Assembly (NCBI GenBank): GCA_051657715.1
Contig: JBOFLF010000015.1
Coordinates: 13,962-77,961 of the forward strand
Direction: 5' to 3'
Source: Angustibacter sp.
GTDB lineage: Bacteria > Actinomycetota > Actinomycetes > Actinomycetales > Angustibacteraceae
DNA: 64,000 nt
The position numbers and the translations under genes are program-made. Position 1 is the first letter of the stretch; every line of letters begins with the position of its first letter. Below the pieces are notes generated by a model, which did not search any database, had not been told where the DNA came from, and saw only the letters and a program-made list of their open reading frames with translations. Below, piece by piece: positions 1-64,000 of this stretch.

Positions 1-201
1 GCTCAGCCTGGCCGGAGGCTTGGGCGGCGACCGCCTCGGCGATCCGCCTCAGACGAGCTGCCCTGGATGGCCGCTGAGCGCCAGCCGAGAACCTTCCGGT
101 GAGTCCAGGGCAGCCAGTCTGGCCAGCTGGCGGACGACCCGGTGAGCGCCCACCCGCTGGAATAGGCTCCTGCGTAGCCAAGCTGACATACCGGAGGTGC
201 C

Positions 202-3200
202 GTGTTCCGCAAGGTGCTGGTCGCTAACCGTGGCGAGATCGCCGTCCGAGCCTTTCGGGCGGCCACCGAGCAGGGGGCGCAGACGGTCGCGGTGTTCCCG
301 CACGAGGACCGGCGCAGCGAGCACCGGATGAAGGCCGACGAGGCGTACCGGATCGGCGTACCGGGGCATCCGGTACGGGCGTACCTGGACGTCGACGAGG
401 TGATCCGGGTGGCTGGTGAGGCCGGGGCCGACGCGGTGTACCCCGGGTACGGGTTCCTGTCCGAGAACCCGGACCTGGCCCGAGCCTGCGCCGAGGCCGG
501 AATCACCTTCGTCGGCCCCCCCGAGCAGGTGCTGCACCTGACCGGCAATAAGGCCCGGGCGATCGCCGCCGCCCGCGAGGCCGGGCTGCCGGTGCTGGCC
601 AGCGCCGAGCCGTCCACCGACGTGGACTCGCTGATAGCCGCGGCGGACGACGTGGGGTTTCCGCTGTTCGTCAAGGCGGTGGCCGGCGGCGGCGGTCGCG
701 GCATGCGCCGGGTGCCGGACGCCGGCCAGCTGCGCGAGGCGATCGAGGCGGCGATGCGCGAGGCCGAGAGCGCGTTCGGCGACCCGACGGTGTTCCTGGA
801 GCAGGCCGTCGTGGAGCCGCGCCACATCGAGGTGCAGGTGCTCGCGGATGGCGCGGGCAGCGTCCTGCACCTGTACGAGCGGGACTGCTCGGTGCAGCGC
901 CGCCACCAGAAGGTGGTCGAGATCGCCCCGGCGCCGAACCTCGATCCCACGGTGCGGCAACGGATGTGCGACGACGCGGTCGCCTTCGCCCGGCACATCG
1001 GCTACGTCAACGCGGGCACCGTGGAGTTCCTGTTGGACGCTGCCGGTCGGTACGTGTTCATCGAGATGAATCCGCGGATCCAGGTCGAGCACACCATCAC
1101 CGAGGAGGTGACCGACGTCGACCTGGTGCAGTCCCAGCTGCGGATCGCCGCCGGTGAGACCTTGGACGATCTCAGGCTGGCGCAGGATCGGATCACCGTC
1201 CGTGGGGCCGCCCTGCAGTGTCGGATCACCACCGAGGACCCGGCGAACGGCTTCCGCCCGGACACCGGCACCATCACCACCTACCGGTCCGCGGGCGGTG
1301 CGGGCGTCCGGCTGGACGGCGGCACCGTGTTTGTCGGCGCCGAGGTGAACGCCTCCTTCGACTCCATGCTGGTGAAGCTGGTGTGCCGGGGGCCGGACTT
1401 CGCGACCGCGGTCCGGCGCACCCGTCGAGCGCTGGCCGAGTTCCGGGTCCGCGGGGTGTCGACGAACATCCCATTCCTGCAGTCCCTGGTCGAGCACCCG
1501 GACTTCGTCGCCGGCCGGTTGTCCACCTCGTTCATCGACGATCGCCCCGAGCTGCTCACCGCCCGCACCCCCGCCGACCGGGGCAGCCGGCTGCTCACCT
1601 ACTTGGCGCACGTGACGGTGAACCAACCGCACGGCCCGGGCCGGGGGCTGGTCGACCCGGTGACCAAGCTGCCCGAGGTCCCGCTGAACGCTGTGGTCCC
1701 GGCCGGCTCCCGCGAGCACCTGGTGCGGGTCGGCCCGGCCGCGTTCGCCCGCGAGCTGCGCGAGCGTCCCGGCGTGGCGGTCACCGACACCACGTTCCGG
1801 GACGCCCACCAGTCGCTGCTGGCGACCCGGGTCCGGACCCGGGATCTGGTCGCCGTCGGCGGGCACCAAGCTCGGATGCTGCCGCGGCTGTGGAGTGTCG
1901 AGGCGTGGGGCGGGGCCACCTATGACGTCGCGCTGCGGTTCCTCGCCGAGGATCCGTGGGAGCGCCTGGCCGCACTGCGCGAGGCCATGCCCAACCTGTG
2001 CCTGCAGATGCTGCTGCGCGGTCGCAACACCGTCGGCTACACCCCGTACCCCACGCAGGTCACCGACGCGTTCGTCGACGAGGCGGTCCGCACCGGGCTG
2101 GACGTGTTCCGGATCTTCGACGCGCTCAACGACGTCGAGCAGATGCGCCCCGCGATCGATGCCGTGCTGGCCAGCGGTACAGCGGTGGCCGAGGTGGCAC
2201 TGTGCTACACCGGCGACCTGTCCGATCCCGGTGAACGGCTGTACACCCTCGACTACTACCTGCGCCTGGCCGAGCGGATCGTGGACGCCGGCGCGCACGT
2301 GCTGGCGATCAAGGACATGGCCGGGCTGCTGCGCGCACCGGCGGCCCGCACCTTGGTCACCGCGCTGCGGGAGCGGTTCGACCTCCCGGTGCACCTGCAC
2401 ACCCATGACACGCCGGGTGGGCAACTGGCCACCCTGCTGGCCGCGATCGACGCCGGGGTGGACGCCGTGGACACGGCTAGCGCCGCACTCGCCGGCACCA
2501 CCAGCCAGCCCCCGATGTCCGCGCTGGTCGCGGCGACCGATCACACCCCGCGCGCGACCGGTCTGGACCTGCGCGCGGTCTGCGACCTGGAGCCGTACTG
2601 GGAGGCGGTCCGCCGCCTGTACGCACCGTTCGAGTCCGGGCTGCCCGCACCGACCGGCCGGGTGTACGACCACGAGATCCCCGGCGGGCAGCTGTCCAAC
2701 CTGCGTCAGCAAGCGATCGCCCTCGGCCTCGGCGAGAAGTTCGAGGCGGTCGAGGACATGTACGCCGCCGCCAACCGGATCCTGGGCAACATCGTCAAGG
2801 TGACGCCGAGCTCCAAGGTGGTCGGTGACCTCGCGCTCGCCCTGGTCGGCCGCGGCGCCGACCCCGCGCAGTTCGAGGCACAACCGCAGGACTTCGACAT
2901 CCCGGACTCAGTGGTCGGCTTCCTGTCCGGTGAGTTGGGCGACCCTCCCGGCGGGTGGCCAGAACCGTTCCGCAGCAAGGCGTTGCAGGGGCGGGAGGCC
3001 ACCCGACCTCGGGTCACCGAGCTGGCCGACGACGACCGCCGGGCGCTGGCCCAGGACCCGCGCAGCACCCTGAACCGGCTGCTCTTCCCCGGGCCGGACG
3101 CCGACTTTCGAGCCTCTCGCCGGACGTACAGCGACCTGTCGGTGCTGCCCACCCCGCAGTTCCTGCACGGCCTGCGGCCCGGCGAGGAGGTCGAGGTCGA

Positions 3201-3582
3201 GATCGAGCACGGTAAGCGACTGCTGGTCGGCGCTCAGACGGTGAGCGAGGCGGACGAGCGGGGCCTGCGGATCGTGATGTGCACCCTCAACGGCCAGCTG
3301 CGGCCGGTGCAGGTGCAGGACCTGCATGCGGACGTGGACGTCCGGCCGGCGGAGAAGGCCGACCGCTCGGTGCCCGGTCAGGTGCCGGCACCGTTCGCCG
3401 GCGTGGTCACGCTCGCCGTCCGCCTGGGCGAGCAGGTGCCCGCCGGGACGACCGTCGCCACGATCGAGGCGATGAAGATGGAGGCCGCGATCACCACCAC
3501 CGTCGCCGGAACGGTGCAACGGCTGGCGATCGGGGACCGGCAACAGGTGGAAGGCGGCGACCTGCTGGCGGTCATCGCCTAG
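202..3582 (+). CDS. pyc: pyruvate carboxylase
   Basis: 1126-aa ORF. N-terminal biotin carboxylase/ATP-grasp (MFRKVLVANRGEIAVRAFRAA...), central carboxyltransferase region, C-terminal biotinyl motif IEAMKMEA. GTG start preceded by GGAGG at 194-198. Confidence 0.95.
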   Translation: MFRKVLVANRGEIAVRAFRAATEQGAQTVAVFPHEDRRSEHRMKADEAYRIGVPGHPVRAYLDVDEVIRVAGEAGADAVYPGYGFLSENPDLARACAEAGITFVGPPEQVLHLTGNKARAIAAAREAGLPVLASAEPSTDVDSLIAAADDVGFPLFVKAVAGGGGRGMRRVPDAGQLREAIEAAMREAESAFGDPTVFLEQAVVEPRHIEVQVLADGAGSVLHLYERDCSVQRRHQKVVEIAPAPNLDPTVRQRMCDDAVAFARHIGYVNAGTVEFLLDAAGRYVFIEMNPRIQVEHTITEEVTDVDLVQSQLRIAAGETLDDLRLAQDRITVRGAALQCRITTEDPANGFRPDTGTITTYRSAGGAGVRLDGGTVFVGAEVNASFDSMLVKLVCRGPDFATAVRRTRRALAEFRVRGVSTNIPFLQSLVEHPDFVAGRLSTSFIDDRPELLTARTPADRGSRLLTYLAHVTVNQPHGPGRGLVDPVTKLPEVPLNAVVPAGSREHLVRVGPAAFARELRERPGVAVTDTTFRDAHQSLLATRVRTRDLVAVGGHQARMLPRLWSVEAWGGATYDVALRFLAEDPWERLAALREAMPNLCLQMLLRGRNTVGYTPYPTQVTDAFVDEAVRTGLDVFRIFDALNDVEQMRPAIDAVLASGTAVAEVALCYTGDLSDPGERLYTLDYYLRLAERIVDAGAHVLAIKDMAGLLRAPAARTLVTALRERFDLPVHLHTHDTPGGQLATLLAAIDAGVDAVDTASAALAGTTSQPPMSALVAATDHTPRATGLDLRAVCDLEPYWEAVRRLYAPFESGLPAPTGRVYDHEIPGGQLSNLRQQAIALGLGEKFEAVEDMYAAANRILGNIVKVTPSSKVVGDLALALVGRGADPAQFEAQPQDFDIPDSVVGFLSGELGDPPGGWPEPFRSKALQGREATRPRVTELADDDRRALAQDPRSTLNRLLFPGPDADFRASRRTYSDLSVLPTPQFLHGLRPGEEVEVEIEHGKRLLVGAQTVSEADERGLRIVMCTLNGQLRPVQVQDLHADVDVRPAEKADRSVPGQVPAPFAGVVTLAVRLGEQVPAGTTVATIEAMKMEAAITTTVAGTVQRLAIGDRQQVEGGDLLAVIA

Positions 3583-3638
3583 GGACGCGTCGTCAGCGTG
3601 ATCGCCTCGTGATCGCCTAGAGACGCGTCGTCAGCGTG
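3574..3638. repeat. 38-bp-period tandem duplication at the convergent pyc/smpB 3' ends
   Basis: ATCGCCTAGGGACGCGTCGTCAGCGTG (3574-3600) recurs as ATCGCCTAGAGACGCGTCGTCAGCGTG (3612-3638) with one mismatch. A partial ATCGCCTCGTG lies between them. Copy 1 holds the pyc TAG stop and copy 2 the smpB TGA stop. Confidence 0.85.
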
Positions 3639-4101
3639 CTTCGCGGCGACCCATCGCCCGAGCCGCCTCCCGCTGGTCCTGCTTCGCGCGCAACGTCTGG
3701 CGCTTGTCGTAGTCCCGTTTGCCCCGGGCCACCGCGATCTCCACCTTGGCCCGGCCGTCCAAGAAGTACAGCGACAGCGGTACCAGGGTGTACCCACGCT
3801 CGCGGGTTGCCCGAGCCAAACGGTCGATCTCGTGCCGGTGCATCAGCAGCTTGCGTCGACGTCTCGGTGGGTGGTTGGTCCAGGTGCCGGCGGTGTACTC
3901 CGGGATGTGCACGTGCTCGAGCCACGCCTCCCCGTCGGTCACCGAGGCGAAACCGTCCGCCAACGAGACCCGCCCGGCCCGTAACGATTTCACCTCGGTT
4001 CCGGACAACACGATCCCGGCCTCGACCACGTCCTCGACGTGGTAGTCGTGGCGAGCACGACGGTTGCTCGCGACGAGCTTGCGCCCGATGTCCTTAGCCA
4101 C
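3631..4101 (-). CDS. smpB: SsrA-binding protein SmpB
   Basis: 156 aa with the typical SmpB N-terminus ([29 protein letters not shown]) and a basic C-terminal tail. Same strand and position as in the ftsEX-smpB block. Confidence 0.95.
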
Positions 4102-4151
4102 GACTGGTCCTCAACGCTGGAGCCTGCACCGGCCCAGGCTATCGGTCGGGC

Positions 4152-5450
4152 TCAGAGCCACCCGCGAGGATTGACCGGGGTGCCCCCTTGGTAGGTCTCG
4201 AAGTGCAGGTGGCACCCGGTCGACGTTCCGGTCGTGCCGACGTAGCCGATGATCTGCCCGCGAGTCACGCCGCCGCCTTGCACGATCCGGGACAGGTGGC
4301 TGTACGTCGTCGCCAGGCTGTGCCCCCGGACGTTCCCGTGCGCGACGGTGATCCGGTTGCCGTAGCCTCCGGCCCAACCAGCCTGGATGACCCGGCCGGT
4401 CGCGGCGGCCCGCACCGGCGTGCCGCACGGAGCCCCGAAGTCCATCCCGGCGTGCAGACGGGTGTAGTGCAGGATCGGGTGGTAGCGCATCCCGAACTCC
4501 GAGGTGACCGGCGCACCGGGGGTCGGCGACGACAGGTAGCCGCCTGGGGAGTCCGCGCCACCGCTGCCACCACCGTCATCCGCTGACGCCGCCCGCAGCT
4601 CGCGGGCCGCGATAGCTCGCAGCCTGGCCTCCAACCGGCCACGTTCGGCCTCGAGCGCGCCCAACCGTCGACGCTCAGCAGCTCGGCGGGCCTGGATCGC
4701 GGCCGCAGCCTGACGTTGGCTCGCCAGCAGCGACGCCACCCGGACCTGCGCCGCACGTGCCGCCCGCTCGGCCGCCTGCGCGCGGGCGAGGTTGTCCCGA
4801 GCCTCCTTCTCCAGCAGGGCGATCTGCTCCCGGATGGCCGTCAGCTTGGCTTGCCGCGCCTTCGTCTCGGCGCGGCGCACGTCCAACTCGGTGATGGCCT
4901 GGCCTTGCAGCTGCAGCGCCGTGTCCACAGCGGCCATCCGGGCCGCGAAATCATCGGCGCTCTGTGCCGCCAGGGCGACTGACAACTCACCGACCCCACC
5001 GGTCTGGCGAGCTTGCCGCGCGATCGCGCCCACCCGCTCATCCGCCGCTTGCGTGGACCGCTCGGTCTGGGCGAGATCATCCAGCGCTTGCTGCTCGCTG
5101 GCCCGTGCGACGTCGAGGCGGCGCTTCAACTCTTCGGCGCGTTGCCGTCGAGTCTGCACTTCGCGCTGAGCCGCGGCCAGTTCGGCACGGGCGACGTTCA
5201 GCTGAGCCGTGGTCCGTCGGACCCGCTGCCAGGCACGGACCAGATCCGCGGAGGTGTCCTGCAGGTCGTCTTCGAGAGAGTCGATACGCCGGTCAACGGC
5301 TCGCTTGTCGTCCCCGGGGTCTGATCGCAGGGACCCCCCGGCACCGCTTGCCACGCTTGGCACCACGACGAGCGAGGAGAGCGTGGCGGCGACCACACAC
5401 CAGCGGAGTACCTGACCACCTCGAGCACCAACGCCTCGAGCACGCTGCAT
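4152..5450 (-). CDS. secreted coiled-coil M23 (LytM-type) peptidoglycan metalloendopeptidase
   Basis: Signal/TM-like N-terminus from the ATG at 5450 (MQRARGVGARGGQVLRWCVVAATLSSLVVVPSVASG). About 250 aa of heptad-like Q/A/R/E-rich sequence follows. C-terminal M23 domain has intact HxxxD (HAGMD) and HxH (CHLHFE) motifs. The ORF could extend to 5558. Confidence 0.85.
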   Translation of the reverse strand: MQRARGVGARGGQVLRWCVVAATLSSLVVVPSVASGAGGSLRSDPGDDKRAVDRRIDSLEDDLQDTSADLVRAWQRVRRTTAQLNVARAELAAAQREVQTRRQRAEELKRRLDVARASEQQALDDLAQTERSTQAADERVGAIARQARQTGGVGELSVALAAQSADDFAARMAAVDTALQLQGQAITELDVRRAETKARQAKLTAIREQIALLEKEARDNLARAQAAERAARAAQVRVASLLASQRQAAAAIQARRAAERRRLGALEAERGRLEARLRAIAARELRAASADDGGGSGGADSPGGYLSSPTPGAPVTSEFGMRYHPILHYTRLHAGMDFGAPCGTPVRAAATGRVIQAGWAGGYGNRITVAHGNVRGHSLATTYSHLSRIVQGGGVTRGQIIGYVGTTGTSTGCHLHFETYQGGTPVNPRGWL

Positions 5451-5595
5451 CCGCCAGACCCCTCGTCTCAGCCATCCGTCCGGGTGGGCAGCACCCTGAA
5501 CCCCTATCGCCACATTGGTACCACAGGTCACACCGATCACTGTGGAACCGACCCTCATGGATCGAGACCGGGGCGAACGTGGACGCTACGCACCA

Positions 5596-6504
5596 CTACA
5601 CACGTAAATACCATCGAGTGGTGAGGAACGACGTCAGGAAAGTGACCACCACCGCGGCACCCAGCAGGACGGGTGCGATCAGCAACACGTCCCCACCGGT
5701 CACGAACGGGATGAACTGCAACTTCTCCGACAGCCACCCCTGAAGAAAGAACCGGGCGAAGCCATAGAGCAAACCAACTGCCAACACGCTGCCCAGGACG
5801 GTGGCGAGCACCGCTTCGAGGATGAAGGGCAGCTGGATGAACAGGCTCGACGCACCGACCAATCGCATGATGCCGATCTCTCGCCGCCGGTTGAACACCG
5901 ACAACCGGACCGCGGTGGCGATCAGCAGGATCGCGGCCACCGTGGTGACGGCCGCGAACACCGCACCGGCGATCGTCATCCCGTTGAGGAATGCGAAGAG
6001 GGTGGACAACAAACGTCGTTGGTCGATAACCCGTTCCACTCCAGGTGCGCCCTGGAAGGCGCTCGCCACCACATCGTATTTCTGGGGGTCGCTGAGCTTG
6101 ACCCGAAAGCTCTCCTGCATCTGATCCGGTCGAACGGTGTCCTTGATCGCCGAATCGCGGAATTGCTCGATGAAATGCTGGTACGCCTCTTCCTTGGACT
6201 CGAAATACACCTTCTCCACCAGCGGCCGGAGCGACTCCAGCTGACTGCTCAGCTCGTCCTTCTGCGCCTGGGTCACCTCGCCGCCGGCGCAGGCCGCCTG
6301 CGCAGAGCGCTCCGGGCACAACGAGATCCACACCTCGACCTTGCCGTACCAGAAATCCTTGATCGCGTTGCCCTGCATGCTCGACATCACACCGAGGCCC
6401 AGGAAGACGAACGAGATCATCGTGACCAACACCAGTGAGACCGCCATGGACAGGTTGCGGCGGATCCCGATGGCCATCTCACTGAGCACGAACTGGGGGC
6501 GCAT
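5596..6504 (-). CDS. ftsX: cell-division ABC transporter permease FtsX
   Basis: 302 aa. One N-terminal TM, a large extracellular loop and three C-terminal TMs (FtsX topology). GAAGGAG Shine-Dalgarno before the ATG. Lies downstream of ftsE. Confidence 0.9.
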   Translation of the reverse strand: MRPQFVLSEMAIGIRRNLSMAVSLVLVTMISFVFLGLGVMSSMQGNAIKDFWYGKVEVWISLCPERSAQAACAGGEVTQAQKDELSSQLESLRPLVEKVYFESKEEAYQHFIEQFRDSAIKDTVRPDQMQESFRVKLSDPQKYDVVASAFQGAPGVERVIDQRRLLSTLFAFLNGMTIAGAVFAAVTTVAAILLIATAVRLSVFNRRREIGIMRLVGASSLFIQLPFILEAVLATVLGSVLAVGLLYGFARFFLQGWLSEKLQFIPFVTGGDVLLIAPVLLGAAVVVTFLTSFLTTRWYLRV

Positions 6505-6648
6505 GGCTCCTTCTCGGTGTGCTGGTGTTGTTCGGAGGTGCTGGTGTTTTTTCTGATGGTTTTGCAGGTGCTGATCTGGGTTTCGCAGGTGCTGGAGTAG
6601 TCCTCGATATTCTTGGGCGGACGTAATTCCTGGGCGGACGTACCGGGT
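6505..6648. repeat. repeat-built, low-GC ftsE-ftsX intergenic spacer
   Basis: Two adjacent 17-mers, ATTCTTGGGCGGACGTA (6609-6625) and ATTCCTGGGCGGACGTA (6626-6642). Four copies of GTGCTG(G/A) start at 6519, 6538, 6568 and 6589. There is also a T7 run. Confidence 0.8.
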
Positions 6649-7338
6649 CTAGCGAGCGGAGCCGTAGACCCCACGGGCCTGATCCCGCACCAGACGACCG
6701 TTGTCCAGCTCGACCACCCGCTTGCGGAGCGTGTCGACGATCTCGTCGTCATGAGTGGCCATGACGATCGTGGTGCCGGTCTTGTTGATCTGATCCAGCA
6801 ATCGGGTGATGCCGATGCTGGTGGTCGGGTCAAGGTTCCCGGTCGGCTCATCTGCGAGCAAGATGGCCGGACGGTTCACAAAGGCCCGGGCGATCGCCAC
6901 CCGCTGTTGCTCACCGCCGGACAATTCATGTGGCAATCGTTCCTCCTTGCCGCCAAGGCCCACCAGCTCCAACGTCTCGGGCACCACCTGGGCGATCGCG
7001 TGTCGTGGTTTCCCGATCACCTGCAACGCGAAGGCGACGTTCTGAAACACCGTCTTGCCGGGAAGCAGGCGGAAGTCCTGGAAGACGGCGCCGATCTGTT
7101 GCCGCAGATGAGGGACCTTCCAGCTCGGCAGGTGCGCCACGTCCTTGCCGGCCACGTGCACGCTGCCGCGGGTGGCCCGCTCCTCTCGCAGCACGAGGCG
7201 TAGCAACGTGGACTTGCCCGAGCCCGACGCACCGACCATGAAGACGAACTCCCCCCGCGTGACCTCCACGGTGACCTCGTCCAAGGCAGGACGGTGACCT
7301 GCGGCATAGACCTTGCTCACCTTGTCCAGTCGGATCAC
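6649..7338 (-). CDS. ftsE: cell-division ABC transporter ATPase FtsE
   Basis: 229 aa. Walker [13 protein letters not shown] signature LSGGEQQRV, Walker [10 protein letters not shown]. Confidence 0.95.
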
Positions 7339-7422
7339 CGACCCAGCCTACGTCCAGCGCATCGCCCGAGCGGGTCGTTGAGGCCGGCCCTGCGTGTCTC
7401 ACGTCGCCAAGTGCACTGAGAC

Positions 7423-7462
7423 GGATGGTCGGTCACATCGCCGGATGGCCGGTCACATCGCC
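7423..7462. repeat. 20-bp x2 tandem duplication just downstream of prfB
   Basis: GGATGGTCGGTCACATCGCC (7423-7442) is followed directly by GGATGGCCGGTCACATCGCC (7443-7462). Confidence 0.9.
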
Positions 7463-7472
7463 CTTGGACAGA

Positions 7473-8585
7473 TCAGGCGGACACCTGGCCTTGGGTGCGC
7501 TTCCAACGGATACCGGCTTCAAGAAATCCGTCTAGATCACCGTCGAAAACCGCCGAAGGATTACCGACCTCGTGGTCGGTGCGCAAATCCTTCACCATCT
7601 GATACGGGTGGAGCACGTAGGAACGCATCTGATTGCCCCAGCTGGACCCGCCGTCCTTGAGAGCATCCATCGCCGCACGCTCCTGCGCCTTGCGCACCTG
7701 CAACAGCCTCGCCTGCAGCACCTTGAGCGCGGCGGCCCGGTTCTGGATTTGTGATTTCTCGTTCTGCATGGACACCACGATCCCCGTGGGGAGGTGGGTC
7801 ATCCGCACCGCCGAGTCGGTGGTGTTAACGCTCTGCCCACCAGGCCCGGACGAACGGAAGACGTCGACCTTGATCTCCGAATCCGGGATGTCCACATGGT
7901 CGGTCGATTCAGTCACCGGCAGCACCTCAACACCGGCGAAGCTGGTCTGGCGGCGTCCCTGGTTGTCGAACGGGCTGATCCGGACCAAGCGGTGGGTGCC
8001 CTGCTCGACCGCCAACGTGCCGAAGGCGTACGGCGTGTGCACCGCGAAGGTGGCGGACTTCACCCCAGCCTCCTCGGCATAGCTGGTGTCGAGCACTTCG
8101 GCCGGGTAGCCATGCCGCTCTGCCCATCGCAGGTACATCCGCACCAGCATCTCGGCGAAATCCGCGGCATCTACTCCCCCGGCCTCGGCCCGGATCGTCA
8201 CCAGCGCCTCACGCTCGTCGTACTCGCCGTTGAGCAGCGTGCGGACCTCCAGCTCGGAGACGGCACGTCGGACCCCGTCCAACTCTGACTCGGCCTCCGC
8301 CAAGGTGTCGGCGTCGTCTTCCTCCTGTGCCATCTGCACTAGAACCTCGAGGTCATCGATTCGCTGCCCGAGCGTCAGCACCCGCTCCAGCTCGGCATTC
8401 AGATGACTGAGCTGGCTGGTCACCCGTTGGGCGACCTCCTGGTCGTCCCACAGGTCTGGTGCGGCCGCTCGATCTTCGAGCTCGGCGATCTCCTTGCGCA
8501 GGCGATCGACGCCCGTCACCTGCTGGATGGAGTGAAAGGTGGCCTGAAGCGCGCGGATCTCATGGGGAAAGTCGATGGTGGCCAC
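7473..8585 (-). CDS. prfB: peptide chain release factor 2
   Basis: SPF tripeptide ([11 protein letters not shown]) and GGQ motif ([17 protein letters not shown]). Continuous frame with no programmed +1 frameshift site. Start taken as the GTG at 8585 ([13 protein letters not shown]...); the ORF can extend to a TTG at 8633. Confidence 0.9.
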
Positions 8586-8713
8586 AAGGTAGGAGGATAT
8601 GCCAGGCCAGCTCGGCCAGCTGCGCTGCGGCAAGACATGGCTGGCTGTCGATCAATGGAACCACCGGCCGGCGGATGTCGTCGCGAAGCGGCGCCCGGCA
8701 GCAGGTACCAGCA

Positions 8714-9292
8714 TCACCGGTCGATGTCACCTCGAGCTGTCGCCTGCACCGTCACCGTGATACCGCCGGCGAAATCGTCGACCACCCACGCAGCGATCGG
8801 CAGCTGCACTCGGCCGCTGAGTTGTACGGTCGCGCTTCGCCCGTCGTCAGTCCCGGTCCTAGGCCCTAGACGGATGGCGTCGACCCGGCGCGGAGGCGGG
8901 ACCCGCGCGAGGTACCGGGCAGCTTCGGCCCGGACTCCGGCATCGGTGACGGGCACGGTTGCCCTCAGAGGTGACGTGTACAGCCCTGGCCCGGCGAGCG
9001 TATCGGCGGCATCAAGAGCGGCGCCGTCCGCGATGTCGAGCAGCTGGGTACGAGCCAGGTGGACCGCGGTCGCGTTGACGACGACGGCGATCAGCCCGAA
9101 GCACACCACGACATACCCGATCACCAAGATGCTGATCTGCCCGTCGTCGCCAACGGTGGCCCGACGAACGGACCAGCCGCGCATTCGGCGGACCGCCACG
9201 GCTCGCGAAGCGGCCGCGATCGCGCTGGCCATCTCGAGCGGTGCGGCCACCCACCGCGGCAGGCTGACTGCCGGCCCGATCGATGACGTCAT
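8714..9292 (-). CDS. TadG-like (Flp pilus-assembly TadE/G-like) membrane-anchored protein
   Basis: 192 aa from the ATG at 9292, which overlaps the stop of the upstream gene (9289-9292). N-terminal motif GDDGQISILVIGYVVVCFGLIAVVVNATAVHLARTQL resembles the TadG N-terminal anchor. Last gene of the tad operon. Confidence 0.6.
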   Translation of the reverse strand: MTSSIGPAVSLPRWVAAPLEMASAIAAASRAVAVRRMRGWSVRRATVGDDGQISILVIGYVVVCFGLIAVVVNATAVHLARTQLLDIADGAALDAADTLAGPGLYTSPLRATVPVTDAGVRAEAARYLARVPPPRRVDAIRLGPRTGTDDGRSATVQLSGRVQLPIAAWVVDDFAGGITVTVQATARGDIDR

Positions 9293-9774
9293 CGTCGTGC
9301 CCGAAAGCGATCCACCGTGGCGATGTGGGTGGCCTGCATCTCGATCTGTGCCGGCACGACCGAGCTGAATCCACGAGGCATACCAGGCAGGTCGACATCG
9401 ACGACCACCCGGACCGGGATCCGCGACTGAGGGCGCAGGCAGTCGGGGGTCGCGCATGAGATCTCCAGCTCGGTGATGGCGTCGGCGGCAAAGCCTTGAT
9501 CGGCCACCGCGACAACGGCCGCGGCGACAGCGCGGCGGCGACCGGCGTCCGGACTTGGTGCGGTCACGAACACCCGACCAGCCTCCCTGGCCGCGGCCTG
9601 GGCCGCATACGCGCCAGCTTGAATGCGTCCAAGCGCGAACACCAGGTACACCAGTGGGACCAGGGCCACGACTGCCAGCAGACTGAACTCGACCAAGGCG
9701 CTGCCCGTCTCGTCCTTCTCCTGGCCGGTGCGCGCTCGAGCGGCCATCACGATGCGCCGACGAACCGCCCTCAT
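9289..9774 (-). CDS. TadE-like pseudopilin / pilus assembly protein
   Basis: 161 aa with TadE-type N-terminus (DETGSALVEFSLLAVVALVPLVYLVFALG). Operon context. Confidence 0.65.
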   Translation of the reverse strand: MRAVRRRIVMAARARTGQEKDETGSALVEFSLLAVVALVPLVYLVFALGRIQAGAYAAQAAAREAGRVFVTAPSPDAGRRRAVAAAVVAVADQGFAADAITELEISCATPDCLRPQSRIPVRVVVDVDLPGMPRGFSSVVPAQIEMQATHIATVDRFRARR

Positions 9775-9790
9775 GCCGCACCGGACTCCA

Positions 9791-10258
9791 TCACTGCCGC
9801 TCCAGGTAGGCGTGACCGTCCACAGTCAGCGAGTCGGTCGGCCCGGCAAAGCCCACCAACGGCAACGGTGCCACCACCCGGATCCTCAGCACCCGAACAC
9901 CCGACTGGTCCACCTCAGATGCCGCGATCGTGTCAGCGAGGCGGGCGGCATACCTGGGGGACAGCTCGCTGGCTACCAGGTCTCGAGTCCGCTGTACCGC
10001 GTCGCCTGGCGAACGATCGGCTCGGGCACCGTAGCGAGCGCCTTCGGCGGCACAGTCGGTGAGCGTCGACCGCACGTGCAGCACCAGGCTGAGCTGAAGG
10101 ATCGACAGGAACATGGCGGTGAGCAGGCCAGCGACCAGAGCGAAATCGACGACCGCCGATCCACCTTGGCTGCCATCGCTCAGCGGTCGCGCCGCTTGCG
10201 CATCAAGGCCCGCTGACACCGGTGACCGCGTCTCGGAAGAGGTCATTGAGCAGGTCAC
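9791..10258 (-). CDS. TadE-like pseudopilin / pilus assembly protein
   Basis: 155 aa with TadE-type N-terminus (GGSAVVDFALVAGLLTAMFLSILQLSLVLH). The start may be a few codons downstream, because the longest ORF overlaps the preceding gene. Confidence 0.65.
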   Translation of the reverse strand: MTCSMTSSETRSPVSAGLDAQAARPLSDGSQGGSAVVDFALVAGLLTAMFLSILQLSLVLHVRSTLTDCAAEGARYGARADRSPGDAVQRTRDLVASELSPRYAARLADTIAASEVDQSGVRVLRIRVVAPLPLVGFAGPTDSLTVDGHAYLERQ

Positions 10259-10451
10259 CTGCTACCGCCCACAGCCCCGCGACGAGCCCGGCTGTCATGA
10301 GAGTGACCAGAACCCAGCCGGGGACGTCACCGCCATCAGGCGAACCGCTGGCCGTCCGGCGGGCGACTGAGCGAATTCTGCCCACCGCTGACCAAGACCT
10401 CGCATTCAACCTTGGGCTCAAACCGGTCCACGATCGCATCGGACCGCTCAT
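10203..10451 (-). CDS. small Flp/DUF4244-like candidate pilin
   Basis: Single hydrophobic helix near the C-terminus (GDVPGWVLVTLMTAGLVAGLWAVAGDLLNDLF), in the pilin position between tadC and the tadE-like genes. An internal ATG at 10451 follows AGGAGGA. The longest ORF starts at 10508 with an ATGA overlap on the tadC stop. True start unresolved. Confidence 0.4.
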   Translation of the reverse strand: MSGPMRSWTGLSPRLNARSWSAVGRIRSVARRTASGSPDGGDVPGWVLVTLMTAGLVAGLWAVAGDLLNDLFRDAVTGVSGP

Positions 10452-10504
10452 CGTCGTCCTCCTCTGGTGACTACCTACGTCTGGGCTGGGGATTGAGCGT
10501 GAAT

Positions 10505-11440
10505 TCATAGATCCAGGCGCAGGAAGCTGAACCCTGGGAACACCGCAAAGAGCACCGTGATGGGCAAGACCAGAAAGACAACCGGGACCATCATCGCGAC
10601 TTCGCGCGTCCCAGCCGCATCCATCAACGCTCGCCGCCCCGCTTCGCGTGCGTCCGCGGCCTGCCCACGGAGGACGTCGGCCAATGGCGTACCTCGTTCG
10701 ATCGCCACCACCACGCCATCGACGAACCTGGCTAGCGGGGTTAAGCCGGTCCGGTCAGACAGGCGTTGCAAGGCTTTCGTCACCGGCGTTCCGGATCGGG
10801 CATCGGCTAGGACCCGCTGCAGCTCCATGGACAGCGGACCGTCGCTCACCATCACCACCCGCTCGAGGGCGGCTATCGGCCCCTCCCCCGCCCCGACAGA
10901 CAACGCCACCATCTCGGCGACCGTCGGGAACTCAGCCATCATTGTGCGCTCGCGAACGACGACCTGCCGACCCAACCACCAGTCCCGAGCCGCCGCACCG
11001 AAGCCTCCACCGACCAGGACCAGCAATGCCAGCGGGACAACCGGTGCGGATCGCCACCACCACAACCACGCCGCCAGAGCGCCACCGACCACCACGCCGC
11101 CGACCGCTGCCACCACCTGCTGGGCACGGAACGCGTCTACGTCGTCCGGCAATCCGGCTCGCACCAACCGCTGGCGCACCGATTCCGCTCCGCCGAGGAG
11201 CCGCTCAGCGCGCCGCCCGAGACCGCGCGCCCACGGCGAGACCAGACGAATCAAAACCGAGGCTGAGCTCGTGACCGGATCGGTGCGCACCAACCGGCTC
11301 GGGGTCGGACCCTGGCGGAGATAGGGCGCGAGCCGTTGATCCAACGTGGGACGTCGGGTCAGTGGCAGCCATGTGATGACCAGCAGGACACCCAGAGCGC
11401 CGACCAGCCCGAGTGCCGCTCCAAGCCACGATGCGGTCAT
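10505..11440 (-). CDS. tadC: type II secretion system F-family inner-membrane protein (TadC-like)
   Basis: About 311 aa from the ATG at 11440 (MTASWLGAALGLVGALGVLLV). Polytopic membrane protein with a cytoplasmic T2SSF-like domain. Adjacent to a tadB-like paralogue. Confidence 0.8.
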   Translation of the reverse strand: MTASWLGAALGLVGALGVLLVITWLPLTRRPTLDQRLAPYLRQGPTPSRLVRTDPVTSSASVLIRLVSPWARGLGRRAERLLGGAESVRQRLVRAGLPDDVDAFRAQQVVAAVGGVVVGGALAAWLWWWRSAPVVPLALLVLVGGGFGAAARDWWLGRQVVVRERTMMAEFPTVAEMVALSVGAGEGPIAALERVVMVSDGPLSMELQRVLADARSGTPVTKALQRLSDRTGLTPLARFVDGVVVAIERGTPLADVLRGQAADAREAGRRALMDAAGTREVAMMVPVVFLVLPITVLFAVFPGFSFLRLDL

Positions 11441-11447
11441 GACGCCC

Positions 11448-12338
11448 TCATGAGGTACCAAGGTGATTGGTCGTGAGCACTCGCCGTTCTTCCGGGAGCG
11501 CAGCAATCCGAAGCATCGCCGCATAGGCCACGACGCTGAGCACCCCACCACTCAGCAAGACCAGCGCCCCGGCGGTCGTGCGGTATGCGGCAACCGATTC
11601 CGGGCGGGTGGCCAACAACCCGAGCACGATCCACGGCGCCGCGACCGCCAGCCGTGCACCAGTGACCGTCCACCCCTGCCTGGTGCGCAGTTCCGCCCTG
11701 GTGCGGATGTCCTGACGCAGGAAGGCAGACAACATCCTCAAGAGCCGGCCCACGTCGGTCCCCCCCACCTCACGGGCTAGGCGCAAGGCCTCGATGACGC
11801 GATCGGCCACCGGATCGGCCAGTCGCTCCTTGAGTTGGTCCAACGCTGGAGAGAAACGACCAGAGCCGCGGTAATCCCGAGCGAACTCGGCGAACGCCGG
11901 CCGCAGATCCTCAGGGCCTCGAATCGCGAGCTGTCCGACGGCTTCGGGCAGCTCAAGGCCGGCGCGGACAGCACTGGCCAGGTTGTCTATCGCATCTGGC
12001 CAGACGTCTCGAACAGCGGATCGGCGCCGGCGGGCTCGGGACCGAACCAGCAGCAGCGGTCCAGTCGATGCCATGAGTCCGAAGCAGACCGCGATGGGCA
12101 GCGCCCGGGCCAGACCGTACGCGGCTAACCCGATCACAAGTGCAACGACCACACTGGCTGACGCCAACGCACCCGGGCCGACATCGGGCAACCCGGCATG
12201 TCGCAAGTCGTCGGCCATCTGGTCTCGCACCGACGGCCGTCGGCCAGGCCGAGTCCGCGACGGCTCGGGGATCCAGCACGCCCACCACGTGCAGAACAAA
12301 CCCGTCCCGAGCACCAGGCCCAGCGCAAGACTCGTCAC
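11448..12338 (-). CDS. tadB: type II secretion system F-family inner-membrane protein (TadB-like)
   Basis: 296 aa. Its GTG start overlaps the cpaF stop (GTGA at 12335-12338). Membrane topology is like TadB. Confidence 0.8.
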   Translation of the reverse strand: MTSLALGLVLGTGLFCTWWACWIPEPSRTRPGRRPSVRDQMADDLRHAGLPDVGPGALASASVVVALVIGLAAYGLARALPIAVCFGLMASTGPLLLVRSRARRRRSAVRDVWPDAIDNLASAVRAGLELPEAVGQLAIRGPEDLRPAFAEFARDYRGSGRFSPALDQLKERLADPVADRVIEALRLAREVGGTDVGRLLRMLSAFLRQDIRTRAELRTRQGWTVTGARLAVAAPWIVLGLLATRPESVAAYRTTAGALVLLSGGVLSVVAYAAMLRIAALPEERRVLTTNHLGTS

Positions 12339-13696
12339 GCGAGTTCCCCGGTAGCGGCTGCCCAGCCCGACGGATGTGGTCTGTCTGACGGATGTGGCCT
12401 GTCTGACGAGTCACCGGCCAACAAGGCGACCGGATCGATGCCGATCCGCTCGAACCGTTCCGGGTGTGGCGCGAATCCCTCCGCCCGCACCAGCGTGCCC
12501 TCCCGAGCGACGAAGACATCCGCGGTCTCCAGCACGGTGCCCTCGACCCGCCCGGACACGGCGACGATCTCGCGCACCCGACGAGCCCCTGCGACGTCCT
12601 GGGCGAGGTACACCACCAGATCGATGCTGGCAGCGACGGTCGGCACGACAAAATGGGAGCCGACGTTCTCACCGGCTAGCAACGGCAACGTACACATTTT
12701 CACCAGCGCCTCTCGGGCGCTGTTGGCATGGACGGTGCACATGCCGGGAAGGCCGCTGTTCAACGCCAGCAACATGTCGAGGCTCTCCTCTTGACGCACC
12801 TCGCCGACCACGATCCGGGTCGGGCGCATCCGTAGCGCCTCCTTCACCAGCCGTCGAAGGGAGATCTCGCCCGTCCCCTCGAGATTCGGCTGCCGGCACT
12901 GCAGAGCGACGACGTCCCGAGCACGGATACGGAGCTCGAACACCTCCTCACAGGTGATGATCCGCTCACGAGGACCGATCGAACCAGCGAGGCAGTTCAG
13001 CATGGTGGTCTTGCCGGCCTGAGTACCGCCGGCGACCAGCACGTTGAGCCCGGCACGGACAGCGGCGTCCAGGAAGGCGGCGGCATGGCGGGTCAGCGTT
13101 CCGAGACGTACCAGGTCATCCAGATGTCGGGCACGGACCACGAACTTGCGGACGTTGACGGCCCAGTGCTCCCGGGTCACATCCGGGATGACGACATGCA
13201 GCCGGGATCCGTCAGGCAACGTAGCGTCCACGAACGGAGACGACACGTCGACCCGACGCCCCGAGGACCGCAACATGCGCTCGACGAGTTCCCGGACCTG
13301 CGTCGCCGTCAGGATCGTCGTGGTCAGCTCGGGCTCTCCGGAGCGAGCCACGAACACCTTGCCGGGCTCATTGATCCACACCTCCTCGACTGTCGGATCG
13401 TCCAGGAAGGGCTGGAGCGGGCCGAAGCCGGCGACCGAGTCCCAGACCCGTTGCACCGCAACGGCAGCGTCACCCAGCGCAGGGACGCCATCGGATAGCG
13501 ATCTCTCGTCGTAGTCCGCGACGACCTGCTGGACCAGCGACCGAGCGGTCGCCGGCTCGCGCAGCGGATCGAGACCCGAACCGCGGATCAGCTCCCGGAC
13601 CTCGTACTCCACCTGTGCCACGGCATCTGGTACCGATTCGACCACGCTACCCGTCGTTCCGGTTGATCCCGCACCACTGGCCACTCCGGTCTCTGC
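12335..13696 (-). CDS. cpaF: CpaF/TadA-family pilus assembly (secretion) ATPase
   Basis: Walker A GGTQAGKTT, Asp/His boxes (..RIITCEEVFEL.., ..RIVVGEVRQEE.., GLPGMCTVHANS). Start set at the GTG at 13696 (VAETGV...). The ORF is open to 13864, but those extra codons look non-coding. Confidence 0.9.
   Translation of the reverse strand, partial: AETGVASGAGSTGTTGSVVESVPDAVAQVEYEVRELIRGSGLDPLREPATARSLVQQVVADYDERSLSDGVPALGDAAVAVQRVWDSVAGFGPLQPFLDDPTVEEVWINEPGKVFVARSGEPELTTTILTATQVRELVERMLRSSGRRVDVSSPFVDATLPDGSRLHVVIPDVTREHWAVNVRKFVVRARHLDDLVRLGTLTRHAAAFLDAAVRAGLNVLVAGGTQAGKTTMLNCLAGSIGPRERIITCEEVFELRIRARDVVALQCRQPNLEGTGEISLRRLVKEALRMRPTRIVVGEVRQEESLDMLLALNSGLPGMCTVHANSAREALVKMCTLPLLAGENVGSHFVVPTVAASIDLVVYLAQDVAGARRVREIVAVSGRVEGTVLETADVFVAREGTLVRAEGFAPHPERFERIGIDPVALLAGDSSDRPHPSDRPHPSGWAAATGELA
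12372..12407. repeat. 18-bp x2 in-frame tandem duplication in the cpaF 3' end
   Basis: GGATGTGGTCTGTCTGAC is followed by GGATGTGGCCTGTCTGAC. It encodes ..SDRPHP SDRPHP.. in the C-terminal tail. Confidence 0.9.
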
Positions 13697-13856
13697 CACC
13701 CCTGCACCCCTGCCCTCGGTTGCCCGCCTCGAGTCTGCTGATGTCGCGCACTGACATCGAGCACGAGCAACCCTAGACAACGCCCGGTGGTGGACCAACC
13801 CGTCATCCACAACCCGGACGGCAGATCCTCCCACCACACACCACCGGACCTTCGGT

Positions 13857-13872
13857 GTTGACATGGGTCAAC
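13857..13872. promoter_or_regulatory. perfect 6-4-6 palindrome (candidate operator) in the cpaF / FHA-FtsK divergent region
   Basis: GTTGAC-ATGG-GTCAAC read directly. The left half contains TTGACA. It lies between the two divergent start codons. Confidence 0.35.
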
Positions 13873-13937
13873 CTAGCCACCAGCAACCCTGTGGATGCAC
13901 ACCCACGGTCCGGCCCGCTCTGGGGCAGCCTGGTGGG

Positions 13938-16900
13938 GTGAAACTGCGCTGCACCGTAGAGGGCGATGGTCCGACGTTCGTCGACCTCGTCATCGAAGCC
14001 GCGCCGGGTGCACGGTGGGGACAGGTCGCCCAGCAGGTCGTGGTCGCCTCAGGTCACCCGCTGGGCACGGTCTTCACCGCCGGGATCTCTGCTGACCGCG
14101 GGTATCTGGGCTCAGCGTGCCTGCCGGGCGCCGTGCCACTGCCGGATGCCGTACCGCTCGGACATCCCCCACTGGTGCACGGCGCGCTACTGCGAGCGAA
14201 CACCCTTGGCACGTCCCCGATGGCCGCACCGTCAGCGGCACCCGAGGGCCAGCTCGAGCTGCACGTGGTCGCTGGGCCGGACTGTGGACACGTACGGGCG
14301 CTGGAGCCCCGCGGGTACACAGTAGGACGAGGCGATGGCGCCGACATCCGCCTGGAGGATCCGTCGCTGTCCCGGCGGCACCTGCACCTCGAGGTCCGAC
14401 CGGATGGCGTGCGGGTCCAGGATCTCGGGTCCACCAACGGCACGCGGATGGGCTCCCGAGTGATCCGTCCCGGCTTGATCCCATGGCCGCTCGACGAGCG
14501 CATCGTCTGCGGGAACAGCGTGCTCGAGCTGCGTCGCTGCATCACGACCCCACTCTCGGTCCGGTGCCCCGGGGATGGCACGGTCCGCATCAGCCGGGCA
14601 GCAGTCGAGGCAAGGGATCCAGCAGACATCGAACTGCAGGCACCGACGCCGCCGACGCCGCATCCAGCGTCGAGGCCGGCGTGGGTGACCTGGTCGGCTG
14701 TCCTGCTGATGCCGCTCATCACGCTCGCCGGGGTGCTCACCCTGCATCGATCGCCCTACCTGATCCTCGCGCTGCTGACCTCCCTGCTGACGTTCGGCGG
14801 TGTTCTCGGCGAGCGCCAGCGGGATCGACGGCGGTGGGCCGAGGACCGCGCGCGCCATCAGCACGAGCAGGAGCGGCACCGCCGGCAACTCACCGCAGCC
14901 TTGACGGCCGAGGTGTCCGCCCGGCGCGCGGTCGCCGGTGATCCCGCCGCCAGCTGGTCGGCCCTGGCACGGCGGTCAGCAGGCCTGTGGCGCCGCACAG
15001 CTGACGACCCGAACCTGCTCTCGGTGCGGCTCGGCACTGGACCGGTCACGTCCCAGGTGCGCGAACGGACAGAGGACGGCATCCGGCGACCGGTGCTGCA
15101 GAACGCGCCGATCGTGCTCCGGCTAGACGAGGTTGGGCACCTGGGCATCACCGGGCCGACGGAACTGGTCCGAGCGATGGCTCGACAGCTGCTCGTCGAC
15201 CTGTGCATCGCAACCGGCCCTAGCGCTTTAGCAGTCATCACACCGGACACGCACCCGGCCTGGGCGTGGAGCCGATGGCTTCCCCACAAGATCGTGCGGG
15301 AGACAGCACCTCCAGCGGCGGAGCACCAGCGGCGGACGGTGGTGGTCCTGGACGTGCTGGACAAGCCTGCGAGCGCAGTCATCGTCCCGTCCAGCGGCCA
15401 GACCCTGGACGACACGCTCCTGCACGGCACGAAAACCCGTGGCCTCGCCCCTCACGAACTCGACATCGACGGCCTGGACACCGACAGCCTGAACATCGAG
15501 GCCCTGGCGCAGCGCGCCATACACCTGCTGGTGCTCTCACCTGCGCCTGCTGACCTTCCCGCGCAGTGCCGAGCCGTGGTGGACATCGCGGCACATGCAG
15601 GTGCGCTAGCCCGGTTGCCCGATCACCACCGGCTGTCGCTCCGGCCGGACGGCGTCGGGCTTCATTGGGCTCATGGCGCCGCTCGGATGCTAGCGCCGCT
15701 GCGCGAAGATGGCTCTCATGCGGGCTCTGAGGCTATCCCGGCTCAGGTCGCGTTGGCCGACCTGCTGGGACTCCCCGACAGCATCAGCGAATCCGAGGCC
15801 GTTCGGCTGGTAGCCAGCCGGTGGTGCTCCAACGGACGCAGCACGGTGATGATGCTCGGAGCGAACGGCACTGGACCGGTCTCAGTGGACCTGATGTCCG
15901 ACGGGCCACATGCATTGGTCGCTGGTACGACCGGCGCCGGCAAGTCTGAGCTGCTGCGCACCATGGTGCTGTCGTTGGCCGTCGCCAACCGGCCGGACGA
16001 GCTGGGCTTCGTGCTCATCGATTACAAGGGTGGCACCGCATTCGCCAACTGCGAACGGGTGCCACACGTCACCGGAGTGATCAGCGACCTGGACGAACAG
16101 CTGGCCGCACGCGCCCTCCGGTCGTTGCGGGCAGAGCTGTCCCGTCGTGAGCGGCTGCTCGCGGCAGGTCGGGCCGAAGACCTCGGCGCCTACCAACGGT
16201 GGGCAGACGCAGATCCTCGCCGCCCTCGGTTGGGACGACTGGTGGTCGTGATCGACGAGTTCCGCGCTCTCGCTACCGAGCTTCCTGACTTCATGGAAGG
16301 TGTCGTCCGGCTCGCTGCTGTCGGGCGGGCGCTCGGGATCCATCTGGTGCTGGCCACTCAACGCCCGGCCGGTGTCGTGTCGGCGGATATCCGGGCCAAC
16401 GTCAACCTGCGGATCGCCCTGCGGGTCCGCGATCGAGCCGAGTCCGATGATGTGCTCGACGCACCAGACGCCGCCGAACTACCGGTACGGCACCCGGGCC
16501 GAGCGCTTATCCGAAGCGGCGGCGATCCGTTGAGGATGCTGCAGGTGGCGCGCGCCGATGCTCGGAGCGCGCCAGCGCCACCGCCGTGTCCCACGGTTCG
16601 TCCCCTCGTCGAGGAGACAGACGCCCCCGCGACGACTTCAGCATCGACCGGAGCCCTCGACCGACTGGTGTCAACGGTCCGAGCGGCAACCGCAACACTG
16701 GCACTGCCGGCACCGGCGCGCCCGTGGCTGCCACCCCTACCCCACGTCCTGCCGGATGCAGCCCTCCGTCGGCGTCCCCGCCAACTGCCTGGTCAAGAGC
16801 TTGGTGAGCACCAGGGCGATGAGAGGCCGCACGCGGTGAAGCTGGGGCTGTTAGACGACCCGGACCAGGCACAGCAGACGCCCTATACCTGGCTACCCGA

Positions 16901-18386
16901 GCACGACGGTCATCTGGCCATCATCGGGGGTCCGCGCAGCGGACGCAGCACCGCACTCCATCGAGTCGTTACCGAGCTGGCCGCTCAGCGTGATCCGAGC
17001 ACGATGCACCTGCACCTCATCGACTTCAGCGGTGGCCGCCTACCCGAGTGGGTTCAGTTGCCACATGTCGGCACAACCGTCGGACGGGACTGCCCCAGGT
17101 TGGCCGCGCGGCTCATCACCCGGCTAGTCGAACAGCGCAGACATGCAAAGCCCGACACCTCGGAGGCATCAGCAGCTGATCGGCCACGCCCGACTACCGT
17201 GCTCCTGATCGACGGCTGGGAGGCGCTGACCGAAGCTCTGGACGGTATCGACCGAGGACGACCGCTCGATGAACTGGTCGGACTTCTCCGGGACGCCGGA
17301 CCCGCCGGGCCTTGGGGAGTGCTCTGCGGGGGACCGCGAGTGGTGTCTGGCCGGGTAGCCCAGGTAGTCCAGCAACGGGTGGTCCTGCGCTGCACCGACC
17401 CGACCGACCTGCTCCTCGCCGGACTCCCGCCAGGCGTTCGCCCGCCCTCTCAGCAACCACCTGGGCGGGCGCTGGTCTCGCCCCTTGGGCAGGAGGTCCA
17501 GCTGGCGTTGCCTCGACCACCAACACCTGTCGCCTCCCCGACGACCACTGCCAATCCAGGAGGCCCCGGTCCGGTGGCTACCCCTCCGGTTCGAGCACCA
17601 CTGCTCCTGCGAGCTCTTCCCACCGTAGTGACAGCGGGCGACCTACCCAAGGCCGAAGGGCTAGAGGCATTCCTCGGCATCGGAGGAGACGACGCCCGGC
17701 CACTGTCGATCGACCTGCAGACCCACACAGTGTTCGCCGTGCTGGGACCCCCTGGCAGCGGTCGATCCAGTACCTTGCAGCACCTGATGAGCGTGTTCCA
17801 TCAGCAGGGCATCCGCGGGTGCCTGATCAGCCTAGATCCGGCCAGGCCCGGCGAGCAGCAGTGGCCGGCTGAACACCCATCACAGCTCGGGAGCCTCAGG
17901 GCCGACATCGACGTCCTCGTGGTGGATGACGTCGATGCCCTGCTGAGCACCCCGGCGCACGATGCGCTCGTGGCCATGCTGACCCCAGAAGTCCCGGCAA
18001 CGTCGAGGCCTGCCGCAGGCGCCCCCGCGCTCGTGGTGTCAGGGACACCGGCCCGCCTGAGTGGCAGCTACTGCGGGCTAGCTCAGCTGGTGAGAGAGCG
18101 GCGGACCGGGGTGGTGCTGGGCGCCACCAGCGCGGCCGATGGCGACGCCCTGGCGACCCAGGCCCTGGTACCAGACCACCACTGCCCAGGACGCGGCACC
18201 CTGGCGATCCGGGGCCGTACCACCCCTATCCAAGTAGCCCACTACACCTCGAGCGGCCACGACGTTCCCGCTGACGGAATCATGAGTAGCTCACCCGGCC
18301 AGGGCAACCACCGCTTGCACCGACAACACCACCCCGAAGACGAAGAACGATCCAGCGGCGCTCCAGCGGACTGCTCGTTCGGGTAG
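13938..18386 (+). CDS. FHA-domain, membrane-anchored triple FtsK/SpoIIIE P-loop ATPase (EssC/EccC-like architecture)
   Basis: FHA core YTVGRGDGADIRLEDPSLSRRHLHLEV..GSTNGTRMG. Two TM helices (WVTWSAVLLMPLITLAGVLTL / LILALLTSLLTFGGVL). P-loop 1 is GTTGAGKSE with VVVIDEF, P-loop 2 is GGPRSGRST with VLLIDGWE, P-loop 3 is GPPGSGRSS with VLVVDDVD. Start taken as the GTG at 13938; the ORF is open from 13863. Confidence 0.85.
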   Translation: MKLRCTVEGDGPTFVDLVIEAAPGARWGQVAQQVVVASGHPLGTVFTAGISADRGYLGSACLPGAVPLPDAVPLGHPPLVHGALLRANTLGTSPMAAPSAAPEGQLELHVVAGPDCGHVRALEPRGYTVGRGDGADIRLEDPSLSRRHLHLEVRPDGVRVQDLGSTNGTRMGSRVIRPGLIPWPLDERIVCGNSVLELRRCITTPLSVRCPGDGTVRISRAAVEARDPADIELQAPTPPTPHPASRPAWVTWSAVLLMPLITLAGVLTLHRSPYLILALLTSLLTFGGVLGERQRDRRRWAEDRARHQHEQERHRRQLTAALTAEVSARRAVAGDPAASWSALARRSAGLWRRTADDPNLLSVRLGTGPVTSQVRERTEDGIRRPVLQNAPIVLRLDEVGHLGITGPTELVRAMARQLLVDLCIATGPSALAVITPDTHPAWAWSRWLPHKIVRETAPPAAEHQRRTVVVLDVLDKPASAVIVPSSGQTLDDTLLHGTKTRGLAPHELDIDGLDTDSLNIEALAQRAIHLLVLSPAPADLPAQCRAVVDIAAHAGALARLPDHHRLSLRPDGVGLHWAHGAARMLAPLREDGSHAGSEAIPAQVALADLLGLPDSISESEAVRLVASRWCSNGRSTVMMLGANGTGPVSVDLMSDGPHALVAGTTGAGKSELLRTMVLSLAVANRPDELGFVLIDYKGGTAFANCERVPHVTGVISDLDEQLAARALRSLRAELSRRERLLAAGRAEDLGAYQRWADADPRRPRLGRLVVVIDEFRALATELPDFMEGVVRLAAVGRALGIHLVLATQRPAGVVSADIRANVNLRIALRVRDRAESDDVLDAPDAAELPVRHPGRALIRSGGDPLRMLQVARADARSAPAPPPCPTVRPLVEETDAPATTSASTGALDRLVSTVRAATATLALPAPARPWLPPLPHVLPDAALRRRPRQLPGQELGEHQGDERPHAVKLGLLDDPDQAQQTPYTWLPEHDGHLAIIGGPRSGRSTALHRVVTELAAQRDPSTMHLHLIDFSGGRLPEWVQLPHVGTTVGRDCPRLAARLITRLVEQRRHAKPDTSEASAADRPRPTTVLLIDGWEALTEALDGIDRGRPLDELVGLLRDAGPAGPWGVLCGGPRVVSGRVAQVVQQRVVLRCTDPTDLLLAGLPPGVRPPSQQPPGRALVSPLGQEVQLALPRPPTPVASPTTTANPGGPGPVATPPVRAPLLLRALPTVVTAGDLPKAEGLEAFLGIGGDDARPLSIDLQTHTVFAVLGPPGSGRSSTLQHLMSVFHQQGIRGCLISLDPARPGEQQWPAEHPSQLGSLRADIDVLVVDDVDALLSTPAHDALVAMLTPEVPATSRPAAGAPALVVSGTPARLSGSYCGLAQLVRERRTGVVLGATSAADGDALATQALVPDHHCPGRGTLAIRGRTTPIQVAHYTSSGHDVPADGIMSSSPGQGNHRLHRQHHPEDEERSSGAPADCSFG

Positions 18387-18881
18387 TCGCTTCCCAAGCG
18401 TCCGACCGAGGGCGATGGCGAGCGCGTCAGCGACGACCATGCCGAGGGTGGACCCGATCCACGTACCCCACGGGTCGTAATCCGTGGCCAAAGTCATGGT
18501 GGCGAGCATCGTCTTGTCTCCCAATTCGGCGAGGAAGAACGCGATCCCGACAGTGATGACCACTGACCGCGTGGTCTGGCCTGCTCGCGCCTGCTCGTCC
18601 TCGGTCAGTCGGTCGCCACGGATCGTCCACGCGGCGAAGCCGAAAAAAGCAAGGGCCGCCCCCAGCGTCAGCCAGTCAGTGGGAAGGGCGGCGCCCAGCC
18701 CATACCCCAGCACGACCGAGGCCAGGTGCACCACCGCGGTCGCAGCGGTGATAGCAAGCAGCACCGGCATGGCACGAAACCGAGCAGCGAACGCCAATGC
18801 CATGAGTTGGGATTTGTCACCGAACTCGGCTAGGAAGACGACCGCGAACGACACCATGGCGCCGGTGAGGAAGGCGAACAT
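18291..18881 (-). CDS. GDT1/TMEM165 (UPF0016) family cation transporter
   Basis: Two copies of the E-x-G-D-K-(T/S) motif (LAEFGDKSQL and LAELGDKTML) in a six-TM protein. ATG at 18881 (MFAFLTGAMV). Confidence 0.8.
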   Translation of the reverse strand: MFAFLTGAMVSFAVVFLAEFGDKSQLMALAFAARFRAMPVLLAITAATAVVHLASVVLGYGLGAALPTDWLTLGAALAFFGFAAWTIRGDRLTEDEQARAGQTTRSVVITVGIAFFLAELGDKTMLATMTLATDYDPWGTWIGSTLGMVVADALAIALGRTLGKRLPERAVRWSAAGSFFVFGVVLSVQAVVALAG

Positions 18882-19006
18882 CTCAGATTCTTCCCACCTC
18901 AACCCAGGTCGTCGCCAGTGCACGCACGGGAGCCGGAACGCCTGGACACCTCACATCACCGGACACCCGAGGGTTTCCGGAAACCGATCGCACCGATATC
19001 GGCGCC

Positions 19007-19417
19007 TCACTGCTGACCTGATCCCGTGGGGGTGGCCAGCACACACAGGGCTGCGGTTGCGATCGCCGCGACGGCAACTGCGGCTCCAGCCAGTTGCCGT
19101 CCGGACTGCCACAGACCGCCACCGACCGCCAGCACGAGCAACGCGTGCCAGACGAGCGCCGGGGACCGCACCCACGACCGTCCGCCGAGCAGGCCGCGGG
19201 CCAGCGCCAGCAGCACGCCGGCAGCCAACAACGCCATGGCCAGCACTAGGAGATCGTTGCGAATGACAACCGCAGACACAGAACCAAGCCGGATAACCTC
19301 GACCCCGGCCATCCCGATCAGGACGATCACTTGAAGACCGACCGCCGTAGCTGCCAGCCGTCGCCACCGTGATCGGGGAGCCGCAGCGGAGGAACGTGAC
19401 GAGCGTTGGGCAACCAC
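19007..19417 (-). CDS. hypothetical integral membrane protein
   Basis: 136 aa with four predicted hydrophobic helices. No recognisable motif. Confidence 0.45.
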   Translation of the reverse strand: MVAQRSSRSSAAAPRSRWRRLAATAVGLQVIVLIGMAGVEVIRLGSVSAVVIRNDLLVLAMALLAAGVLLALARGLLGGRSWVRSPALVWHALLVLAVGGGLWQSGRQLAGAAVAVAAIATAALCVLATPTGSGQQ

Positions 19418-19682
19418 CGGGAAACGGTAGCGAACGGCGTTGGCTGACCACTTCCCGAACGCAGACAGAAGCCGCGGACGCGACCAGGATCACACGAAAT
19501 GATCACCCTGGTCTCTTGCGCTCACGGCAGTGGGGTGTGAGGGTGGAACACCTCAGGTTCATAACTCGTTGGCCTGAATGTCGCGCGGGCTAGCTCTACA
19601 GAGTTCTCGGGGTAGAAGGCGTCGCGCGTCCCCCACTGCTACGACCGCCGAACCACCGCATGACGACAGGAGACCAATCCCG

Positions 19683-19931
19683 ATGGACTGGCGCCACCGC
19701 GCTGCCTGCCTGGACGAGGATCCCGAGCTGTTCTTCCCGATCGGAAACACCGGCCCCGCCCTGCTGCAAATCGAAGAGGCCAAGGCCGTCTGCCGCCGCT
19801 GCCCCGTCACCGAGACATGCCTGCAATGGGCATTGGAGTCGGGCCAGGACGCCGGAGTGTGGGGTGGGCTGTCCGAGGACGAACGCCGCGCGCTCAAACG
19901 TCGTAACGCTCGCGCCCGTCGCACCGTCTGA
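19683..19931 (+). CDS. whiB1: WhiB-family Fe-S transcription factor, WhiB1-like
   Basis: MDWRHRAACLDEDPELFFP...C..CPV...C...GVWGG.SEDERRALKRRNAR, near-colinear with M. tuberculosis WhiB1 as I recall it. AGGAGA precedes the ATG. pdtaS is the neighbour, as in Mtb. Confidence 0.95.
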   Translation: MDWRHRAACLDEDPELFFPIGNTGPALLQIEEAKAVCRRCPVTETCLQWALESGQDAGVWGGLSEDERRALKRRNARARRTV

Positions 19932-20044
19932 CCCTGCCTGATAAGACGACCTGCCTCATCCGAGTGCACGATCCGCTCGAATGAGGTGATCGCTTCATGC
20001 TCAATCGGCTCGCCAGACGCCAAAGCGACGGCGGCCACCGGTCG

Positions 20045-21565
20045 CTAGTCGCAATTGCGGGGGGCCGCGTCGAGGACGACTACCGTCCCTCCAGCCGGCC
20101 TGGTTGACCAGGTGACCGTGCCACGCAACTCGCTCGCGAGGGACTGGACGATCTGACTGCCGAGGCCACCCGAAGGGGGCCGTGAGCTGGAGCCGACCTC
20201 GACCGACGACTCCGGCAGGCCATGGCCGTCATCGGTGACCTCGACGATCAAGCGGTCCTCGTCAGTCCCCTCGGCGGTACGTTCCGCCCGGACCGAGACG
20301 GTTCCAGCGCGTTCCCGCATTCCGTGCTCGACAGCGTTCTGCACCAACTCGCTCAGGATCAGCGAGAGGGCCGTCGCGTCCTCCGCTCGCAACCGACCGA
20401 AGGTGCCCCGCACGGTGGCCCGAACCGGGTGCTCAGCCGAGCGGGCCACCTCGACCAACGGGGGTAGTCCCCGGCGAGCGACCTCGCCGAAGTCGACCAC
20501 TGCCTCATGGCTGCTGGACAGCGCCTCGTGTACCAGGGCGATGGCCTCGACCCGACGTTCCGCCTGGGCCAAGGCGGCCTGCGCTCGGCCATCACCACCA
20601 CCGCCACCGCCACCGCCGTCCACCCGCCGCGACTGCAACCGCAGCAACGCGGCCACGGTCTGCAGGTTGTTCTTCACCCGATGGTGGATCTCCCGAATGA
20701 TGGCGTCCTTGGACAACAGCTCCTGCTCGCTGCGACGCAGTTCGGTGACGTCCCGCACCAGCAGCAGAGCACCGATCCGGTCCTGCGATCGCAGCAGCGG
20801 AATGGCTCGCAGGCTGAGCGTCGCGGAACTTCCTTCAACATCGACCCGCCACGGCGCCTTGCCCAGGAGCACGAGCGGCAGGCTCTCGTCTACCGCACCT
20901 CGCCGCCGCAACAGCGGGGTGGTGATCTCGGCGAGCGATTGGCCGGTGAGCGGCTGTCCACGACCCAACCGGTGAAATGCGGACACGGCGTTCGGGCTGG
21001 CGTACCGCACGACACCCGACACGTCCAGGCGGACCAGGCCGTCGCCGACCCGAGGCGCACCCCGGCGGGTCCCGGTCGGCGCGCCTCGTTGGGGGAACTG
21101 GCCGCTGGAGACCATCGCGATCAGCAGGTCCGCGCACTCCAGGTAGGTCAGCTCCAGAGAACTGGGCACCCTGGTCGTCGCAAGGTCGGTATGCCGGGTC
21201 AGCACCGCGATCACCTGACCGCGGTGCACCACGGGGACTGCTTGCTCTCGGCTCCGGTGGTCCGCGTCGGTGTGCATCGGCGGCTGCGGGCTGGATGGCG
21301 TACGTTGGGCGGCCTCGTCGATCTCCGGTCGGTGGTGGGCTGGGATCACCCCGCCGACCACGTCCTCCACGAACACGGTGGCTCCGGTCGTCGGCCGCAC
21401 ATGGCCCACCGCCAGCCATCCGTCCGAAACCGCGACCCACAGCACGAGATCCGCGAATGACAGATCGGACAGGAGCTGCCAGTCACCGACGAGCAGGCGC
21501 AGCCACTCGACATCCTCGGCGTGCAGGTCAGTGCGACCTTGGACCAACTCTGGCAATGACGGCAC
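20045..21565 (-). CDS. pdtaS: GAF/PAS sensor histidine kinase PdtaS
   Basis: Colinear with Mtb PdtaS from memory (VGDWQLLSDLSFAD..., H-box IREIHHRVKNNLQTVAALLRLQ, ATPase region ELVQNAVEH). GTG start at 21565. Contains a Gly8 insertion after the H-box. Confidence 0.9.
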   Translation of the reverse strand: MPSLPELVQGRTDLHAEDVEWLRLLVGDWQLLSDLSFADLVLWVAVSDGWLAVGHVRPTTGATVFVEDVVGGVIPAHHRPEIDEAAQRTPSSPQPPMHTDADHRSREQAVPVVHRGQVIAVLTRHTDLATTRVPSSLELTYLECADLLIAMVSSGQFPQRGAPTGTRRGAPRVGDGLVRLDVSGVVRYASPNAVSAFHRLGRGQPLTGQSLAEITTPLLRRRGAVDESLPLVLLGKAPWRVDVEGSSATLSLRAIPLLRSQDRIGALLLVRDVTELRRSEQELLSKDAIIREIHHRVKNNLQTVAALLRLQSRRVDGGGGGGGGDGRAQAALAQAERRVEAIALVHEALSSSHEAVVDFGEVARRGLPPLVEVARSAEHPVRATVRGTFGRLRAEDATALSLILSELVQNAVEHGMRERAGTVSVRAERTAEGTDEDRLIVEVTDDGHGLPESSVEVGSSSRPPSGGLGSQIVQSLASELRGTVTWSTRPAGGTVVVLDAAPRNCD

Positions 21566-21578
21566 GGTTTGCTTCCGA

Positions 21579-24500
21579 TCAGCCGGACGTGGTGCTGCGC
21601 ACCACTCCACGCAGGGCGCGGAGCGCCACCGACAGCGCGGATATCCCGGCGTGGTCCGACTGGCGCACCTCACTGATCATCTCTCGCACCCGGTCCAACG
21701 CCTCACGGTTGACCGCCTCCCACGCCGCGAGCTGCGATCGCGGATCCTGGGCCTGGCCATCACCACGGCCGGTGTTGCGGAGTACGGAGGTGGTGAGCTG
21801 TTCCAGCACCAGGTAGAGGTCGTAGCGCAGGGCCGCTCGCGCCAGCGCGTCCCACCGGTCACCGCGGGGTAGCCGGGTGATCATGGCGAGCATGGCGTCC
21901 ACGCCGAATCGCTCGGACACCACGAAGTACAGCGGCGCCACCCGCTGCGCTGGAGTGCCGGTGGCGCGAGAGACCTCGGTGATGTCCAGCAAGGCGTAGC
22001 AATCCAGCAGGACCGCGGTCCGGCCGGCCAGGTCGGCCGGAACTCCGAGCTCGATGAACTCCTGCTGGCGATCGGCCCACCGCTGGCGCTCCGCGCCGAC
22101 CAACAGCCGTGGCACGTCACCGCGCAACGCCGACACCACGGGGGCGAACCGGTCGATCTCCGCCGCGATGTCGGTGATGGTGGGGCGGGACTGCAGCAGC
22201 CACCGCACGGCGCGGTCGATCAACCGACGGAACTCCAGGTACACCGCGGTCTGGGCTCGGGTGGGCACCCGGTTGTCCAGCGCCTCGACCTCCGCGACGA
22301 AACCGGTGAGGTCGAACACCTCGCGCGCCACCACGTACGCCCGGGCGACCTGGACCGGCGTGGCCGCGATCTCCTCCTGAAGCCGGAACGCGAAGGTGAT
22401 ACCTCCCCGGTTCACCAGGTTGTTCACCAGGACGGTGGTGATGATCTGCCGACGCAGCGGGTGTTGGTCCAACCGGTCGCCGTACCGCCGGACCAGCTCA
22501 GCCGGAAAGTACGAGCGCAGCATCGTGGCGAACCACGGGTCGTCCGGCAGCTCGCTGGCCAGCAGCTGGTCACCCAGGGTGTTCTTGGCGTAGGCGACCA
22601 ACACCGAGAACTCGGGCGAGGTCAAGCCCAGACCCGCCTCCTGCCGGCGGGCGATCTGCGCGTCGCTGGGCAGGAACTCCAGCTCGCGGTTCAGCTGACC
22701 GCTGCTCACCAGCGCCCGGATGAGCCGCTGGTGCACCGACATCATGGCGTGCGCCTGCTCCCGGGCATTCCCGAGCAGCACGTTCTGCTCATAGTTGTCT
22801 CGCAGCACCAGGCTCGCCACGTCGTCGGTCATCGACGCGAGCAGGCCGCCTCGCTGCTCGAGCGTCAGGCCGCCGTCCGCCAGCACGGCGCTAAGCAGGA
22901 TCTTGATGTTGACCTCGTGGTCCGAGGTGTCCACCCCGGCTGAGTTGTCGATCGCGTCGGTGTTCACCCGCACCCCGTGCGACGCTGCTTCGATCCGACC
23001 CAGTTGAGTCAGGCCGAGGTTGCCGCCTTCGCCGACGACGCGGCAGCGCAGCTCGCTGCCATTCACCCGGATCAGGTCGTTGGCGCGGTCACCGGCGTCC
23101 GCGGCACCTTCCGCGGACGACTTGACGTACGTGCCGATCCCGCCGTTCCACAGCAGGTCCACTGGCGCCACCAGGATGGCCCGCAGCAGATCAGTGGGGA
23201 TCAGCCGGACCGGTTGGTCGGTCGCCGCGCCCGGCTGCAGGGGGATACCGAGGATCTGAGCAATCTGCGGGCTGACCGGGATCGCCTTGGCCGAGCGGGG
23301 CCACACCCCACCACCGGAGCTGATCAGCGACCTGTCGTAGTCATCCCACGACGAGCTCGGCAGCTCGAACAGCCGGCGCCGCTCGGCGTGGGACACCGCG
23401 GGATCCGGGTCCGGGTCGAGGAACACGTGCCGGTGGTCGAACGCGGCCACCAACCGGATGTGCCGGGACAGCAGCATCCCGTTGCCGAACACGTCACCAC
23501 TCATGTCACCGACGCCGACCACGGTGACGTCCTCGGTCTGCGTGTCCAGGCCGAGTTCTCGAAAGTGCCGCTTCACCGACTCCCAGGCACCGCGGGCCGT
23601 GATGCCCATCGCCTTGTGGTCGTAGCCGGCAGAACCCCCGGAGGCGAACGCGTCACCGAGCCAGAACCCGTAGTCCGCGGCCACCTGGTTGGCGATGTCG
23701 CTGAACGACGCGGTGCCCTTGTCCGCCGCGACCACCAGGTAGGTGTCGTCGCCGTCGTACCGGACGAGGCGGGGCGGCGGCACCACGGTGGCGTCGGTTC
23801 CCGCACCTGACAGGTTGTCGGTGAGGTCCAGCAGCGCCGAGATGAACGTGCGGTACGACGCGATGCCCTCGGCCAGGAACGCTTCGCGATCGTTGGGGTC
23901 GGGAGGCTGCTTGGTGACGAACCCGCCCTTGGCACCGGTCGGCACGATGACCGCGTTCTTCACCACCTGCGCCTTGACCAGACCGAGGATCTCCGTGCGG
24001 AAGTCCTCCCGGCGGTCGCTCCACCGCAGACCGCCCCGGGCCACCCGGCCGAACCGCAGGTGCACCCCTTCCACCCGGGGCGAGTACACCCACACCTCGT
24101 GCTCCGGCCAGGGGCGCGGCAGCTCGGGAACCGCGTGCGGGTCGACCTTGAAGGCGAGGTAGGGGCGTGGCAGTCCATGAACGTCCACCTGGAAGTAGGT
24201 GGTGCGCACCGTGGCCTGGATCGCGCCGAGCAGCCCGCGCAGGATCCGGTCGTGGTCGAGGCTGGCAACCTCGTCGAGGCCGGCGGCGATCCGCGTGGCC
24301 AACGTTGTGGCCACTGTCTGGCGCTCCGCAAACCCGCCGATGGTTCGATCCGGATCGAACCGGGTCTCGAACAGCTCGACCAGCTGCCGGACGCTGTCCA
24401 CGTTGGCGGCTAGCGCGGACTCGACGTAGGCACGGCTGAAGGTCAGCCCGCCCTGGCGCAGGTAGGTGACATACGCACGCAGCACGCTGACCTGCCGCCA

Positions 24501-26627
24501 GGTGAGCCCAGCACCGAGCACCAGCGCGTTGAACCGGTCGCTCTCCGCCCGCCCGCTCCACACCGCGGCGAACGCCTCCTGGAAGGTCGTGTGCGCGGAA
24601 CCGGCCGCTGAGCCGGCACCACGCGTGCGGCTATCGCCACAACGCGACCACCCGTCGGGACCCGGGTAGGTGAGGCCAAAATCGTAGACGTACACCCGGC
24701 GACCGTCGGTAAGGTCGAGACTGTAAGGACGTTCGTCGGTGACCTCGACGCCGAGGTCACCAAAGATCGGCAGCACCGCGGTGAGTGATACCGGAGACCG
24801 GCGATAGAGCTTGAACCGTCGGTCCGACGGCGGGCTGCCCGCGGGGTGGTAGAGGGTCGTTCGTGGCTCCTCGAACGCCTCCGTCCCAGGCCCGGCGCTG
24901 CCAGCCGAGGCTCGCCCGCCCTCCTCGGGCTCGTCGAGCAACCCGGCTATGGCTCGAACGTCGAAGACCGCGACGTCCGCCGGGAACGCCTCCTTGAACG
25001 CCTCGGGGAAAGCGCCCGCGTAGAGCACGCCGACCCGGGTGGCCTCCTGCTCGCCCAGCTCGGCCCGGAGCACCTCGGTGAAGTCCTCGTCCCACGTGCG
25101 GGTCGCGGCGATCAGGCGCTGCTCCAGCTCGGCGGCGTCCGTGTCCGGAACCGTCTGGCCCCGAGGCACACGGACCACGAAGTGCAACCGGGCCAGCACC
25201 GACTCGGACACCCGGGTGGTGTAGTCGACGCTCTCCCCGCCGAACGCCTCCTGCAGGATGTCGGCCATCCGCAGCCGCATCTGGGTGGTGTACCGGTCCC
25301 GCGGTAGGTACACCAGGCAGGACATGAACCGGCCATAGTCGTCCCGGCGCAAGAACAACCGTGTCCGGCGGCGCTCCTGCAGGTGCAGCACCGCTGTGGT
25401 GATCGCGTATAGATCCTCGACGTTGGTCTGGAACAGCTCGTCACGCGGGTAGGTCTCGAGGATCTCCAGCAGGTCCTTGCCGCTGTGGCTGTCCGCGGTG
25501 AACCCGCTGCGCCGCAACACCTCGCAGACCTTGGCGTCGATGACCGGCACCCGCAGCACCGACTCGGTGTACGCCGCGGACGTGAACAAACCGAGGAACC
25601 GTCGTTCTCCGACCACGTGCCCGGCGTCGTCGAACCGCTTGACGCCCACGTAGTCCAGGTATGCCGGGCGGTGCACGGTGGACCGTGAGTTGGCTTTGGT
25701 CAGCACCAGGATCCGGGGGTCCCGCGCCCGCGCTCGCGCCTGTGCCGGCAACCGACCGAAGCTGTCGCTGACCCGTTGATCGTGGCGGAACACCCCCAAC
25801 CCGGTGCCCGGGACCGCGCACAACTGCTCAGACGAGTCTGCCGACCCACCTACGGCGGCGCTGTCGGTGAGGGCGGTGCTGTTGGTGCTGTCGGTGAGGG
25901 CGTACTCGCGGTACCCGATGAAGGTGAAGTTGCCGTTCGCGAGCCAGTGCAGCAGCCGCTCGGCCTGCTCGACCTCCGCGCTCGGCACGTGCGGCGGACG
26001 GTGCTCCACCAACTCACCCGCTACCCCACGGGCAGCCTCACGCATCTTCGACCAGTCCTCGACGACGACCCGGACGTCGTCGAGGACCCGCCGCAGGTCG
26101 CCATTGACGGCATCCCGAGCGGCCGGGTTGGTCTCCCGATCGACCTCTAGGTGCATCCAGGACTCGCGGACCTGGCCATAGGGCAGCTCGGCGACCAGCT
26201 CGCCGGAGTCGAGCACCTCCTGCAGCTCGCCGGTCGCATCCCGCCGGACCACCAGCATCGGGTGCACCACCACATGGATCGACCGGCCCGTCCGGTTCAG
26301 CTCGGCGGTGACCGAGTCCACTAGGAAGGGCATGTCATCGGTGACCACCTGGATCACTGTGTGCCCGCCGGACCAGCCGTGCTCATCGTCGGCGGGCGTC
26401 AGCACCTGCACCCGGGCCACTCCGACCGGACGGTGCGCCGCGAGGTCACGGTGGGCGGTTACCGCCCGAAGGAGGTCCTCGGGGCGCCGGGCGAGCAGAT
26501 CGTCGTCCGGCACGTGGTGGAAGTACCTACCGAGCAGCACTCGAGCCTGCGGGAGGCCGGACCGCTCAGCGAGGCGGGCCGTCTCGTCGAGCAGCCGTGC
26601 TCTGGACCTCATCGACGACGTCGTCAT
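21579..26627 (-). CDS. gdh: large NAD-specific glutamate dehydrogenase (about 180 kDa class)
   Basis: About 1680 aa, colinear with Mtb Gdh (Rv2476c) in many blocks (RVEGVHLRFG.VARGGLRWSDR.EDFRTEILGLVKAQ.VKNAVIVP.GAKGGFV; GITARGAWE.VKRHFRE). Start likely the ATG at 26627; the ORF is open to 26690. Confidence 0.95.
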   Translation of the reverse strand: MTTSSMRSRARLLDETARLAERSGLPQARVLLGRYFHHVPDDDLLARRPEDLLRAVTAHRDLAAHRPVGVARVQVLTPADDEHGWSGGHTVIQVVTDDMPFLVDSVTAELNRTGRSIHVVVHPMLVVRRDATGELQEVLDSGELVAELPYGQVRESWMHLEVDRETNPAARDAVNGDLRRVLDDVRVVVEDWSKMREAARGVAGELVEHRPPHVPSAEVEQAERLLHWLANGNFTFIGYREYALTDSTNSTALTDSAAVGGSADSSEQLCAVPGTGLGVFRHDQRVSDSFGRLPAQARARARDPRILVLTKANSRSTVHRPAYLDYVGVKRFDDAGHVVGERRFLGLFTSAAYTESVLRVPVIDAKVCEVLRRSGFTADSHSGKDLLEILETYPRDELFQTNVEDLYAITTAVLHLQERRRTRLFLRRDDYGRFMSCLVYLPRDRYTTQMRLRMADILQEAFGGESVDYTTRVSESVLARLHFVVRVPRGQTVPDTDAAELEQRLIAATRTWDEDFTEVLRAELGEQEATRVGVLYAGAFPEAFKEAFPADVAVFDVRAIAGLLDEPEEGGRASAGSAGPGTEAFEEPRTTLYHPAGSPPSDRRFKLYRRSPVSLTAVLPIFGDLGVEVTDERPYSLDLTDGRRVYVYDFGLTYPGPDGWSRCGDSRTRGAGSAAGSAHTTFQEAFAAVWSGRAESDRFNALVLGAGLTWRQVSVLRAYVTYLRQGGLTFSRAYVESALAANVDSVRQLVELFETRFDPDRTIGGFAERQTVATTLATRIAAGLDEVASLDHDRILRGLLGAIQATVRTTYFQVDVHGLPRPYLAFKVDPHAVPELPRPWPEHEVWVYSPRVEGVHLRFGRVARGGLRWSDRREDFRTEILGLVKAQVVKNAVIVPTGAKGGFVTKQPPDPNDREAFLAEGIASYRTFISALLDLTDNLSGAGTDATVVPPPRLVRYDGDDTYLVVAADKGTASFSDIANQVAADYGFWLGDAFASGGSAGYDHKAMGITARGAWESVKRHFRELGLDTQTEDVTVVGVGDMSGDVFGNGMLLSRHIRLVAAFDHRHVFLDPDPDPAVSHAERRRLFELPSSSWDDYDRSLISSGGGVWPRSAKAIPVSPQIAQILGIPLQPGAATDQPVRLIPTDLLRAILVAPVDLLWNGGIGTYVKSSAEGAADAGDRANDLIRVNGSELRCRVVGEGGNLGLTQLGRIEAASHGVRVNTDAIDNSAGVDTSDHEVNIKILLSAVLADGGLTLEQRGGLLASMTDDVASLVLRDNYEQNVLLGNAREQAHAMMSVHQRLIRALVSSGQLNRELEFLPSDAQIARRQEAGLGLTSPEFSVLVAYAKNTLGDQLLASELPDDPWFATMLRSYFPAELVRRYGDRLDQHPLRRQIITTVLVNNLVNRGGITFAFRLQEEIAATPVQVARAYVVAREVFDLTGFVAEVEALDNRVPTRAQTAVYLEFRRLIDRAVRWLLQSRPTITDIAAEIDRFAPVVSALRGDVPRLLVGAERQRWADRQQEFIELGVPADLAGRTAVLLDCYALLDITEVSRATGTPAQRVAPLYFVVSERFGVDAMLAMITRLPRGDRWDALARAALRYDLYLVLEQLTTSVLRNTGRGDGQAQDPRSQLAAWEAVNREALDRVREMISEVRQSDHAGISALSVALRALRGVVRSTTSG

Positions 26628-26816
26628 GACTCCCTGGCCCTCGGTCCGAAACCCTGGACGACCCGATGGCCCGACGCGCACCACCGCCATCGATCACGCC
26701 CCGGCTGACCCTACTCGGACGACTGCTTCGACGCCGCTCGATCCACCGGCGGAGAACCCGCCCGATCCCACCGGCGGAGAACCTCAGGACGGCGAGCTGA
26801 ACCGGCCGCGCCTGCC

Positions 26817-27809
26817 TCACAGAAGACCGCGCAGCTCCCAGAGCATCGGGTAGAACCGCAACCCCAACCGGGACCGCAGGTATGGCGCGCCGGACGACCC
26901 ACCGGTACCAGACTTGGTCCCGATCTGCCGCTCGACCATGGCGACGTGCCGAGCCCGCCAGGCCGCCTGGGCCTGGTCGTGCCGCAGGAGCCCCTCGCCG
27001 AGCTCCCAGAGCTGGTCGTACCGAGCGCGGTCCCGGGCCACGGCGAGCAGCGAGGCCTGGACGTCGTCGTCGTCGGTTGCCAGGCCGGCGTCTCGCAGCA
27101 CGACCAGGTAGGCGTCCCACACGGTGGGCTCGGCAAGCCGGCGCTCCAGCCGAACCCGCTCATCGGCGGTGAGCCCCCGCAGCCGACGCAAGAAACCCCG
27201 GTCCTGGTGGCCGCTGAGGAACTCCAGCTCCCGGAACTGCACCGACTGGAACCCGCTGGCCGGGGCCAGTCGGTGCCGGAACTCCAAAAAGTCCTGCGGT
27301 GTCATGGTCTCCAGGACGTCCACCTGATGCACCAGCACGTCCTCGATGGTGGTCACCCGGCTCAGCAGGTGCCGAGCCCACCACAGACGTCCATCGATCA
27401 TCGCGTCCCGGGCACCTTCGAGCTCGTGCAGCAGCTGCTTGAACCACAGCTCGTACACCTGGTGGACGACGACGAACAGCAGCTCGTCGTGCGCGGGTGG
27501 GTCGCTTTGGGGCACCTGCTGGTCGAGCAGTCCGGGCAACCGCAGGTACGAGCCGTAGGTGAGCCGTCCACCCTCCTCGCCGAAGGCGCGCCCTCGGTCG
27601 GAGCCAGCGTCGGGGCCGGAGCCAGCGTCGGGACGGGAGCCAGCGTCGGGACGGGAGCCAGCGTCGGGGTCGGGGTCGGAGCCGGAGCCGGAGCCAGCCG
27701 GTGGCTCATCCGCCACCGGCACCCACGTGTCGTCGGGCTCCATGGCCCCGTAGCGTAGGCGCGCGCTCCGGGTCATCGGAGCCGGAGCGCCGGACCGGCG
27801 AGATCGCAC
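26817..27809 (-). CDS. kynA: tryptophan 2,3-dioxygenase
   Basis: TDO core motifs LTYGSYLRLPGLLDQQ, HDELLFVVVHQVYELWFKQLLHE, RTGGSSG-like GTGGSSGAPYL. N-terminal extension with a repeat. Start ambiguous (27809, 27776 or 27743). Confidence 0.85.
   Translation of the reverse strand: MRSRRSGAPAPMTRSARLRYGAMEPDDTWVPVADEPPAGSGSGSDPDPDAGSRPDAGSRPDAGSGPDAGSDRGRAFGEEGGRLTYGSYLRLPGLLDQQVPQSDPPAHDELLFVVVHQVYELWFKQLLHELEGARDAMIDGRLWWARHLLSRVTTIEDVLVHQVDVLETMTPQDFLEFRHRLAPASGFQSVQFRELEFLSGHQDRGFLRRLRGLTADERVRLERRLAEPTVWDAYLVVLRDAGLATDDDDVQASLLAVARDRARYDQLWELGEGLLRHDQAQAAWRARHVAMVERQIGTKSGTGGSSGAPYLRSRLGLRFYPMLWELRGLL
27600..27671. repeat. 18-bp x4 in-frame tandem repeat in the kynA 5' region
   Basis: GGAGCCAGCGTCGGG(G/A)(C/T)(C/G) occurs four times head to tail. 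It encodes (PDAGS[RG])4 and is followed by GS/DP dipeptide repeats. Confidence 0.9.
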
Positions 27810-27863
27810 CTGCGGGAACGGGTGGGAGATCGCCTCCGCAGAAACAGATCAGGAGCAGACCTC

Positions 27864-28358
27864 GTGCACTTCACCGCCGCCATCGAGTACCGGGCCAACG
27901 TCGAGCAGGTGTTCGCGATGATCACCGACCAGAGCTTCCAAGAAGAGGTGTGCCGACGTACCGGCGCCCTGGAGCACACGGTTCAGATCAGCCAAGACCA
28001 CGACGGCGGGGTGTCCATCACCACGGTGCGGGTGCTGCCGTCCGACCCGCTGCCGGACTTCGCTCGACGATTCGTCGGCGACACCCTGTCGGTACGCCGG
28101 GTGGACACCTGGGGCGCCCCGTCGGTCGACGGCACCCGGCGCGGCGACCTGCTGGTGGAGATCACCGGCGCTCCGGTGCGGCTGATCGGCGGCGTCGCCT
28201 TGACCACCGATGGCGAGCTGACCCGGGTGGGGGTCACAGGTGACCTCAAAGCGTCCGTGCCGCTGGTGGGCGGCAAGATCGAGCAGGCCACCGAGCGTCC
28301 GATCCGGATGGCGATCGCCAAGGAGCAGGAGGTGGGCAAGTCCTGGCTGGCCCACTGA
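27864..28358 (+). CDS. SRPBCC-fold protein (DUF2505-like)
   Basis: About 164 aa from the GTG at 27864, preceded by AGGAG. Pattern VHFTAAIEY.A.VEQVFAM..D..F is typical of actinobacterial DUF2505 proteins. Assignment is from memory of the family. Confidence 0.55.
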   Translation: MHFTAAIEYRANVEQVFAMITDQSFQEEVCRRTGALEHTVQISQDHDGGVSITTVRVLPSDPLPDFARRFVGDTLSVRRVDTWGAPSVDGTRRGDLLVEITGAPVRLIGGVALTTDGELTRVGVTGDLKASVPLVGGKIEQATERPIRMAIAKEQEVGKSWLAH

Positions 28359-28396
28359 CCGTTGCTGACGACCGCTTGCCGCTGACGACTGTCCGG

Positions 28397-28771
28397 TCAG
28401 CGAGGTCGGCGGATCTGCCGCACCCGTGCGGACCGGCCCCACGCCGTGTCAGCCGTCCAGACCACGGCGTCTAGGCGATCGGCGGTGGCCAGGCACAGCC
28501 GGTCTGCCAGCGAGAGCGCGCCATCGCAGACCCACTGCTCGGCAGCGTCCTCGGCGTCCTCGAGCAGCACCGGCTCAACCTGGAGCCCGTAGCTCAGCAA
28601 CAGGGCGCGCGACAGGGACCAATCACCCCCGTGCTGGCGCACCTTCTGCGCCACCTCGGCCCAGTTCGCCGCGCTACATCGGCCACCGGTTTCGAGCTCC
28701 CGCATGACGACCTGAGAGCCCTTCTCCCGCTTCAGGAAGCACAGCAGCGCGGATGAGTCGAACAGGTTCAC
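28397..28771 (-). CDS. vapC: PIN-domain toxin (VapC-like)
   Basis: 124 aa. N-terminal acidic PIN motif MNLFDSSALL and further conserved acidic residues (..LSLADRLCLATA..). Lies 16 nt downstream of a small AbrB-type gene. Confidence 0.8.
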   Translation of the reverse strand: MNLFDSSALLCFLKREKGSQVVMRELETGGRCSAANWAEVAQKVRQHGGDWSLSRALLLSYGLQVEPVLLEDAEDAAEQWVCDGALSLADRLCLATADRLDAVVWTADTAWGRSARVRQIRRPR

Positions 28772-28786
28772 CTCGACTGCCTCGGC

Positions 28787-29026
28787 TCAATCGCCCTGCG
28801 CGGCTGCTGCGCGCCGCTCGGCGAGCAGCGCACCGACGAGGTCGTGCCCGTCCAAGTCCTCCTGAACCATGTGGGCCAGCTGTTCCCTGGTGACGAGCAC
28901 CAGACCGCGCGAGGTCTCGAGAAGCACGATCGTCGCGCCAGTGTCGAGATGCATCCGGTGACGCAGGGGGGCGGGTAGGACCAAACGGCCACGATCTCCC
29001 ATCGTCACCGTGTATGTCCCACCCAT
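28787..29026 (-). CDS. vapB: AbrB/SpoVT-type antitoxin (VapB-like)
   Basis: 79 aa. Swapped-hairpin motif VTMGDRGRLVLPAPLRHRMHLDTGATIVL. Immediately upstream of the PIN gene. Confidence 0.75.
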   Translation of the reverse strand: MGGTYTVTMGDRGRLVLPAPLRHRMHLDTGATIVLLETSRGLVLVTREQLAHMVQEDLDGHDLVGALLAERRAAAAQGD

Positions 29027-29118
29027 GACGTCAATGTACCACTGAGGGGTGGTGCTGCTGAGACCACCGAGCCAGCTGAACCACGGACGGCTCCGAACCG
29101 CGGTGCGAGAATGTCCTG

Positions 29119-30726
29119 GTGACCAGCGAGGAGCAGCCGAAGTCCACCGACCACCGCAGCCGGCCGACGTCAGAGGCGTTCAAGCGGTTCATCGCCAGCG
29201 GGTGGGGTTCCAGCCCGGATGGGCTGCCGGCGCTGGCCGAGGCTGCCCGGTGGACGCCGGCCCGGCGTCGGGCAGTGTCCGACGCGTTTCCCGGCGACCG
29301 GCTCGTGGTCCCCGCCGGTGGCCTGAAGGTGCGCAGCAACGACACCGACCACCCGTTCCGTCCACATTCCGCGTTCGCGCACCTGACCGGGCTCGGCGCC
29401 GACCGGGAGCCGGATGCCGTCCTGGTGCTGGAGCCTCGAGACGGTGGCGCCACGACCGAGGGCGCCGGGCACGATGCCGTGCTCTACTTCCGGCCGCGGG
29501 CCGGACGGGACGCTGAGGAGTTCTACGCCGACCCTCGCTACGGCGAGCTCTGGGTGGGTGCCCGACCGAGCCTGACGGAGATCGAGGCCGAGCTCGGCAT
29601 CGCCACACGGCACCTGGACGAGGCACCCGCCGCGATCACCAAGGACGTCGGCGCGGTGCGGGTCCGCATCGTCCGGGACGCCGACCGGGATCTCACCGCC
29701 CTCGTCGACCAGACGCGCGCCTCGGCCAAGGACCTCACGTCAGCCGCCGCGGTCACAGACGCCGCGGCTGGCGCCGACGTCAGCTCGGACACCGACGACC
29801 ACTGCGGTGACCACGAGCACTGCGGTGACCAGCACTGCGGTGACCAGCACTGCGGTGACCACGAGTTGGCGCGAGTGCTGTCCGAGCTGCGACTGGTCAA
29901 GGACGAGTGGGAGGTCGGGCAGCTGCGGCTGGCCTGCGCGGCTACCGCGCAGGGTTTCGCCTCGATCGCCCGCACCCTCCCGCATGCCGTCCGTCACGGT
30001 CGCGGCGAGCGCCTGGTAGAGGGACAGTTCGCTCTCGTGGCCCGGCACCTCGGCAACGACGTCGGCTACGCCTCGATCGCGGCGTCCGGCGAGCACGCGA
30101 ACACCCTGCACTGGATCCGCAACGACGGCGAGGTCCGCGACGGCGACCTGATCCTGATCGATGCCGGCGTCGAGGTGGAGTCGCTCTACACCGCGGACGT
30201 CACCCGCACCTTGCCGGTGAACGGCCGGTTCTCGGACGCACAGCGCGAGGTGTACCAGGCAGTGCTGGACGCGCAGCAGGCTGGTCTGGCCGCCGTTCGG
30301 CCGGGAAACCGGTTCAAGGACGTGCACGCGGCCGCCATCCGGGTGATCGCCGAGCGGCTGGATGCCTGGGGCCTGTTGCCGGACGGAGTGGACGTCGAGA
30401 CGACGCTCAGTGACCAGGGCGGGTACCACCGGCGGTGGATGATCCACGGCACCAGCCACCACCTGGGCATCGACGTGCACGACTGCGCGCAGGCCCGCCG
30501 CGAGCAGTACCTGGGCGCGCGGCTGCGGCCGGGCATGGTGCTCACCGTCGAGCCAGGCCTGTACTTCCGCGGTGACGACGAGCTGGTGCCAGCACGGCTG
30601 CGCGGGATCGGGGTGCGAATCGAGGACGACGTCCTCGTCACCGAGGACGGCTGTGAAAACCTCTCGGCGGCACTCCCCCGCGATCCGGACGACGTCGAGG
30701 CGTGGCTGGCGGCGCAGCAAGCGTGA
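29119..30726 (+). CDS. Xaa-Pro aminopeptidase (M24B, PepP/PepQ-like)
   Basis: 535 aa. N-terminal creatinase/AMP_N-like domain and a C-terminal pita-bread domain with metal ligands (DLILIDAGVE...YTADVTRT, HGTSHHLGIDVHD, LTVEPGLY, GIGVRIEDDVLVT). Contains a His/Cys repeat insertion. Confidence 0.85.
   Translation: MTSEEQPKSTDHRSRPTSEAFKRFIASGWGSSPDGLPALAEAARWTPARRRAVSDAFPGDRLVVPAGGLKVRSNDTDHPFRPHSAFAHLTGLGADREPDAVLVLEPRDGGATTEGAGHDAVLYFRPRAGRDAEEFYADPRYGELWVGARPSLTEIEAELGIATRHLDEAPAAITKDVGAVRVRIVRDADRDLTALVDQTRASAKDLTSAAAVTDAAAGADVSSDTDDHCGDHEHCGDQHCGDQHCGDHELARVLSELRLVKDEWEVGQLRLACAATAQGFASIARTLPHAVRHGRGERLVEGQFALVARHLGNDVGYASIAASGEHANTLHWIRNDGEVRDGDLILIDAGVEVESLYTADVTRTLPVNGRFSDAQREVYQAVLDAQQAGLAAVRPGNRFKDVHAAAIRVIAERLDAWGLLPDGVDVETTLSDQGGYHRRWMIHGTSHHLGIDVHDCAQARREQYLGARLRPGMVLTVEPGLYFRGDDELVPARLRGIGVRIEDDVLVTEDGCENLSAALPRDPDDVEAWLAAQQA
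29800..29866. repeat. 15/18-bp x4 in-frame tandem repeat encoding HCGD(H/Q)(E)
   Basis: CACTGCGGTGACC starts at 29800, 29818, 29833 and 29848. The translation is HCGDHE-HCGDQ-HCGDQ-HCGDHE. Confidence 0.9.
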
Positions 30727-30836
30727 CTGCCCGGCCGCGCCGGGCCGCACCCAACGCGCGTGTCCTGACCAGCTGGCGAGGCTGCCATCCCCCGATCGGC
30801 GGGCGGTGCTGACTGATCACGAATGACCTGACAGCA

Positions 30837-31427
30837 TTGGGTGACGTGAGCCTGCTGCAGATCCCCCCGGACCGTCGACCGCTCGCCACCGTGGTCGCGG
30901 TCGGTTCCCTCGCGGTGCTCTGTGTCGCTGGCCTGGTGCTCGGGCTGCAGGGCCTGTTTGCCCCGGCCGGCAGCGAGCCGACGTCCAGCTCCGCGCCCGT
31001 CCAGGACTCCGTCGGCAGCCAGGACGCATCCGACACCCCGGTCAGTGGCCAGGAGAGCGACAAGACTCGGTCGACTGAAACCCCTGACGCGGCCGATCGA
31101 GTCGGCTTCCTCTCCCCGACCGGGAACATCGGGTGCACGATCAGCAGCGCCGGCGCACGCTGCGACATCACCGAACGGGACTGGCAGCCGCCACCGAAGC
31201 CGGCGTCTTGCACCGCGACGTGGGGCCAAGGTCTGCAGGTTGACAGCCGCTCGGCTCGGATGAGCTGCGTGTCGGATCGAGTCGGGGGTGGCGATCGACT
31301 GTCCTACGGCCAGAGCCTGACGCGTGGCGAGTTCACCTGCCGAAGCGCTCAGGACGGCATGACGTGTACGTACCGGCCGAACGGGCACGGGTTCACGTTG
31401 TCCCGCATGACGTACGACATCCGCTGA
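30837..31427 (+). CDS. hypothetical membrane-anchored/secreted Cys-containing protein
   Basis: N-terminal TM (PLATVVAVGSLAVLCVAGLVLGL), an S/T/D-rich linker, then a C-terminal domain with six Cys. Start is the TTG at 30837 or the GTG at 30846. Confidence 0.5.
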   Translation: MGDVSLLQIPPDRRPLATVVAVGSLAVLCVAGLVLGLQGLFAPAGSEPTSSSAPVQDSVGSQDASDTPVSGQESDKTRSTETPDAADRVGFLSPTGNIGCTISSAGARCDITERDWQPPPKPASCTATWGQGLQVDSRSARMSCVSDRVGGGDRLSYGQSLTRGEFTCRSAQDGMTCTYRPNGHGFTLSRMTYDIR

Positions 31428-31450
31428 CCAGCGGTTTCGCGGCTAGACCG

Positions 31451-31963
31451 TCAGAGGGTCTGCTGGGGGCGGCCGGGCATCTCCTGCAACGTGGTCTGCG
31501 CCTGCGCCAGCAACCGGTGCTCCACCAGAACCTCGTAGCGGGTGGCCACCACCTGAGAGACCGACGTGAAGTCACGACGACCACCGGTCGCGGCGTAGCT
31601 GGCGATGGCGAACGCGATGCCGAACATGACGCCGATCAGCACGCCGGTGAGGATCGCCGCCACAGCGCTGCCTCCGCTTTGGAACAAGCTCAGCAGCAAC
31701 CCTACGAACAACCCCATCCAGGCCCCTGACGCCGCGCCGGCCGCAGCGGCCCGGGCATACGTGAGCCTTCCGGTGACTCGCTCGACCTGCCGCAGATCGG
31801 TGCCGACGATCATGCAGTTCTGGACCGCGAATTCACGGTCCGACAAGAAGTCGACGGCACGTTGGGCGTCTTCGTACTTGTCGAAGACGCCCAGGGACTG
31901 GGGAAAGTCCAGCGCGAGCACCGGGCGGCCCCGGCGGGTCCTTGGTCCGGTGGATGCCACCAT
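31451..31963 (-). CDS. general-stress-protein-like membrane protein (YflT-type N-domain plus glycine-zipper TM segments)
   Basis: 170 aa. FDKYEDAQRAVDFLSDREFAVQNCMIVGTDLR, then Gly/Ala-rich helices. Adjacent to dps. Confidence 0.5.
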   Translation of the reverse strand: MVASTGPRTRRGRPVLALDFPQSLGVFDKYEDAQRAVDFLSDREFAVQNCMIVGTDLRQVERVTGRLTYARAAAAGAASGAWMGLFVGLLLSLFQSGGSAVAAILTGVLIGVMFGIAFAIASYAATGGRRDFTSVSQVVATRYEVLVEHRLLAQAQTTLQEMPGRPQQTL

Positions 31964-32079
31964 GTCGTTTAGCCTCCTCGGCGCGCCGTCTGTTGCACGT
32001 CCAGGGTGTCATGACGTGGATCTGCGCGATGGCGCACCCAGCTGGTGGCCTACCGCCCTCGAAGCTGTCGGGGTCCGGG

Positions 32080-32643
32080 TCAGCCGACCGCCGCAGCCTG
32101 ATCGGCGGCCTCACGCTCGGACGTCGAGCCCGCGGTGGACAGGTCACCGCCGAGGTTTTCCAGATGCGCGCGGACGAACCAGTGGAACTGCTCCAGTTGC
32201 CGCAGGTGCCCGATGAGCAGATCCTCGGTGATCGGGTCCGGTTCGGCGGTCTGCTGCTGTGCCGCCCGGTGATCGGAGATCACCCCGGCGTACACCAGAT
32301 CCAGCGCACCCAGGTGGTGCTGGGTGGTGGCACGGCCGAGGGAGTAGTCGTCCCAGGACCGCTGCTCCACGATGACGCCCGGAGTCCCGAGCGGCGCGAC
32401 GCCAAGGGCTGCCATTCGTTCCGCGGCCTCGTCCGCCATGGTGCGTACCGCCTCGATCTGCGGGTCGAGCATCTCGTGGACGGCGATGAAGTTCGGTCCG
32501 ATGACGTTCCAGTGCACATGTTTGAGAGTGAGCGCCAGATCGTTGAGGGCGTTGAGCCGGTCCTGCAAAACGGCGGCGACGTGGCCTCCGGTCTCCCGGT
32601 CGAGGCCTGGAACGGTGTAGTGGGGGGTGATGTCGACAGTCAT
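32080..32643 (-). CDS. dps: Dps (DNA starvation/stationary-phase protection ferritin-like protein)
   Basis: 187 aa with ferroxidase-site pattern LKHVHWNVIGPNFIAVHEMLD...E..DE.AER. Typical Dps length. Confidence 0.93.
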   Translation of the reverse strand: MTVDITPHYTVPGLDRETGGHVAAVLQDRLNALNDLALTLKHVHWNVIGPNFIAVHEMLDPQIEAVRTMADEAAERMAALGVAPLGTPGVIVEQRSWDDYSLGRATTQHHLGALDLVYAGVISDHRAAQQQTAEPDPITEDLLIGHLRQLEQFHWFVRAHLENLGGDLSTAGSTSEREAADQAAAVG

Positions 32644-32695
32644 CTGAAGTCCTCCTCGGCGTCCTGGTCGACGTCAACGCTAGGTTGAGCCGGCG

Positions 32696-33253
32696 GTGCC
32701 CGCGCGTCGAAACCAGCCGGTGTGGCAGGCTTCCCGGGTGGACGACAGCCACCACAGCCGTCGCCTGTTCGCCGAAGCGGCGACCAAGAGCGGACTCTGC
32801 TGGATTCGCCCGGACGGCACTGACCGGTGGTGGCCGGTGTGGCACGTCTGGGACGACGACGCGGTCCTGGTGGTGTCCGGCAACGGCGAGCAGGAGCTGC
32901 CACCGTTGACCGGCACGGTATGGATCCTGTTGCGCAGCAAGAGCAACGGCGCCCGGCTGGTGACCGCGCCCGCTCAGGTTGAACCAGTCGACGCGAGCAC
33001 CGCCGAAGGCCAGCAGATCGCGCGGACGCTCGCCGCCGGACGGCTCAACGCCGACGGTCTCCCAGCCGCGGTCGCCCAGCGCTGGGCGGACGACACCAAC
33101 GTCCGGCTCACCCGCCTGCACCCGCTCAGCACCGTCCATGACCAGGTCGATCACGCTGCTGGCAGCGGTGCCGCGCCACCGGCGCCAACCCCCGCAGCCC
33201 CAGTGGTCCGCAGGCCATGGCATCTTCGCGGACGCCGTCCCCGCCGCACGTGA
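32696..33253 (+). CDS. conserved hypothetical protein
   Basis: Codon bias is coding-like (GLCWIRPDGTDRWWPVWHVWDDDAVLVVSG...). No motif recognised. Start uncertain (32696 or the GTG at 32738). Confidence 0.4.
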   Translation: MPARRNQPVWQASRVDDSHHSRRLFAEAATKSGLCWIRPDGTDRWWPVWHVWDDDAVLVVSGNGEQELPPLTGTVWILLRSKSNGARLVTAPAQVEPVDASTAEGQQIARTLAAGRLNADGLPAAVAQRWADDTNVRLTRLHPLSTVHDQVDHAAGSGAAPPAPTPAAPVVRRPWHLRGRRPRRT

Positions 33254-33301
33254 CGACCGCACCCGCCGAGCACGGCCCACCCTTGGGGGTACATTGGGGT
33301 C

Positions 33302-33523
33302 ATGCCCAAGGTCAGCGTCTACCTCCCCGACGATCTCTACGCCGCCGTTCGGGACCGGGGTATCCCGCTGTCCGCGTTGACCCAGAAGGCTGTGCAGGCA
33401 ACGTTGCGAGCCGCGGACAACGAGGCGTGGATCGCTCGGATGCGGGCTCGGACCCGGCCTCGGGTGGCGGCGTTCGACACCACCGAGCTGATGGATGAAG
33501 TCCGCGACGAGTTCGACTCGTGA
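33302..33523 (+). CDS. ribbon-helix-helix-type antitoxin
   Basis: 73 aa. MPKVSVYLPDDLYAAVRDRGIPLSALTQKAV is an RHH/CopG-like N-terminus. Its stop overlaps the start of the PIN gene (ATGA-type overlap at 33520-33523). Confidence 0.7.
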   Translation: MPKVSVYLPDDLYAAVRDRGIPLSALTQKAVQATLRAADNEAWIARMRARTRPRVAAFDTTELMDEVRDEFDS

Positions 33524-33918
33524 TCGTTCTTGACGCGTCAGCCGTCGTCGACGTCGTGTTGGACCAACCGCACGGCAGCTGGGTGCTCGATCAGCTCGCG
33601 GCGGATACCGATGTCGTCGCCCCTGCTCACCAGACAGCTGAAGTCCTGTCCGCGATCGCTCGGGTGGTTCGCACCGACAGGATGACCGCACGGGCCGGGG
33701 CCGCGGCGCTCGCTGACGCTGGCGCGCTCGCGCAGCACCTCGTCCAGCCCTCCCGCGCCCACGTTCGTCGGGCATTCGAATTACGCGGGCGGATCCGGGT
33801 CGTGGACGGCCTCTACGTGGCACTCGCCGAGGAGCTGGCATGTCCGTTGATCACCACCGACCGACGTCTTGAGCGCAGTTCCCCCCCGTGCGCCGTCAGG
33901 TCTCCGGTCGATGCCTGA
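33520..33918 (+). CDS. vapC: PIN-domain toxin (VapC-like)
   Basis: 132 aa. MIVLDASAVVDVV... and the C-terminal ..LITTDRRL motif typical of VapC. Confidence 0.8.
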   Translation: MIVLDASAVVDVVLDQPHGSWVLDQLAADTDVVAPAHQTAEVLSAIARVVRTDRMTARAGAAALADAGALAQHLVQPSRAHVRRAFELRGRIRVVDGLYVALAEELACPLITTDRRLERSSPPCAVRSPVDA

Positions 33919-34009
33919 CGCTCTCTCGACGAGAGACCGTTCACGCTCCGGCCATCGCCGTACAGGTCGGCCAGCAGGGCCATCGCCGCCACCGCACTAA
34001 CCTGGGCAG

Positions 34010-35440
34010 GTGAGCGGCACGTCGACCAAGGTGTTCATCGCCAGGCTGTCCGGCCTGGCGGTGTTCGACCCGTTGGGCGATCAGGTGGGCCGGGTCCGCG
34101 ATGTGGTGGTGGTGTTCCGCGCCGGCCGCCTCGCCCCGCTGGTGGTGGGACTGGTCGTGGAGGTTCCTGGTCGACGCCGGGTGTTCCTGCCGATGACCCG
34201 GGTGACCAGCCTCGACGCGGGGCAGGTGATCAGCACGGGGGTGGTGAACCTGCGCCGGTTCGAGCAGCGCCCGTCGGAGACGCTGGTGCTCGCTGAGGTC
34301 CTGGATCGCCGGGTGTCGATGCGGGACGGCACCGGCGACGTCGTGGTGGAGGACGTCGCGATGACCCAGCAGCGGGGGCGCGACTGGGTGGTCGGCAAGC
34401 TCTACGTCCGCCGAGCGCAGCCGACGGAAGGCCGGGGGCGGGTGCACCGGCTGCGACCCCGCTTGGGCACCCGGATCCGCGGCCGTGGCGAAGCGCTGCT
34501 GGTGGACCACGACGCGGTGACCGGCCTGTCGGTGGACACCGGCCGGCAGGGCGCCGCCCGGTTGCTGGCCACGTTCACGTCGTTGAAGGCCGCCGACATC
34601 GCCGACATCCTGCACGACCTGCCCCCGAAACGCCGGGTGGAGGTCGCCACCGGGCTGGACGACGAGAAGCTCGCCGACGTCCTGGAAGAGCTGCCGGAGG
34701 ACGACCAGGTGCAGATCCTCACCCAGCTGGCCACGGACCGCGCGGCGGACGTCCTGGAGGCGATGCAGCCGGACGACGCCACCGACCTGCTCGCCGAGCT
34801 GCCCGCGGACAAGGCCGAGCAGCTGCTGCAGCTGATGGAGCCCGAGGAGGCCGCGCCCCTGCGCCGGCTGCTCAGCTACGACGACGACACCGCGGGCGGG
34901 CTGATGACCTCCAACCCGGTGATCCTGGGTCCCGAGGCCACGGTCGCCCAGGCGCTCGCGGACGTACGCCGGGCCGAGCTGAGCCCGGCGCTGGCGGCCA
35001 GCGTGTTCGTCTGCCGGCCGCCGCTGGAGACACCGACCGGCCGGTACCTGGGCCTGGTGCACATCCAGCGCCTGCTGCGCGAACCGCCGCACGCCGCGGT
35101 GGGCGGCTTCGTCGACACCGACATCGAACCGCTGCCGCCGGACGCCGACGTGGACCAGGTCACCCGGCTGCTGGCCACCTACAACCTGGTCGGCGCGCCG
35201 GTCGTCGACCAGGACGGCCACCTGCTCGGCGCGGTCACCGTGGACGACCTGCTCGACCACCTGTTGCCGGACGACTGGCGGGCCGGCGACGACGACGCCC
35301 TCGGGCTGGTCCCGCCCACCCGCCGAAGCCCGGCTCTGCCCATCCGCGAGAACCCGGCCTCCGCTGCCGAGTCCGGACCAGCTGCGGCCCGCTCGGACGC
35401 AGCCGCTACCAGGACTCGAGGGGGTCGTCGTGGCACGTGA
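34010..35440 (+). CDS. PRC-barrel / MgtE N-terminal domain / CBS-pair protein (no transporter domain)
   Basis: 476 aa. The MgtE_N-like acidic helical region (ADILHDLPPKRRVEVATGLDDEKLADVLEELPEDDQVQIL) is followed by a CBS pair (..LMTSNPVILGPEATVAQAL.., ..VVDQDGHLLGAVTVDDLLD). I recall Rv1232c-type proteins sharing this layout. Confidence 0.8.
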   Translation: MSGTSTKVFIARLSGLAVFDPLGDQVGRVRDVVVVFRAGRLAPLVVGLVVEVPGRRRVFLPMTRVTSLDAGQVISTGVVNLRRFEQRPSETLVLAEVLDRRVSMRDGTGDVVVEDVAMTQQRGRDWVVGKLYVRRAQPTEGRGRVHRLRPRLGTRIRGRGEALLVDHDAVTGLSVDTGRQGAARLLATFTSLKAADIADILHDLPPKRRVEVATGLDDEKLADVLEELPEDDQVQILTQLATDRAADVLEAMQPDDATDLLAELPADKAEQLLQLMEPEEAAPLRRLLSYDDDTAGGLMTSNPVILGPEATVAQALADVRRAELSPALAASVFVCRPPLETPTGRYLGLVHIQRLLREPPHAAVGGFVDTDIEPLPPDADVDQVTRLLATYNLVGAPVVDQDGHLLGAVTVDDLLDHLLPDDWRAGDDDALGLVPPTRRSPALPIRENPASAAESGPAAARSDAAATRTRGGRRGT

Positions 35441-35942
35441 CCCGCGCCGGGCGCCACGGCTGGACCAGCCGCGGGAGGTGCGGCGGACCCTGATCACCAC
35501 TCCGCGGGTCGACCCGGAGGCGTTCGGTCGGTGGTCCGAGCGGTTCGCCCGGTTCCTCGGCACCGCCCGGTTCCTGGTCTACATGACCGGCTTCATCGGT
35601 GTCTGGCTGGCCTGGAACACCCTGGCGCCGGCGGACGCCCAGTTCGACCCGTACACCTTCACCTTCCTCACCATGCTGCTGTCCCTGCAGGCCTCGTACG
35701 CCGCGCCGCTGATCCTGCTGGCCCAGAACCGCCAGGCAGACCGGGACCGGGTGACCAGCGAGCAGGACCGAGCCCAGAACGAGCGGGCGCTCGCCGACAC
35801 CGAGTACCTCACCCGGGAGGTCGCCGCCCTGCGCCTGGCGTTGGCGGACGTCGCCACCCGAGACTTCGTCCGCTCCGAGCTGCGCGCCATGCTGGACGAG
35901 CTGGACGCCCGGACCGAGCAGGCCGCTGACTCGCCACCGTGA
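35430..35942 (+). CDS. DUF1003 membrane protein
   Basis: 170 aa. FGRWSERFARFLGT..F....TGFI..W...N...........DPYPF-like block (here DPYTFTFLTMLLSLQASYAAPLILLAQNRQADRDR). Overlaps the preceding gene by 11 nt. Confidence 0.8.
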   Translation: MARDPRRAPRLDQPREVRRTLITTPRVDPEAFGRWSERFARFLGTARFLVYMTGFIGVWLAWNTLAPADAQFDPYTFTFLTMLLSLQASYAAPLILLAQNRQADRDRVTSEQDRAQNERALADTEYLTREVAALRLALADVATRDFVRSELRAMLDELDARTEQAADSPP

Positions 35943-35976
35943 CCGACCGGGCCTAGAAGCTCGGCCGCATCACAGC

Positions 35977-36105
35977 TAGGACTTGCGCAGCAGGACGACG
36001 TCGCCGCGACGGACCACCACCCGGTAGCCGTGGTTCATCAGGTCCGCGACCTGGGCCACGGCTACCTCCGGCTTGGGGCCGTCGCAGGAGAACCGGACCA
36101 GCACG
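35977..36105 (-). CDS. possible unannotated 42-codon small ORF
   Basis: GTG..TAG ORF VLVRFSCDGPKPEVAVAQVADLMNHGYRVVVRRGDVVLLRKS. By my count 40 of 42 third positions are G/C. No obvious SD and no homology recognised. Confidence 0.3.
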
Positions 36106-36223
36106 GCGGGTACGTCTGGGCCGAAGCTGGCCCTGGCGGTCGTTTCCTCGTGCTGCTGCCGGCCGCCCAGGCCATTGACTGACAGGCCATCGACTGACCT
36201 GGACGCATCGACGTCGAAGCCAT

Positions 36224-38263
36224 TTGGCGGATCTTCCCGCGACTCAGGGCGCCGATAAACGGTGCATGTCGGGATCTCACCAGACCATCGCTAGCCAGCA
36301 CGTGCCCCGGCACGCGGTCACCCTCGATGCCCGACCGATCCCCGGCGGTGATCCCAGTCGGCGACGTCGATTGGGTGAGGTGTTGATCGACGAGCAGTTG
36401 CTCACCGACGAGCAGCTAGTGCACGCGCTCGCCGTCCAACGCTCAGCGCAGGGCAGCCGCAAGCGCCTCGGCCAGGTGGTCGCCGAGCTGGGCTATGCGT
36501 CCGAGAGCGAGATCGCCGAGGCTCTGGCTGCGCACCTGCAGCTGGAGTCGGTGGACCTGTCCTGGGTGATCCCGGCGGCGGACGTGGTGCGGCTGCTACC
36601 CCGCGCGGTGGCCGACCGGACCGGGGTGCTCCCGCTGGACCGGCACCCCGACGGCGGGCTGATCGTCGCCGCGTCCGACCCGACGAACGTGCTCGCGCTG
36701 GACGACGTGCGGATGTACACCAAGGCCAGCGAGCTCTACATCGTTGTCGCGCCGGAATCCCAGATCCGCGACCACCTGACCCGGGCATGGGCGTTGAACG
36801 CCGACGACTCCGAGGTCTCGCAGATCGCCGCGGACGTACCTGCCGAGGACGACGACCTCAGCGCCCAGGCGGATGCGGCCCTGTCCGCCACCACCACGGA
36901 CGACGCGCCGGTCGTGAAGCTGGTCAGCCAGGTGCTCATGGACGCCGCCCGCCTCGGCGCGTCCGACATCCACCTGGAGACCCAGCGGGACGGGCTGCGG
37001 ATCCGGTACCGGGTGGACGGGATGCTCCGGGACGTGATGACCGCGCCCAAGCGGATCAGCCCCTCCGTGGTGAGCCGGGTGAAGATCATGTCCGGCCTGG
37101 ACATCGCCGAGCGCCGGGTCCCGCAGGACGGCCGCAGCCGGATCATGGTGGACGGCACGGCGGTCGATGCCCGGGTCAGCACGCTGCCGGCGTTGCACGG
37201 GGAGAAGGTCGTCGTCCGGTTGCTAACCCGGTCCGCGCAGGTGCCGTCGCTGGACTCGCTCGGTTTCGAGCCGGCACAGCTGGAGCTGTTCCGCTCCGCG
37301 CTCGCGGTGCCGCAAGGGCTGGTGCTGATCACCGGGCCGACCGGCTCGGGTAAGACCAACACCCTGTACGCCGCGATCAGCGAGACGATGACGCCGGAGA
37401 AGAACATCGTCACCCTGGAGGATCCGGTCGAGGTGCAGCTGCCCGGCATCACCCAGGTCCAGGTGCACGTGAAGTCCGGGTTGACCTTCGACGCCGGGCT
37501 GCGCTCGATCCTGCGGCAGGACCCGGACATCGTGCTGCTCGGCGAGGTCCGGGACAGCGAGACCGCGGAGCTGGCCCTCAAGGCGTCGCTGACCGGCCAC
37601 CTGGTGCTCACCACGCTGCACACCAACTCCGCGGTGGCGGCGTTGACCCGCCTGGTGGACATGGGGGTCGAGCCGTTCCTGGTCGCCTCGTCGCTGACTG
37701 CGGCGATCGCCCAGCGGCTGGTCCGCAAACCCTGCGACGCCTGCGCCGTCGGGTACATCCCGGACGAGGACACCCTGGCGTTGCTGGGCCTGCGGATCGA
37801 GGACATCCTCGACGCGACCCCGCTCAGGGGCACCGGGTGCCCGGACTGCGGTGGCACCGGCTACCGCGGTCGCACCGCCGTCTACGAGATGCTCACCGTG
37901 GACACCGCGATGCGACAGGTGCTGATGGCCGGGGCCAGCGAGTCCGCGGTCGGTGCCCAGGCCCGCGCCGCCGGCATGCTCACTCTGCGCGGTGCCGCGC
38001 TGGAGAAGGCGAAGCGCGGCGAGACGACCTTCGAGGAAGCGGTCCGGGTCACCCACACCGACCACGCCTCCGGCCGGCACTGCCCGTCCTGTGAGCGCGG
38101 GATCCAGCACGACATGGTCGCGTGCCCGTGGTGCGGGGTGAGCGTGGACCACGGCTCCTGCTCGACCTGCTCCCGCCAGCTGGACCCGGACTGGCGGCTG
38201 TGCCCGTGGTGTCGGACCCCGGCCAGCTCGAGCAGCGCTCCCCTCACGCACGCCGTGCCCTGA
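36224..38263 (+). CDS. GspE/PilB-family secretion ATPase with MshEN-like N-domain and extra C-terminal double zinc ribbon
   Basis: Walker A GPTGSGKTN, Asp box NIVTLEDPVE, Walker B DIVLLGEVRD, His box LVLTTLHTNS, tetracysteine CDAC...CPDCGGTGY. N-terminal tandem RLGxxL...Q motifs. C-terminal CPSC..CPWC and CSTC..CPWC. Start may be the ATG at 36266. Confidence 0.9.
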   Translation: MADLPATQGADKRCMSGSHQTIASQHVPRHAVTLDARPIPGGDPSRRRRLGEVLIDEQLLTDEQLVHALAVQRSAQGSRKRLGQVVAELGYASESEIAEALAAHLQLESVDLSWVIPAADVVRLLPRAVADRTGVLPLDRHPDGGLIVAASDPTNVLALDDVRMYTKASELYIVVAPESQIRDHLTRAWALNADDSEVSQIAADVPAEDDDLSAQADAALSATTTDDAPVVKLVSQVLMDAARLGASDIHLETQRDGLRIRYRVDGMLRDVMTAPKRISPSVVSRVKIMSGLDIAERRVPQDGRSRIMVDGTAVDARVSTLPALHGEKVVVRLLTRSAQVPSLDSLGFEPAQLELFRSALAVPQGLVLITGPTGSGKTNTLYAAISETMTPEKNIVTLEDPVEVQLPGITQVQVHVKSGLTFDAGLRSILRQDPDIVLLGEVRDSETAELALKASLTGHLVLTTLHTNSAVAALTRLVDMGVEPFLVASSLTAAIAQRLVRKPCDACAVGYIPDEDTLALLGLRIEDILDATPLRGTGCPDCGGTGYRGRTAVYEMLTVDTAMRQVLMAGASESAVGAQARAAGMLTLRGAALEKAKRGETTFEEAVRVTHTDHASGRHCPSCERGIQHDMVACPWCGVSVDHGSCSTCSRQLDPDWRLCPWCRTPASSSSAPLTHAVP

Positions 38264-38297
38264 GGCCCGGCCTGACTGTGGGATCTAGCATCGACGT

Positions 38298-39431
38298 ATG
38301 CCGACCCCGACCGCAGACCTGATTCGTGCGGCCCTCGCCCGCGTCGACGATCCGGAGATCCGCCGTCCGATCACCGAGCTCGGCATGGTCAAGGACGTCG
38401 CGGTGGGCGCTGACGGCACCGTCCGGGTCGAGGTGCTGCTGACCATCGCGGGGTGCCCGATGAAGGACACCCTCACCCGAGACATCACCCGCGAGGTCGC
38501 CGCCCTCGACGGCGTCACCGACGTCGAGGTGGAGCTCGGGGTGATGAGCGCCGAACAACGCCAACGGTTGCGGGAGCTGCTGCGGGGTGACCAGGCCGAG
38601 CGCGAGGTGCCCTTCGCCCAGCCCGGATCGCTCACCCGAGTTTATGCGGTGGCCTCCGGCAAGGGCGGGGTCGGCAAGTCGTCGATCACGGTGAACCTGG
38701 CCGCGGCGATGGCCGCCGAGGGCCTGCGGGTGGGCGTCGTCGACGCCGACGTGTACGGGTTCTCGGTGCCCCGGATGCTCGGCGTCCAGCAGCGGCCGAC
38801 CCAGGTGGACGAGATGATCCTGCCCCCGGTGGCGCACGAGGTGAAGGTCATCTCGATCGGCATGTTCGTGCCGGGCAACCAACCGGTGGTCTGGCGAGGG
38901 CCGATGCTGCACCGGGCACTGCAGCAGTTCCTCGCCGACGTGTTCTGGGGCGACCTCGACATCCTCCTGCTCGACCTTCCGCCGGGAACGGGCGACATCG
39001 CGATCTCCACGGCGCAGCTGCTGCCGACCGCCGAGATCCTGGTGGTGACCACCCCGCAGCAGGCGGCGGCCGAGGTCGCCGAGCGTGCTGGGTCGATCGC
39101 GTTGCAGACCCGGCAGCAGATCGTCGGGGTGGTGGAGAACATGTCCTGGCTGGAGCAGCCGGACGGCTCCCGGCTGGAGCTGTTCGGCGCTGGCGGGGGG
39201 AGCGCCGTCGCCGAGGCGTTGACCAGGGCCGTCGGCGTCGATGTTCCACTACTTGGTCAGATACCGATCGACGTCGCGCTGCGGGCCAGTGGCGACATCG
39301 GGGATCCGGTGGTGCTGTCGCACCCGCAAGCACCGTCCGCGGTCGCCCTGAGCGCCGTGGCCCGAACCTTGAGCCGCCGAGCACGGGGTCTGGCCGGACG
39401 ATCGCTCAGCCTGACCCCGGTCGCCCACTGA
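38298..39431 (+). CDS. mrp: Mrp/ApbC-family Fe-S cluster carrier ATPase
   Basis: N-terminal DUF59-like domain (LARVDDPEIRRPITELGMVKDV) plus ParA-type deviant Walker A (ASGKGGVGKSS) and a CxxC-less Mrp core. 377 aa. Confidence 0.93.
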   Translation: MPTPTADLIRAALARVDDPEIRRPITELGMVKDVAVGADGTVRVEVLLTIAGCPMKDTLTRDITREVAALDGVTDVEVELGVMSAEQRQRLRELLRGDQAEREVPFAQPGSLTRVYAVASGKGGVGKSSITVNLAAAMAAEGLRVGVVDADVYGFSVPRMLGVQQRPTQVDEMILPPVAHEVKVISIGMFVPGNQPVVWRGPMLHRALQQFLADVFWGDLDILLLDLPPGTGDIAISTAQLLPTAEILVVTTPQQAAAEVAERAGSIALQTRQQIVGVVENMSWLEQPDGSRLELFGAGGGSAVAEALTRAVGVDVPLLGQIPIDVALRASGDIGDPVVLSHPQAPSAVALSAVARTLSRRARGLAGRSLSLTPVAH

Positions 39432-39571
39432 TCGCCCGCCGAGGACTGCAAGCCGCTTGAGCGACGCTGGGCTGAGTGGCGGATCCCCGCCACGTTCTTT
39501 CTCCAGGGCTGTCTCGGCGGCTGGGTCGTGCTGCACTGGCGTATCTGCAGACGACCAGGAAAGGAACCATC

Positions 39572-40237
39572 ATGGTGATGGTGAAGAAGTTACTCCCGGC
39601 ACTCATCGCGCTGGGAACGGGTGTGGGTCTCATCATCGGCCCTTCGGCAGCGGCCGCTACGCAGGCGGCACCATCCCCAGCGACGGCGCACCACCGTGGG
39701 ATATCGACAGCTGGCCCCGTACAGGTATCCAGTCACGGTGGGGTTGACGACGACGGCGTGCAGCTGGTGAAGGCTGTCTTGAAGAGCCAGGATCCGCGCA
39801 CGGCAGTGGCACGCTTGAATTCAGCGGCCCGGGTGACATTCCAGGCGGCACTGGATCGAGGGCTTCGCATCGAAAGCGGCCACGCTCTCGCGGGCGTGAA
39901 GCGGGCCGCCAGCCAACGGGCCGCTGGTTGCTGGAGCGATTACGAAACCTCCGGCATTACTTTCGCGGGCCTCGATATAGGTCGGATATGGATGCAACTC
40001 AATTGGTGCGGAAATGGCTCGGCGATAACCAGGTACAGCGCAACCCCGTACGGCTGCGTCGGTAGGAACGGGTTCAGCTGTACCGCGAATGCCACCCAAT
40101 TCCGCAACCTCGGTTGGGAGGTTCGAGCCTTGGGCACATACAGGTTCACCATCTCATGGGCATCAAGCACCAGATGTGCCCAGATCCGTGGCGGAGCTTC
40201 AGGCTTGTACTCCACGAGGATCAGCTGCGTTTTGTGA
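39572..40237 (+). CDS. secreted Cys-rich hypothetical protein with atypical codon usage
   Basis: AGGAAAGGA SD then ATG. Signal peptide MVMVKKLLPALIALGTGVGLIIGPSAAAA. Six Cys in the C-terminal half. Uses TTA, ATA x4, AGG x4 and AGA codons that I did not notice elsewhere in the window. Confidence 0.65.
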   Translation: MVMVKKLLPALIALGTGVGLIIGPSAAAATQAAPSPATAHHRGISTAGPVQVSSHGGVDDDGVQLVKAVLKSQDPRTAVARLNSAARVTFQAALDRGLRIESGHALAGVKRAASQRAAGCWSDYETSGITFAGLDIGRIWMQLNWCGNGSAITRYSATPYGCVGRNGFSCTANATQFRNLGWEVRALGTYRFTISWASSTRCAQIRGGASGLYSTRISCVL

Positions 40238-40444
40238 CAGCGTTCCCGAAGTGGCTGGCAGTCCTCGCTGGTCGCTGGTGAGCTGGGCCGCGGGGACCAT
40301 GCTGACAAGACCGCAGCTGCACCCCTCAAGGCAGCCAGGTGACGATCAGGTCGGCCAAGCGGCACCGACCGCCCGCCCGAGCGCTTCTGGTCCATCGGCT
40401 GGTGGTGCCGGTGCCACCCCGTCACACACTGGCCGTGGTGGTCG

Positions 40445-40921
40445 TCAGGTGGCGTCGGCGTCGAAGGCGTGCCGTACCCCGCCCGGTGCCTGACCTGGAC
40501 GCCGGTCAGCCTCGCCGTCCTGCTCTCGATCGGCGACCTCGTCCGTCACCGCAGTCGCGACGGTGTGGTCTGTCGCTCGTGAAGCGCGGCCGTTGCGGCC
40601 ACCAGCCGCGCCGTCTCGGCCGTCCTGCAGGCCCAGGGGGTCGTCGCGGATGCCGAGCGGGTCGTCGTCACCATCGAGAAGCGCCTCGCGGACGATCCGG
40701 CGCGGGTCGTAGCGGCGAGGGTCCAGCGCTTGCCAGTCGACGTCGTCGAAGTCCTCCCCCATCTCGGCGCGCACCTGCTCACGAGCCCGCGTGGCGAACA
40801 CCCGCAGCTCCCGTACCAGGCGAGCCAGCTGAGCGGCGTACTGCGGCAACCGCTCAGGCCCGAGTACGACGAGCGCCACGAGGATGAGGATCACGAACTC
40901 CCAGCCGTTGATGCTCGCCAT
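40445..40921 (-). CDS. tatB: Sec-independent protein translocase subunit TatB
   Basis: N-terminus ..GWEFVILILVALVVLGPERLP (Tat A/B signature) and C-terminal ..FDADAT like Mtb TatB. Position next to rseA-sigE. Confidence 0.85.
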   Translation of the reverse strand: MASINGWEFVILILVALVVLGPERLPQYAAQLARLVRELRVFATRAREQVRAEMGEDFDDVDWQALDPRRYDPRRIVREALLDGDDDPLGIRDDPLGLQDGRDGAAGGRNGRASRATDHTVATAVTDEVADREQDGEADRRPGQAPGGVRHAFDADAT

Positions 40922-41006
40922 CCCCTCATCATCCCTCAGACGCGGCGGCTGCGACCATGCCGCGTCATGGCGGCAACTTCCAGCCAGCTCACGAACTGCG
41001 GTTGGC

Positions 41007-41936
41007 TCAGCGCCCGTCCCGCGCGACGGCAGCCGGCCGCGTCGAGAATCCTGGTCGGGTCAGCGAACGTGGCGGTGTCGGATCCGGTAGAGCCGCCGTC
41101 CGGGGCAGCCACCACCTGGCGCGTGGTGCCACCGTTGCCTGCACCGGCACGGAGACGATGCCGATCGCCGCCGGGCGAGGTGATCGGCCCACCTCACCAG
41201 AACCAGCCACCTGGAACGGCGAACCAGACGATCCGAGAGCACCAGCAGTCACCGGGGCCACGGACCAGGCGCCACGGAACTCAGCGGACTGCCGATCGAT
41301 GGACGCCGCCGTCGTCGGTGCTGGACGCGACGCACCGAGGGCGAGCTCGGGCGCCAATCCCGAGCGCGGACCCGCAGGGGCTACCGGCGCCACCGAGCTG
41401 AGCAGGCTCACCGCGACCACACCGGCACCGAGCGCGCCGACCGCGACCGCCGCGACCGATCGGCGGACCCGGCGCCCAGTACTGGACCCGAGCCAAGCCG
41501 GGGGCGGTGCTAGCGACGCCCTGGCCGCGGCAGCTGGCCTGGCTGGCCGGCCGGCCACCTGCCGGAGAACGATCGGGTGGTCGAGCACCAACCGTCGCGT
41601 CCGCCACGACCCCGCTGGCGGCTCCTTGTGGTGGGCGGCGATCCGCGCGAAGGGTGCCGGCGCCATCCCTGGCCCGGCGGGTCGACGAAGGGGCACCGGG
41701 CCACCCGGCTCGGCCAGCAGCATGAGGTCGTCCAGCAGCCGCCGGGATGGCTCCGGGACGCCGGTGCCGTGCAGGGCGTGCCGGACCCGCTGCTCGGCCT
41801 GCAGCGCCATACGACACCTGACACACCCCAGGGTGTGCGCGAGCGCGCGAGCGCGCGCATCCGCTGGCATCGACCCGTCGGCCAACGCCGACACCCGCTT
41901 ACCCAAGCAAGGGCCATGAGACGACCACCGAGTCAC
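41007..41936 (-). CDS. membrane-anchored zinc-binding anti-sigma factor (RseA/ZAS-like)
   Basis: H-x3-C-x2-C motif (HTLGCVRC) near the N-terminus. One TM ([19 protein letters not shown]). Start overlaps the sigE stop (41933-41936). Confidence 0.75.
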
Positions 41937-42655
41937 GATCGGCCCTCCGGGTCACCGGAGCAGCGACCATCCCGGACCCCCAGGCGCACTGGAGCGGTTC
42001 TCGGGGACCCTGCCGAGGTGATGTCGGTGCCCGGTCGGCGATGTGCCAACGCGGCACGCAACTGTGCTCGGCCTCGATGGATCCGCGACCGGACCGTCCC
42101 TAGCTTCACCCCCAGGGTGGCCGCGACCTCCTCGTAGCTGAACCCTTCGATGTCACACAGCACCACCGCCGCGCGGAACGCCGGGGCCAGCGAGTCCAGT
42201 GCCCGCTGCACGTCGTCGTCGAGGTGGGTGTCGTCGTACACCCGAGACGGGTCTGGTTCCCTGCCGACCAGCCGGTCGTGGGTCTCCGGCGGCAGGGTGT
42301 CGAACCGGACGCGCTTGCGGCGGCGCACTCCGTCGAGGAACAGGTTGGTGGTGATCCGGTGCAGCCACCCCTCGAACGTCCCCGGCCGGTAGGAGGACAA
42401 GCTCCGGAAGACCCGGACGAAGACCTCTTGGGTCAAGTCCTCCGCGTCGTGCGCGTTGCCGGTGAGCCGGTACGCCAGCCGGTACACCCGGGCCGAGTGG
42501 TCGGCGACGATCTGCTCCCAGCTCGGGGGTTGCCAGCCGGGCTCGGCGGCTGACTGGCCAGCTTGGTTGAAGGGCTGGCCTGGGCGGTCGGTGAGCGCCA
42601 GATCGGCGGCGGACGCTGAGGTTGCTGACTGGGACGCGTGCAGCATGGTGGTCAT
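41933..42655 (-). CDS. sigE: ECF sigma factor SigE
   Basis: Region 2 ([32 protein letters not shown]..) and region 4 ([37 protein letters not shown]). ATG at 42655 follows a GGAG-rich stretch; the ORF is open to 42718. Confidence 0.9.
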
Positions 42656-42903
42656 GGTGGCTCGCCTGCTCCTCTCCCGCGACCCGTGACGCGTCCTCCC
42701 GGTCAACGGGTGGGCCACGCCTGCCGTTCCCCGGGATCTCCGAGCAGGCCGGGCGCACTAGGCTGATCGTGCTCGCCGCTCCCGGGAACAACCTGGGAGC
42801 TGGCTGGGCAACCCCTCCGGGGCCGACGATCAGCGCCCAGCCCCGGTGCAGGCAGTCCCACCGTGGTGCTCGATATCGAGCGTCTGAGCCATCGAAGAGG
42901 TGC

Positions 42904-43539
42904 GTGATCGGCGTCCGCAAACCAGCCAGCCTGGCCTACAGCGACTCCTACATCGCCGAGGACGATGTCCTCGTCCGTGCTCGGGCACGCGCCGACGAGC
43001 TGGGGTGTCCGGCGACACCACCCGGTTCCGGCGCGGTCCTGCGGATGCTGGCAGCTGTGCTGCCCGCCCACGCGGCCGTGGAGATCGGGACCGGTGCCGG
43101 CGTGTCTGGGATCTGGTTGCTGCGCGGAATGCCCACACCCGGGGTCCTCACCACGATCGATGTCGAGCCCGAGCACCAGCGAGCCGCGCGCGAGGCATTC
43201 GCCGAGGCAGGTATCCCGAACAACCGCACGCGGGTGATCACCGGGCGAGCGCTGGAGGTGTTACCCCGACTCTCCGACGGCGGGTACGACCTCGTGCTGT
43301 GCGCCGCCGCGCCGGCCGAGTACGAGGACTACCTCTCACAGAGCCTGCGACTGCTGCGTCCGGGTGGGGTGCTGATCTTCGACCACGCGCTCTGGCACGA
43401 CCGGGTGGCCGACCCGGCTCAGCGAGACGAATCCACCACAGCAGTCCGCGAGCTCGGCAGACAGGTACGGGAGCACAAGCAGCTGGTACCGGCCCTGCTG
43501 CCGTGCGGCGACGGCCTGCTCGTCGCTGTTCGTCGCTGA
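42904..43539 (+). CDS. class I SAM-dependent O-methyltransferase (Rv1220c-like)
   Basis: SAM motif AVEIGTGAGVSGIWLL, ..LTTIDVEPEH...A...F. Colinear with Mtb Rv1220c from memory. GTG start at 42904. Confidence 0.85.
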   Translation: MIGVRKPASLAYSDSYIAEDDVLVRARARADELGCPATPPGSGAVLRMLAAVLPAHAAVEIGTGAGVSGIWLLRGMPTPGVLTTIDVEPEHQRAAREAFAEAGIPNNRTRVITGRALEVLPRLSDGGYDLVLCAAAPAEYEDYLSQSLRLLRPGGVLIFDHALWHDRVADPAQRDESTTAVRELGRQVREHKQLVPALLPCGDGLLVAVRR

Positions 43540-43561
43540 TCGAGCTGGTCAGTTCGACTGG

Positions 43562-43906
43562 TTAGCAACCGGGGCCGGCACCGGCCACGAACCCCGCCGC
43601 CCCCTCGGCGATCGCGACCACCTCGAACGGCTCGACCGACACCGGCGGGCCGCCGACGATCCGCGAACCAGAGCTGTCGGCCGCGGTAGCGGCGAACTCA
43701 GCGGCGAAGGCGTCCCGGGATGCCGCGTCGGCCCACACGTACGTGCCCTCGAACCACACCCGCTCAGACATCCGCCAGGTCTTGAACCGCAGGCCCTCGC
43801 GGCCCGAGAACCGGGCCAACGACGTGCCGGTCACATACTCTCGCAGCCGGTCCGAAACGTCGGGGTCGGCATCGACCAGCGACCAGCGCACCGTCAACCC
43901 GTACAT
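43562..43906 (-). CDS. small ABM/YdhR-like (dimeric alpha-beta barrel) protein
   Basis: 114 aa from the ATG at 43906 (MYGLTVRWSLVDADPDV...FKTWRMSE..WFEGTYVW). Family assignment is tentative. Confidence 0.4.
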   Translation of the reverse strand: MYGLTVRWSLVDADPDVSDRLREYVTGTSLARFSGREGLRFKTWRMSERVWFEGTYVWADAASRDAFAAEFAATAADSSGSRIVGGPPVSVEPFEVVAIAEGAAGFVAGAGPGC

Positions 43907-44027
43907 GAGCACCTCCAGGTGAGGCGTCCGCCGCGGCGGACGTGGTGGGCACGGGTCCACGGTCGCAGGACGCGATCCTCGCGCCAACACCGCCATGGCA
44001 ACACCGCCCTGGTCAACACCGCCATGG

Positions 44028-45647
44028 TCACCGCAGCGCGAGTAACCACTGCAGCAGCAGGCGGGCGCCGAAGCCCGTCCCACCACGGCAGCGCAAGCCA
44101 GCGTCCTTGTCACTGCGGGCCGGGCCCGCGATGTCCAGGTGTGCCCACCGACGACCGCCGGTGAACTCACGCAGGAACAGCGCGGCGGTGATCGCCCCGG
44201 CCTTGTTCCGGTCGGTGGATACGTGGCACAGATCCGCGACGGCACTGCTCAAGGAGGGCCGATACTCCTCGACCAGCGGCATCCGCCACACCGGTTCGCC
44301 GCTGGCCACACCGGCCCGGTCCAACCCGGTCGCCAGGCGATCGTCGTCGGTGAACAACGCGGCGTGGCCCCGACCGAGGCCGAGCGTCGCGGCGCCGGTG
44401 AGCGTCGCGACGTCCACCACCACATCCGGATCGAGCACGCTGTCGGCGTACCCGAGAGCGTCAGCCAGCACCAGACGGCCCTCGGCATCGGTGTTGCGGA
44501 CCTCCACGGTCGTCCCTCCGTACGGCACGACCACGTCACCGGGCCGGTACGAGCCGGCCCCGATCGCGTTCTCCGCGAGCGCCAGCAGACCGGTGACCCG
44601 CACCCGAACCCCCAGCTGGGCACACCGGAGCAGCACGGCGAGGACGACGCCCGCACCGGTCATGTCCGTCTTCATCGCCACCATCGCGTCCCGGGGCTTC
44701 AGCGACAGGCCACCGGAGTCGAACGTGATGCCCTTGCCGATCACCACCACGTGCAGCGGTTCACCGGACCGCCCCCGAGCCGTGGATCGCCCAGCCGGCA
44801 ATCGATCGGAGGACGGCTGATAGGCCAGCTGCACCATCCGAGGCGGGTTCACCGACCCGCCTCCTACCGCGACCAGACCGCCGAAACCCGAGCGCGCCAG
44901 CTCTCGGTGGTCCCAGACCCGCACGGCAAGTCCTGCTCGGGTGCCGAACCGCCGGGCGCGACCGGCCAGCCACGCTGGTGTCTTGGTGGACGCCGGAGTC
45001 TGGGCCAGGTCTCGCGCCACCACCGTCGCCTGGGCCAGGCGCGCCCCTCGGTCGAGGTCGGGCTGACCAAGCCGGCCGACCACGTCGACCCGGCGGACTG
45101 GCGATGTACCGGTGCTACGGGAGGCCGCGCCCTCGCGTCCTGTGCCACCGATCCCCACGCGGGCAGGGACGTAGGAGCCGAGCACCAGGCCCTCGGCGAA
45201 GGCGCCGGCCGCTGCCGCGGGGATTACGCCCACGCCCACGACCAGCCGGTCTCGACCGCGACAGGCACGCGCCAAAGCTGCCCCGGCCGATCGGAACGCG
45301 GCCGGGTGGCCGTCACCTAGCCCGAACAGCAACACCCGCTGGACCGCCTGCGCAACGTCATCACCGGGGTCGGCGTGACCATGGGCGTCGCTGGTGCTCG
45401 GTCGGCCCGATGGCGATGACCACGGCACCCGGACGACCTGGGCCTGCGAGCCGTCGATGTGCTCCAGGTCGATCACAGAATCCAGCGCGATGCCGAGACG
45501 CTCCGCCAGCCGCCGGTCCGCAGCGGCGAGCACGGGTCGTCCGGCAACGGGCCGGACCGGCAGCGCCAGCACGTCCACTACCCCCGCCAGGCCGGTCACC
45601 GCGGCCATCGCCGATCCGGGGACCGCCCGGATCTGGAGTGACCGCAC
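44028..45647 (-). CDS. pepA: leucyl aminopeptidase (M17)
   Basis: M17 signature NTDAEGRLVLADAL.YA and metal-binding block VVIGKGITFDSGGLSLKP. GTG start at 45647 preceded by GGGAGG. Confidence 0.9.
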   Translation of the reverse strand: MRSLQIRAVPGSAMAAVTGLAGVVDVLALPVRPVAGRPVLAAADRRLAERLGIALDSVIDLEHIDGSQAQVVRVPWSSPSGRPSTSDAHGHADPGDDVAQAVQRVLLFGLGDGHPAAFRSAGAALARACRGRDRLVVGVGVIPAAAAGAFAEGLVLGSYVPARVGIGGTGREGAASRSTGTSPVRRVDVVGRLGQPDLDRGARLAQATVVARDLAQTPASTKTPAWLAGRARRFGTRAGLAVRVWDHRELARSGFGGLVAVGGGSVNPPRMVQLAYQPSSDRLPAGRSTARGRSGEPLHVVVIGKGITFDSGGLSLKPRDAMVAMKTDMTGAGVVLAVLLRCAQLGVRVRVTGLLALAENAIGAGSYRPGDVVVPYGGTTVEVRNTDAEGRLVLADALGYADSVLDPDVVVDVATLTGAATLGLGRGHAALFTDDDRLATGLDRAGVASGEPVWRMPLVEEYRPSLSSAVADLCHVSTDRNKAGAITAALFLREFTGGRRWAHLDIAGPARSDKDAGLRCRGGTGFGARLLLQWLLALR

Positions 45648-45866
45648 TGCACCTCCCTGTCCTGATCCGCGAGTGGTGATCACCGCAACCTGCCTGAGTC
45701 GTCTGACCCTACGACGGGTCGCGCCCGTCAACCGTGGCTAGCTGACGAACGGGACCACCCGATGGCGGCATCCGGCCAGAACCAGTCACCGGATCTCCCT
45801 CCGCAGGAGAAGCCGCGGGTCACCAAGACGACCCGCACCGTCCGCGCAAGCGTCAACGACGTGGGG

Positions 45867-46034
45867 TCAGCCCACAGCGCCCTTGAGCGCATCGCCGAGT
45901 GACGTAGCTTCATCCGGGGTCATCTCGACCACCAGCCGACCACCGCCGTCCAGCGGCATCCGCATCACGATGTCGCGACCTTCTTTGGTCACCTCGAGCG
46001 GACCGTCCCCAGTCCTCGGCTTCATGGCGGCCAT
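45867..46034 (-). CDS. DUF3117 small conserved actinobacterial protein (Rv1211-like)
   Basis: 55 aa MAAMKPRTGDGPLEVTKEGRDIVMRMPLDGGGRLVVEMTPDEATSLGDALKGAVG. This sequence family is highly conserved. Confidence 0.85.
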   Translation of the reverse strand: MAAMKPRTGDGPLEVTKEGRDIVMRMPLDGGGRLVVEMTPDEATSLGDALKGAVG

Positions 46035-46209
46035 TCGCCGACCCCTTTCGCTGTTCGCGGGCAGCACCGCCGCCCGGTAGGCGGACCACGGGCGGTTGTC
46101 GCCGCCTAGTATCCCGCGTAGCCCGGCGACGTGGAAATCGTGCGTCCGGCAACGCGACGGAGGGCGCGAACCCGGACGAGGTTCGGCCCCTTCAGAAGGA
46201 AGGTCTGCC

Positions 46210-47055
46210 GTGACCGGACCGCAACCGACCGCGCAGTCAGATCCCGCGGACCACGCCAGCGTCGGATGTTCTCGGGACGGCGCGGTCGCCACGGTCCGGT
46301 TGCAGCGGCCCGAGACGATGAACTCGCTCGACCTGGCGACCAAGACCGCGCTGCTGTCCGCGCTTCGTGAGGTCGCTGATGACCCAGCGGTGCGGGCCGT
46401 CGTGCTCACCGGAACCGGTCGCGCGTTCAGCGCCGGCCAAGACTTGCGCGAGCACGCCGCAGCACTGGACGCAGCGCGGGCCGGGCCGCGCAACGCCGCA
46501 GAGCTAGGCCGGACGGTTCGCGAGCACTACAACCCCATCGCCTCGGTGCTGGCCACCATGCCGAAACCGGTGATCGCCGCGGTGAACGGCATCGCTGCCG
46601 GCGCCGGGGCGTCGTTCGCGTTCGCCTGTGACGTCCGGCTGGTGGCCGCCAGCGCCGGCTTCAACCTGGCTTTCACCGGGATCGGGCTGTCCTGCGACTC
46701 TGGTGCGTCCTGGTGGCTGCCCCGATTGGTTGGGTCGGCAAAGGCCGTCGAACTGCTGCTGATGCCCCGCACCATCGCGGCTGACGAAGCGCTGACCCTC
46801 GGCTTGGCCACCCGGGTCGTCGCGGACGACCAGCTGCCGGCCGCCGCTGCCGAGCTCGCCGGCCTGCTCGCCGCTGGCCCCACCCAGGCGTACGCCGCCG
46901 CCCGCCGGGCGCTGGCGTTCTCCGCCAGCCACGACCTGGCCGCCAGCCTGGCGCATGAGGCCTCCCTGATGGACCAGACCGGGCAGACCGCCGATCACCG
47001 GGCTGCCGTCGCCGCCTTTCTCGCCAAACGACGCCCGGTGTTCGAGGGGCGCTGA
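46210..47055 (+). CDS. enoyl-CoA hydratase/isomerase family protein
   Basis: Crotonase fold motifs (VVLTGTGRAFSAGQDL, PVIAAVNGIAAGAGASFAFACD). GTG at 46210 follows GAAGGAAGG. Confidence 0.85.
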   Translation: MTGPQPTAQSDPADHASVGCSRDGAVATVRLQRPETMNSLDLATKTALLSALREVADDPAVRAVVLTGTGRAFSAGQDLREHAAALDAARAGPRNAAELGRTVREHYNPIASVLATMPKPVIAAVNGIAAGAGASFAFACDVRLVAASAGFNLAFTGIGLSCDSGASWWLPRLVGSAKAVELLLMPRTIAADEALTLGLATRVVADDQLPAAAAELAGLLAAGPTQAYAAARRALAFSASHDLAASLAHEASLMDQTGQTADHRAAVAAFLAKRRPVFEGR

Positions 47056-47077
47056 GGACGCCCGCCGCTGCCCCCGA

Positions 47078-48400
47078 TCAGGGCGGGTAGTCGGTCGGAG
47101 GGGTGAAGAGCAGCAGCTCGTGCACCCAGACCGCTTGGCCCCACAGCCCGATCCCCGCGACCGCGACGATCAGCACCGGCCAGCGCAGCACCCGGGCCAG
47201 TACCGCGAACAACGGGAACATCAGCAGCAGGTACCGGAACGTACTGGTCCAGGGCTCAGTCACGGCGAGCAGGTAGAACGGGTAGCTCAACGACCAGGCA
47301 GCCATCTCTGGGCCGATCGACCGACCCCACCGGGAGGCCAGCAGCACCAGCAGCGCGATCGCACCCGCTAGCAGCCAGTAGCCGCCACCCGGCCCCCACA
47401 ACAGCTGAGCGATGCCGACCGCCTGCTGGAACGGCCGCACCACACCACCGGTTCGCCAGGCCGCCTGGGTGCGCTCGTACGCGTCCGCGGAACCGACCAG
47501 GACACCGACGCTCACCGGCCACAGCACGCTGGACGCGGCGGTGAACAAGCCGAGCGACACCACGCGCAGCTGGTCCACCCGACTGAACGGCTCCCGGCCC
47601 AGGTCACCCCAGCCGAGCACGCCATGGTGCGCGCGGTATCGGGCCAGCAGGTGGGCCAGCACCACGACGGCGAACGGCGCGACCACCGGCCGAGTCAGGG
47701 CCAGCGCCAGCACGGCGACCGCGCACCAGCCGTACCGTCGGCGCAGCAGCGCGTCGGTCGCCAGGGCCAGGAGCAACAGGGCCAGGCTCTCGCTGTACGC
47801 GATCTGCAGAGCCGGAGCTGATGGCACCGCACACAGCAATACCGCACCCCCGAGCGCGGCGCGGCGACCGGCGAGCCGGCGGACTACGCGGGTGACGACG
47901 ACCACCGCGCAGCCACCCAGCAGCAGGTTCAGCACTACTGCCGTGGCCGCGAACGGCCAGCCGGTGACCAGCATGACCACCTTGGTGGCATACGGGAAGC
48001 CGGGGAAGAACGCCCACGCGTTCTGTTGAACGACACCGGATCCGTCAGTGGGCAAAGGCAGCGGATAGCCCTGCTCGGCGATGATCTTGTACCACTGTCC
48101 GTCCCACAGCTGCGCCATGGCGCTGTAACCGGACCGCGACCCGGTCCACACGCTGGGCAGCTGCTCACCGGCCGCCCGGTCGATCAGCAGCGCCCCCCAC
48201 ACCCGAGTGACGACATACCAGGCGAGCACCAGGACCGCGTCCGGTAGGTCGCGCACCCGGACGGTCGACCACCGAGCCTTGCCGGCAGCCGGTGCCGCGG
48301 ACCCGCTCGCGGCCTTCGCCCCGATGGTGGACCGTGCGGCGGGCGAGGGGTCCGCACGGGTTGCCCCGGTCGGGCCGGCTGGACCGCCTTCCGCGTTCAT
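47078..48400 (-). CDS. polytopic membrane glycosyltransferase (GT-C, PIG-V/mannosyltransferase-like)
   Basis: 440 aa with at least 9 hydrophobic helices and the WDGQWY motif in the first loop. ATGA start/stop overlap with tag (48397-48400). Confidence 0.55.
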   Translation of the reverse strand: MNAEGGPAGPTGATRADPSPAARSTIGAKAASGSAAPAAGKARWSTVRVRDLPDAVLVLAWYVVTRVWGALLIDRAAGEQLPSVWTGSRSGYSAMAQLWDGQWYKIIAEQGYPLPLPTDGSGVVQQNAWAFFPGFPYATKVVMLVTGWPFAATAVVLNLLLGGCAVVVVTRVVRRLAGRRAALGGAVLLCAVPSAPALQIAYSESLALLLLALATDALLRRRYGWCAVAVLALALTRPVVAPFAVVVLAHLLARYRAHHGVLGWGDLGREPFSRVDQLRVVSLGLFTAASSVLWPVSVGVLVGSADAYERTQAAWRTGGVVRPFQQAVGIAQLLWGPGGGYWLLAGAIALLVLLASRWGRSIGPEMAAWSLSYPFYLLAVTEPWTSTFRYLLLMFPLFAVLARVLRWPVLIVAVAGIGLWGQAVWVHELLLFTPPTDYPP

Positions 48401-48984
48401 CGAGGCGCCACGTGACAGCCGGCCAGGTGGTCATCAACCAGCCCACACGCTTGCATTGCCGCGTACGCGGTGGTCGGCCCGACGAACGCAAAACCCTTGC
48501 TCCGCAGCGCCCCGGCCAAGGACCGGGACTCCGCACAGATCGCCGGGACGTCGGCCAGGGCCAGCGGACGCGGACGCGGACCAGCCGGCGCGAACGACCA
48601 GACGAACGCGTCCAGGCCACCCTCGCCGCGCATCCGCAGCACTGCGCGAGCGTTGCCGATAGCGGCGGCGATCTTCGCCCGGTTGCGGACGATCCCCGGA
48701 TCGGCAAGCAGCCTGTCCCGGTCTGCGTCGTCGTAGGTGGCAACCCGCTCTGGATCGAACCGGTCGAACGCCCGCCGAAACCCCTCCCGCTTGCGCAGGA
48801 TCGTCAGCCACGACAACCCCGACTGGAACGCCTCCAGCGTCAACCGCTCGAACAACGCCTGCTCCCCACGCACCACCCGACCCCACTCATGGTCGTGATA
48901 CGCCAGGTAGTCCGGCGACTGGCCGACCCAACCGCACCGTGCCCGCCCGTCCGTCCCGACGACGACTCCGGAGTCGGTCGGCAT
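48397..48984 (-). CDS. tag: DNA-3-methyladenine glycosylase I
   Basis: 195 aa. RCGW......YLAYHD.EWG.......LFE.L.LE.FQ.GLSW..IL.KR, the Tag signature, including zinc-ligand Cys/His. Confidence 0.93.
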   Translation of the reverse strand: MPTDSGVVVGTDGRARCGWVGQSPDYLAYHDHEWGRVVRGEQALFERLTLEAFQSGLSWLTILRKREGFRRAFDRFDPERVATYDDADRDRLLADPGIVRNRAKIAAAIGNARAVLRMRGEGGLDAFVWSFAPAGPRPRPLALADVPAICAESRSLAGALRSKGFAFVGPTTAYAAMQACGLVDDHLAGCHVAPR

Positions 48985-49038
48985 CGCTACCTCCTCATCG
49001 CTCTGACCACCTGACCGGCTCGATCGCTGCCCGGACGG

Positions 49039-49572
49039 TCAACCGGAACCCGTGCCCGACCGTCCTGCCTCATCGGCCCGAGGCTGAGCAACACGCTCTT
49101 GGGCGGTGCGCTGGCTGGCGGCCACCCGCTCGACCTCGCGGGCCATCCGCGCCAGGACCCTGGAGAACACCACTTTCCCGATCACCCGGCTCGCTGTTCG
49201 GGCGCCTGGCAGGCGCCGAATCCCCACGATCTCGGCCCGCTCGACCCACTCGACGGTGCACTGGCCGCCGTGAGCGGTGACGTCGAAGGTTGCCTCGCCG
49301 AGCACCACCCGGCCACGCTTGACCACCGTGCACCGGCCGGCCCGGTCCTGCCGCGGCGGTCGCCACTCGGTGACCGTCATCGGGTCGTCGAACCCGATCG
49401 GTCCGAGGCCGGTACGGGCGACGAACGTCGTCCCGACCCCACCCGGCCCCGGCGAGGTGACCTGGACCGTGGTGAGCGCCACCCACCGTCCATGTGCCGG
49501 CCAGTCCGTAAGGGCACGCCAGACCAGATCGACAGGTGCCTGCACATCCCGCCTGATCGAGAACGTCGCCAC
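49039..49572 (-). CDS. SRPBCC (polyketide cyclase/START-like) family protein
   Basis: VATFSIRRDVQAPVDLVWRALTDWPAHGRW is the typical N-terminus. GTG start at 49572. Confidence 0.65.
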   Translation of the reverse strand: MATFSIRRDVQAPVDLVWRALTDWPAHGRWVALTTVQVTSPGPGGVGTTFVARTGLGPIGFDDPMTVTEWRPPRQDRAGRCTVVKRGRVVLGEATFDVTAHGGQCTVEWVERAEIVGIRRLPGARTASRVIGKVVFSRVLARMAREVERVAASQRTAQERVAQPRADEAGRSGTGSG

Positions 49573-49576
49573 CGTG

Positions 49577-49963
49577 TCAGCCCGTCGCACCTGGTGCAGG
49601 ACTCCCCTGGGCGGTCGTGGAGCCACCCTGCTGGCGCAGCCGCTGCAGCTGTGCGTCCTGCTCGGCCAACTGCGCGTCCTGCTCGGCGAGCCGCAGATCG
49701 CGCTCGGCCACCTCGGCGCGGCGATCAGCGAGCTCGGTCGCGAACCTGGTCAGCACCTCGTCCACCTCGTCCATCCGGTAGCCGCGGAAGGCCAGCGAGA
49801 ACCGAACCTCGTCGATGTCGCGTGGGAGCAGGTCGGTGCTGGGCAGCGGGCTGCTCGGGGTGGACGGCGGAGCGTCGTCTAGCCCCACCCGGATGACGCC
49901 CGCGGCGACCACCCCAACCCCGGCGATCACGGCCAGCACGACGAGAACCTGCAGCAGACTCAC
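49577..49963 (-). CDS. membrane-anchored DivIVA-domain protein
   Basis: N-terminal TM, then the DivIVA motif (VRFSLAFRGYRMDEVDEVL) and a coiled coil with a duplicated LAEQDAQ heptad. Confidence 0.7.
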   Translation of the reverse strand: MSLLQVLVVLAVIAGVGVVAAGVIRVGLDDAPPSTPSSPLPSTDLLPRDIDEVRFSLAFRGYRMDEVDEVLTRFATELADRRAEVAERDLRLAEQDAQLAEQDAQLQRLRQQGGSTTAQGSPAPGATG

Positions 49964-50103
49964 CAGATCATGGTGTCACGAGCCGTAGCCGTCCCGGCAT
50001 CCCCTGGGACGTCACCGGGCAGTCAGCGGCGGTCACTTCATCGAAGGCCGCGTCGATGATCCAGCCCGGCGCGACTGGTCCTGCTGACCGATAATGTGAT
50101 CAG

Positions 50104-50529
50104 GTGAGCGAGCATTCGACCCCGGAGCCATACCCGAGACCACGGCCCCATGCGCCAGAGCCCCTGGCGCCGGCAGCCACGCTGGTGAGTATCGGCGACA
50201 TCGTGTGCACGCAGCACGAGGTCATTACCCCGAGCGGGCGATACCCGATCGGCCGGGTCGTCTGGACGTTCACCGACATGTCGCGCACGTCGAGGACCAT
50301 CCCGACGTGGGCGGTCGTGTGCGCCGTCATCTTCTTCTTCTTCTGTCTTCTCGGGCTGCTCTTCCTGCTGGCCAAGGAGGAGCGGACCGAGGGCTGGGTC
50401 CAGGTGGTGGTCCAGGGCGACGGCTTCCTGCATACGGTGCAGCTCCCGGTTTCGTCGCTCTCCCAGGTCGTGGACTACAACGCCCGGGTCACCTACGCCC
50501 GATCGTTGTCGGCCGCGGCCTCCGGTTGA
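50104..50529 (+). CDS. hypothetical membrane protein
   Basis: 141 aa. Pro-rich N-terminus and one strongly hydrophobic helix (WAVVCAVIFFFFCLLGLLFLL). No motif recognised. Confidence 0.45.
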   Translation: MSEHSTPEPYPRPRPHAPEPLAPAATLVSIGDIVCTQHEVITPSGRYPIGRVVWTFTDMSRTSRTIPTWAVVCAVIFFFFCLLGLLFLLAKEERTEGWVQVVVQGDGFLHTVQLPVSSLSQVVDYNARVTYARSLSAAASG

Positions 50530-50606
50530 CCGGAACGTCATGACCTGCCGAAGGACCACAGCCTGCCGAAAGGTAGCCCGCCGAACATCGCCGAGCGGGC
50601 AGGAGC

Positions 50607-51425
50607 CTACGTGCCATCGCTCGGCGGGCTCGATGGAGCACCGCCGTTCGCCGCGACCACGGCGGCGACGGCCTCGGCCGGGTCGTCGGTGAGGGTCAGC
50701 AGGTCGACGTCGGCCGGGCCGATGGTGTGGGCACCGAGCGGACCTGCGTGCAACCAGTCGAGCAGACCGCCCCAGAACGAGGTGCCGAGCAGAACGATCG
50801 GGAACGAGGTCACCTTGCGGGTCTGCACCAGGGTGAGCGCCTCGAACAGCTCGTCCAGCGTCCCGTACCCACCGGGCAGCACGATGAAACCCTCGGCGTA
50901 CTTGACGAACATCGTCTTGCGCGCGAAGAAGTAGCGGAAGTTCACCGCGAGGTCGACGTACTCGTTGATGCCCTGCTCGAACGGCAGCTCGATGCCGAGC
51001 CCGACGCTCACCCCGCCGGCCTCCAGGGCTCCTTTATTGGCGGCTTCCATCGCTCCCGGCCCCCCGCCGGTGATGACCGCGTACCCGGCTTCGGCGAGCA
51101 ACCGGCCCACCTGGACGCCCATCGCGTACGCCGGGTCGTCCGGTCGGGTGCGGGCGGAGCCGAACACGCTGACCGCTCGACCCACCTCGGCGAGCGCCCC
51201 GAAGCCCTCGACGAACTCGCTCTGGATCCGCAAGACCCGCCACGGGTCGGTGTGCACCCAGTCGGTGGGACCGCGGGTGTCCAGCAGGCGCTGGTCGGTG
51301 GTGCTGCCGGGCACCAGGTCCCGCCGCAGGGTGACCGGCCCCTGCTGATGACCGGGGCCAGGGTGGACGGCGGGATCCGCTGCGGGTTCCAGCACCGGAT
51401 CAGGTGTCGGGTCGGGCATCGTCAT
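50607..51425 (-). CDS. LOG-family (TIGR00730) nucleotide phosphoribohydrolase
   Basis: GGGPGxME motif (ITGGGPGAMEAANKGA) and PGGxGTxxE motif (VLPGGYGTLDELFEAL). Confidence 0.9.
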   Translation of the reverse strand: MTMPDPTPDPVLEPAADPAVHPGPGHQQGPVTLRRDLVPGSTTDQRLLDTRGPTDWVHTDPWRVLRIQSEFVEGFGALAEVGRAVSVFGSARTRPDDPAYAMGVQVGRLLAEAGYAVITGGGPGAMEAANKGALEAGGVSVGLGIELPFEQGINEYVDLAVNFRYFFARKTMFVKYAEGFIVLPGGYGTLDELFEALTLVQTRKVTSFPIVLLGTSFWGGLLDWLHAGPLGAHTIGPADVDLLTLTDDPAEAVAAVVAANGGAPSSPPSDGT

Positions 51426-51557
51426 GAACCCGACCGTAGCCGGGTGGCCGCCGTCGGGTAGCTGACCCCGCGGCTCGGCAGCAAGACCGCGGCCATCCCC
51501 GGGAGATACGGCCGTGCCTGCAGGACACCGTCAGGGCTCTTCTCTACAGTCGCCGGC

Positions 51558-52481
51558 ATGAGCGTGCACGCCGTCCCGTCGACCGGGTTCCCCGTCCCGC
51601 ACGAGCCGGACGCGGCGCTGGCACGGCTGCTCGAGGACGGCGTCACCCTCGGCGACAGCTCCGAGTGGCTACCCCGACTGCCCGCGGGCGGCGTCGACCT
51701 GTTCTTCACCTCACCCCCCTACGCCGATGCCCGGGCTTACTCCCGGATCCACCCCGACCGCTACGTGGAGTGGTTCCTGCCGTTCACGCAGGCCATGCTC
51801 GAGAGCACCTGCGACACCGGGTCGATGGTCGTCAACATCAAGAACCGGGTCGCCAAGGGCGGGCCGCTCAAGGGGCAGCGGCACCCCTACGTCTACGAGC
51901 TGGTGCTGGCTCTACAACGCCAGGGGTGGCGGTGGCTGGAGACCTACACCTGGGCCAAGCCCAACGCCGTCCCCGGGCGGTTCGGACCTCGCACCAAGGA
52001 CTCGTTCGAGTACGTCTACCACTTCGCCAAGGGCACTCACCCGTACTTCGACGTGGACGCCGTCCGCGTTCCATACCGGACCCCGGACGAGGAGATCCAG
52101 CGCCGCCGGCAGGACGCGAACGGTCGCCGCACCACCGAGGCCGGCTTCGGCCGGGACCGGACGACCACGTACAACCGGGGGGGTGCCGACCCCGGCAATG
52201 TCATCTCGGTGCCGCAGACCTACAACCAGCACTACGGCGTCGCCCACACCGCGGCGATGCCCGAGGGGTTGGCCGGGTTCTTCGTCCGGGCGGCCTGCCC
52301 GGTCGGCGGCGTGGTCATCGACCCCTTCGCCGGCAGCGGAACCACCAGCGTGGTCGCACGTCGCTGCGGGCGGCGGGCCGGCGGACTGGAGATCCACGAA
52401 GAGTTCGTCACCGAGGCGAGACGCCGGCTTGACGCCGGTGTCGCCGAGGACGAGCCAGGGGTCCTCACCTGTGCTCTCTGA
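51558..52481 (+). CDS. beta-class N4/N6 DNA methyltransferase (SPPY type, probably N4-cytosine)
   Basis: Motif IV DLFFTSPPYADA lies upstream of motif I VIDPFAGSGTTSVVA, which is the beta-class order. TACAGT at 45-50 sits 7 nt before the ATG, suggesting a leaderless transcript. The intact frame runs through a G7 run at 52177-52183. Confidence 0.85.
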   Translation: MSVHAVPSTGFPVPHEPDAALARLLEDGVTLGDSSEWLPRLPAGGVDLFFTSPPYADARAYSRIHPDRYVEWFLPFTQAMLESTCDTGSMVVNIKNRVAKGGPLKGQRHPYVYELVLALQRQGWRWLETYTWAKPNAVPGRFGPRTKDSFEYVYHFAKGTHPYFDVDAVRVPYRTPDEEIQRRRQDANGRRTTEAGFGRDRTTTYNRGGADPGNVISVPQTYNQHYGVAHTAAMPEGLAGFFVRAACPVGGVVIDPFAGSGTTSVVARRCGRRAGGLEIHEEFVTEARRRLDAGVAEDEPGVLTCAL

Positions 52482-53151
52482 GTCCCAAAAAGTGCTCCTG
52501 GCAACCGCGACCGCCACCGCGGACCCCACCCGGCGGCGGCAGGCAGCCGCTCTGGCTCGCGCTGCAGATCCTGACACCGACGACGCCCGCCGCCTGCTCG
52601 CACGCAGCTTCCTCGACGTCATCGCACCGTCTTTCCACCTCATCCCGCGTGGCAGCGCGATGGCCAGCGAAGGCGATTTCCAGGTGGCCTACCGGGCGCT
52701 CGACGAGGCCACCGAGCACTTCACCCGGGTCGACTATCGACCGGCAGGTGCTGGCAGTGCCCGAAGACGCGGCACCGCACTTCCACTCCAAGCTCGACCA
52801 CGCCGACGCCCGCGACGGGTGGGCCAGCGTCCAGCTGGCCGCCAGCCATGGTGTCCCGTACTCCGCTCTGCTTTACCAGCGCTACGTCGGCGGCGCCTGG
52901 CGGCAGGTGCAGGACGCCTACTCGGAGGTCAAAGGCGACAACGTGCTCGAGCTGCCCTTGGAGCGGCTGCTTCGGCTCGAGGGGATCCCCCCACCGGCGA
53001 AAGCCCCAGCGCCTTGCTGGACGTCGTCCTGGCCACCGACGGGCGGACCTACTCGCTGTCGACGCTCGGCCACCTCGTGGCCGTCCCCGAGATCGCCGCC
53101 TTGCGGGGCACGCGTCCGCACGCCGAACCTGGGCTGCACACCGAGCGCTGA
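52471..53151 (+). pseudogene. frameshift-disrupted ORF overlapping the methyltransferase stop (candidate decayed or phase-off partner gene)
   Basis: High-GC3 coding signal runs in frame 1 (52471 to about 52735). It continues in frame 2 (about 52736-52990) and returns to frame 1 at a C7 tract (52986-52992), ending at the TGA at 53149-53151. The out-of-frame continuations are R/A/G/P-rich junk. Confidence 0.55.
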
Positions 53152-53245
53152 CGATGAGCGGTCTGCTCAGCGACCGGCGGTCACTCGCAGCCGGTCGGCG
53201 ACTGCGCCGTCAACCTCGGTCATGACTGCGCCGTAGGCTTTGGGC

Positions 53246-54208
53246 ATGACCTCGACGCGTTCGGCCTGGGGCCTGGGTCTGGCCACCACCGCATCCGACG
53301 GAGCCGTGCTGGACACCTGGTACCCGTCACCGGCGCTCGGCCAGGACCCGACCGGAGGCCAGCCGTTCGCCGTCCCTGCTGAGCTGGCCGCGTTGGAGCG
53401 CCACGACACCGCGCGGGGCGTGCGGCTCGCGGTGGTGCGCACCGAGATCGACCTGGACGTGCCACCGGCCGACGTCCCCGACGCCTACCTGCGGCTGCAC
53501 CTGCTCTCCCACCGGCTGGTCGCACCCCACCGCCTCGACCTGACCGGCATCTTCGGGGTGCTGGCGAACGTGGTGTGGACCAGCGCCGGGCCGTGTGCTG
53601 TCGAAGGTTTCGAGACCACCCGGGCCAGGCTCATGACGCAGGGCCGGGTCACGGTGTACAGCGTCGACAAGTTTCCGCGGATGACCGACTACGTCGTCCC
53701 GTCCGGAGTGCGGATCGCTGACGCGGACCGGGTGCGGCTCGGCGCCCACCTCGCCCCTGGCACCACCGTGATGCACGAGGGTTTCGTCAACTTCAACGCC
53801 GGCACGCTCGGCACGTCGATGGTGGAGGGGCGGATCGTGGCCGGCGTCGTCGTCGGTGACGGGACGGACGTGGGGGGCGGCGCGTCGATCATCGGCACCT
53901 TGAGCGGCGGCGGGAAGGACGTCGTGTCGATCGGCCGCCGCTGCCTGCTCGGCGCCAACTCCGGGATTGGGATCAGCCTCGGTGACGACTGCGTGGTGGA
54001 GGCCGGCCTGTACGTGACCGCCGGCACCAAAGTGACCCTCATCGACGACGTCCCGGACGGCCCGAGCGCGGGCGCCACCGTCAAGGCGCGGGAGCTGTCC
54101 GGAGGGGCGAACATGTTGCTGCGCCGCAACTCCACGACCGGCCGCGTCGAGATGGTCGCCCGGCCGGGAGCCACTGTCGCGCTCAACGCAGCCCTGCACG
54201 CGAACTAG
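53246..54208 (+). CDS. dapD: 2,3,4,5-tetrahydropyridine-2,6-dicarboxylate N-succinyltransferase
   Basis: Near-colinear with Mtb DapD from memory ([70 protein letters not shown]). ATG at 53246; TTG at 53240 is possible. Confidence 0.95.
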
Positions 54209-54244
54209 CCGTGACGACCACCAGACGACGATGACCGGCAGACG

Positions 54245-55138
54245 ATGACCGGCAAACGCAGCCGGGCGGTGCGGACCACCGCGATCGCCGGTTCGGTCAT
54301 CGCCGTGGGAACCGCCGGGGTATGGGGGGTAGCCCAGGTGCTCGACGGGGTGGAACGGCCGTGGCGACGTGGGGCCTCGTGCGAGGCGACCGCGGACGGC
54401 GCCACGTTCGCGGTCAGCCCGGCTCAGATGGCGAACGTGGCCACCATCGTCGGGATCGCCGAGCGTCGCCGCCTGCCCGCCCGGGCGGCGACGATCGCAC
54501 TGGCCACCGCCCGTCAGGAGTCCAAGTTCGTCAACCTCGACTACGGGGACCGGGATTCCCTCGGGTTGTTCCAACAACGCCCATCACAAGGCTGGGGTGA
54601 TCCCGACCAGCTGATGGACCCGGTGTACTCCACCAACGCGTTCTACGACGCCCTGGTCAAGATCGACGACTACCGCAGCCGGGAGGTCACCGACGTCGCG
54701 CAGCAGGTGCAGCGCTCGGCCTTCCCGCAGGCGTACGCCGACCACGAGGCGGAGGGCCGGGTATACGCGTCCGCGTTGTCGGGCAACTCCCCCGCCGCGC
54801 TGACCTGCCGGATCGACGAGGACTCCCGGCCCTCCGGCAAGGTCGGCGTCCAGCCCTATCTGTGGGCGCTGGGCCGGGAGCAGGCCAGGGTCCCGACCCA
54901 GCGGATGCCCGACGTCGCCGGGGTCCGGCTCGCGGCGGGCAGCCGCCGGTCGGCGTGGTCCTTGGCGCACTGGTCGGTCGCCAGCGCGGGACGGCTGGGG
55001 GTGGCGCGGGTGGTCGTGGACGGCCGGGTCTGGGACCGGTCCGACCCGGACGCCGGCTGGGCACAGTCGGCGTCGCCCGCCTCGACCAGCACCGAGGTCG
55101 TCGTGCTCTTCCAGAGCGCCACGACCTCAACGTCCTGA
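54245..55138 (+). CDS. secreted conserved protein with SLT-like (lytic transglycosylase) motif
   Basis: N-terminal TM/signal sequence (AIAGSVIAVGTAGVWGVA). ATARQESKFVNLDYGDRDSLGLFQQRP resembles the SLT catalytic E-S ... GL(M/F)Q pattern. Confidence 0.5.
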   Translation: MTGKRSRAVRTTAIAGSVIAVGTAGVWGVAQVLDGVERPWRRGASCEATADGATFAVSPAQMANVATIVGIAERRRLPARAATIALATARQESKFVNLDYGDRDSLGLFQQRPSQGWGDPDQLMDPVYSTNAFYDALVKIDDYRSREVTDVAQQVQRSAFPQAYADHEAEGRVYASALSGNSPAALTCRIDEDSRPSGKVGVQPYLWALGREQARVPTQRMPDVAGVRLAAGSRRSAWSLAHWSVASAGRLGVARVVVDGRVWDRSDPDAGWAQSASPASTSTEVVVLFQSATTSTS

Positions 55139-55223
55139 CACCACAACCCTGGCCACCGGCCTCACGACAGACATACCAGCGCTTGACCGCCGTCAGCCGC
55201 TCGCCTGAGCGGTCAGGCCGACC

Positions 55224-56516
<1,293 letters not shown>

Positions 56517-56670
56517 GTCGCTGCTCCCTCGTGTCTGTGGTCGCCGGTCGCCGGTCGAGCCGTCGGCAACGGACTCCACAGTGGCAACCAGCCAGGCGCT
56601 CATAGCGGCCGGATCTGATTCTGACGCTACCTGGCTGCTTGCAGCCGCTACCAACCGCCTCCCGGTTCGG

Positions 56671-57912
56671 TCAGTTGCGTTCGGTCAGTCGTGCCCAGCG
56701 GCTGCTCACCTGGGCGATCCGGTCGTCCGTGGCAGTGAGGGCGACGCGCACGTGCCGAGCACCAGCCGGGCCGTAAAACGTGCCGGGAGCGACCAGGACG
56801 CCGCACTCAGCCATCGCGGCCACGGTGTCGGCGGCGGGCTCGCCGCGAGTTGCCCACAGGTAGAGCCCCGCATCCGAGTGGTCGATGGTGAACCCACCGC
56901 TCTTCAAGGCTTCCAGCAAAACCTGGCGGCGACGCCGGTAACGCTCCCGCTGCGCCACCACGTGATCGTCGTCACCGAGCGCGGCGAGCATGGCCCGCTG
57001 CACCGGCCAGGGCATCAGCATCCCGGTGTGCCGCCGGACCGCCAGGATGCGCTGGACCAGCGCCGGGTCCCCGGCGATGAACGCCGCCCGGTACCCCGCC
57101 ATGCTCGACTGCTTAGACAATGAGTACACGGCCAGCAGGCCCTCGTGGGACCCCCCGCAGACCCGCGGGTCCAGGATGCTCGGCACCGTGCTGGGACCGT
57201 TCTTCACTGCACCGTGATGCGTTTTCACAGCACCGTGGCGCGTTTTCACAGCACCGTGGTGCGGCGGTCGTCCATCGAGCGTCGCAGCGCCACCAGCTGG
57301 TGGTCGCCCGGCTACTGCGGCAACGCCGTCCCGCGGCCGCCAGTCCAACTCCGCGTAGCACTCGTCGCTGGCCACCACCGCGCCACGAGCCCGAGCCCAC
57401 TCGACGACCTTCGCGAGGTGGTCGGCCCCCAGCACCCGGCCGGTCGGGTTGGCCGGCGAGTTCACCCACACCAGCCGGACCGGCGCTGGCCCGAGCTGGG
57501 TCGTCGCGTCAGCCGGCACCGGGGTGGCACCGGCGATCCGGGCTCCGACGTCGTACGTCGGGTACGCCACCTCGGGATGCACCACCACGTCGCCGGCACC
57601 GAGCCCCAGCACCGTCGGCAGCCAGGCGACCAGCTCCTTTGAGCCCACGGTCGGCAGCACCCCGTCCGGGTCGACTCCCAGGACACCACGGCGCCGGGCG
57701 AACCAGGCGGACACCGCCTCGCGCAGGTCCGCCGTTCCCCACGCCTGCGGATAGCCAGGCGCGTTCGCGGTGGCGCAGAGTGCCCGCCGGACGACGTCCG
57801 GGGTGGGGTCAAGGGGAGTACCGACGGACAGGTCGATGATCCCGTCCGGGTGTGCGCGTGCCCGCTGGGACGCCTGCGCCAGCGAGTCCCAGGGGAAGTC
57901 TGGCAGGTGCAC
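56671..57912 (-). CDS. dapC: class I/II PLP aminotransferase, succinyldiaminopimelate transaminase-like
   Basis: PLP-lysine motif YSLSKQSSMAGYR. GTG start at 57912, directly after the fdx stop, matching the fdxC-aminotransferase pairing in Mtb (Rv1177/Rv1178). Contains a repeat-bearing insertion. Confidence 0.8.
   Translation of the reverse strand: MHLPDFPWDSLAQASQRARAHPDGIIDLSVGTPLDPTPDVVRRALCATANAPGYPQAWGTADLREAVSAWFARRRGVLGVDPDGVLPTVGSKELVAWLPTVLGLGAGDVVVHPEVAYPTYDVGARIAGATPVPADATTQLGPAPVRLVWVNSPANPTGRVLGADHLAKVVEWARARGAVVASDECYAELDWRPRDGVAAVAGRPPAGGAATLDGRPPHHGAVKTRHGAVKTHHGAVKNGPSTVPSILDPRVCGGSHEGLLAVYSLSKQSSMAGYRAAFIAGDPALVQRILAVRRHTGMLMPWPVQRAMLAALGDDDHVVAQRERYRRRRQVLLEALKSGGFTIDHSDAGLYLWATRGEPAADTVAAMAECGVLVAPGTFYGPAGARHVRVALTATDDRIAQVSSRWARLTERN
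57205..57267. repeat. 21-bp x3 in-frame tandem repeat inside dapC
   Basis: CACTGCACCGTGATGCGTTTT / CACAGCACCGTGGCGCGTTTT / CACAGCACCGTGGTGCGGCGG on the plus strand. It encodes HHGAVKT-RHGAVKT-HHGAVKN. Locally AT-richer than the surrounding sequence. Confidence 0.9.
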
Positions 57913-57914
57913 GC

Positions 57915-58241
57915 CTACTCGACGTGCTCCTGGGGAGGCAGCGCGGTGATCAGGGGGTGGTCCCGGGGGATCAACCCGAGCTTCGCCGCGCCACCGGGCG
58001 AGCCGAGGTCGTCGAAGAACTCCACGTTTGCGGTGTAGTAGTCCTTCCACTGGTCGGGGGTGTCGTCCTCGTAGTAGATGGCCTCGACCGGGCAGACCGG
58101 CTCGCAGGCACCGCAGTCCACGCACTCGTCAGGGTGGATATACAACGAGCGCTGGCCCTCGTAGATGCAGTCGACCGGGCACTCCTCGATGCAGGCCTTG
58201 TCCTTGAGGTCGACGCAGGGCTGTGCGATGACGTAGGTCAC
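57915..58241 (-). CDS. fdxA: 7Fe ferredoxin (3Fe-4S + 4Fe-4S)
   Basis: MTYVIAQPCVDLKDKACIEECPVDCIYEG...HPDECVDCGACEPVCPVEAI, the classic actinobacterial FdxA/FdxC sequence. Confidence 0.95.
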   Translation of the reverse strand: MTYVIAQPCVDLKDKACIEECPVDCIYEGQRSLYIHPDECVDCGACEPVCPVEAIYYEDDTPDQWKDYYTANVEFFDDLGSPGGAAKLGLIPRDHPLITALPPQEHVE

Positions 58242-58316
58242 GTCCGGTCCTCCTCCGCGTTAGGTCTGTGCCTAGTATCGCGGACGGCATGGCCGCGAAC
58301 ACCGGGGAGGGTGCCG

Positions 58317-59480
58317 ATGACCCACCGGATCCCGCATCGCCTCGGCGTGGACCTGGTCGGACGTCGGGTCGTGGTGCGCCGCCGATTGTCCGACGGCGCA
58401 CCCGGCCACCGGTTCGGCGATCTGCTCGGCGATCTGCTCGCCTGGGACGAACCTGCCGGTGTCGCCCGGGTGCGCACCCGGCACGGCGACGTCGAGGTGC
58501 TGATCGCCGACGTGGTGGCCGGCAAGCCTGTCCCGCCACCGCCACGGCGCCGGCCCGCGGCACACCGGACGATCGGCTGGGCGCAGCTGGAACGGCTCGC
58601 CGCTGCCGGGTGGCGACCGCTCGACCTGGACTGGCTGGGCGAGCCTGGATCCGGGTGGCAGTTGCGGGCGGCCGAGGGGTTCACCGGCCGGGCTAACTCG
58701 GCGCTCGCCGTCGGCGACCCGGGAGTCGAGGTCGCCACGGCGGCCGAGCTGGTGGACACCTGGTACCGCCGACGCCGCCTGCGACCTCGCATCGCGGTGC
58801 CGTGGCCGGCGAGCGCGGTGATGCTGCCGGACCGTGCCCGGGATCACGGTCCCGATCGCGAGCTACGCGACCGCGGCTGGCAGCTTGACACCCCCACCCT
58901 GGTGATGACGGCGGCGCTGCACGAGGTGGCCGCGTCAGTGACCACCCGGAGCGGATCCCTCCCCTCCCACAGTCTCACCCTGCACATCGACGACGAACCG
59001 GACGACGCGTGGTGCCGTCTCTACCAGTACCGCGACCAGGCGTTGCCGTCGGTAGCTCGCACGCTGCTGCTGTCCGCCCCGCGCCAGGCGTTCGTCTCCG
59101 TGCGGGCACCGGACCGGACGCGCGAGCTGGCCCGCACGCATGTCGCCGCTCATCTGCCAGACCGCGACACAGCAGCGGGCGACTGGCCGACCCCTGCCAG
59201 CGGTACGGTCGCCGTCGCGCGGGTGGCCAGCGCCCACGGCTGGTCAGGGATCACCGCGATGCACGTGGCGCCGTCCCACCGCCGTCGCGGGCTGGCCCAG
59301 GCGGTGATCGGCGCCGCAGCCGAGTGGGCACTGGCTCGTGGCGACCGCTACGCGTACCTGCAGGTGGCTGAGCGCAACGCTGCGGCCCGCGCTCTTTACC
59401 ATTCGGTGGGTTTCGCCGACCACCACGGCTACCACTACCGGCTGGCCCCACGAACATCGGTGACCCACGAACATCGGTGA
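58317..59480 (+). CDS. GNAT-family N-acetyltransferase (two-domain)
   Basis: C-terminal acetyl-CoA motif (VAPSHRRRGLAQAVIGAAAEWA...AYLQV...N.AA.ALY...GF). ATG at 58317; the longer ORF from 57852 is antisense to fdx/dapC. Confidence 0.75.
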   Translation: MTHRIPHRLGVDLVGRRVVVRRRLSDGAPGHRFGDLLGDLLAWDEPAGVARVRTRHGDVEVLIADVVAGKPVPPPPRRRPAAHRTIGWAQLERLAAAGWRPLDLDWLGEPGSGWQLRAAEGFTGRANSALAVGDPGVEVATAAELVDTWYRRRRLRPRIAVPWPASAVMLPDRARDHGPDRELRDRGWQLDTPTLVMTAALHEVAASVTTRSGSLPSHSLTLHIDDEPDDAWCRLYQYRDQALPSVARTLLLSAPRQAFVSVRAPDRTRELARTHVAAHLPDRDTAAGDWPTPASGTVAVARVASAHGWSGITAMHVAPSHRRRGLAQAVIGAAAEWALARGDRYAYLQVAERNAAARALYHSVGFADHHGYHYRLAPRTSVTHEHR

Positions 59481-59540
59481 CCCACGGCACTGGACAGCAC
59501 CGACTGCTCGGCTGAGTCGGGCACTCGTGCTGTACGAGCG

Positions 59541-60071
59541 TCAGGTGAGCCGGGAGTAGCCGCCGCGGTGGTACAGCAACGCGGCTCCCGATGCATCAGG
59601 GAGATCAACCGACAGCACCTCACCCACCACGATGCCGTGGTCCCCAGCCGGGTGGACATCGGTGGTCCGGCACTCCAGGCCCGCAAGCGCCCCGTCTATC
59701 AGGGCCGCACCGGTCAACCCGCCCCGGTGGTGCGGCACCCGATCGAGCTGACCGTGCAGTGGTCGGCCCCTGGTGGCCAGCCACTCGGCGACAGCGCGGT
59801 GCGCGTGATCCAGCACCGACACCGTCCACTCCCCCGCCTCGATGATCGCGTCGTGGAACCTGGCGTCGCGCTCCACGCACACCAGGACCAGCCGCGGCTC
59901 GAGGGACACCGAGGTGAACGCGTTGGCGGTCATCGCATGGTCGACCCCGCCGACCCGCGTGGCCACCACGGTGATGCCGGTGGCGAACCTGCCGAGGGCG
60001 CGTCGGAACTCGGCCACGTCTACGGCGTCCGGCTCGGCGGACGTGAGACGAGCACCAGCGAGATCGGCCAC
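59541..60071 (-). CDS. flavin reductase-like FMN-binding protein
   Basis: FRRALGRFATGITVVAT......AMTANAFTSVSLEPRLVLVC is the flavin reductase domain signature. Confidence 0.85.
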   Translation of the reverse strand: MADLAGARLTSAEPDAVDVAEFRRALGRFATGITVVATRVGGVDHAMTANAFTSVSLEPRLVLVCVERDARFHDAIIEAGEWTVSVLDHAHRAVAEWLATRGRPLHGQLDRVPHHRGGLTGAALIDGALAGLECRTTDVHPAGDHGIVVGEVLSVDLPDASGAALLYHRGGYSRLT

Positions 60072-60207
60072 CTGATCATTGTCCCGTACTGCGCCCCCGA
60101 CAGCCTCTCGACCTGCGGGTGGTCTGGAGCTGGTCCTCGGGCAGACGGCGCTGCGCCTTCCGGAGCTCCCCGCCTTCCTCCCGACGACCTATGCTCGTGG
60201 GCGCAGC

Positions 60208-60390
60208 TGGTTCGGCCTGCCTGCCAGGCGGGTCGTCGCAAGAGGGAACCCGGTGTAAGTCCGGGACTGCCCCGCAGCGGTGAGTGGGAACGACAGCTGT
60301 CATGAGCACTGGGGCGACCTGGGAAGCGACGGCCAGTAGGTGCGAGCCGGTTCGGTTCGCGAGCCCATGAGTCCGAAGACCTGCCAGCGC
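60208..60390 (+). promoter_or_regulatory. cobalamin (B12) riboswitch, metE leader
   Basis: Conserved core AGAGGGAACCCGGTGTAAGTCCGGGACTGCCCCGCAGCGGTGAG and B12 box AGTCCGAAGACCTGCC (60370-60385). A TATGCT -10-like hexamer lies at 60190-60195. It sits about 150 nt upstream of metE. Confidence 0.85.
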
Positions 60391-60536
60391 ACCGCGGCCA
60401 CCCGGTCGCGGTGGTCCGTGACCTCGAGGGCGGGTCTGAGGCCGGTTCGACGCGTCGCCGGTGACGGCGCGCGCCCAGCCGTGCGTCACGTGCTCCCGTG
60501 GTCCGGACTCGGACCGAGCTCACGAGGAGCGAGCAC

Positions 60537-62879
60537 GTGACCAGCACCGACACCATTCCCTCAGCCACCATGCCCCCGCCGGCCGTCGGCGCCACCACCC
60601 TCGGGTGGCCGCGGGTGGGCCGCGACCGTGCGCTGAAGAAGCTCACCGAACGCCACTGGGCCGGCCGGATCAGCGGCACCGACCTCATCCGAGGGGCTGG
60701 TGAGCTGCGTCGCGATTCGCTCGCACTGCTACGCGACACCGGCCTGACCGAGGTGCCGTGCAACGACTTCTCGCTCTACGACCACGTGCTCGACACCGCG
60801 TGCCTGGTCGGCGCGATCCCGACCCGGCACCGCGGGATCGGCGGCGCCCGGCCGGGGACGACGAGCGAGGCGGGACTGGCCGGGTACTTCGCGATGGCCC
60901 GCGGCACCGACGCGGTGGCCCCGTTGGAGCTGACGAAGTGGTTCGACACGAACTACCACTACCTGGTGCCGGAGCTTGGCCCCGACAGCACGTTCAGCCT
61001 GGACCCGGCCAAGCCGCTGGCCGAGCTCGCGCTCGCCCGCGCCGAGGGTGTGACGGCGCGACCGGTCCTGGTCGGGCCGGTCACGTTCCTGCTGCTCGCC
61101 AAGGCCGCACCGGACGCCGATCCCGGATTCGAGCCGCTGTCCCTGCTCGAGAACCTGCTGCCGGTTTACACCGAGCTGCTTGGCCGACTGCAGGCGGCCG
61201 GGGCCGCCTGGGTGCAGCTGGACGAACCGGCGTTGGTGCAGGACCAGCCACCTGCCGTCCTGGACGCCGCTCGCCAGGCCTACGACCGGCTCGGCGGGCT
61301 CACCGCCCGGCCGAAGCTGCTCGTCGCGAGCTACTTCGACGTTCTCGGTGCGGCGCTGCCGGTACTGCGCGGGACGCCGGTCGACGGGCTCGCACTAGAC
61401 CTCACCGGCCCAGCGGCCGGCAACCTCGAGGCGCTCGCTGAGGCCGGGTCGTTGCCGGGCAAGCGGCTCGTGGCCGGGGTGATCGACGGCCGCAACATCT
61501 GGGTGAACGACCTGCGCTCGTCGCTGTCTGCGCTCGCCACGCTGCTCGGGATGGCCGAGGAGGTCGTCGTCGCGCCGTCCTGCTCGCTGCTGCACGTGCC
61601 GCTCGACGTCACCGTCGAGGCTGATATCGAGCCGCGGCTGGCGAGCTGGTTCGCGTTCGCGCGGCAGAAGGTCGAGGAGACCGTCGTGCTGGCCCGCGGG
61701 TTGAACGCCGGGGTGGACGCGATCCGCGACGAACTGGCCTGCAACGAGACGGCGCTGGCCGCCCGGTCATGCTCGCCGATCACGTCCGTGCCGGCCGTCC
61801 GGGCGCGGATGGCGACCGTGACCGCGGACGACACGCGGCGCAGGGCGCCCTACCCGGACCGGGCTCGCGCCCAGCGGGAGCGGTTGGCGCTGCCGCCGTT
61901 GCCGACGACGACGATCGGGTCGTTCCCGCAGACGGCGGCGCTGCGGGAGTCCCGATCGGCACTGCGGCGCGGCGAGATCGACGCGGCGAGCTACCAGGCC
62001 CGGATGCGCGCGGAGATCGAGCACGTGATCGGGCTGCAGGAACGGCTCGGCCTCGACGTCCTCGTGCACGGGGAGCCGGAGCGCAGCGACATGGTGCAGT
62101 ACTTCGCCGAGCAGCTCGACGGGTTCCTCGCCACCCAGCACGGCTGGGTGCAGTCGTACGGGACGCGGTACGTCCGGCCGCCGATCGTCGTCGGCGACGT
62201 GTCCCGGCCGGAGCCGATGACCGTGGCGTGGGCGACCTACGCCCAGACGCTGACCGAACGACCGGTCAAGGGCATGCTCACCGGACCGGTCACCCTGCTC
62301 GCCTGGTCCTTCGTGCGTGACGACCAGCCGCTCGCCGACACCGCGCGCCAGGTCGCCCTCACGTTGCGGGACGAGGTGGGTGACCTGGAGGCGGCCGGGA
62401 TCGCGATCATCCAGGTCGACGAGCCCGCGCTCCGCGAGACCCTCCCGCTGCGCGTCACCGCCCGCGCGGACTATCTGCGGTGGGCAACGGAGGCGTTCCG
62501 GCTGGCCACGTCCGGCGTGCGCGACGACACCCAGATCCACACCCACATGTGCTACGCGGAGTTCGGCGACATCCTGCCGGCGATCATCGACCTCGACACC
62601 GACGTCATCTCGATGGAGGCGGCGCGGTCGCACATGGCGATCGCCGCCGACCTGTCGGCGGCGGCGTATCCGTCGGGCGTCGGCCCGGGCGTCTACGACA
62701 TCCACTCGCCACGGGTGCCCCCGACCGACGAGGTCACCGAACTGCTGCGCGCCGCCCTTGCGCACGTCCCGGCGGACCGCCTCTGGGTCAACCCGGACTG
62801 CGGCCTGAAGACCCGCACCGAGGACGAGGTGGTCCGCGCCCTGGAGCGGCTGACCGCAGCGGCGGCGACACTGCGCTAA
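60537..62879 (+). CDS. metE: cobalamin-independent methionine synthase
   Basis: About 780 aa two-domain MetE (GWPRVG..R.LK, C-terminal zinc ligands HMCYAEF ... NPDCGLKTR). GTG start at 60537. Confidence 0.95.
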   Translation: MTSTDTIPSATMPPPAVGATTLGWPRVGRDRALKKLTERHWAGRISGTDLIRGAGELRRDSLALLRDTGLTEVPCNDFSLYDHVLDTACLVGAIPTRHRGIGGARPGTTSEAGLAGYFAMARGTDAVAPLELTKWFDTNYHYLVPELGPDSTFSLDPAKPLAELALARAEGVTARPVLVGPVTFLLLAKAAPDADPGFEPLSLLENLLPVYTELLGRLQAAGAAWVQLDEPALVQDQPPAVLDAARQAYDRLGGLTARPKLLVASYFDVLGAALPVLRGTPVDGLALDLTGPAAGNLEALAEAGSLPGKRLVAGVIDGRNIWVNDLRSSLSALATLLGMAEEVVVAPSCSLLHVPLDVTVEADIEPRLASWFAFARQKVEETVVLARGLNAGVDAIRDELACNETALAARSCSPITSVPAVRARMATVTADDTRRRAPYPDRARAQRERLALPPLPTTTIGSFPQTAALRESRSALRRGEIDAASYQARMRAEIEHVIGLQERLGLDVLVHGEPERSDMVQYFAEQLDGFLATQHGWVQSYGTRYVRPPIVVGDVSRPEPMTVAWATYAQTLTERPVKGMLTGPVTLLAWSFVRDDQPLADTARQVALTLRDEVGDLEAAGIAIIQVDEPALRETLPLRVTARADYLRWATEAFRLATSGVRDDTQIHTHMCYAEFGDILPAIIDLDTDVISMEAARSHMAIAADLSAAAYPSGVGPGVYDIHSPRVPPTDEVTELLRAALAHVPADRLWVNPDCGLKTRTEDEVVRALERLTAAAATLR

Positions 62880-63011
62880 GGGGTGCACGCCGCTCGTTGG
62901 CGTCCCGCTCGTCGGCGCCTCCACTCTGGCGTCGACGAGCGGTCTGCCCAACACGCCCACAACATCTGGTTCCCGATCCTGTTCGAAGATGCTGCATATA
63001 GTGGTCGTGCG

Positions 63012-63223
63012 CTGGTTCGCTCACCCATCCAGGGTGAGCGTCGCAAGAGGGAACCCGGTGAAATTCCGGGACTGCCCCGCAGCGGTGAGCGGGAACGACA
63101 GCCGTCAATCAGCACTGAGCCTGGCACTGCGAGCAGCAGGCCGGGCTTGGGAAGCGACGGCCGGTAGGAGCCGGGCGACACCTACGTCGTCGGCGAGCCC
63201 GCGAGTCCGAAGACCTGCCCGCG
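63012..63223 (+). promoter_or_regulatory. cobalamin (B12) riboswitch, nrdA leader
   Basis: Same core as the first copy (AGAGGGAACCCGGTGAAATTCCGGGACTGCCCCGCAGCGGTGAG) and an identical B12 box AGTCCGAAGACCTGCC (63204-63219). TATAGT at 62997-63002. Confidence 0.85.
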
Positions 63224-63369
63224 CGCCGCACGCGTCCCCGCGTGCGGTCATCGGTCCGCGACCGCGAGGGACGGCGCGAGGACGTCACCGGCTGCGGATC
63301 CACCGCGACCGCAGGCCCCTCGCGTGCTCGACCTGGCGTCACGCCCGCCACCCGAACCCGAGGAGAGCC

Positions 63370-64000
63370 ATGTCGACGCTTGCCGTGACACCGCACCCCG
63401 AATCACCGCAACCTCCCAGCACCACCGCCTGGCCCGCGGAGCCTGTCGGGTCGACCGGTCCACGGCCGCAGATGATGGTCCGCAAGCGCGACGGACGCCT
63501 CGAACCGGTCGACGTCAACAAGATCGTCTGCGCTGTCGACCGGTGCGCGGGCGACCTGGACGCGGTCGACCCGATGCGGGTCGCGACCCGCACGATCAGC
63601 GGCCTGTACGACGGGGCGACGACCGTTGAGCTCGACCGCCTCTCGATCCGTACCGCGGCCGAGCTCGTCGGCGAGGAGCCGCAGTACTCCCAGCTCGCCG
63701 CCCGGCTGCTGGCCGCGCTGATCGACAAGGAGGTGCACGGCCAGGGCGTCGCCTCGTTCAGCCAGAGCATCTCGCTCGGCCACGCCCACGGTCTGATCTG
63801 CGACACCACGGCCGTCTTCGTCGCCGACAACGCCCGCAAGCTGGACGACGCGATCGACCCCGACGCGGACCGGCGGCTGGAGTACTTCGGCCTGCGCACC
63901 GTCTACGACCGCTACCTGCTGCGGCACCCGACGAGTCGGCTGGTCACCGAGACGCCGCAGCATTGGCTGATGCGGGTCGCCTGCGGTCTGGCCCGCACCC
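63370..64000 (+). CDS. nrdA: ribonucleoside-diphosphate reductase large subunit, 5' part (runs off the window)
   Basis: Not in the ORF track because it has no stop inside the window. My translation from the ATG at 63370 (after GAGGAGAG) is MSTLAVTPH...MMVRKRDGRLEPVDVNKIVCAV (ATP-cone) ...LEYFGLRTVYDRYLL (RNR all-alpha N-domain). Confidence 0.8.
   Translation, partial: MSTLAVTPHPESPQPPSTTAWPAEPVGSTGPRPQMMVRKRDGRLEPVDVNKIVCAVDRCAGDLDAVDPMRVATRTISGLYDGATTVELDRLSIRTAAELVGEEPQYSQLAARLLAALIDKEVHGQGVASFSQSISLGHAHGLICDTTAVFVADNARKLDDAIDPDADRRLEYFGLRTVYDRYLLRHPTSRLVTETPQHWLMRVACGLART

Follow-up and report, generated by a model that had tools for sequence, protein, structure and literature searches.

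A divergently paired Tad operon and EccC/EssC-type ATPase gene in Angustibacter, a candidate DNA-uptake locus

Within a 64,000-nucleotide stretch of Angustibacter sp. DNA (hereafter, the window), a Tad-type pilus operon lies back to back with the gene for a large membrane ATPase, which raises the question of whether the two units serve one machine and, if so, what that machine moves. A preliminary description proposed that they are functionally linked and listed DNA uptake or transfer and pilus-dependent export as possible roles. We assigned families by Pfam and NCBIfam profile searches, with about 65 ORFs of the window scanned with Pfam. Seven translationally coupled Tad genes occupy the minus strand:

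12335–13645, minus strand: cpaF/tadA secretion ATPase, tad-1 type (PF00437 T2SSE, 134.7 bits)
11448–12338, minus strand: tadB platform protein (PF00482 T2SSF); 4-nt overlap between its GTG start and the cpaF stop
10505–11440, minus strand: tadC platform protein (PF00482 T2SSF, 63.4 bits)
10203–10508 (maximal ORF), minus strand: candidate small prepilin, Flp-like, with basic leader; conserved core RGDVPGWVLVTLMTAGLVA
9791–10258 (start uncertain), minus strand: tadE-like pseudopilin 1, GG/SAVVDF (PF07811 TadE, 45.6 bits)
9289–9774, minus strand: tadE/F-like pseudopilin 2, G/SALVEF (PF07811, 21.6 bits, slightly below the cut-off)
8714–9292, minus strand: tadG-like protein (PF13400 Tad, 30.6 bits); 4-nt overlap between its ATG start and the tadE2 stop

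The gene calls of the preliminary description hold, since its ORFs were recovered where it had placed them and their Pfam and NCBIfam families agree; the 4-nt stop/start overlaps that it gave at 12335–12338, 10505–10508 and 9289–9292 likewise follow from the ORF coordinates. Its cpaF start at 13696 is less likely than a GTG at about 13645, which the N-termini of nine orthologues favor, although this start remains uncertain and the maximal ORF extends up to 13864. The divergent intergenic region that it described as a shared promoter region is indeed present, but because the cpaF start moves to the GTG at about 13645, its length becomes approximately 290 bp rather than 240 bp. The tadC gene probably starts at ATG 11440, within a maximal ORF reaching up to 11551.

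These genes comprise a Tad/Flp core of TadA/CpaF (one PF00437 match), TadB/TadC (two PF00482 matches), TadE/TadF and a TadG-like protein, a set shared with the Aggregatibacter tad, Caulobacter cpa and Mtb Rv3654c-Rv3660c loci. Unlike canonical Tad/Flp loci, this one has no TadZ/CpaE, TadV, CpaB or secretin. TadB is 54-63% identical to its counterparts in related loci. The small prepilin candidate, in which RG/DVPGWV is followed by a hydrophobic helix, matched no Pfam or NCBIfam model, Flp models included; its orthologues are 63-80 aa long and are retained in every full-length tad-1-type operon examined, the M. luteus type included. Its G/DVPGW differs from the canonical Flp motif, G/XXXXEY, and on the model of the latter, cleavage would be expected after the Gly of RG/DVPGW. 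For M. luteus tad-1 a G/XXXXE[FS] motif has been reported (PMC4322843), as seen here in tadE/F-like pseudopilin 2. The Mtb-type Rv3654c-Rv3660c Tad locus, of the helicase/secretion neighbourhood kind (TIGR03815/03816/03819), was considered as a match and rejected: the window CpaF scores 259.1 bits against TIGR03819, below the cut-off of 373.15, the TadG-like protein scores 18.9 bits against TIGR03816, below the cut-off of 50.95, and a CpaE-like gene is lacking. Because the Mtb locus represents a different Tad subtype (TIGR03819), the ATPase does not stand in for its CpaE-like gene or helicase, as had been supposed.

The plus-strand unit consists of one gene, whose product has the following parts:

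13938–18386, plus strand: EccC/EssC-type ATPase, 1482 aa, with an FHA domain, two TM helices, a DUF region and three P-loop domains (D1-D3)
14247–14537, plus strand: FHA domain, residues ~104-200 (PF00498, 44 bits; PF16697, 51.5 bits)
14685–14810, plus strand: two transmembrane helices, residues 250-268 and 273-291 (hydropathy scan)
15798–16577, plus strand: D1 motor domain (PF01580), with intact Walker A GTTGAGKS (663) and Walker B VVVIDEF
16755–18257, plus strand: D2 and D3 P-loop domains, Walker A GGPRSGRS (997) and GPPGSGRS (1270)

We set the start at GTG 13938 because the product is 100% identical to database protein P0001, a 1482-aa 'FtsK/SpoIIIE domain-containing protein [Angustibacter sp.]'. 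Profiles, hydropathy and Walker A motifs bear out the EssC/EccC-like architecture of FHA domain, two TM helices and three P-loops that had been proposed. The FHA domain has the canonical GR...SRRH...STNGT residues by motif alignment. D1 is the best-conserved domain, with 54-66% identity compared to 19-44% elsewhere in the protein; in D2 and D3, arginine replaces the Walker A lysine, unlike in T. curvata EccC (4NH0), which has lysine in both. Among proteins of solved structure, those closest to it in sequence are T. curvata EccC, YukB and EccC5. T. curvata EccC comes first with 272 bits, residues 390-1069 of the window protein aligning to 4NH0, whereas FtsK reaches about 89 bits, over D1 only. 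Residues 288-894 align to positions 31-665 of 673 of TIGR03924 (EccCa), and the TM regions of the two correspond. The scores lie below every EccC/EssC equivalog cut-off (384.8 against 778.4 bits for TIGR03928, EssC; 300.8 against 509.15 for TIGR03924; 264.3 against 346.55 for TIGR03925). Two TM helices, a DUF region and three FtsK-like domains are common to this protein, EccC (T7SSa) and EssC/YukB (T7SSb), although EssC has two FHA domains rather than one. An N-terminal FHA domain with phospho-threonine-binding residues is shared with TsdC, the FHA-bearing ATPase of the actinobacterial T7SSd (Garrett et al. 2024, PMC11217815). By sequence, then, the ATPase falls, within the FtsK superfamily, in the type VII secretion branch, that of EccC/EssC.

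The usual partners of such an ATPase are not in the window. HMMs built from the WXG100-like neighbors of related loci found no WXG100 protein in any frame of the 64 kb (best E = 0.16), and among the approximately 65 ORFs, Pfam scans found no EccB/D/E/MycP, EssA/EssB/EsaA or TsdD/H/I, nor any TadZ/CpaE, Peptidase_A24 (prepilin peptidase/TadV) or Ser/Thr kinase. In this the locus differs from type VII systems, as it does in pairing its ATPase gene with a Tad operon. Most relatives of the ATPase are encoded next to WXG100 genes, and Ser/Thr kinases accompany some of them. Of 79 related loci, 55 carry WXG100-like ORFs, which lie no more than 2.5 kb away in 50 of these loci; of the 15 tad-1-type loci, only one does, L001, where the gene adjoins that of the ATPase. 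This distribution shows, at the level of gene content, loss of the WXG100 partner in the lineage of the tad-1-type ATPase. Thus, the preliminary description was right that the usual partners of both machines are absent, including the prepilin peptidase and CpaE/TadZ, but the absence is less odd than it implied on the Tad side, since actinobacterial tad loci commonly lack tadV and tadZ (PMC4322843). CpaB/TadZ and a regulator form a separate operon in M. luteus and some related loci.

The arrangement also has a precedent, contrary to what had been implied. In M. luteus, the tad-1 cluster Mlut_07500-07560 lies divergent from the FtsK/SpoIIIE-family gene Mlut_07490 (Angelov et al. 2015, PMC4322843; Genes 2021, PMC8467076), a pairing already noted in PMC8467076. 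All tad-1 genes tested were required for natural transformation, with only a partial defect for tadB, and re-insertion of the Mlut_07490 SNP G327E cut transformation by a factor of 1000 or more, with the comEA/EC promoter remaining active (PMC4322843, PMC8467076). The genetic support for the ATPase is a single missense allele from one paper, without deletion or complementation (PMC8467076). By back-translating the Mlut_07490 peptide AAAAPAVAPWE, we recovered an M. luteus-type metagenomic locus whose ATPase ORF is 999 aa long, with GTTGSGKS at 520 and AAAAPAVAPWE at 741; its residue 327, the position changed by mutation in the Mlut_07490 study, is Gly. Relative to the M. luteus-type loci L084 and L085, the window proteins are 62% (CpaF), 54% (TadB), 43% (TadC) and 41% (ATPase D1) identical. 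The window and M. luteus tad-1 share the gene order ATPase, then divergently tadA-tadB-tadC-small pilin-tadE-tadF-tadG followed by prfB, as well as the GDVPGW pilin, a TGTGGAC element between the divergent genes and the absence of tadZ and tadV from the locus. Domain HMMs found an FHA domain, TM region, D1 and one D2-like domain in the M. luteus-type ATPase, which is thus shorter than the full-length, 1482-aa window protein and has no D3, and its FHA domain lacks the Ser/His/Asn phospho-threonine-binding residues of the canonical window domain. Judged by sequence and gene order, the comparison shows that the window locus is orthologous to M. luteus tad-1 together with Mlut_07490.

We found a motif, TGTGGAY-N28-30-YANNNT, upstream of both the cpaF operon and the ATPase gene:

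13770–13811, minus strand: promoter-like element towards cpaF, TGTGGATGAC-N-TAGGGT
13890–13931, plus strand: promoter-like element towards the ATPase gene, TGTGGATGCA-N-CAGCCT

The second element ends 6 nt 5' of GTG 13938, so a leaderless mRNA is predicted. The motif starts 47-49 nt 5' of the ATPase start codon in the window (48 nt) and in the related loci L081, L095 and L096, and the cpaF-side architecture recurs upstream of cpaF in at least nine related loci. The window has four matches compared to 0.5 expected, two of them facing outward in the intergenic region. Across the tad-1-type loci, 15 matches fall in 9.6 kb of intergenic regions and six in the remaining 360 kb, and the background in other loci is 17 matches in 1.49 Mb; the motif is therefore approximately 100-fold enriched in the divergent intergenic regions. 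In Knoellia sp. S7-12, the ATPase and tad units are 1.56 Mb apart, and both retain it. The shared motif is best read as a putative promoter that co-regulates the tad operon and the ATPase gene.

We also tabulated how often ATPase homologues lie near tad genes, a check that the preliminary description had put forward. A CpaF homologue lies within 10 kb in 21 of the 63 related genome loci that have at least 5 kb of upstream flank, far above the fewer than one in 63 that we roughly estimate for random placement. The divergent pair is seen in Angustibacter, Kineosporia, Humibacillus, Pedococcus and Flexivirga, in one Dermatophilaceae and one Jiangellales MAG and in Mycobacteriales MAGs; it thus spans several actinobacterial orders and is kept where flanking genes differ. 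Adjacency is facultative, being found in three of seven loci sampled via CpaF, with no ATPase gene within 7 kb in the other four. Since the whole block pdtaS-whiB-(GDT1)-ATPase with the divergent tad-prfB-ftsE-ftsX is syntenic in several genera, conservation of the pair may in part reflect inherited gene order.

Could inherited order be the entire explanation, with the two units functionally unrelated? The recurrence of that block would fit, as would the four CpaF-sampled loci without adjacency, the Knoellia break exactly between the two units, and the greater divergence of the ATPase (about 40% identity to its closest relatives, compared to 73-81% between the window CpaF and its database orthologues). 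Against this, a rare motif precedes both units and outlasts their separation, the pair is intact in M. luteus-type and Flexivirga loci despite a different flank on the ATPase side, M. luteus mutations in either unit give the same phenotype, and Tad genes have joined this ATPase family independently in a second gene architecture. We therefore consider unrelated functions improbable. Even more improbable is a pump for double-stranded DNA, similar to TraB or FtsK, that would serve chromosome segregation or conjugative transfer. Membership in the FtsK/SpoIIIE superfamily (PF01580, 172.9 bits) and the 'DNA segregation ATPase' label in source databases point that way, but an FtsK/SpoIIIE translocase has four TM helices at its N-terminus, one motor domain and, at its C-terminus, a gamma domain that binds KOPS. 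The window protein differs in its two TM helices and its three P-loop domains, lacks Ftsk_gamma (PF09397) in Pfam searches, and scores far below the NCBIfam cut-offs for FtsK (NF007615, 86.3 against 1566) and plasmid TraB (23.5 against 800). In addition, the flanks carry no integrase, relaxase or replication genes among the window ORFs, a core chromosome context.

A more serious competitor, though still an unlikely one, is that the ATPase remains a type VII-like protein-secretion motor, with WXG100-type substrates and accessories encoded elsewhere, and has nothing more in common with the pilus than regulation or an envelope niche. Its closest sequences are indeed EccC and EssC, D2 and D3 are retained, most related loci keep WXG100-like genes nearby, as does the tad-1-type locus L001, and a clade in Streptosporangiales and Actinacidiphila combines the ATPase family with a full Tad set and WXG100. 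However, 14 of 15 tad-1-type loci and the window have no WXG100-like ORF, and none of the window ORFs scanned encodes a further Ecc/Ess component. D3 of EccC is the domain that binds the WXG100 signal, and the M. luteus orthologue is needed for transformation even though it has no D3. In favor of this competitor, T7SSg and T7SSh of Bacillota, outside the Actinomycetota, in which an EssC-family ATPase is likewise genetically linked to Tad genes, are reported always to adjoin those genes (Garrett et al. 2024, PMC11217815), and shared regulation or a shared envelope niche has been proposed for them. Unlike the window, these systems keep WXG100 and a ubiquitin-like protein, and their ATPases lack an FHA domain.

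That the Tad operon and the ATPase are functionally linked, as had been proposed, is thus supported by conserved divergent adjacency, the common motif, published M. luteus genetics and the recovered M. luteus-type locus, and on these four grounds DNA uptake is the best supported of the listed roles. We conclude that the locus is probably a tad-1-type Tad (pseudo)pilus module with a co-regulated membrane ATPase, most likely for natural-transformation-type DNA uptake; counted against this explanation is the ancestry of the ATPase, which favors protein export over DNA translocation. In such a machine, CpaF, TadB and TadC would build a short fiber from the GDVPGW pilin and the TadE/F/G-like pseudopilins. 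Beside this Tad platform, the ATPase would sit as a hexameric ring, held in the membrane by 12 TM helices, and would be activated when its FHA domain binds a phospho-threonine protein. As DNA is taken up, D1, the sole domain predicted to be catalytically intact, would then drive a macromolecule through the cytoplasmic membrane. The tadV, cpaB/tadZ, HTH_17 regulator, Flp-containing tad-2 and comEA/EC genes would be located elsewhere in the genome, as in M. luteus. The ATPase may be the import motor for incoming DNA, ComFA-like and working alongside ComEC; almost as likely, it may instead export or assemble a protein that the pilus requires, or, as a lesser possibility, act mainly as a scaffold or regulator.

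More tentatively, we propose that in Actinomycetota a T7SS-type ATPase of the EccC/EssC lineage may have been co-opted into a Tad-based DNA-uptake machine as its membrane motor, shedding WXG100, and in Micrococcus D3 as well, and acquiring its own TGTGGAY-element regulon, perhaps under the HTH_17 regulator of M. luteus 'cluster 13'. Relative to the M. luteus work, what is new here is the EccC/EssC-type assignment, the WXG100 loss, the shared motif and the facultative adjacency. If the proposal is true, actinobacterial transformation would have its missing motor, and that motor would be the first T7SS-family ATPase to take part in DNA import.

The preliminary description of this DNA reported a Tad-type pilus operon divergent from the gene of an FHA-bearing, triple-P-loop translocase, with the usual partners of either machine missing, and our ORF calls, family assignments and scan of about 65 ORFs in the window confirm that observation. 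The three 4-nt stop/start overlaps that it described are likewise borne out by the ORF coordinates.

Genes of the tad/ATPase locus and its flanks
8714-9292, minus strand: tadG-like gene (ORF and family assignment)
9289-9774, minus strand: second tadE-like gene (ORF and family assignment)
9791-10258, minus strand: first tadE-like gene (ORF and family assignment)
10203-10508, minus strand: small pilin-like gene (ORF matching no family model)
10505-11440, minus strand: tadC (ORF and family assignment)
11448-12338, minus strand: tadB (ORF and family assignment)
12335 to about 13645, minus strand: cpaF (maximal ORF to 13864; PF00437, 134.7 bits)
13938 (GTG start) to 18386, plus strand: ATPase gene, 1482 aa (database match; FHA domain, two TM helices, three Walker A motifs)
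One flank, housekeeping: prfB, ftsE, ftsX, M23 peptidase gene, smpB, pyc
Other flank, housekeeping: GDT1-family gene, whiB, pdtaS-like kinase gene, large NAD-GDH gene

The window has a G+C content of about 70%, and a protein search matched the ATPase, at 100% identity, to a database entry of an Angustibacter sp. MAG. None of the approximately 65 window ORFs scanned encodes a WXG100 protein, TadZ/CpaE, an A24 peptidase, a Ser/Thr kinase or an Ecc/Ess component, and a six-frame search of the window with two custom HMMs revealed no hidden WXG100 gene. A hidden TadZ/CpaB/HTH_17 module was also rejected, as tblastn with the modules of two related loci, L013 and L036, returned only a weak P-loop match to the window's Mrp/ApbC gene. 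An Mtb-type "helicase/secretion neighbourhood" Tad locus is ruled out by TIGRFAM scores below cut-off.

The ATPase carries two TM helices within residues 250-291 and three Walker A motifs (GTTGAGKS at 663, GGPRSGRS at 997 and GPPGSGRS at 1270), each with a matching Walker B. Its NCBIfam scores are 385 bits for EssC, 301 for EccCa and 264 for EccCb versus 86 for FtsK and 23.5 for TraB, every one of them below its equivalog cut-off. The best relative of solved structure is Thermomonospora curvata EccC (4NH0; 272 bits over residues 390-1069), followed by YukB/EssC and EccC5; an FtsK structure aligns to the first P-loop domain, D1, only (about 89 bits), and Pfam detects no gamma domain in the ATPase. 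Given these scores, solved relatives and domain content, the ATPase belongs, as a divergent member, to the type VII secretion (T7SS) ATPase branch and is not an FtsK-type pump; the scores and domain content rule out both an FtsK-type DNA translocase and a conjugative TraB. Motif alignment shows that the FHA residues GR...SR.H...[ST]NG are kept in all full-length relatives. D1, whose motifs are intact, is conserved far better than any other part (54-66% identity versus 19-44% elsewhere). In D2 and D3 (16926-16949 and 17745-17768 in the window), the Walker A Lys is replaced by Arg across the whole family, whereas T. curvata EccC has Lys in both domains. Neither D2 nor D3 is probably catalytic.

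To our knowledge, natural transformation in Actinomycetota is known in outline only, and from Micrococcus luteus only. In that organism, the tad-1 genes are needed for transformation and for surface Flp (PMC4322843), and tad-1 is directly adjoined by Mlut_07490, a "FtsK/SpoIIIE family" gene whose product has two TM helices (PMC8467076). Re-introduction of the SNP G327E into Mlut_07490 lowered transformation at least 1000-fold with the comEA/EC promoter still active (PMC8467076). The role of this "FtsK-like" gene rests on one point mutant, and past discussion has treated the gene as a relative of FtsK/SpoIIIE. We back-translated the peptide AAAAPAVAPWE quoted in PMC8467076 and scanned a metagenome collection with it, which yielded six loci of 73-75% G+C. 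One of them, L085, has a 999-aa ORF with GTTGSGKS at residue 520, AAAAPAVAPWE at 741 and Gly at 327, in agreement with the published details, and we take it to be a locus of the Micrococcus type. The divergent CpaF, TadB and TadC of the M. luteus type are 62%, 54% and 43% identical to those of the window, and prfB follows the operon in both. The M. luteus-type ATPase has a degenerate FHA domain, the TM helices, a D1 that is 41% identical to that of the window, one D2-like domain and no D3. The identities in CpaF, TadB, TadC and D1, the downstream prfB and the details of L085 identify the window locus, on sequence grounds, as the orthologue of tad-1 together with Mlut_07490. The window ATPase is the full-length and apparently ancestral form of the Mlut_07490-type ATPase.

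The small pilin-like ORF has counterparts of 63-80 aa in every full-length tad-1-type operon examined, M. luteus type included, with a nearly invariant core, RGDVPGWVLVTLMTAGLVA...LF..A..V.G. By analogy with the Flp G/XXXXEY site, cleavage would occur after the Gly of RG/DVPGW and leave about 42 aa in the mature peptide. The N-termini of nine orthologues place the true cpaF start probably near 13645. A T-rich tract in the CpaF N-terminal extension, considered as an FHA target, is not conserved and probably lies upstream of that start.

A genome-collection scan recovered 80 related loci across Actinomycetota, and clustering their neighbour ORFs and annotating cluster representatives resolved three neighbourhood types. 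Type (a), the tad-1 type, is marked by a neighbouring cpaF of high score (at least 475 bits) on the strand opposite to the ATPase gene. The two genes are immediately divergent in most loci and about 3 kb apart in L004, an Intrasporangiaceae MAG; cpaF is usually followed by tadB, tadC, a pilin gene and tadE/F/G. Besides L004, members come from a Jiangellales MAG, Humibacillus, a Dermatophilaceae MAG, two Mycobacteriales MAGs, Kineosporia mesophila and Pedococcus. In L001 (909-2447, minus strand) and L041 (3000-8600), the ATPase-cpaF pair is retained and the tad operon ends right after cpaF, with a serine-recombinase-like gene next in the former and ORFs unrelated to tad in the latter. Type (b), found in Streptosporangiales, Actinacidiphila and some Streptomyces (L007, L008, L015, L016, L019, L022, L027, L033, L035, L044, L048, L052, L059, L060, L067 and L078), carries in most loci a complete Tad set ahead of the ATPase gene, made up of SAF/RcpC-CpaB, a MinD-like protein, TadB, TadC, TadE, a more distant CpaF and a BTAD-domain membrane protein of about 900 aa; most of the loci also have a WXG100 gene directly downstream. 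It is an actinobacterial T7SS-Tad composite that is absent from the 2024 T7SS classification. Type (c) has no cpaF and contains WXG100-like genes, T7SS_signal-domain proteins, Ser/Thr kinases or sigma factors.

Profile-profile comparison showed that a 104-aa cluster without a Pfam match is WXG100-like (probability 97.4%). Of 79 related loci, 55 have a WXG-like ORF, which in 50 lies no more than 2.5 kb from the ATPase gene; L001 is the single tad-1-type locus with such an ORF. Therefore, the ATPase family is T7SS-like at its root, and the WXG100 partner has been lost in the window's lineage. UPGMA ordering and an NJ tree cluster the tad-1-type ATPases as a basal grade; since the deep branches are short, we limit our claim to this clustering and do not claim monophyly.

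The tightness of the pairing was assessed from both sides. On the ATPase side, 63 loci extend at least 5 kb upstream; a CpaF homologue lies within 10 kb in 21 of these, and five further loci have a cpaB-tadZ module in its place; a protein search found the same pairing in the closer relatives Angustibacter sp. McL0619 and Flexivirga. For the CpaF side, we used seven loci with CpaF orthologues 73-81% identical, chosen independently of the ATPase. A divergent ATPase gene lies 124-268 bp away in three (L091, L093 and L095), and the other four (L089, L090, L092 and L094) lack one out to 7 kb. In Knoellia sp. S7-12, the ATPase gene is located 1.56 Mb from the tad operon, beside whiB-pdtaS, with the break exactly between the two units. 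These counts and the Knoellia split indicate that the adjacency is frequent and ancient, and not obligatory.

Alignment of cpaF/ATPase intergenic regions revealed a promoter-like element, TGTGGAY (often CTGTGGACAAC) followed after 28-30 nt by a -10-like YANNNT, giving the composite TGTGGAY(AAC)-N28-30-YANNNT. We counted 15 copies of this pattern in the 9.6 kb between cpaF and ATPase genes, versus 6 in the other 360 kb of these loci and 17 in 1.49 Mb from other loci, an approximately 100-fold enrichment in the intergenic regions. The window has four composite matches versus 0.5 expected from shuffles. Its intergenic region contains neither a sigma-70 consensus promoter nor an intrinsic terminator, as expected for a high-G+C actinobacterium.

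Positions of the element
13770-13811, minus strand: copy facing cpaF (pattern match)
13890-13931, plus strand: copy facing the ATPase gene, ending 6 nt before GTG 13938
Related loci: L081 at 9952; L095 at 6780 and 6831; L084 (M. luteus type) at 3772-3817; L013 at 7624, 18831 and 19399

Since the second copy ends so close to the GTG, the ATPase mRNA is predicted to be leaderless and to start at about 13938; the other predicted transcription start is at about 13763. In the window, L081, L095 and L096, the distance from the first base of the motif to the ATPase start is 47-49 nt, and the M. luteus-type loci carry a perfect inverted pair, CTGTGGACAAC-N26-GTTGTCCACAG. In Knoellia, the element is kept both at the relocated ATPase gene (L096, 7953) and at the tad operon (L092, 6875). 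The shared element is evidence for co-regulation independent of adjacency. A third Knoellia copy precedes an unannotated 109-aa ORF adjoining the NAD-GDH gene (L096, 19535-19912, plus strand), possibly a further regulon member.

The element is also present in L013 and in Geodermatophilaceae loci, where, in L013 and most of the latter, it lies beside an HTH_17 (excisionase-family) gene 4-7 kb from the ATPase gene. This gene is divergent from a SAF(CpaB)-MinD-like(TadZ) operon (L013, 16806-19205; L036, 16238-18815; also L025, L065, L079 and L080), the layout of M. luteus "cluster 13" (Mlut_14660/14650/14640). That cluster controls com gene expression, and mutations in it alter comEA/EC promoter activity and transformation. 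The HTH_17 protein is a candidate for binding the TGTGGAY motif. The paper on "cluster 13" makes no mention of the motif, and our literature searches turned up neither a report of it nor one of a T7SS-Tad link in actinobacteria.

Several other features of the window were recorded. Third-position G+C is about 0.69-0.79 in the tad and ATPase genes versus 0.80-0.93 in neighbouring housekeeping genes, a difference that low expression or an older horizontal acquisition could explain. About 96 nt at the 3' end of the ATPase ORF (18291-18386) are shared with the convergent GDT1-family gene (18291-18923, minus strand); part of the encoded C-terminal tail, which is His- and Ser-rich and poorly conserved, may have no function. 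Between mgtE (34010-35440) and the Mrp/ApbC gene (38298-39431) lies the gene of another secretion-type ATPase (36224-38263, plus strand; 679 aa, T2SSE 427 bits, MshEN domain, C-terminal double zinc ribbon), with no adjoining pilus genes and no TGTGGAY element in front. An Rfam search found only two cobalamin riboswitches, both far from the tad/ATPase locus: one (60191-60402, plus strand) precedes metE (60498-62879), and the other (62996-63236, plus strand) is read as preceding a ribonucleotide reductase gene (from about 62854). The window also contains a PIN-domain gene (28397-28786, minus strand), a CcdA-like antitoxin and PIN toxin pair (33254-33918, plus strand) and a stand-alone N6/N4 DNA methylase gene (51558-52481, plus strand).

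Sequence analysis settles the architecture and orthology of the locus, the family placement of the ATPase, the WXG100 loss in its lineage and the motif common to both units. The ATPase may handle DNA or protein, or may be mainly a scaffold or regulator. Its EccC/EssC ancestry favours protein transport. WXG100 loss, a D3 that M. luteus can do without and the preferential conservation of D1 favour a role that no longer needs WXG100 recognition. A secretion system of the T7SS kind, its partners encoded elsewhere, we regard as unlikely. Mere synteny of the tad operon and the ATPase gene would fit the CpaF-side loci that have no ATPase gene nearby; with the element retained by both Knoellia units, it seems a poor prospect. 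A conjugative or segregation DNA pump is highly improbable given the family scores. We propose instead that the ATPase would serve a Tad-type DNA-uptake pseudopilus as an accessory membrane motor, co-regulated with it and possibly gated through the FHA domain of the ATPase.

The pairing and the link to transformation are already published for M. luteus, and machinery of this kind is barely characterised. Within the scope of our literature searches, earlier work appears not to have described the ATPase as T7SS-type, its full-length form with an FHA domain, the lack of WXG100 in the tad-1-type lineage, the family of GDVPGW pilins or the shared TGTGGAY element. To the published picture, the analysis adds a functional-looking FHA domain in a full-length EccC/EssC-type ATPase, the wide occurrence of this ATPase beside tad-1-type operons and a specific promoter element common to both. 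A loose observation thereby becomes a testable model, with D1 Walker mutants, the FHA ligand, the TGTGGAY regulon and the GDVPGW pilin as handles, and an actinobacterial case joins the unexplained T7SS-Tad linkage reported in Bacillota.

Follow-up and report, generated by a model that had tools for sequence, protein, structure and literature searches.

The gene pilB-DZR, located at 36224..38263 (+) in the 64,000-nucleotide stretch of Angustibacter sp. DNA analysed here (the window), appears to encode a paralogous type IVa pilus extension ATPase of the PilB family. This reading, to which a probability of about 80% is assigned, is drawn from sequence evidence: domain content, conservation, phylogeny, synteny, and co-occurrence with the platform protein PilC. 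The gene stands apart from the pilus genes of its genome, and the protein extends the PilB architecture with a C-terminal double zinc ribbon (DZR). The literature search found no experiment on any member of the PilB-DZR family.

Domain architecture of PilB-DZR

The longest ORF runs from TTG 36224 and gives 679 aa, while the database gene call begins at ATG 36266 and gives 665 aa. ATG 36266 is the likely start, with GTG 36302 as another possibility; all three codons precede the first conserved residue, and the alignment with orthologs begins only at about residue 44. The GC3-based gene caller yields many false ORFs at 70% GC; it served for candidate location only, followed by a Pfam/NCBIfam check.

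A first-pass annotation had described a PilB/GspE-type ATPase with all secretion-ATPase boxes, and this description holds. The N2 + CTD core (residues 225-608, 36896..38047, +) matches Pfam T2SSE (PF00437) at 427.2 bits against a cut-off of 24.9, spanning model positions 3-370 of 370. It contains Walker A (GPTGSGKT, 37334-37357), the Asp box (NIVTLEDPVE, 37403-37432), Walker B (DIVLLGEVRD, 37526-37555), the His box (LVLTTLHTNS, 37601-37630), and the tetracysteine Zn site of the CTD (CDAC at 37733, CPDC at 37838). All of these are invariant across a 39-sequence alignment. The Pfam/HMM scan suggested by the same annotation matched MshEN and DZR as well as T2SSE.

In the PDB sequence search, PilF (6f8l) and PilB (5zfr, 5tsg, 3jc8) rank best, with GspE behind them. 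Foldseek comparison of the AF2 model with the PDB gives PilF 5oiu and PilB 5tsh as the best matches (E ~1e-42, target TM 0.85). PilB-DZR scores 588.7 with NCBIfam TIGR02538, the PilB equivalog, and falls short of the cut-off of 675.65. The canonical PilB of the same genome also falls just short, at 665.1, so this cut-off appears too strict for actinomycete PilBs generally. The GspE model TIGR02533 gives 561.7, below both its own cut-off of 630.25 and the PilB-model score, and the TadA/CpaF-type model TIGR03819 gives 48 bits against a cut-off of 373.

Thermus thermophilus PilF (6f8l, 5oiu) and Geobacter PilB (5tsg/5tsh, 5zfr, 6olj) are the best matches in both sequence and fold. They share with PilB-DZR the N2 + CTD core with its tetracysteine Zn site and the GSPII/MshEN-type N-terminal domains; they differ in having no sequence beyond the CTD, and core identity is ~48-50%. 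PilF has three GSPII domains, PilB-DZR one.

The N-terminal MshEN-type domain of PilB-DZR probably binds c-di-GMP, and the motor is probably c-di-GMP-gated. Its MshEN_N-type motif pair (36368..36535, +) matches NCBIfam NF053729, a curated c-di-GMP motif domain, over residues 49-103 at 45.9 bits (cut-off 38). The GSPII/MshEN C-terminal subdomain follows at residues 106-187 (36539..36784, +; Pfam PF05157, 56 bits). Motif I occupies residues 49-72 (36368-36439), the spacer residues 73-80, and motif II residues 81-104 (36464-36535), in agreement with the two 24-residue repeats and 8-aa gap of the first-pass annotation. The MshEN consensus given there is identical to the published one (PMC5013675), and the Q that it saw in place of the central G of the first repeat is Q58.

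Both RLG triplets, L54, L65, L69, and Q72 are invariant in 36/36 orthologs; the residues shown to be critical in MshEN are the RLG glycines and the leucines (PMC5013675). Each motif departs once from the relaxed published pattern: motif I at Q58 (position 10, where G/A/S are allowed) and motif II at H104 (position 24, where Q/N/K and some others are allowed). The turn position of motif I is G in 25/36 orthologs and Q in this protein. The two motifs are 8 residues apart both in this protein and in the aligned orthologs, against 5 in published MshEN. The motif pair is predicted to form a four-helix bundle and has AF2 pLDDT >90, and the genome has 16 GGDEF genes.

Vibrio cholerae MshE (PMC5013675) has the same succession of a tandem 24-residue RLG motif forming a four-helix bundle, then a GSPII subdomain and T2SSE, and its critical glycines G11 and G40 correspond to G51 and G83 of PilB-DZR, both kept. 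PilB-DZR differs from it in the longer spacer, in the Q at the motif I turn glycine, in the H at the final Q of motif II, and in the added DZR. In PilF, GSPII-B and GSPII-C bind c-di-GMP (PMC11731258), and GSPII-C, as aligned here, has an inter-motif spacer of more than 5 residues, like PilB-DZR.

The canonical PilB of the same genome (contig C64:323263-324927) is intact. It has the same overall PilB architecture and also matches NF053729; it differs in being only 45% identical to PilB-DZR, in falling in a separate clade, in lacking a DZR, and in having motifs that start QLA and SLG rather than RLG. These motif starts had raised the idea of a c-di-GMP-blind canonical PilB, which was dropped because PilF GSPII-B binds c-di-GMP tightly without arginines (PMC11731258); the NF053729 score of the canonical protein is also above the cut-off.

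Beyond the core, residues 620-663 (38081..38212, +) match Pfam DZR (PF12773) at 31.9 bits, with a cut-off of 27.3. The pattern is CPSC-x10-CPWC-x8-CSTC-x10-CPWC, with the cysteine pairs at 38081 (CPSC), 38123 (CPWC), 38159 (CSTC), and 38201 (CPWC). The added C-terminal double zinc ribbon reported at first pass is therefore present, but the spacing of its first ribbon is x10 rather than x11. Conservation of the cysteine clusters in homologues, on which that annotation had made its proposal depend, is complete: 8/8 Cys are invariant in 31/31 DZR bearers. The domain was lost once within the family, and some lineages carry DZR-REC (receiver domain) fusions.

The DZR of PilB-DZR is the sole one in the genome. 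It most likely coordinates two additional Zn ions and would act as a regulatory or partner-docking module. AF2 confidence over it is only 55-72, and no PDB relative covers the tail, the alignments ending at about residue 600. A query with the tail (residues 596-665) against a 5.8-billion-protein collection returned only the same PilB family, a result that is uninformative on the origin of the tail or on fusions in other phyla. No account of a zinc-ribbon PilB from actinobacteria emerged from the literature search.

Genomic position and co-occurrence with the pilus machinery

Upstream of pilB-DZR lie the genes for a PRC/MgtE_N/CBS protein (34010..35440, +) and a DUF1003 membrane protein (35430..35942, +), and downstream lies mrp, encoding an Mrp/ApbC Fe-S cluster carrier ATPase (38298..39431, +), whose start is 35 bp past the pilB-DZR stop; these flanks are outside the machine. 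The first-pass annotation had placed the ORF in this slot with no platform, pilin, or other pilus gene beside it, and the neighbour coordinates agree: inspection of the neighbours found no pilus gene flanking pilB-DZR in this genome. In genomes without pilB-DZR, DUF1003 and mrp are intact and directly adjacent, so the gene is an optional insert. The slot is retained in 33/34 orthologous loci checked, class-wide. An Rfam scan of 33000-40500 for riboswitch or leader RNA gave no match at E up to 1, and a consensus promoter and terminator scan of 35800-38500 gave no match.

The genome has one type IVa pilus machine, with pilT-pilC-two pilins-adhesin-like pilin on contig C100 and pilD-pilM on C42. 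The two-domain PilC is present in a single copy, adjoining a PilT and two pilins; the cluster contains two major-pilin-like genes and a 476-aa pilin with Ig/cadherin-like domains. No pilB stands next to it. A cognate cluster elsewhere without its own ATPase, which the first-pass annotation had named as something that would speak against its proposal, is what C100 presents. Given the intact canonical PilB and the lack of an adjacent pilus gene, the PilB-DZR copy could be redundant or specialised.

The order-wide survey covered 400 other genomes, each at least 90% complete (401 with the window's own). A PilB-type gene is found in 163/400 and PilC in 161/400 (164 and 162 of 401), with nearly identical per-family tallies; these co-occurrence counts come from related genomes and are not independent evidence. 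PilC is present in 86 of the ~89 ortholog-bearing genomes, and the three exceptions are fragmented assemblies. In G145, G312, G240, G264, and G272, assembled in 1-3 contigs, there is no full-length T2SSE gene other than the ortholog in the DUF1003/mrp slot, and their pilT-pilC-pilin-pilin clusters contain no pilB. In G448 the ortholog lies inside the pil operon, in the order pilB-pilT-pilC-pilB-DZR-pilin, and the DUF1003/mrp slot is empty. Canonical PilB in relatives (e.g. L066) heads pilB-pilT-pilC-pilA. The genomic association of PilB with PilC, PilT, and pilins is seen through these relatives, with no adjacency in this genome.

In the phylogeny, the PilB-DZR family branches separately from canonical PilB (support 100/100, identity ~45%). 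The family is vertically inherited and anciently conserved.

Alternative readings

The first-pass annotation called the ATPase an orphan that might serve the distant Tad platform or have a function unrelated to secretion. The label does not survive the survey, in which the gene is the sole PilB-type gene of five near-complete relatives with a pil cluster and an operon member in G448. A role in a Tad/Flp pilus system or a type II secretion system is barely credible. A Tad locus does lie ~23 kb upstream inside the window, and the GspE model does score 561.7. However, each of the five Tad loci of the genome has its own CpaF/TadA-type ATPase beside its TadB/C genes, the TadA-family score of 48 bits is set against a cut-off of 373, the GspE score is exceeded by both its cut-off and the PilB score, and no secretin was found in this 98% complete genome. 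As for a function outside secretion, PilB-DZR might be a signalling or housekeeping ATPase partnered with the MgtE_N/CBS protein, DUF1003, and Mrp, with no link to pili. The conserved slot and the 35 bp to mrp would fit such a partnership, and one report describes Myxococcus PilB as also signalling in EPS regulation (PMC5544727). It is nonetheless quite improbable: the neighbours remain intact and adjacent where the gene is absent, its presence tracks PilC, it is the sole PilB-type gene in genomes retaining pilT-pilC-pilin clusters, and its G448 counterpart has relocated to the pil operon.

Another reading holds that PilB-DZR is no general extension motor but drives a separate type IV filament task, such as DNA uptake or specific-substrate secretion, using the same PilC with a different pilin set. 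Two PilB paralogs with one PilC would suit this division of labour, as would the two major-pilin-like genes and the Ig/cadherin-like pilin on C100. We consider it unlikely; genomes whose only PilB paralog is PilB-DZR still have two pilin genes and PilT, which argues for a general motor.

Proposed mechanism and significance

As a type IVa extension ATPase, PilB-DZR would form a hexamer, by analogy with the solved PilB/PilF motors, and dock on the genome's only PilC platform, where its ATP hydrolysis would drive pilin polymerisation. The N-terminal four-helix bundle most likely takes up one molecule of c-di-GMP in each subunit; pilus extension would thereby be coupled to the 16 GGDEF enzymes of the cell. 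The DZR would serve as a regulatory or partner-docking module, lengthened by a receiver domain in some lineages. Since the PilC platform is common to PilB-DZR and canonical PilB, PilB-DZR would be an alternative or co-operating motor. Clostridium perfringens PilB1 and PilB2 are two extension-type ATPases in one monoderm genome, and PilB2 binds c-di-GMP; unlike PilB-DZR, they are encoded within pilus gene clusters and lack a zinc-ribbon tail.

A tentative extension, which we hold to be conceivable but doubtful, treats PilB-DZR and canonical PilB as interchangeable motors competing for one PilC, with PilB-DZR gated by signals so that a motor swap would switch pilus output or type. Under this scheme, c-di-GMP at the N-terminus and the zinc ribbon at the C-terminus would together decide whether PilB-DZR engages. 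The ribbon, which some lineages lengthen with a phosphorylatable receiver domain, could be a partner docking site or a thiol/zinc redox switch. If true, the scheme would represent a new level of control over the type IV pili of monoderm bacteria.

To our knowledge, actinomycete type IV pili have barely been studied. On the reading of PilB-DZR as an extension motor, many actinomycetes house such a motor at a fixed housekeeping position, apart from the pilus genes; because of this remote placement, their pilT-pilC-pilin clusters seem to lack a part and the motor seems to be an orphan. A second outcome of the analysis is the definition of a PilB subfamily that is widespread and has a conserved zinc-ribbon module at its C-terminus; this module is covered by no solved structure and described nowhere in the literature searched, and some lineages add a receiver domain to it. 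Cofactor regulation of PilB is an active question, and PilB-DZR may offer a natural case, with putative regulatory inputs fused at both ends of the motor.

Domain architecture and the c-di-GMP motif

The longest open reading frame of pilB-DZR occupies 36224-38263 on the forward strand, starts with TTG and encodes 679 aa with no internal stops. The public gene call, an identical protein, starts at ATG 36266 (+; 665 aa), and GTG 36302 (+) is a third possible start. Because orthologs align only from about residue 44, the choice of start codon leaves all domains unaffected. The Pfam scan proposed in the first-pass annotation matches all three expected families: MshEN at residues 106-187 (56 bits), the ATPase core T2SSE at residues 225-608 (427 bits) and a double zinc ribbon (DZR) at residues 620-663 (31.9 bits vs a cut-off of 27.3). 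The curated NCBIfam model of the c-di-GMP motif domain, NF053729, covers residues 49-103 (45.9 bits vs a cut-off of 38). All motifs quoted earlier lie where they were placed, and the quoted consensus is identical to the MshE consensus in print (PMC5013675); the first ribbon, previously read as CPSC-x11-CPWC, is CPSC-x10-CPWC.

Both RLG triplets, L54, L65, L69 and Q72 are invariant in all 36 non-redundant orthologs; G90 is kept in 35 of them and L101 in 34. The motif I turn glycine is Q in PilB-DZR and G in 25/36 orthologs, and motif II of PilB-DZR ends in H in place of the final Q, a position that varies across the family. The glycines matching MshE G11 and G40 are present; replacing the equivalent glycines in MshE results in poor or no c-di-GMP binding (PMC5013675). 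The spacer is 8 residues long, whereas the MshE consensus has 5, and PilF GSPII-C, a c-di-GMP binder, aligns with a spacer of similar length to that of PilB-DZR. AF2 predicts four helices over the motif segment (pLDDT >90). PilB-DZR is predicted to bind c-di-GMP, which we regard as likely. Canonical PilB, the other paralog of this genome, likewise matches NF053729, and c-di-GMP binding by PilF does not require the leading arginines, so sensing by one paralog only is not claimed.

The pilus machine and its probable motors

The window lies on contig C15 of an assembly (3.24 Mb, 70% GC, 98% complete) whose best homologues indicate relatives in Angustibacter and Kineosporiaceae. This assembly encodes nine T2SSE-type ATPases: PilB-DZR, canonical PilB, two PilT-family proteins (one on contig C4, one on C100) and five of CpaF/TadA type. 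It has exactly one two-domain PilC (C100:4003-5223), whose neighbours are PilT (C100:5251-6624, reverse strand, 457 aa), a pair of pilin genes whose products carry class III signal peptides (GFxLIE), and a pilin-like protein of 476 aa (C100:1444-2874, reverse strand). This last protein, probably a tip adhesin or a large minor pilin of the type IV pilus, has Big_9 and cadherin-like (Ig/cadherin-like) domains after a prepilin N-methylation motif. PilD and PilM are encoded at the start of contig C42. The single PilC cluster with PilT and pilins, the presence of PilD/PilM and the lack of any secretin match in this 98% complete genome indicate a single type IVa pilus machine, of the monoderm kind. 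The retraction ATPase belongs to its core cluster, the extension ATPase is not alongside, and both PilB-type genes of the genome are unlinked to it.

Canonical pilB (C64:323263-324993, reverse strand; 45% identical to PilB-DZR) lies between qcrA/qcrB and aroE/mltG, apart from pilT-pilC. Both G010 and the sister genome G001 have pilB-pilT-pilC contiguous; the separation seen here reflects a recent rearrangement or else a misassembly. The C100 PilT has a Pro/Ala/Ser-rich N-terminal extension of ~100 aa before a normal PilT core (TIGR01420 from residue 107); the C4 protein is plain (367 aa).

The first-pass annotation had described pilB-DZR as an orphan ATPase. This description is rejected, since a pilus machine without an adjacent extension ATPase exists elsewhere in the genome, a finding that the annotation itself had listed as refuting it. 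A role as a Tad motor might be suggested by the Tad ATPase (~12611-13429) and TadB/C (~10541-11990), both on the reverse strand of the window. Every one of the five CpaF/TadA-type ATPases adjoins its own TadB/C pair, the fifth across the contig break C89/C79, so the Tad systems need no further motor and this role is rejected. A type II secretion motor is rejected because no secretin was found in this 98% complete genome.

Assembly of a type IV pilus strictly requires an extension ATPase, so an ortholog that is the sole PilB-type protein is the presumptive motor. This situation holds in five near-complete genomes of 1-3 contigs (four of family f20, one of the 8-Mb genus g75), where a Pfam T2SSE search returns the ortholog between DUF1003 and mrp as the only full-length PilB-type gene and all other matches are PilT- or Tad-type. 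Their pilus clusters read pilT-pilC-pilin-pilin (L062-L065, L067), with no pilB within 8 kb. G010, of the window's own family, has canonical pilB-pilT-pilC-pilin-pilin (L066) and the DZR paralog at DUF1003/mrp (L056). In G448, from a different family of the class, canonical pilB, pilT, pilC, pilB-DZR (61% identical, zinc ribbons present) and a pilin gene follow one another on a single contig, and DUF1003 and mrp are immediate neighbours.

A survey of 400 genomes of the same order, each at least 90% complete, gives sharply bimodal PilB-type matches: orthologs above 700 bits (59-82% identity) and canonical PilBs below 500 bits (~45%). A search of these 400 genomes with the PilC of this genome finds PilC in 161, against 163 that have a PilB-type gene of either kind; adding this genome gives 162 and 164 of 401. 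The per-family tallies are almost the same. By count from the survey tables, ~89 genomes have the ortholog, 86 of them with PilC; the three without a PilC match are assemblies of 180-450 contigs. PilC without any PilB-type match occurs only in G296, a fragmented assembly. Genomes carry both paralogs, the ortholog only (~48), the canonical gene only or neither, and PilC is found in each of the first three states. Mixed states within several families mean that the co-occurrence is not a single event, though relatives are non-independent samples. Overall, we put the probability that pilB-DZR encodes a type IVa pilus extension ATPase paralog at about 0.8.

Two or three ortholog-family copies occur in G071, G308, G410, G446 and G527. 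In G071 and G308 the alignment extends through the DZR for one copy and stops at about residue 600 for the other; in the remaining three genomes it extends through the DZR for all copies.

Insertion site and ancestry

The neighbours are, as annotated earlier, a PRC/MgtE_N/CBS protein, a DUF1003 protein and Mrp. The ortholog is present in 18 of 30 relatives searched (61-82% identity), and every locus in those 18 has the order MgtE_N/CBS, DUF1003, pilB-DZR, mrp. Five genomes without it have DUF1003 and mrp only 36-550 bp apart, so the pair is conserved and pilB-DZR is indeed an optional insertion between its members. The position is old, being retained at 7/8 loci of other families of the class. 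In the maximum-likelihood tree, the orthologs form a clade separate from canonical PilBs (100/100 support), with internal branching that mostly mirrors taxonomy. Retained position, separate clade and taxonomy-like branching fit a gene that was inherited vertically and lost repeatedly better than one that was transferred recently. The 280-320 bp gap between DUF1003 and pilB-DZR (window 35943-36265) has zero Rfam matches and zero consensus promoters.

The zinc-ribbon tail

The C-terminal Cys clusters, whose conservation had been left as a question, are invariant: all eight DZR cysteines are kept in 31/31 tail-bearing orthologs, as are M631, P635, W657, P661 and the two CP(W/Y)C boxes. Proteins of the f20 clade terminate at ...RVTAG without the tail and nest among DZR-bearing lineages in the maximum-likelihood tree, which makes the DZR an ancestral feature of the family as sampled, with a single loss. 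Four orthologs of 763-778 aa from other families of the class (L070, L072, L073 and L075 in G530, G462, G460 and G435) add a response-regulator receiver domain (REC) after the DZR. Pfam scans of two of them score this domain at 75.7 and 53 bits, and the sequences show its conserved residues (DD, D, T/S and K), the phospho-acceptor among them. No PDB entry aligns past about residue 600, the DZR is the only one in the genome, and close relatives of the tail among 5.8 billion proteins are all members of the PilB-DZR family. A literature search found no paper mentioning the tail. At this end of the motor, the C-terminal one, it probably binds Zn and would serve in regulation or docking.

The core of PilB-DZR is ordinary. 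What is unusual is the fixed site remote from the pilus genes, the sharing of one platform with a coexisting canonical PilB, and the conserved, unstudied DZR (or DZR-REC) tail. The genome has 16 GGDEF-domain genes, three of them in tandem (C35:87003-91044); together with five Tad/CpaF-type loci in 3.2 Mb, they amount to a large commitment to surface filaments and c-di-GMP signalling.
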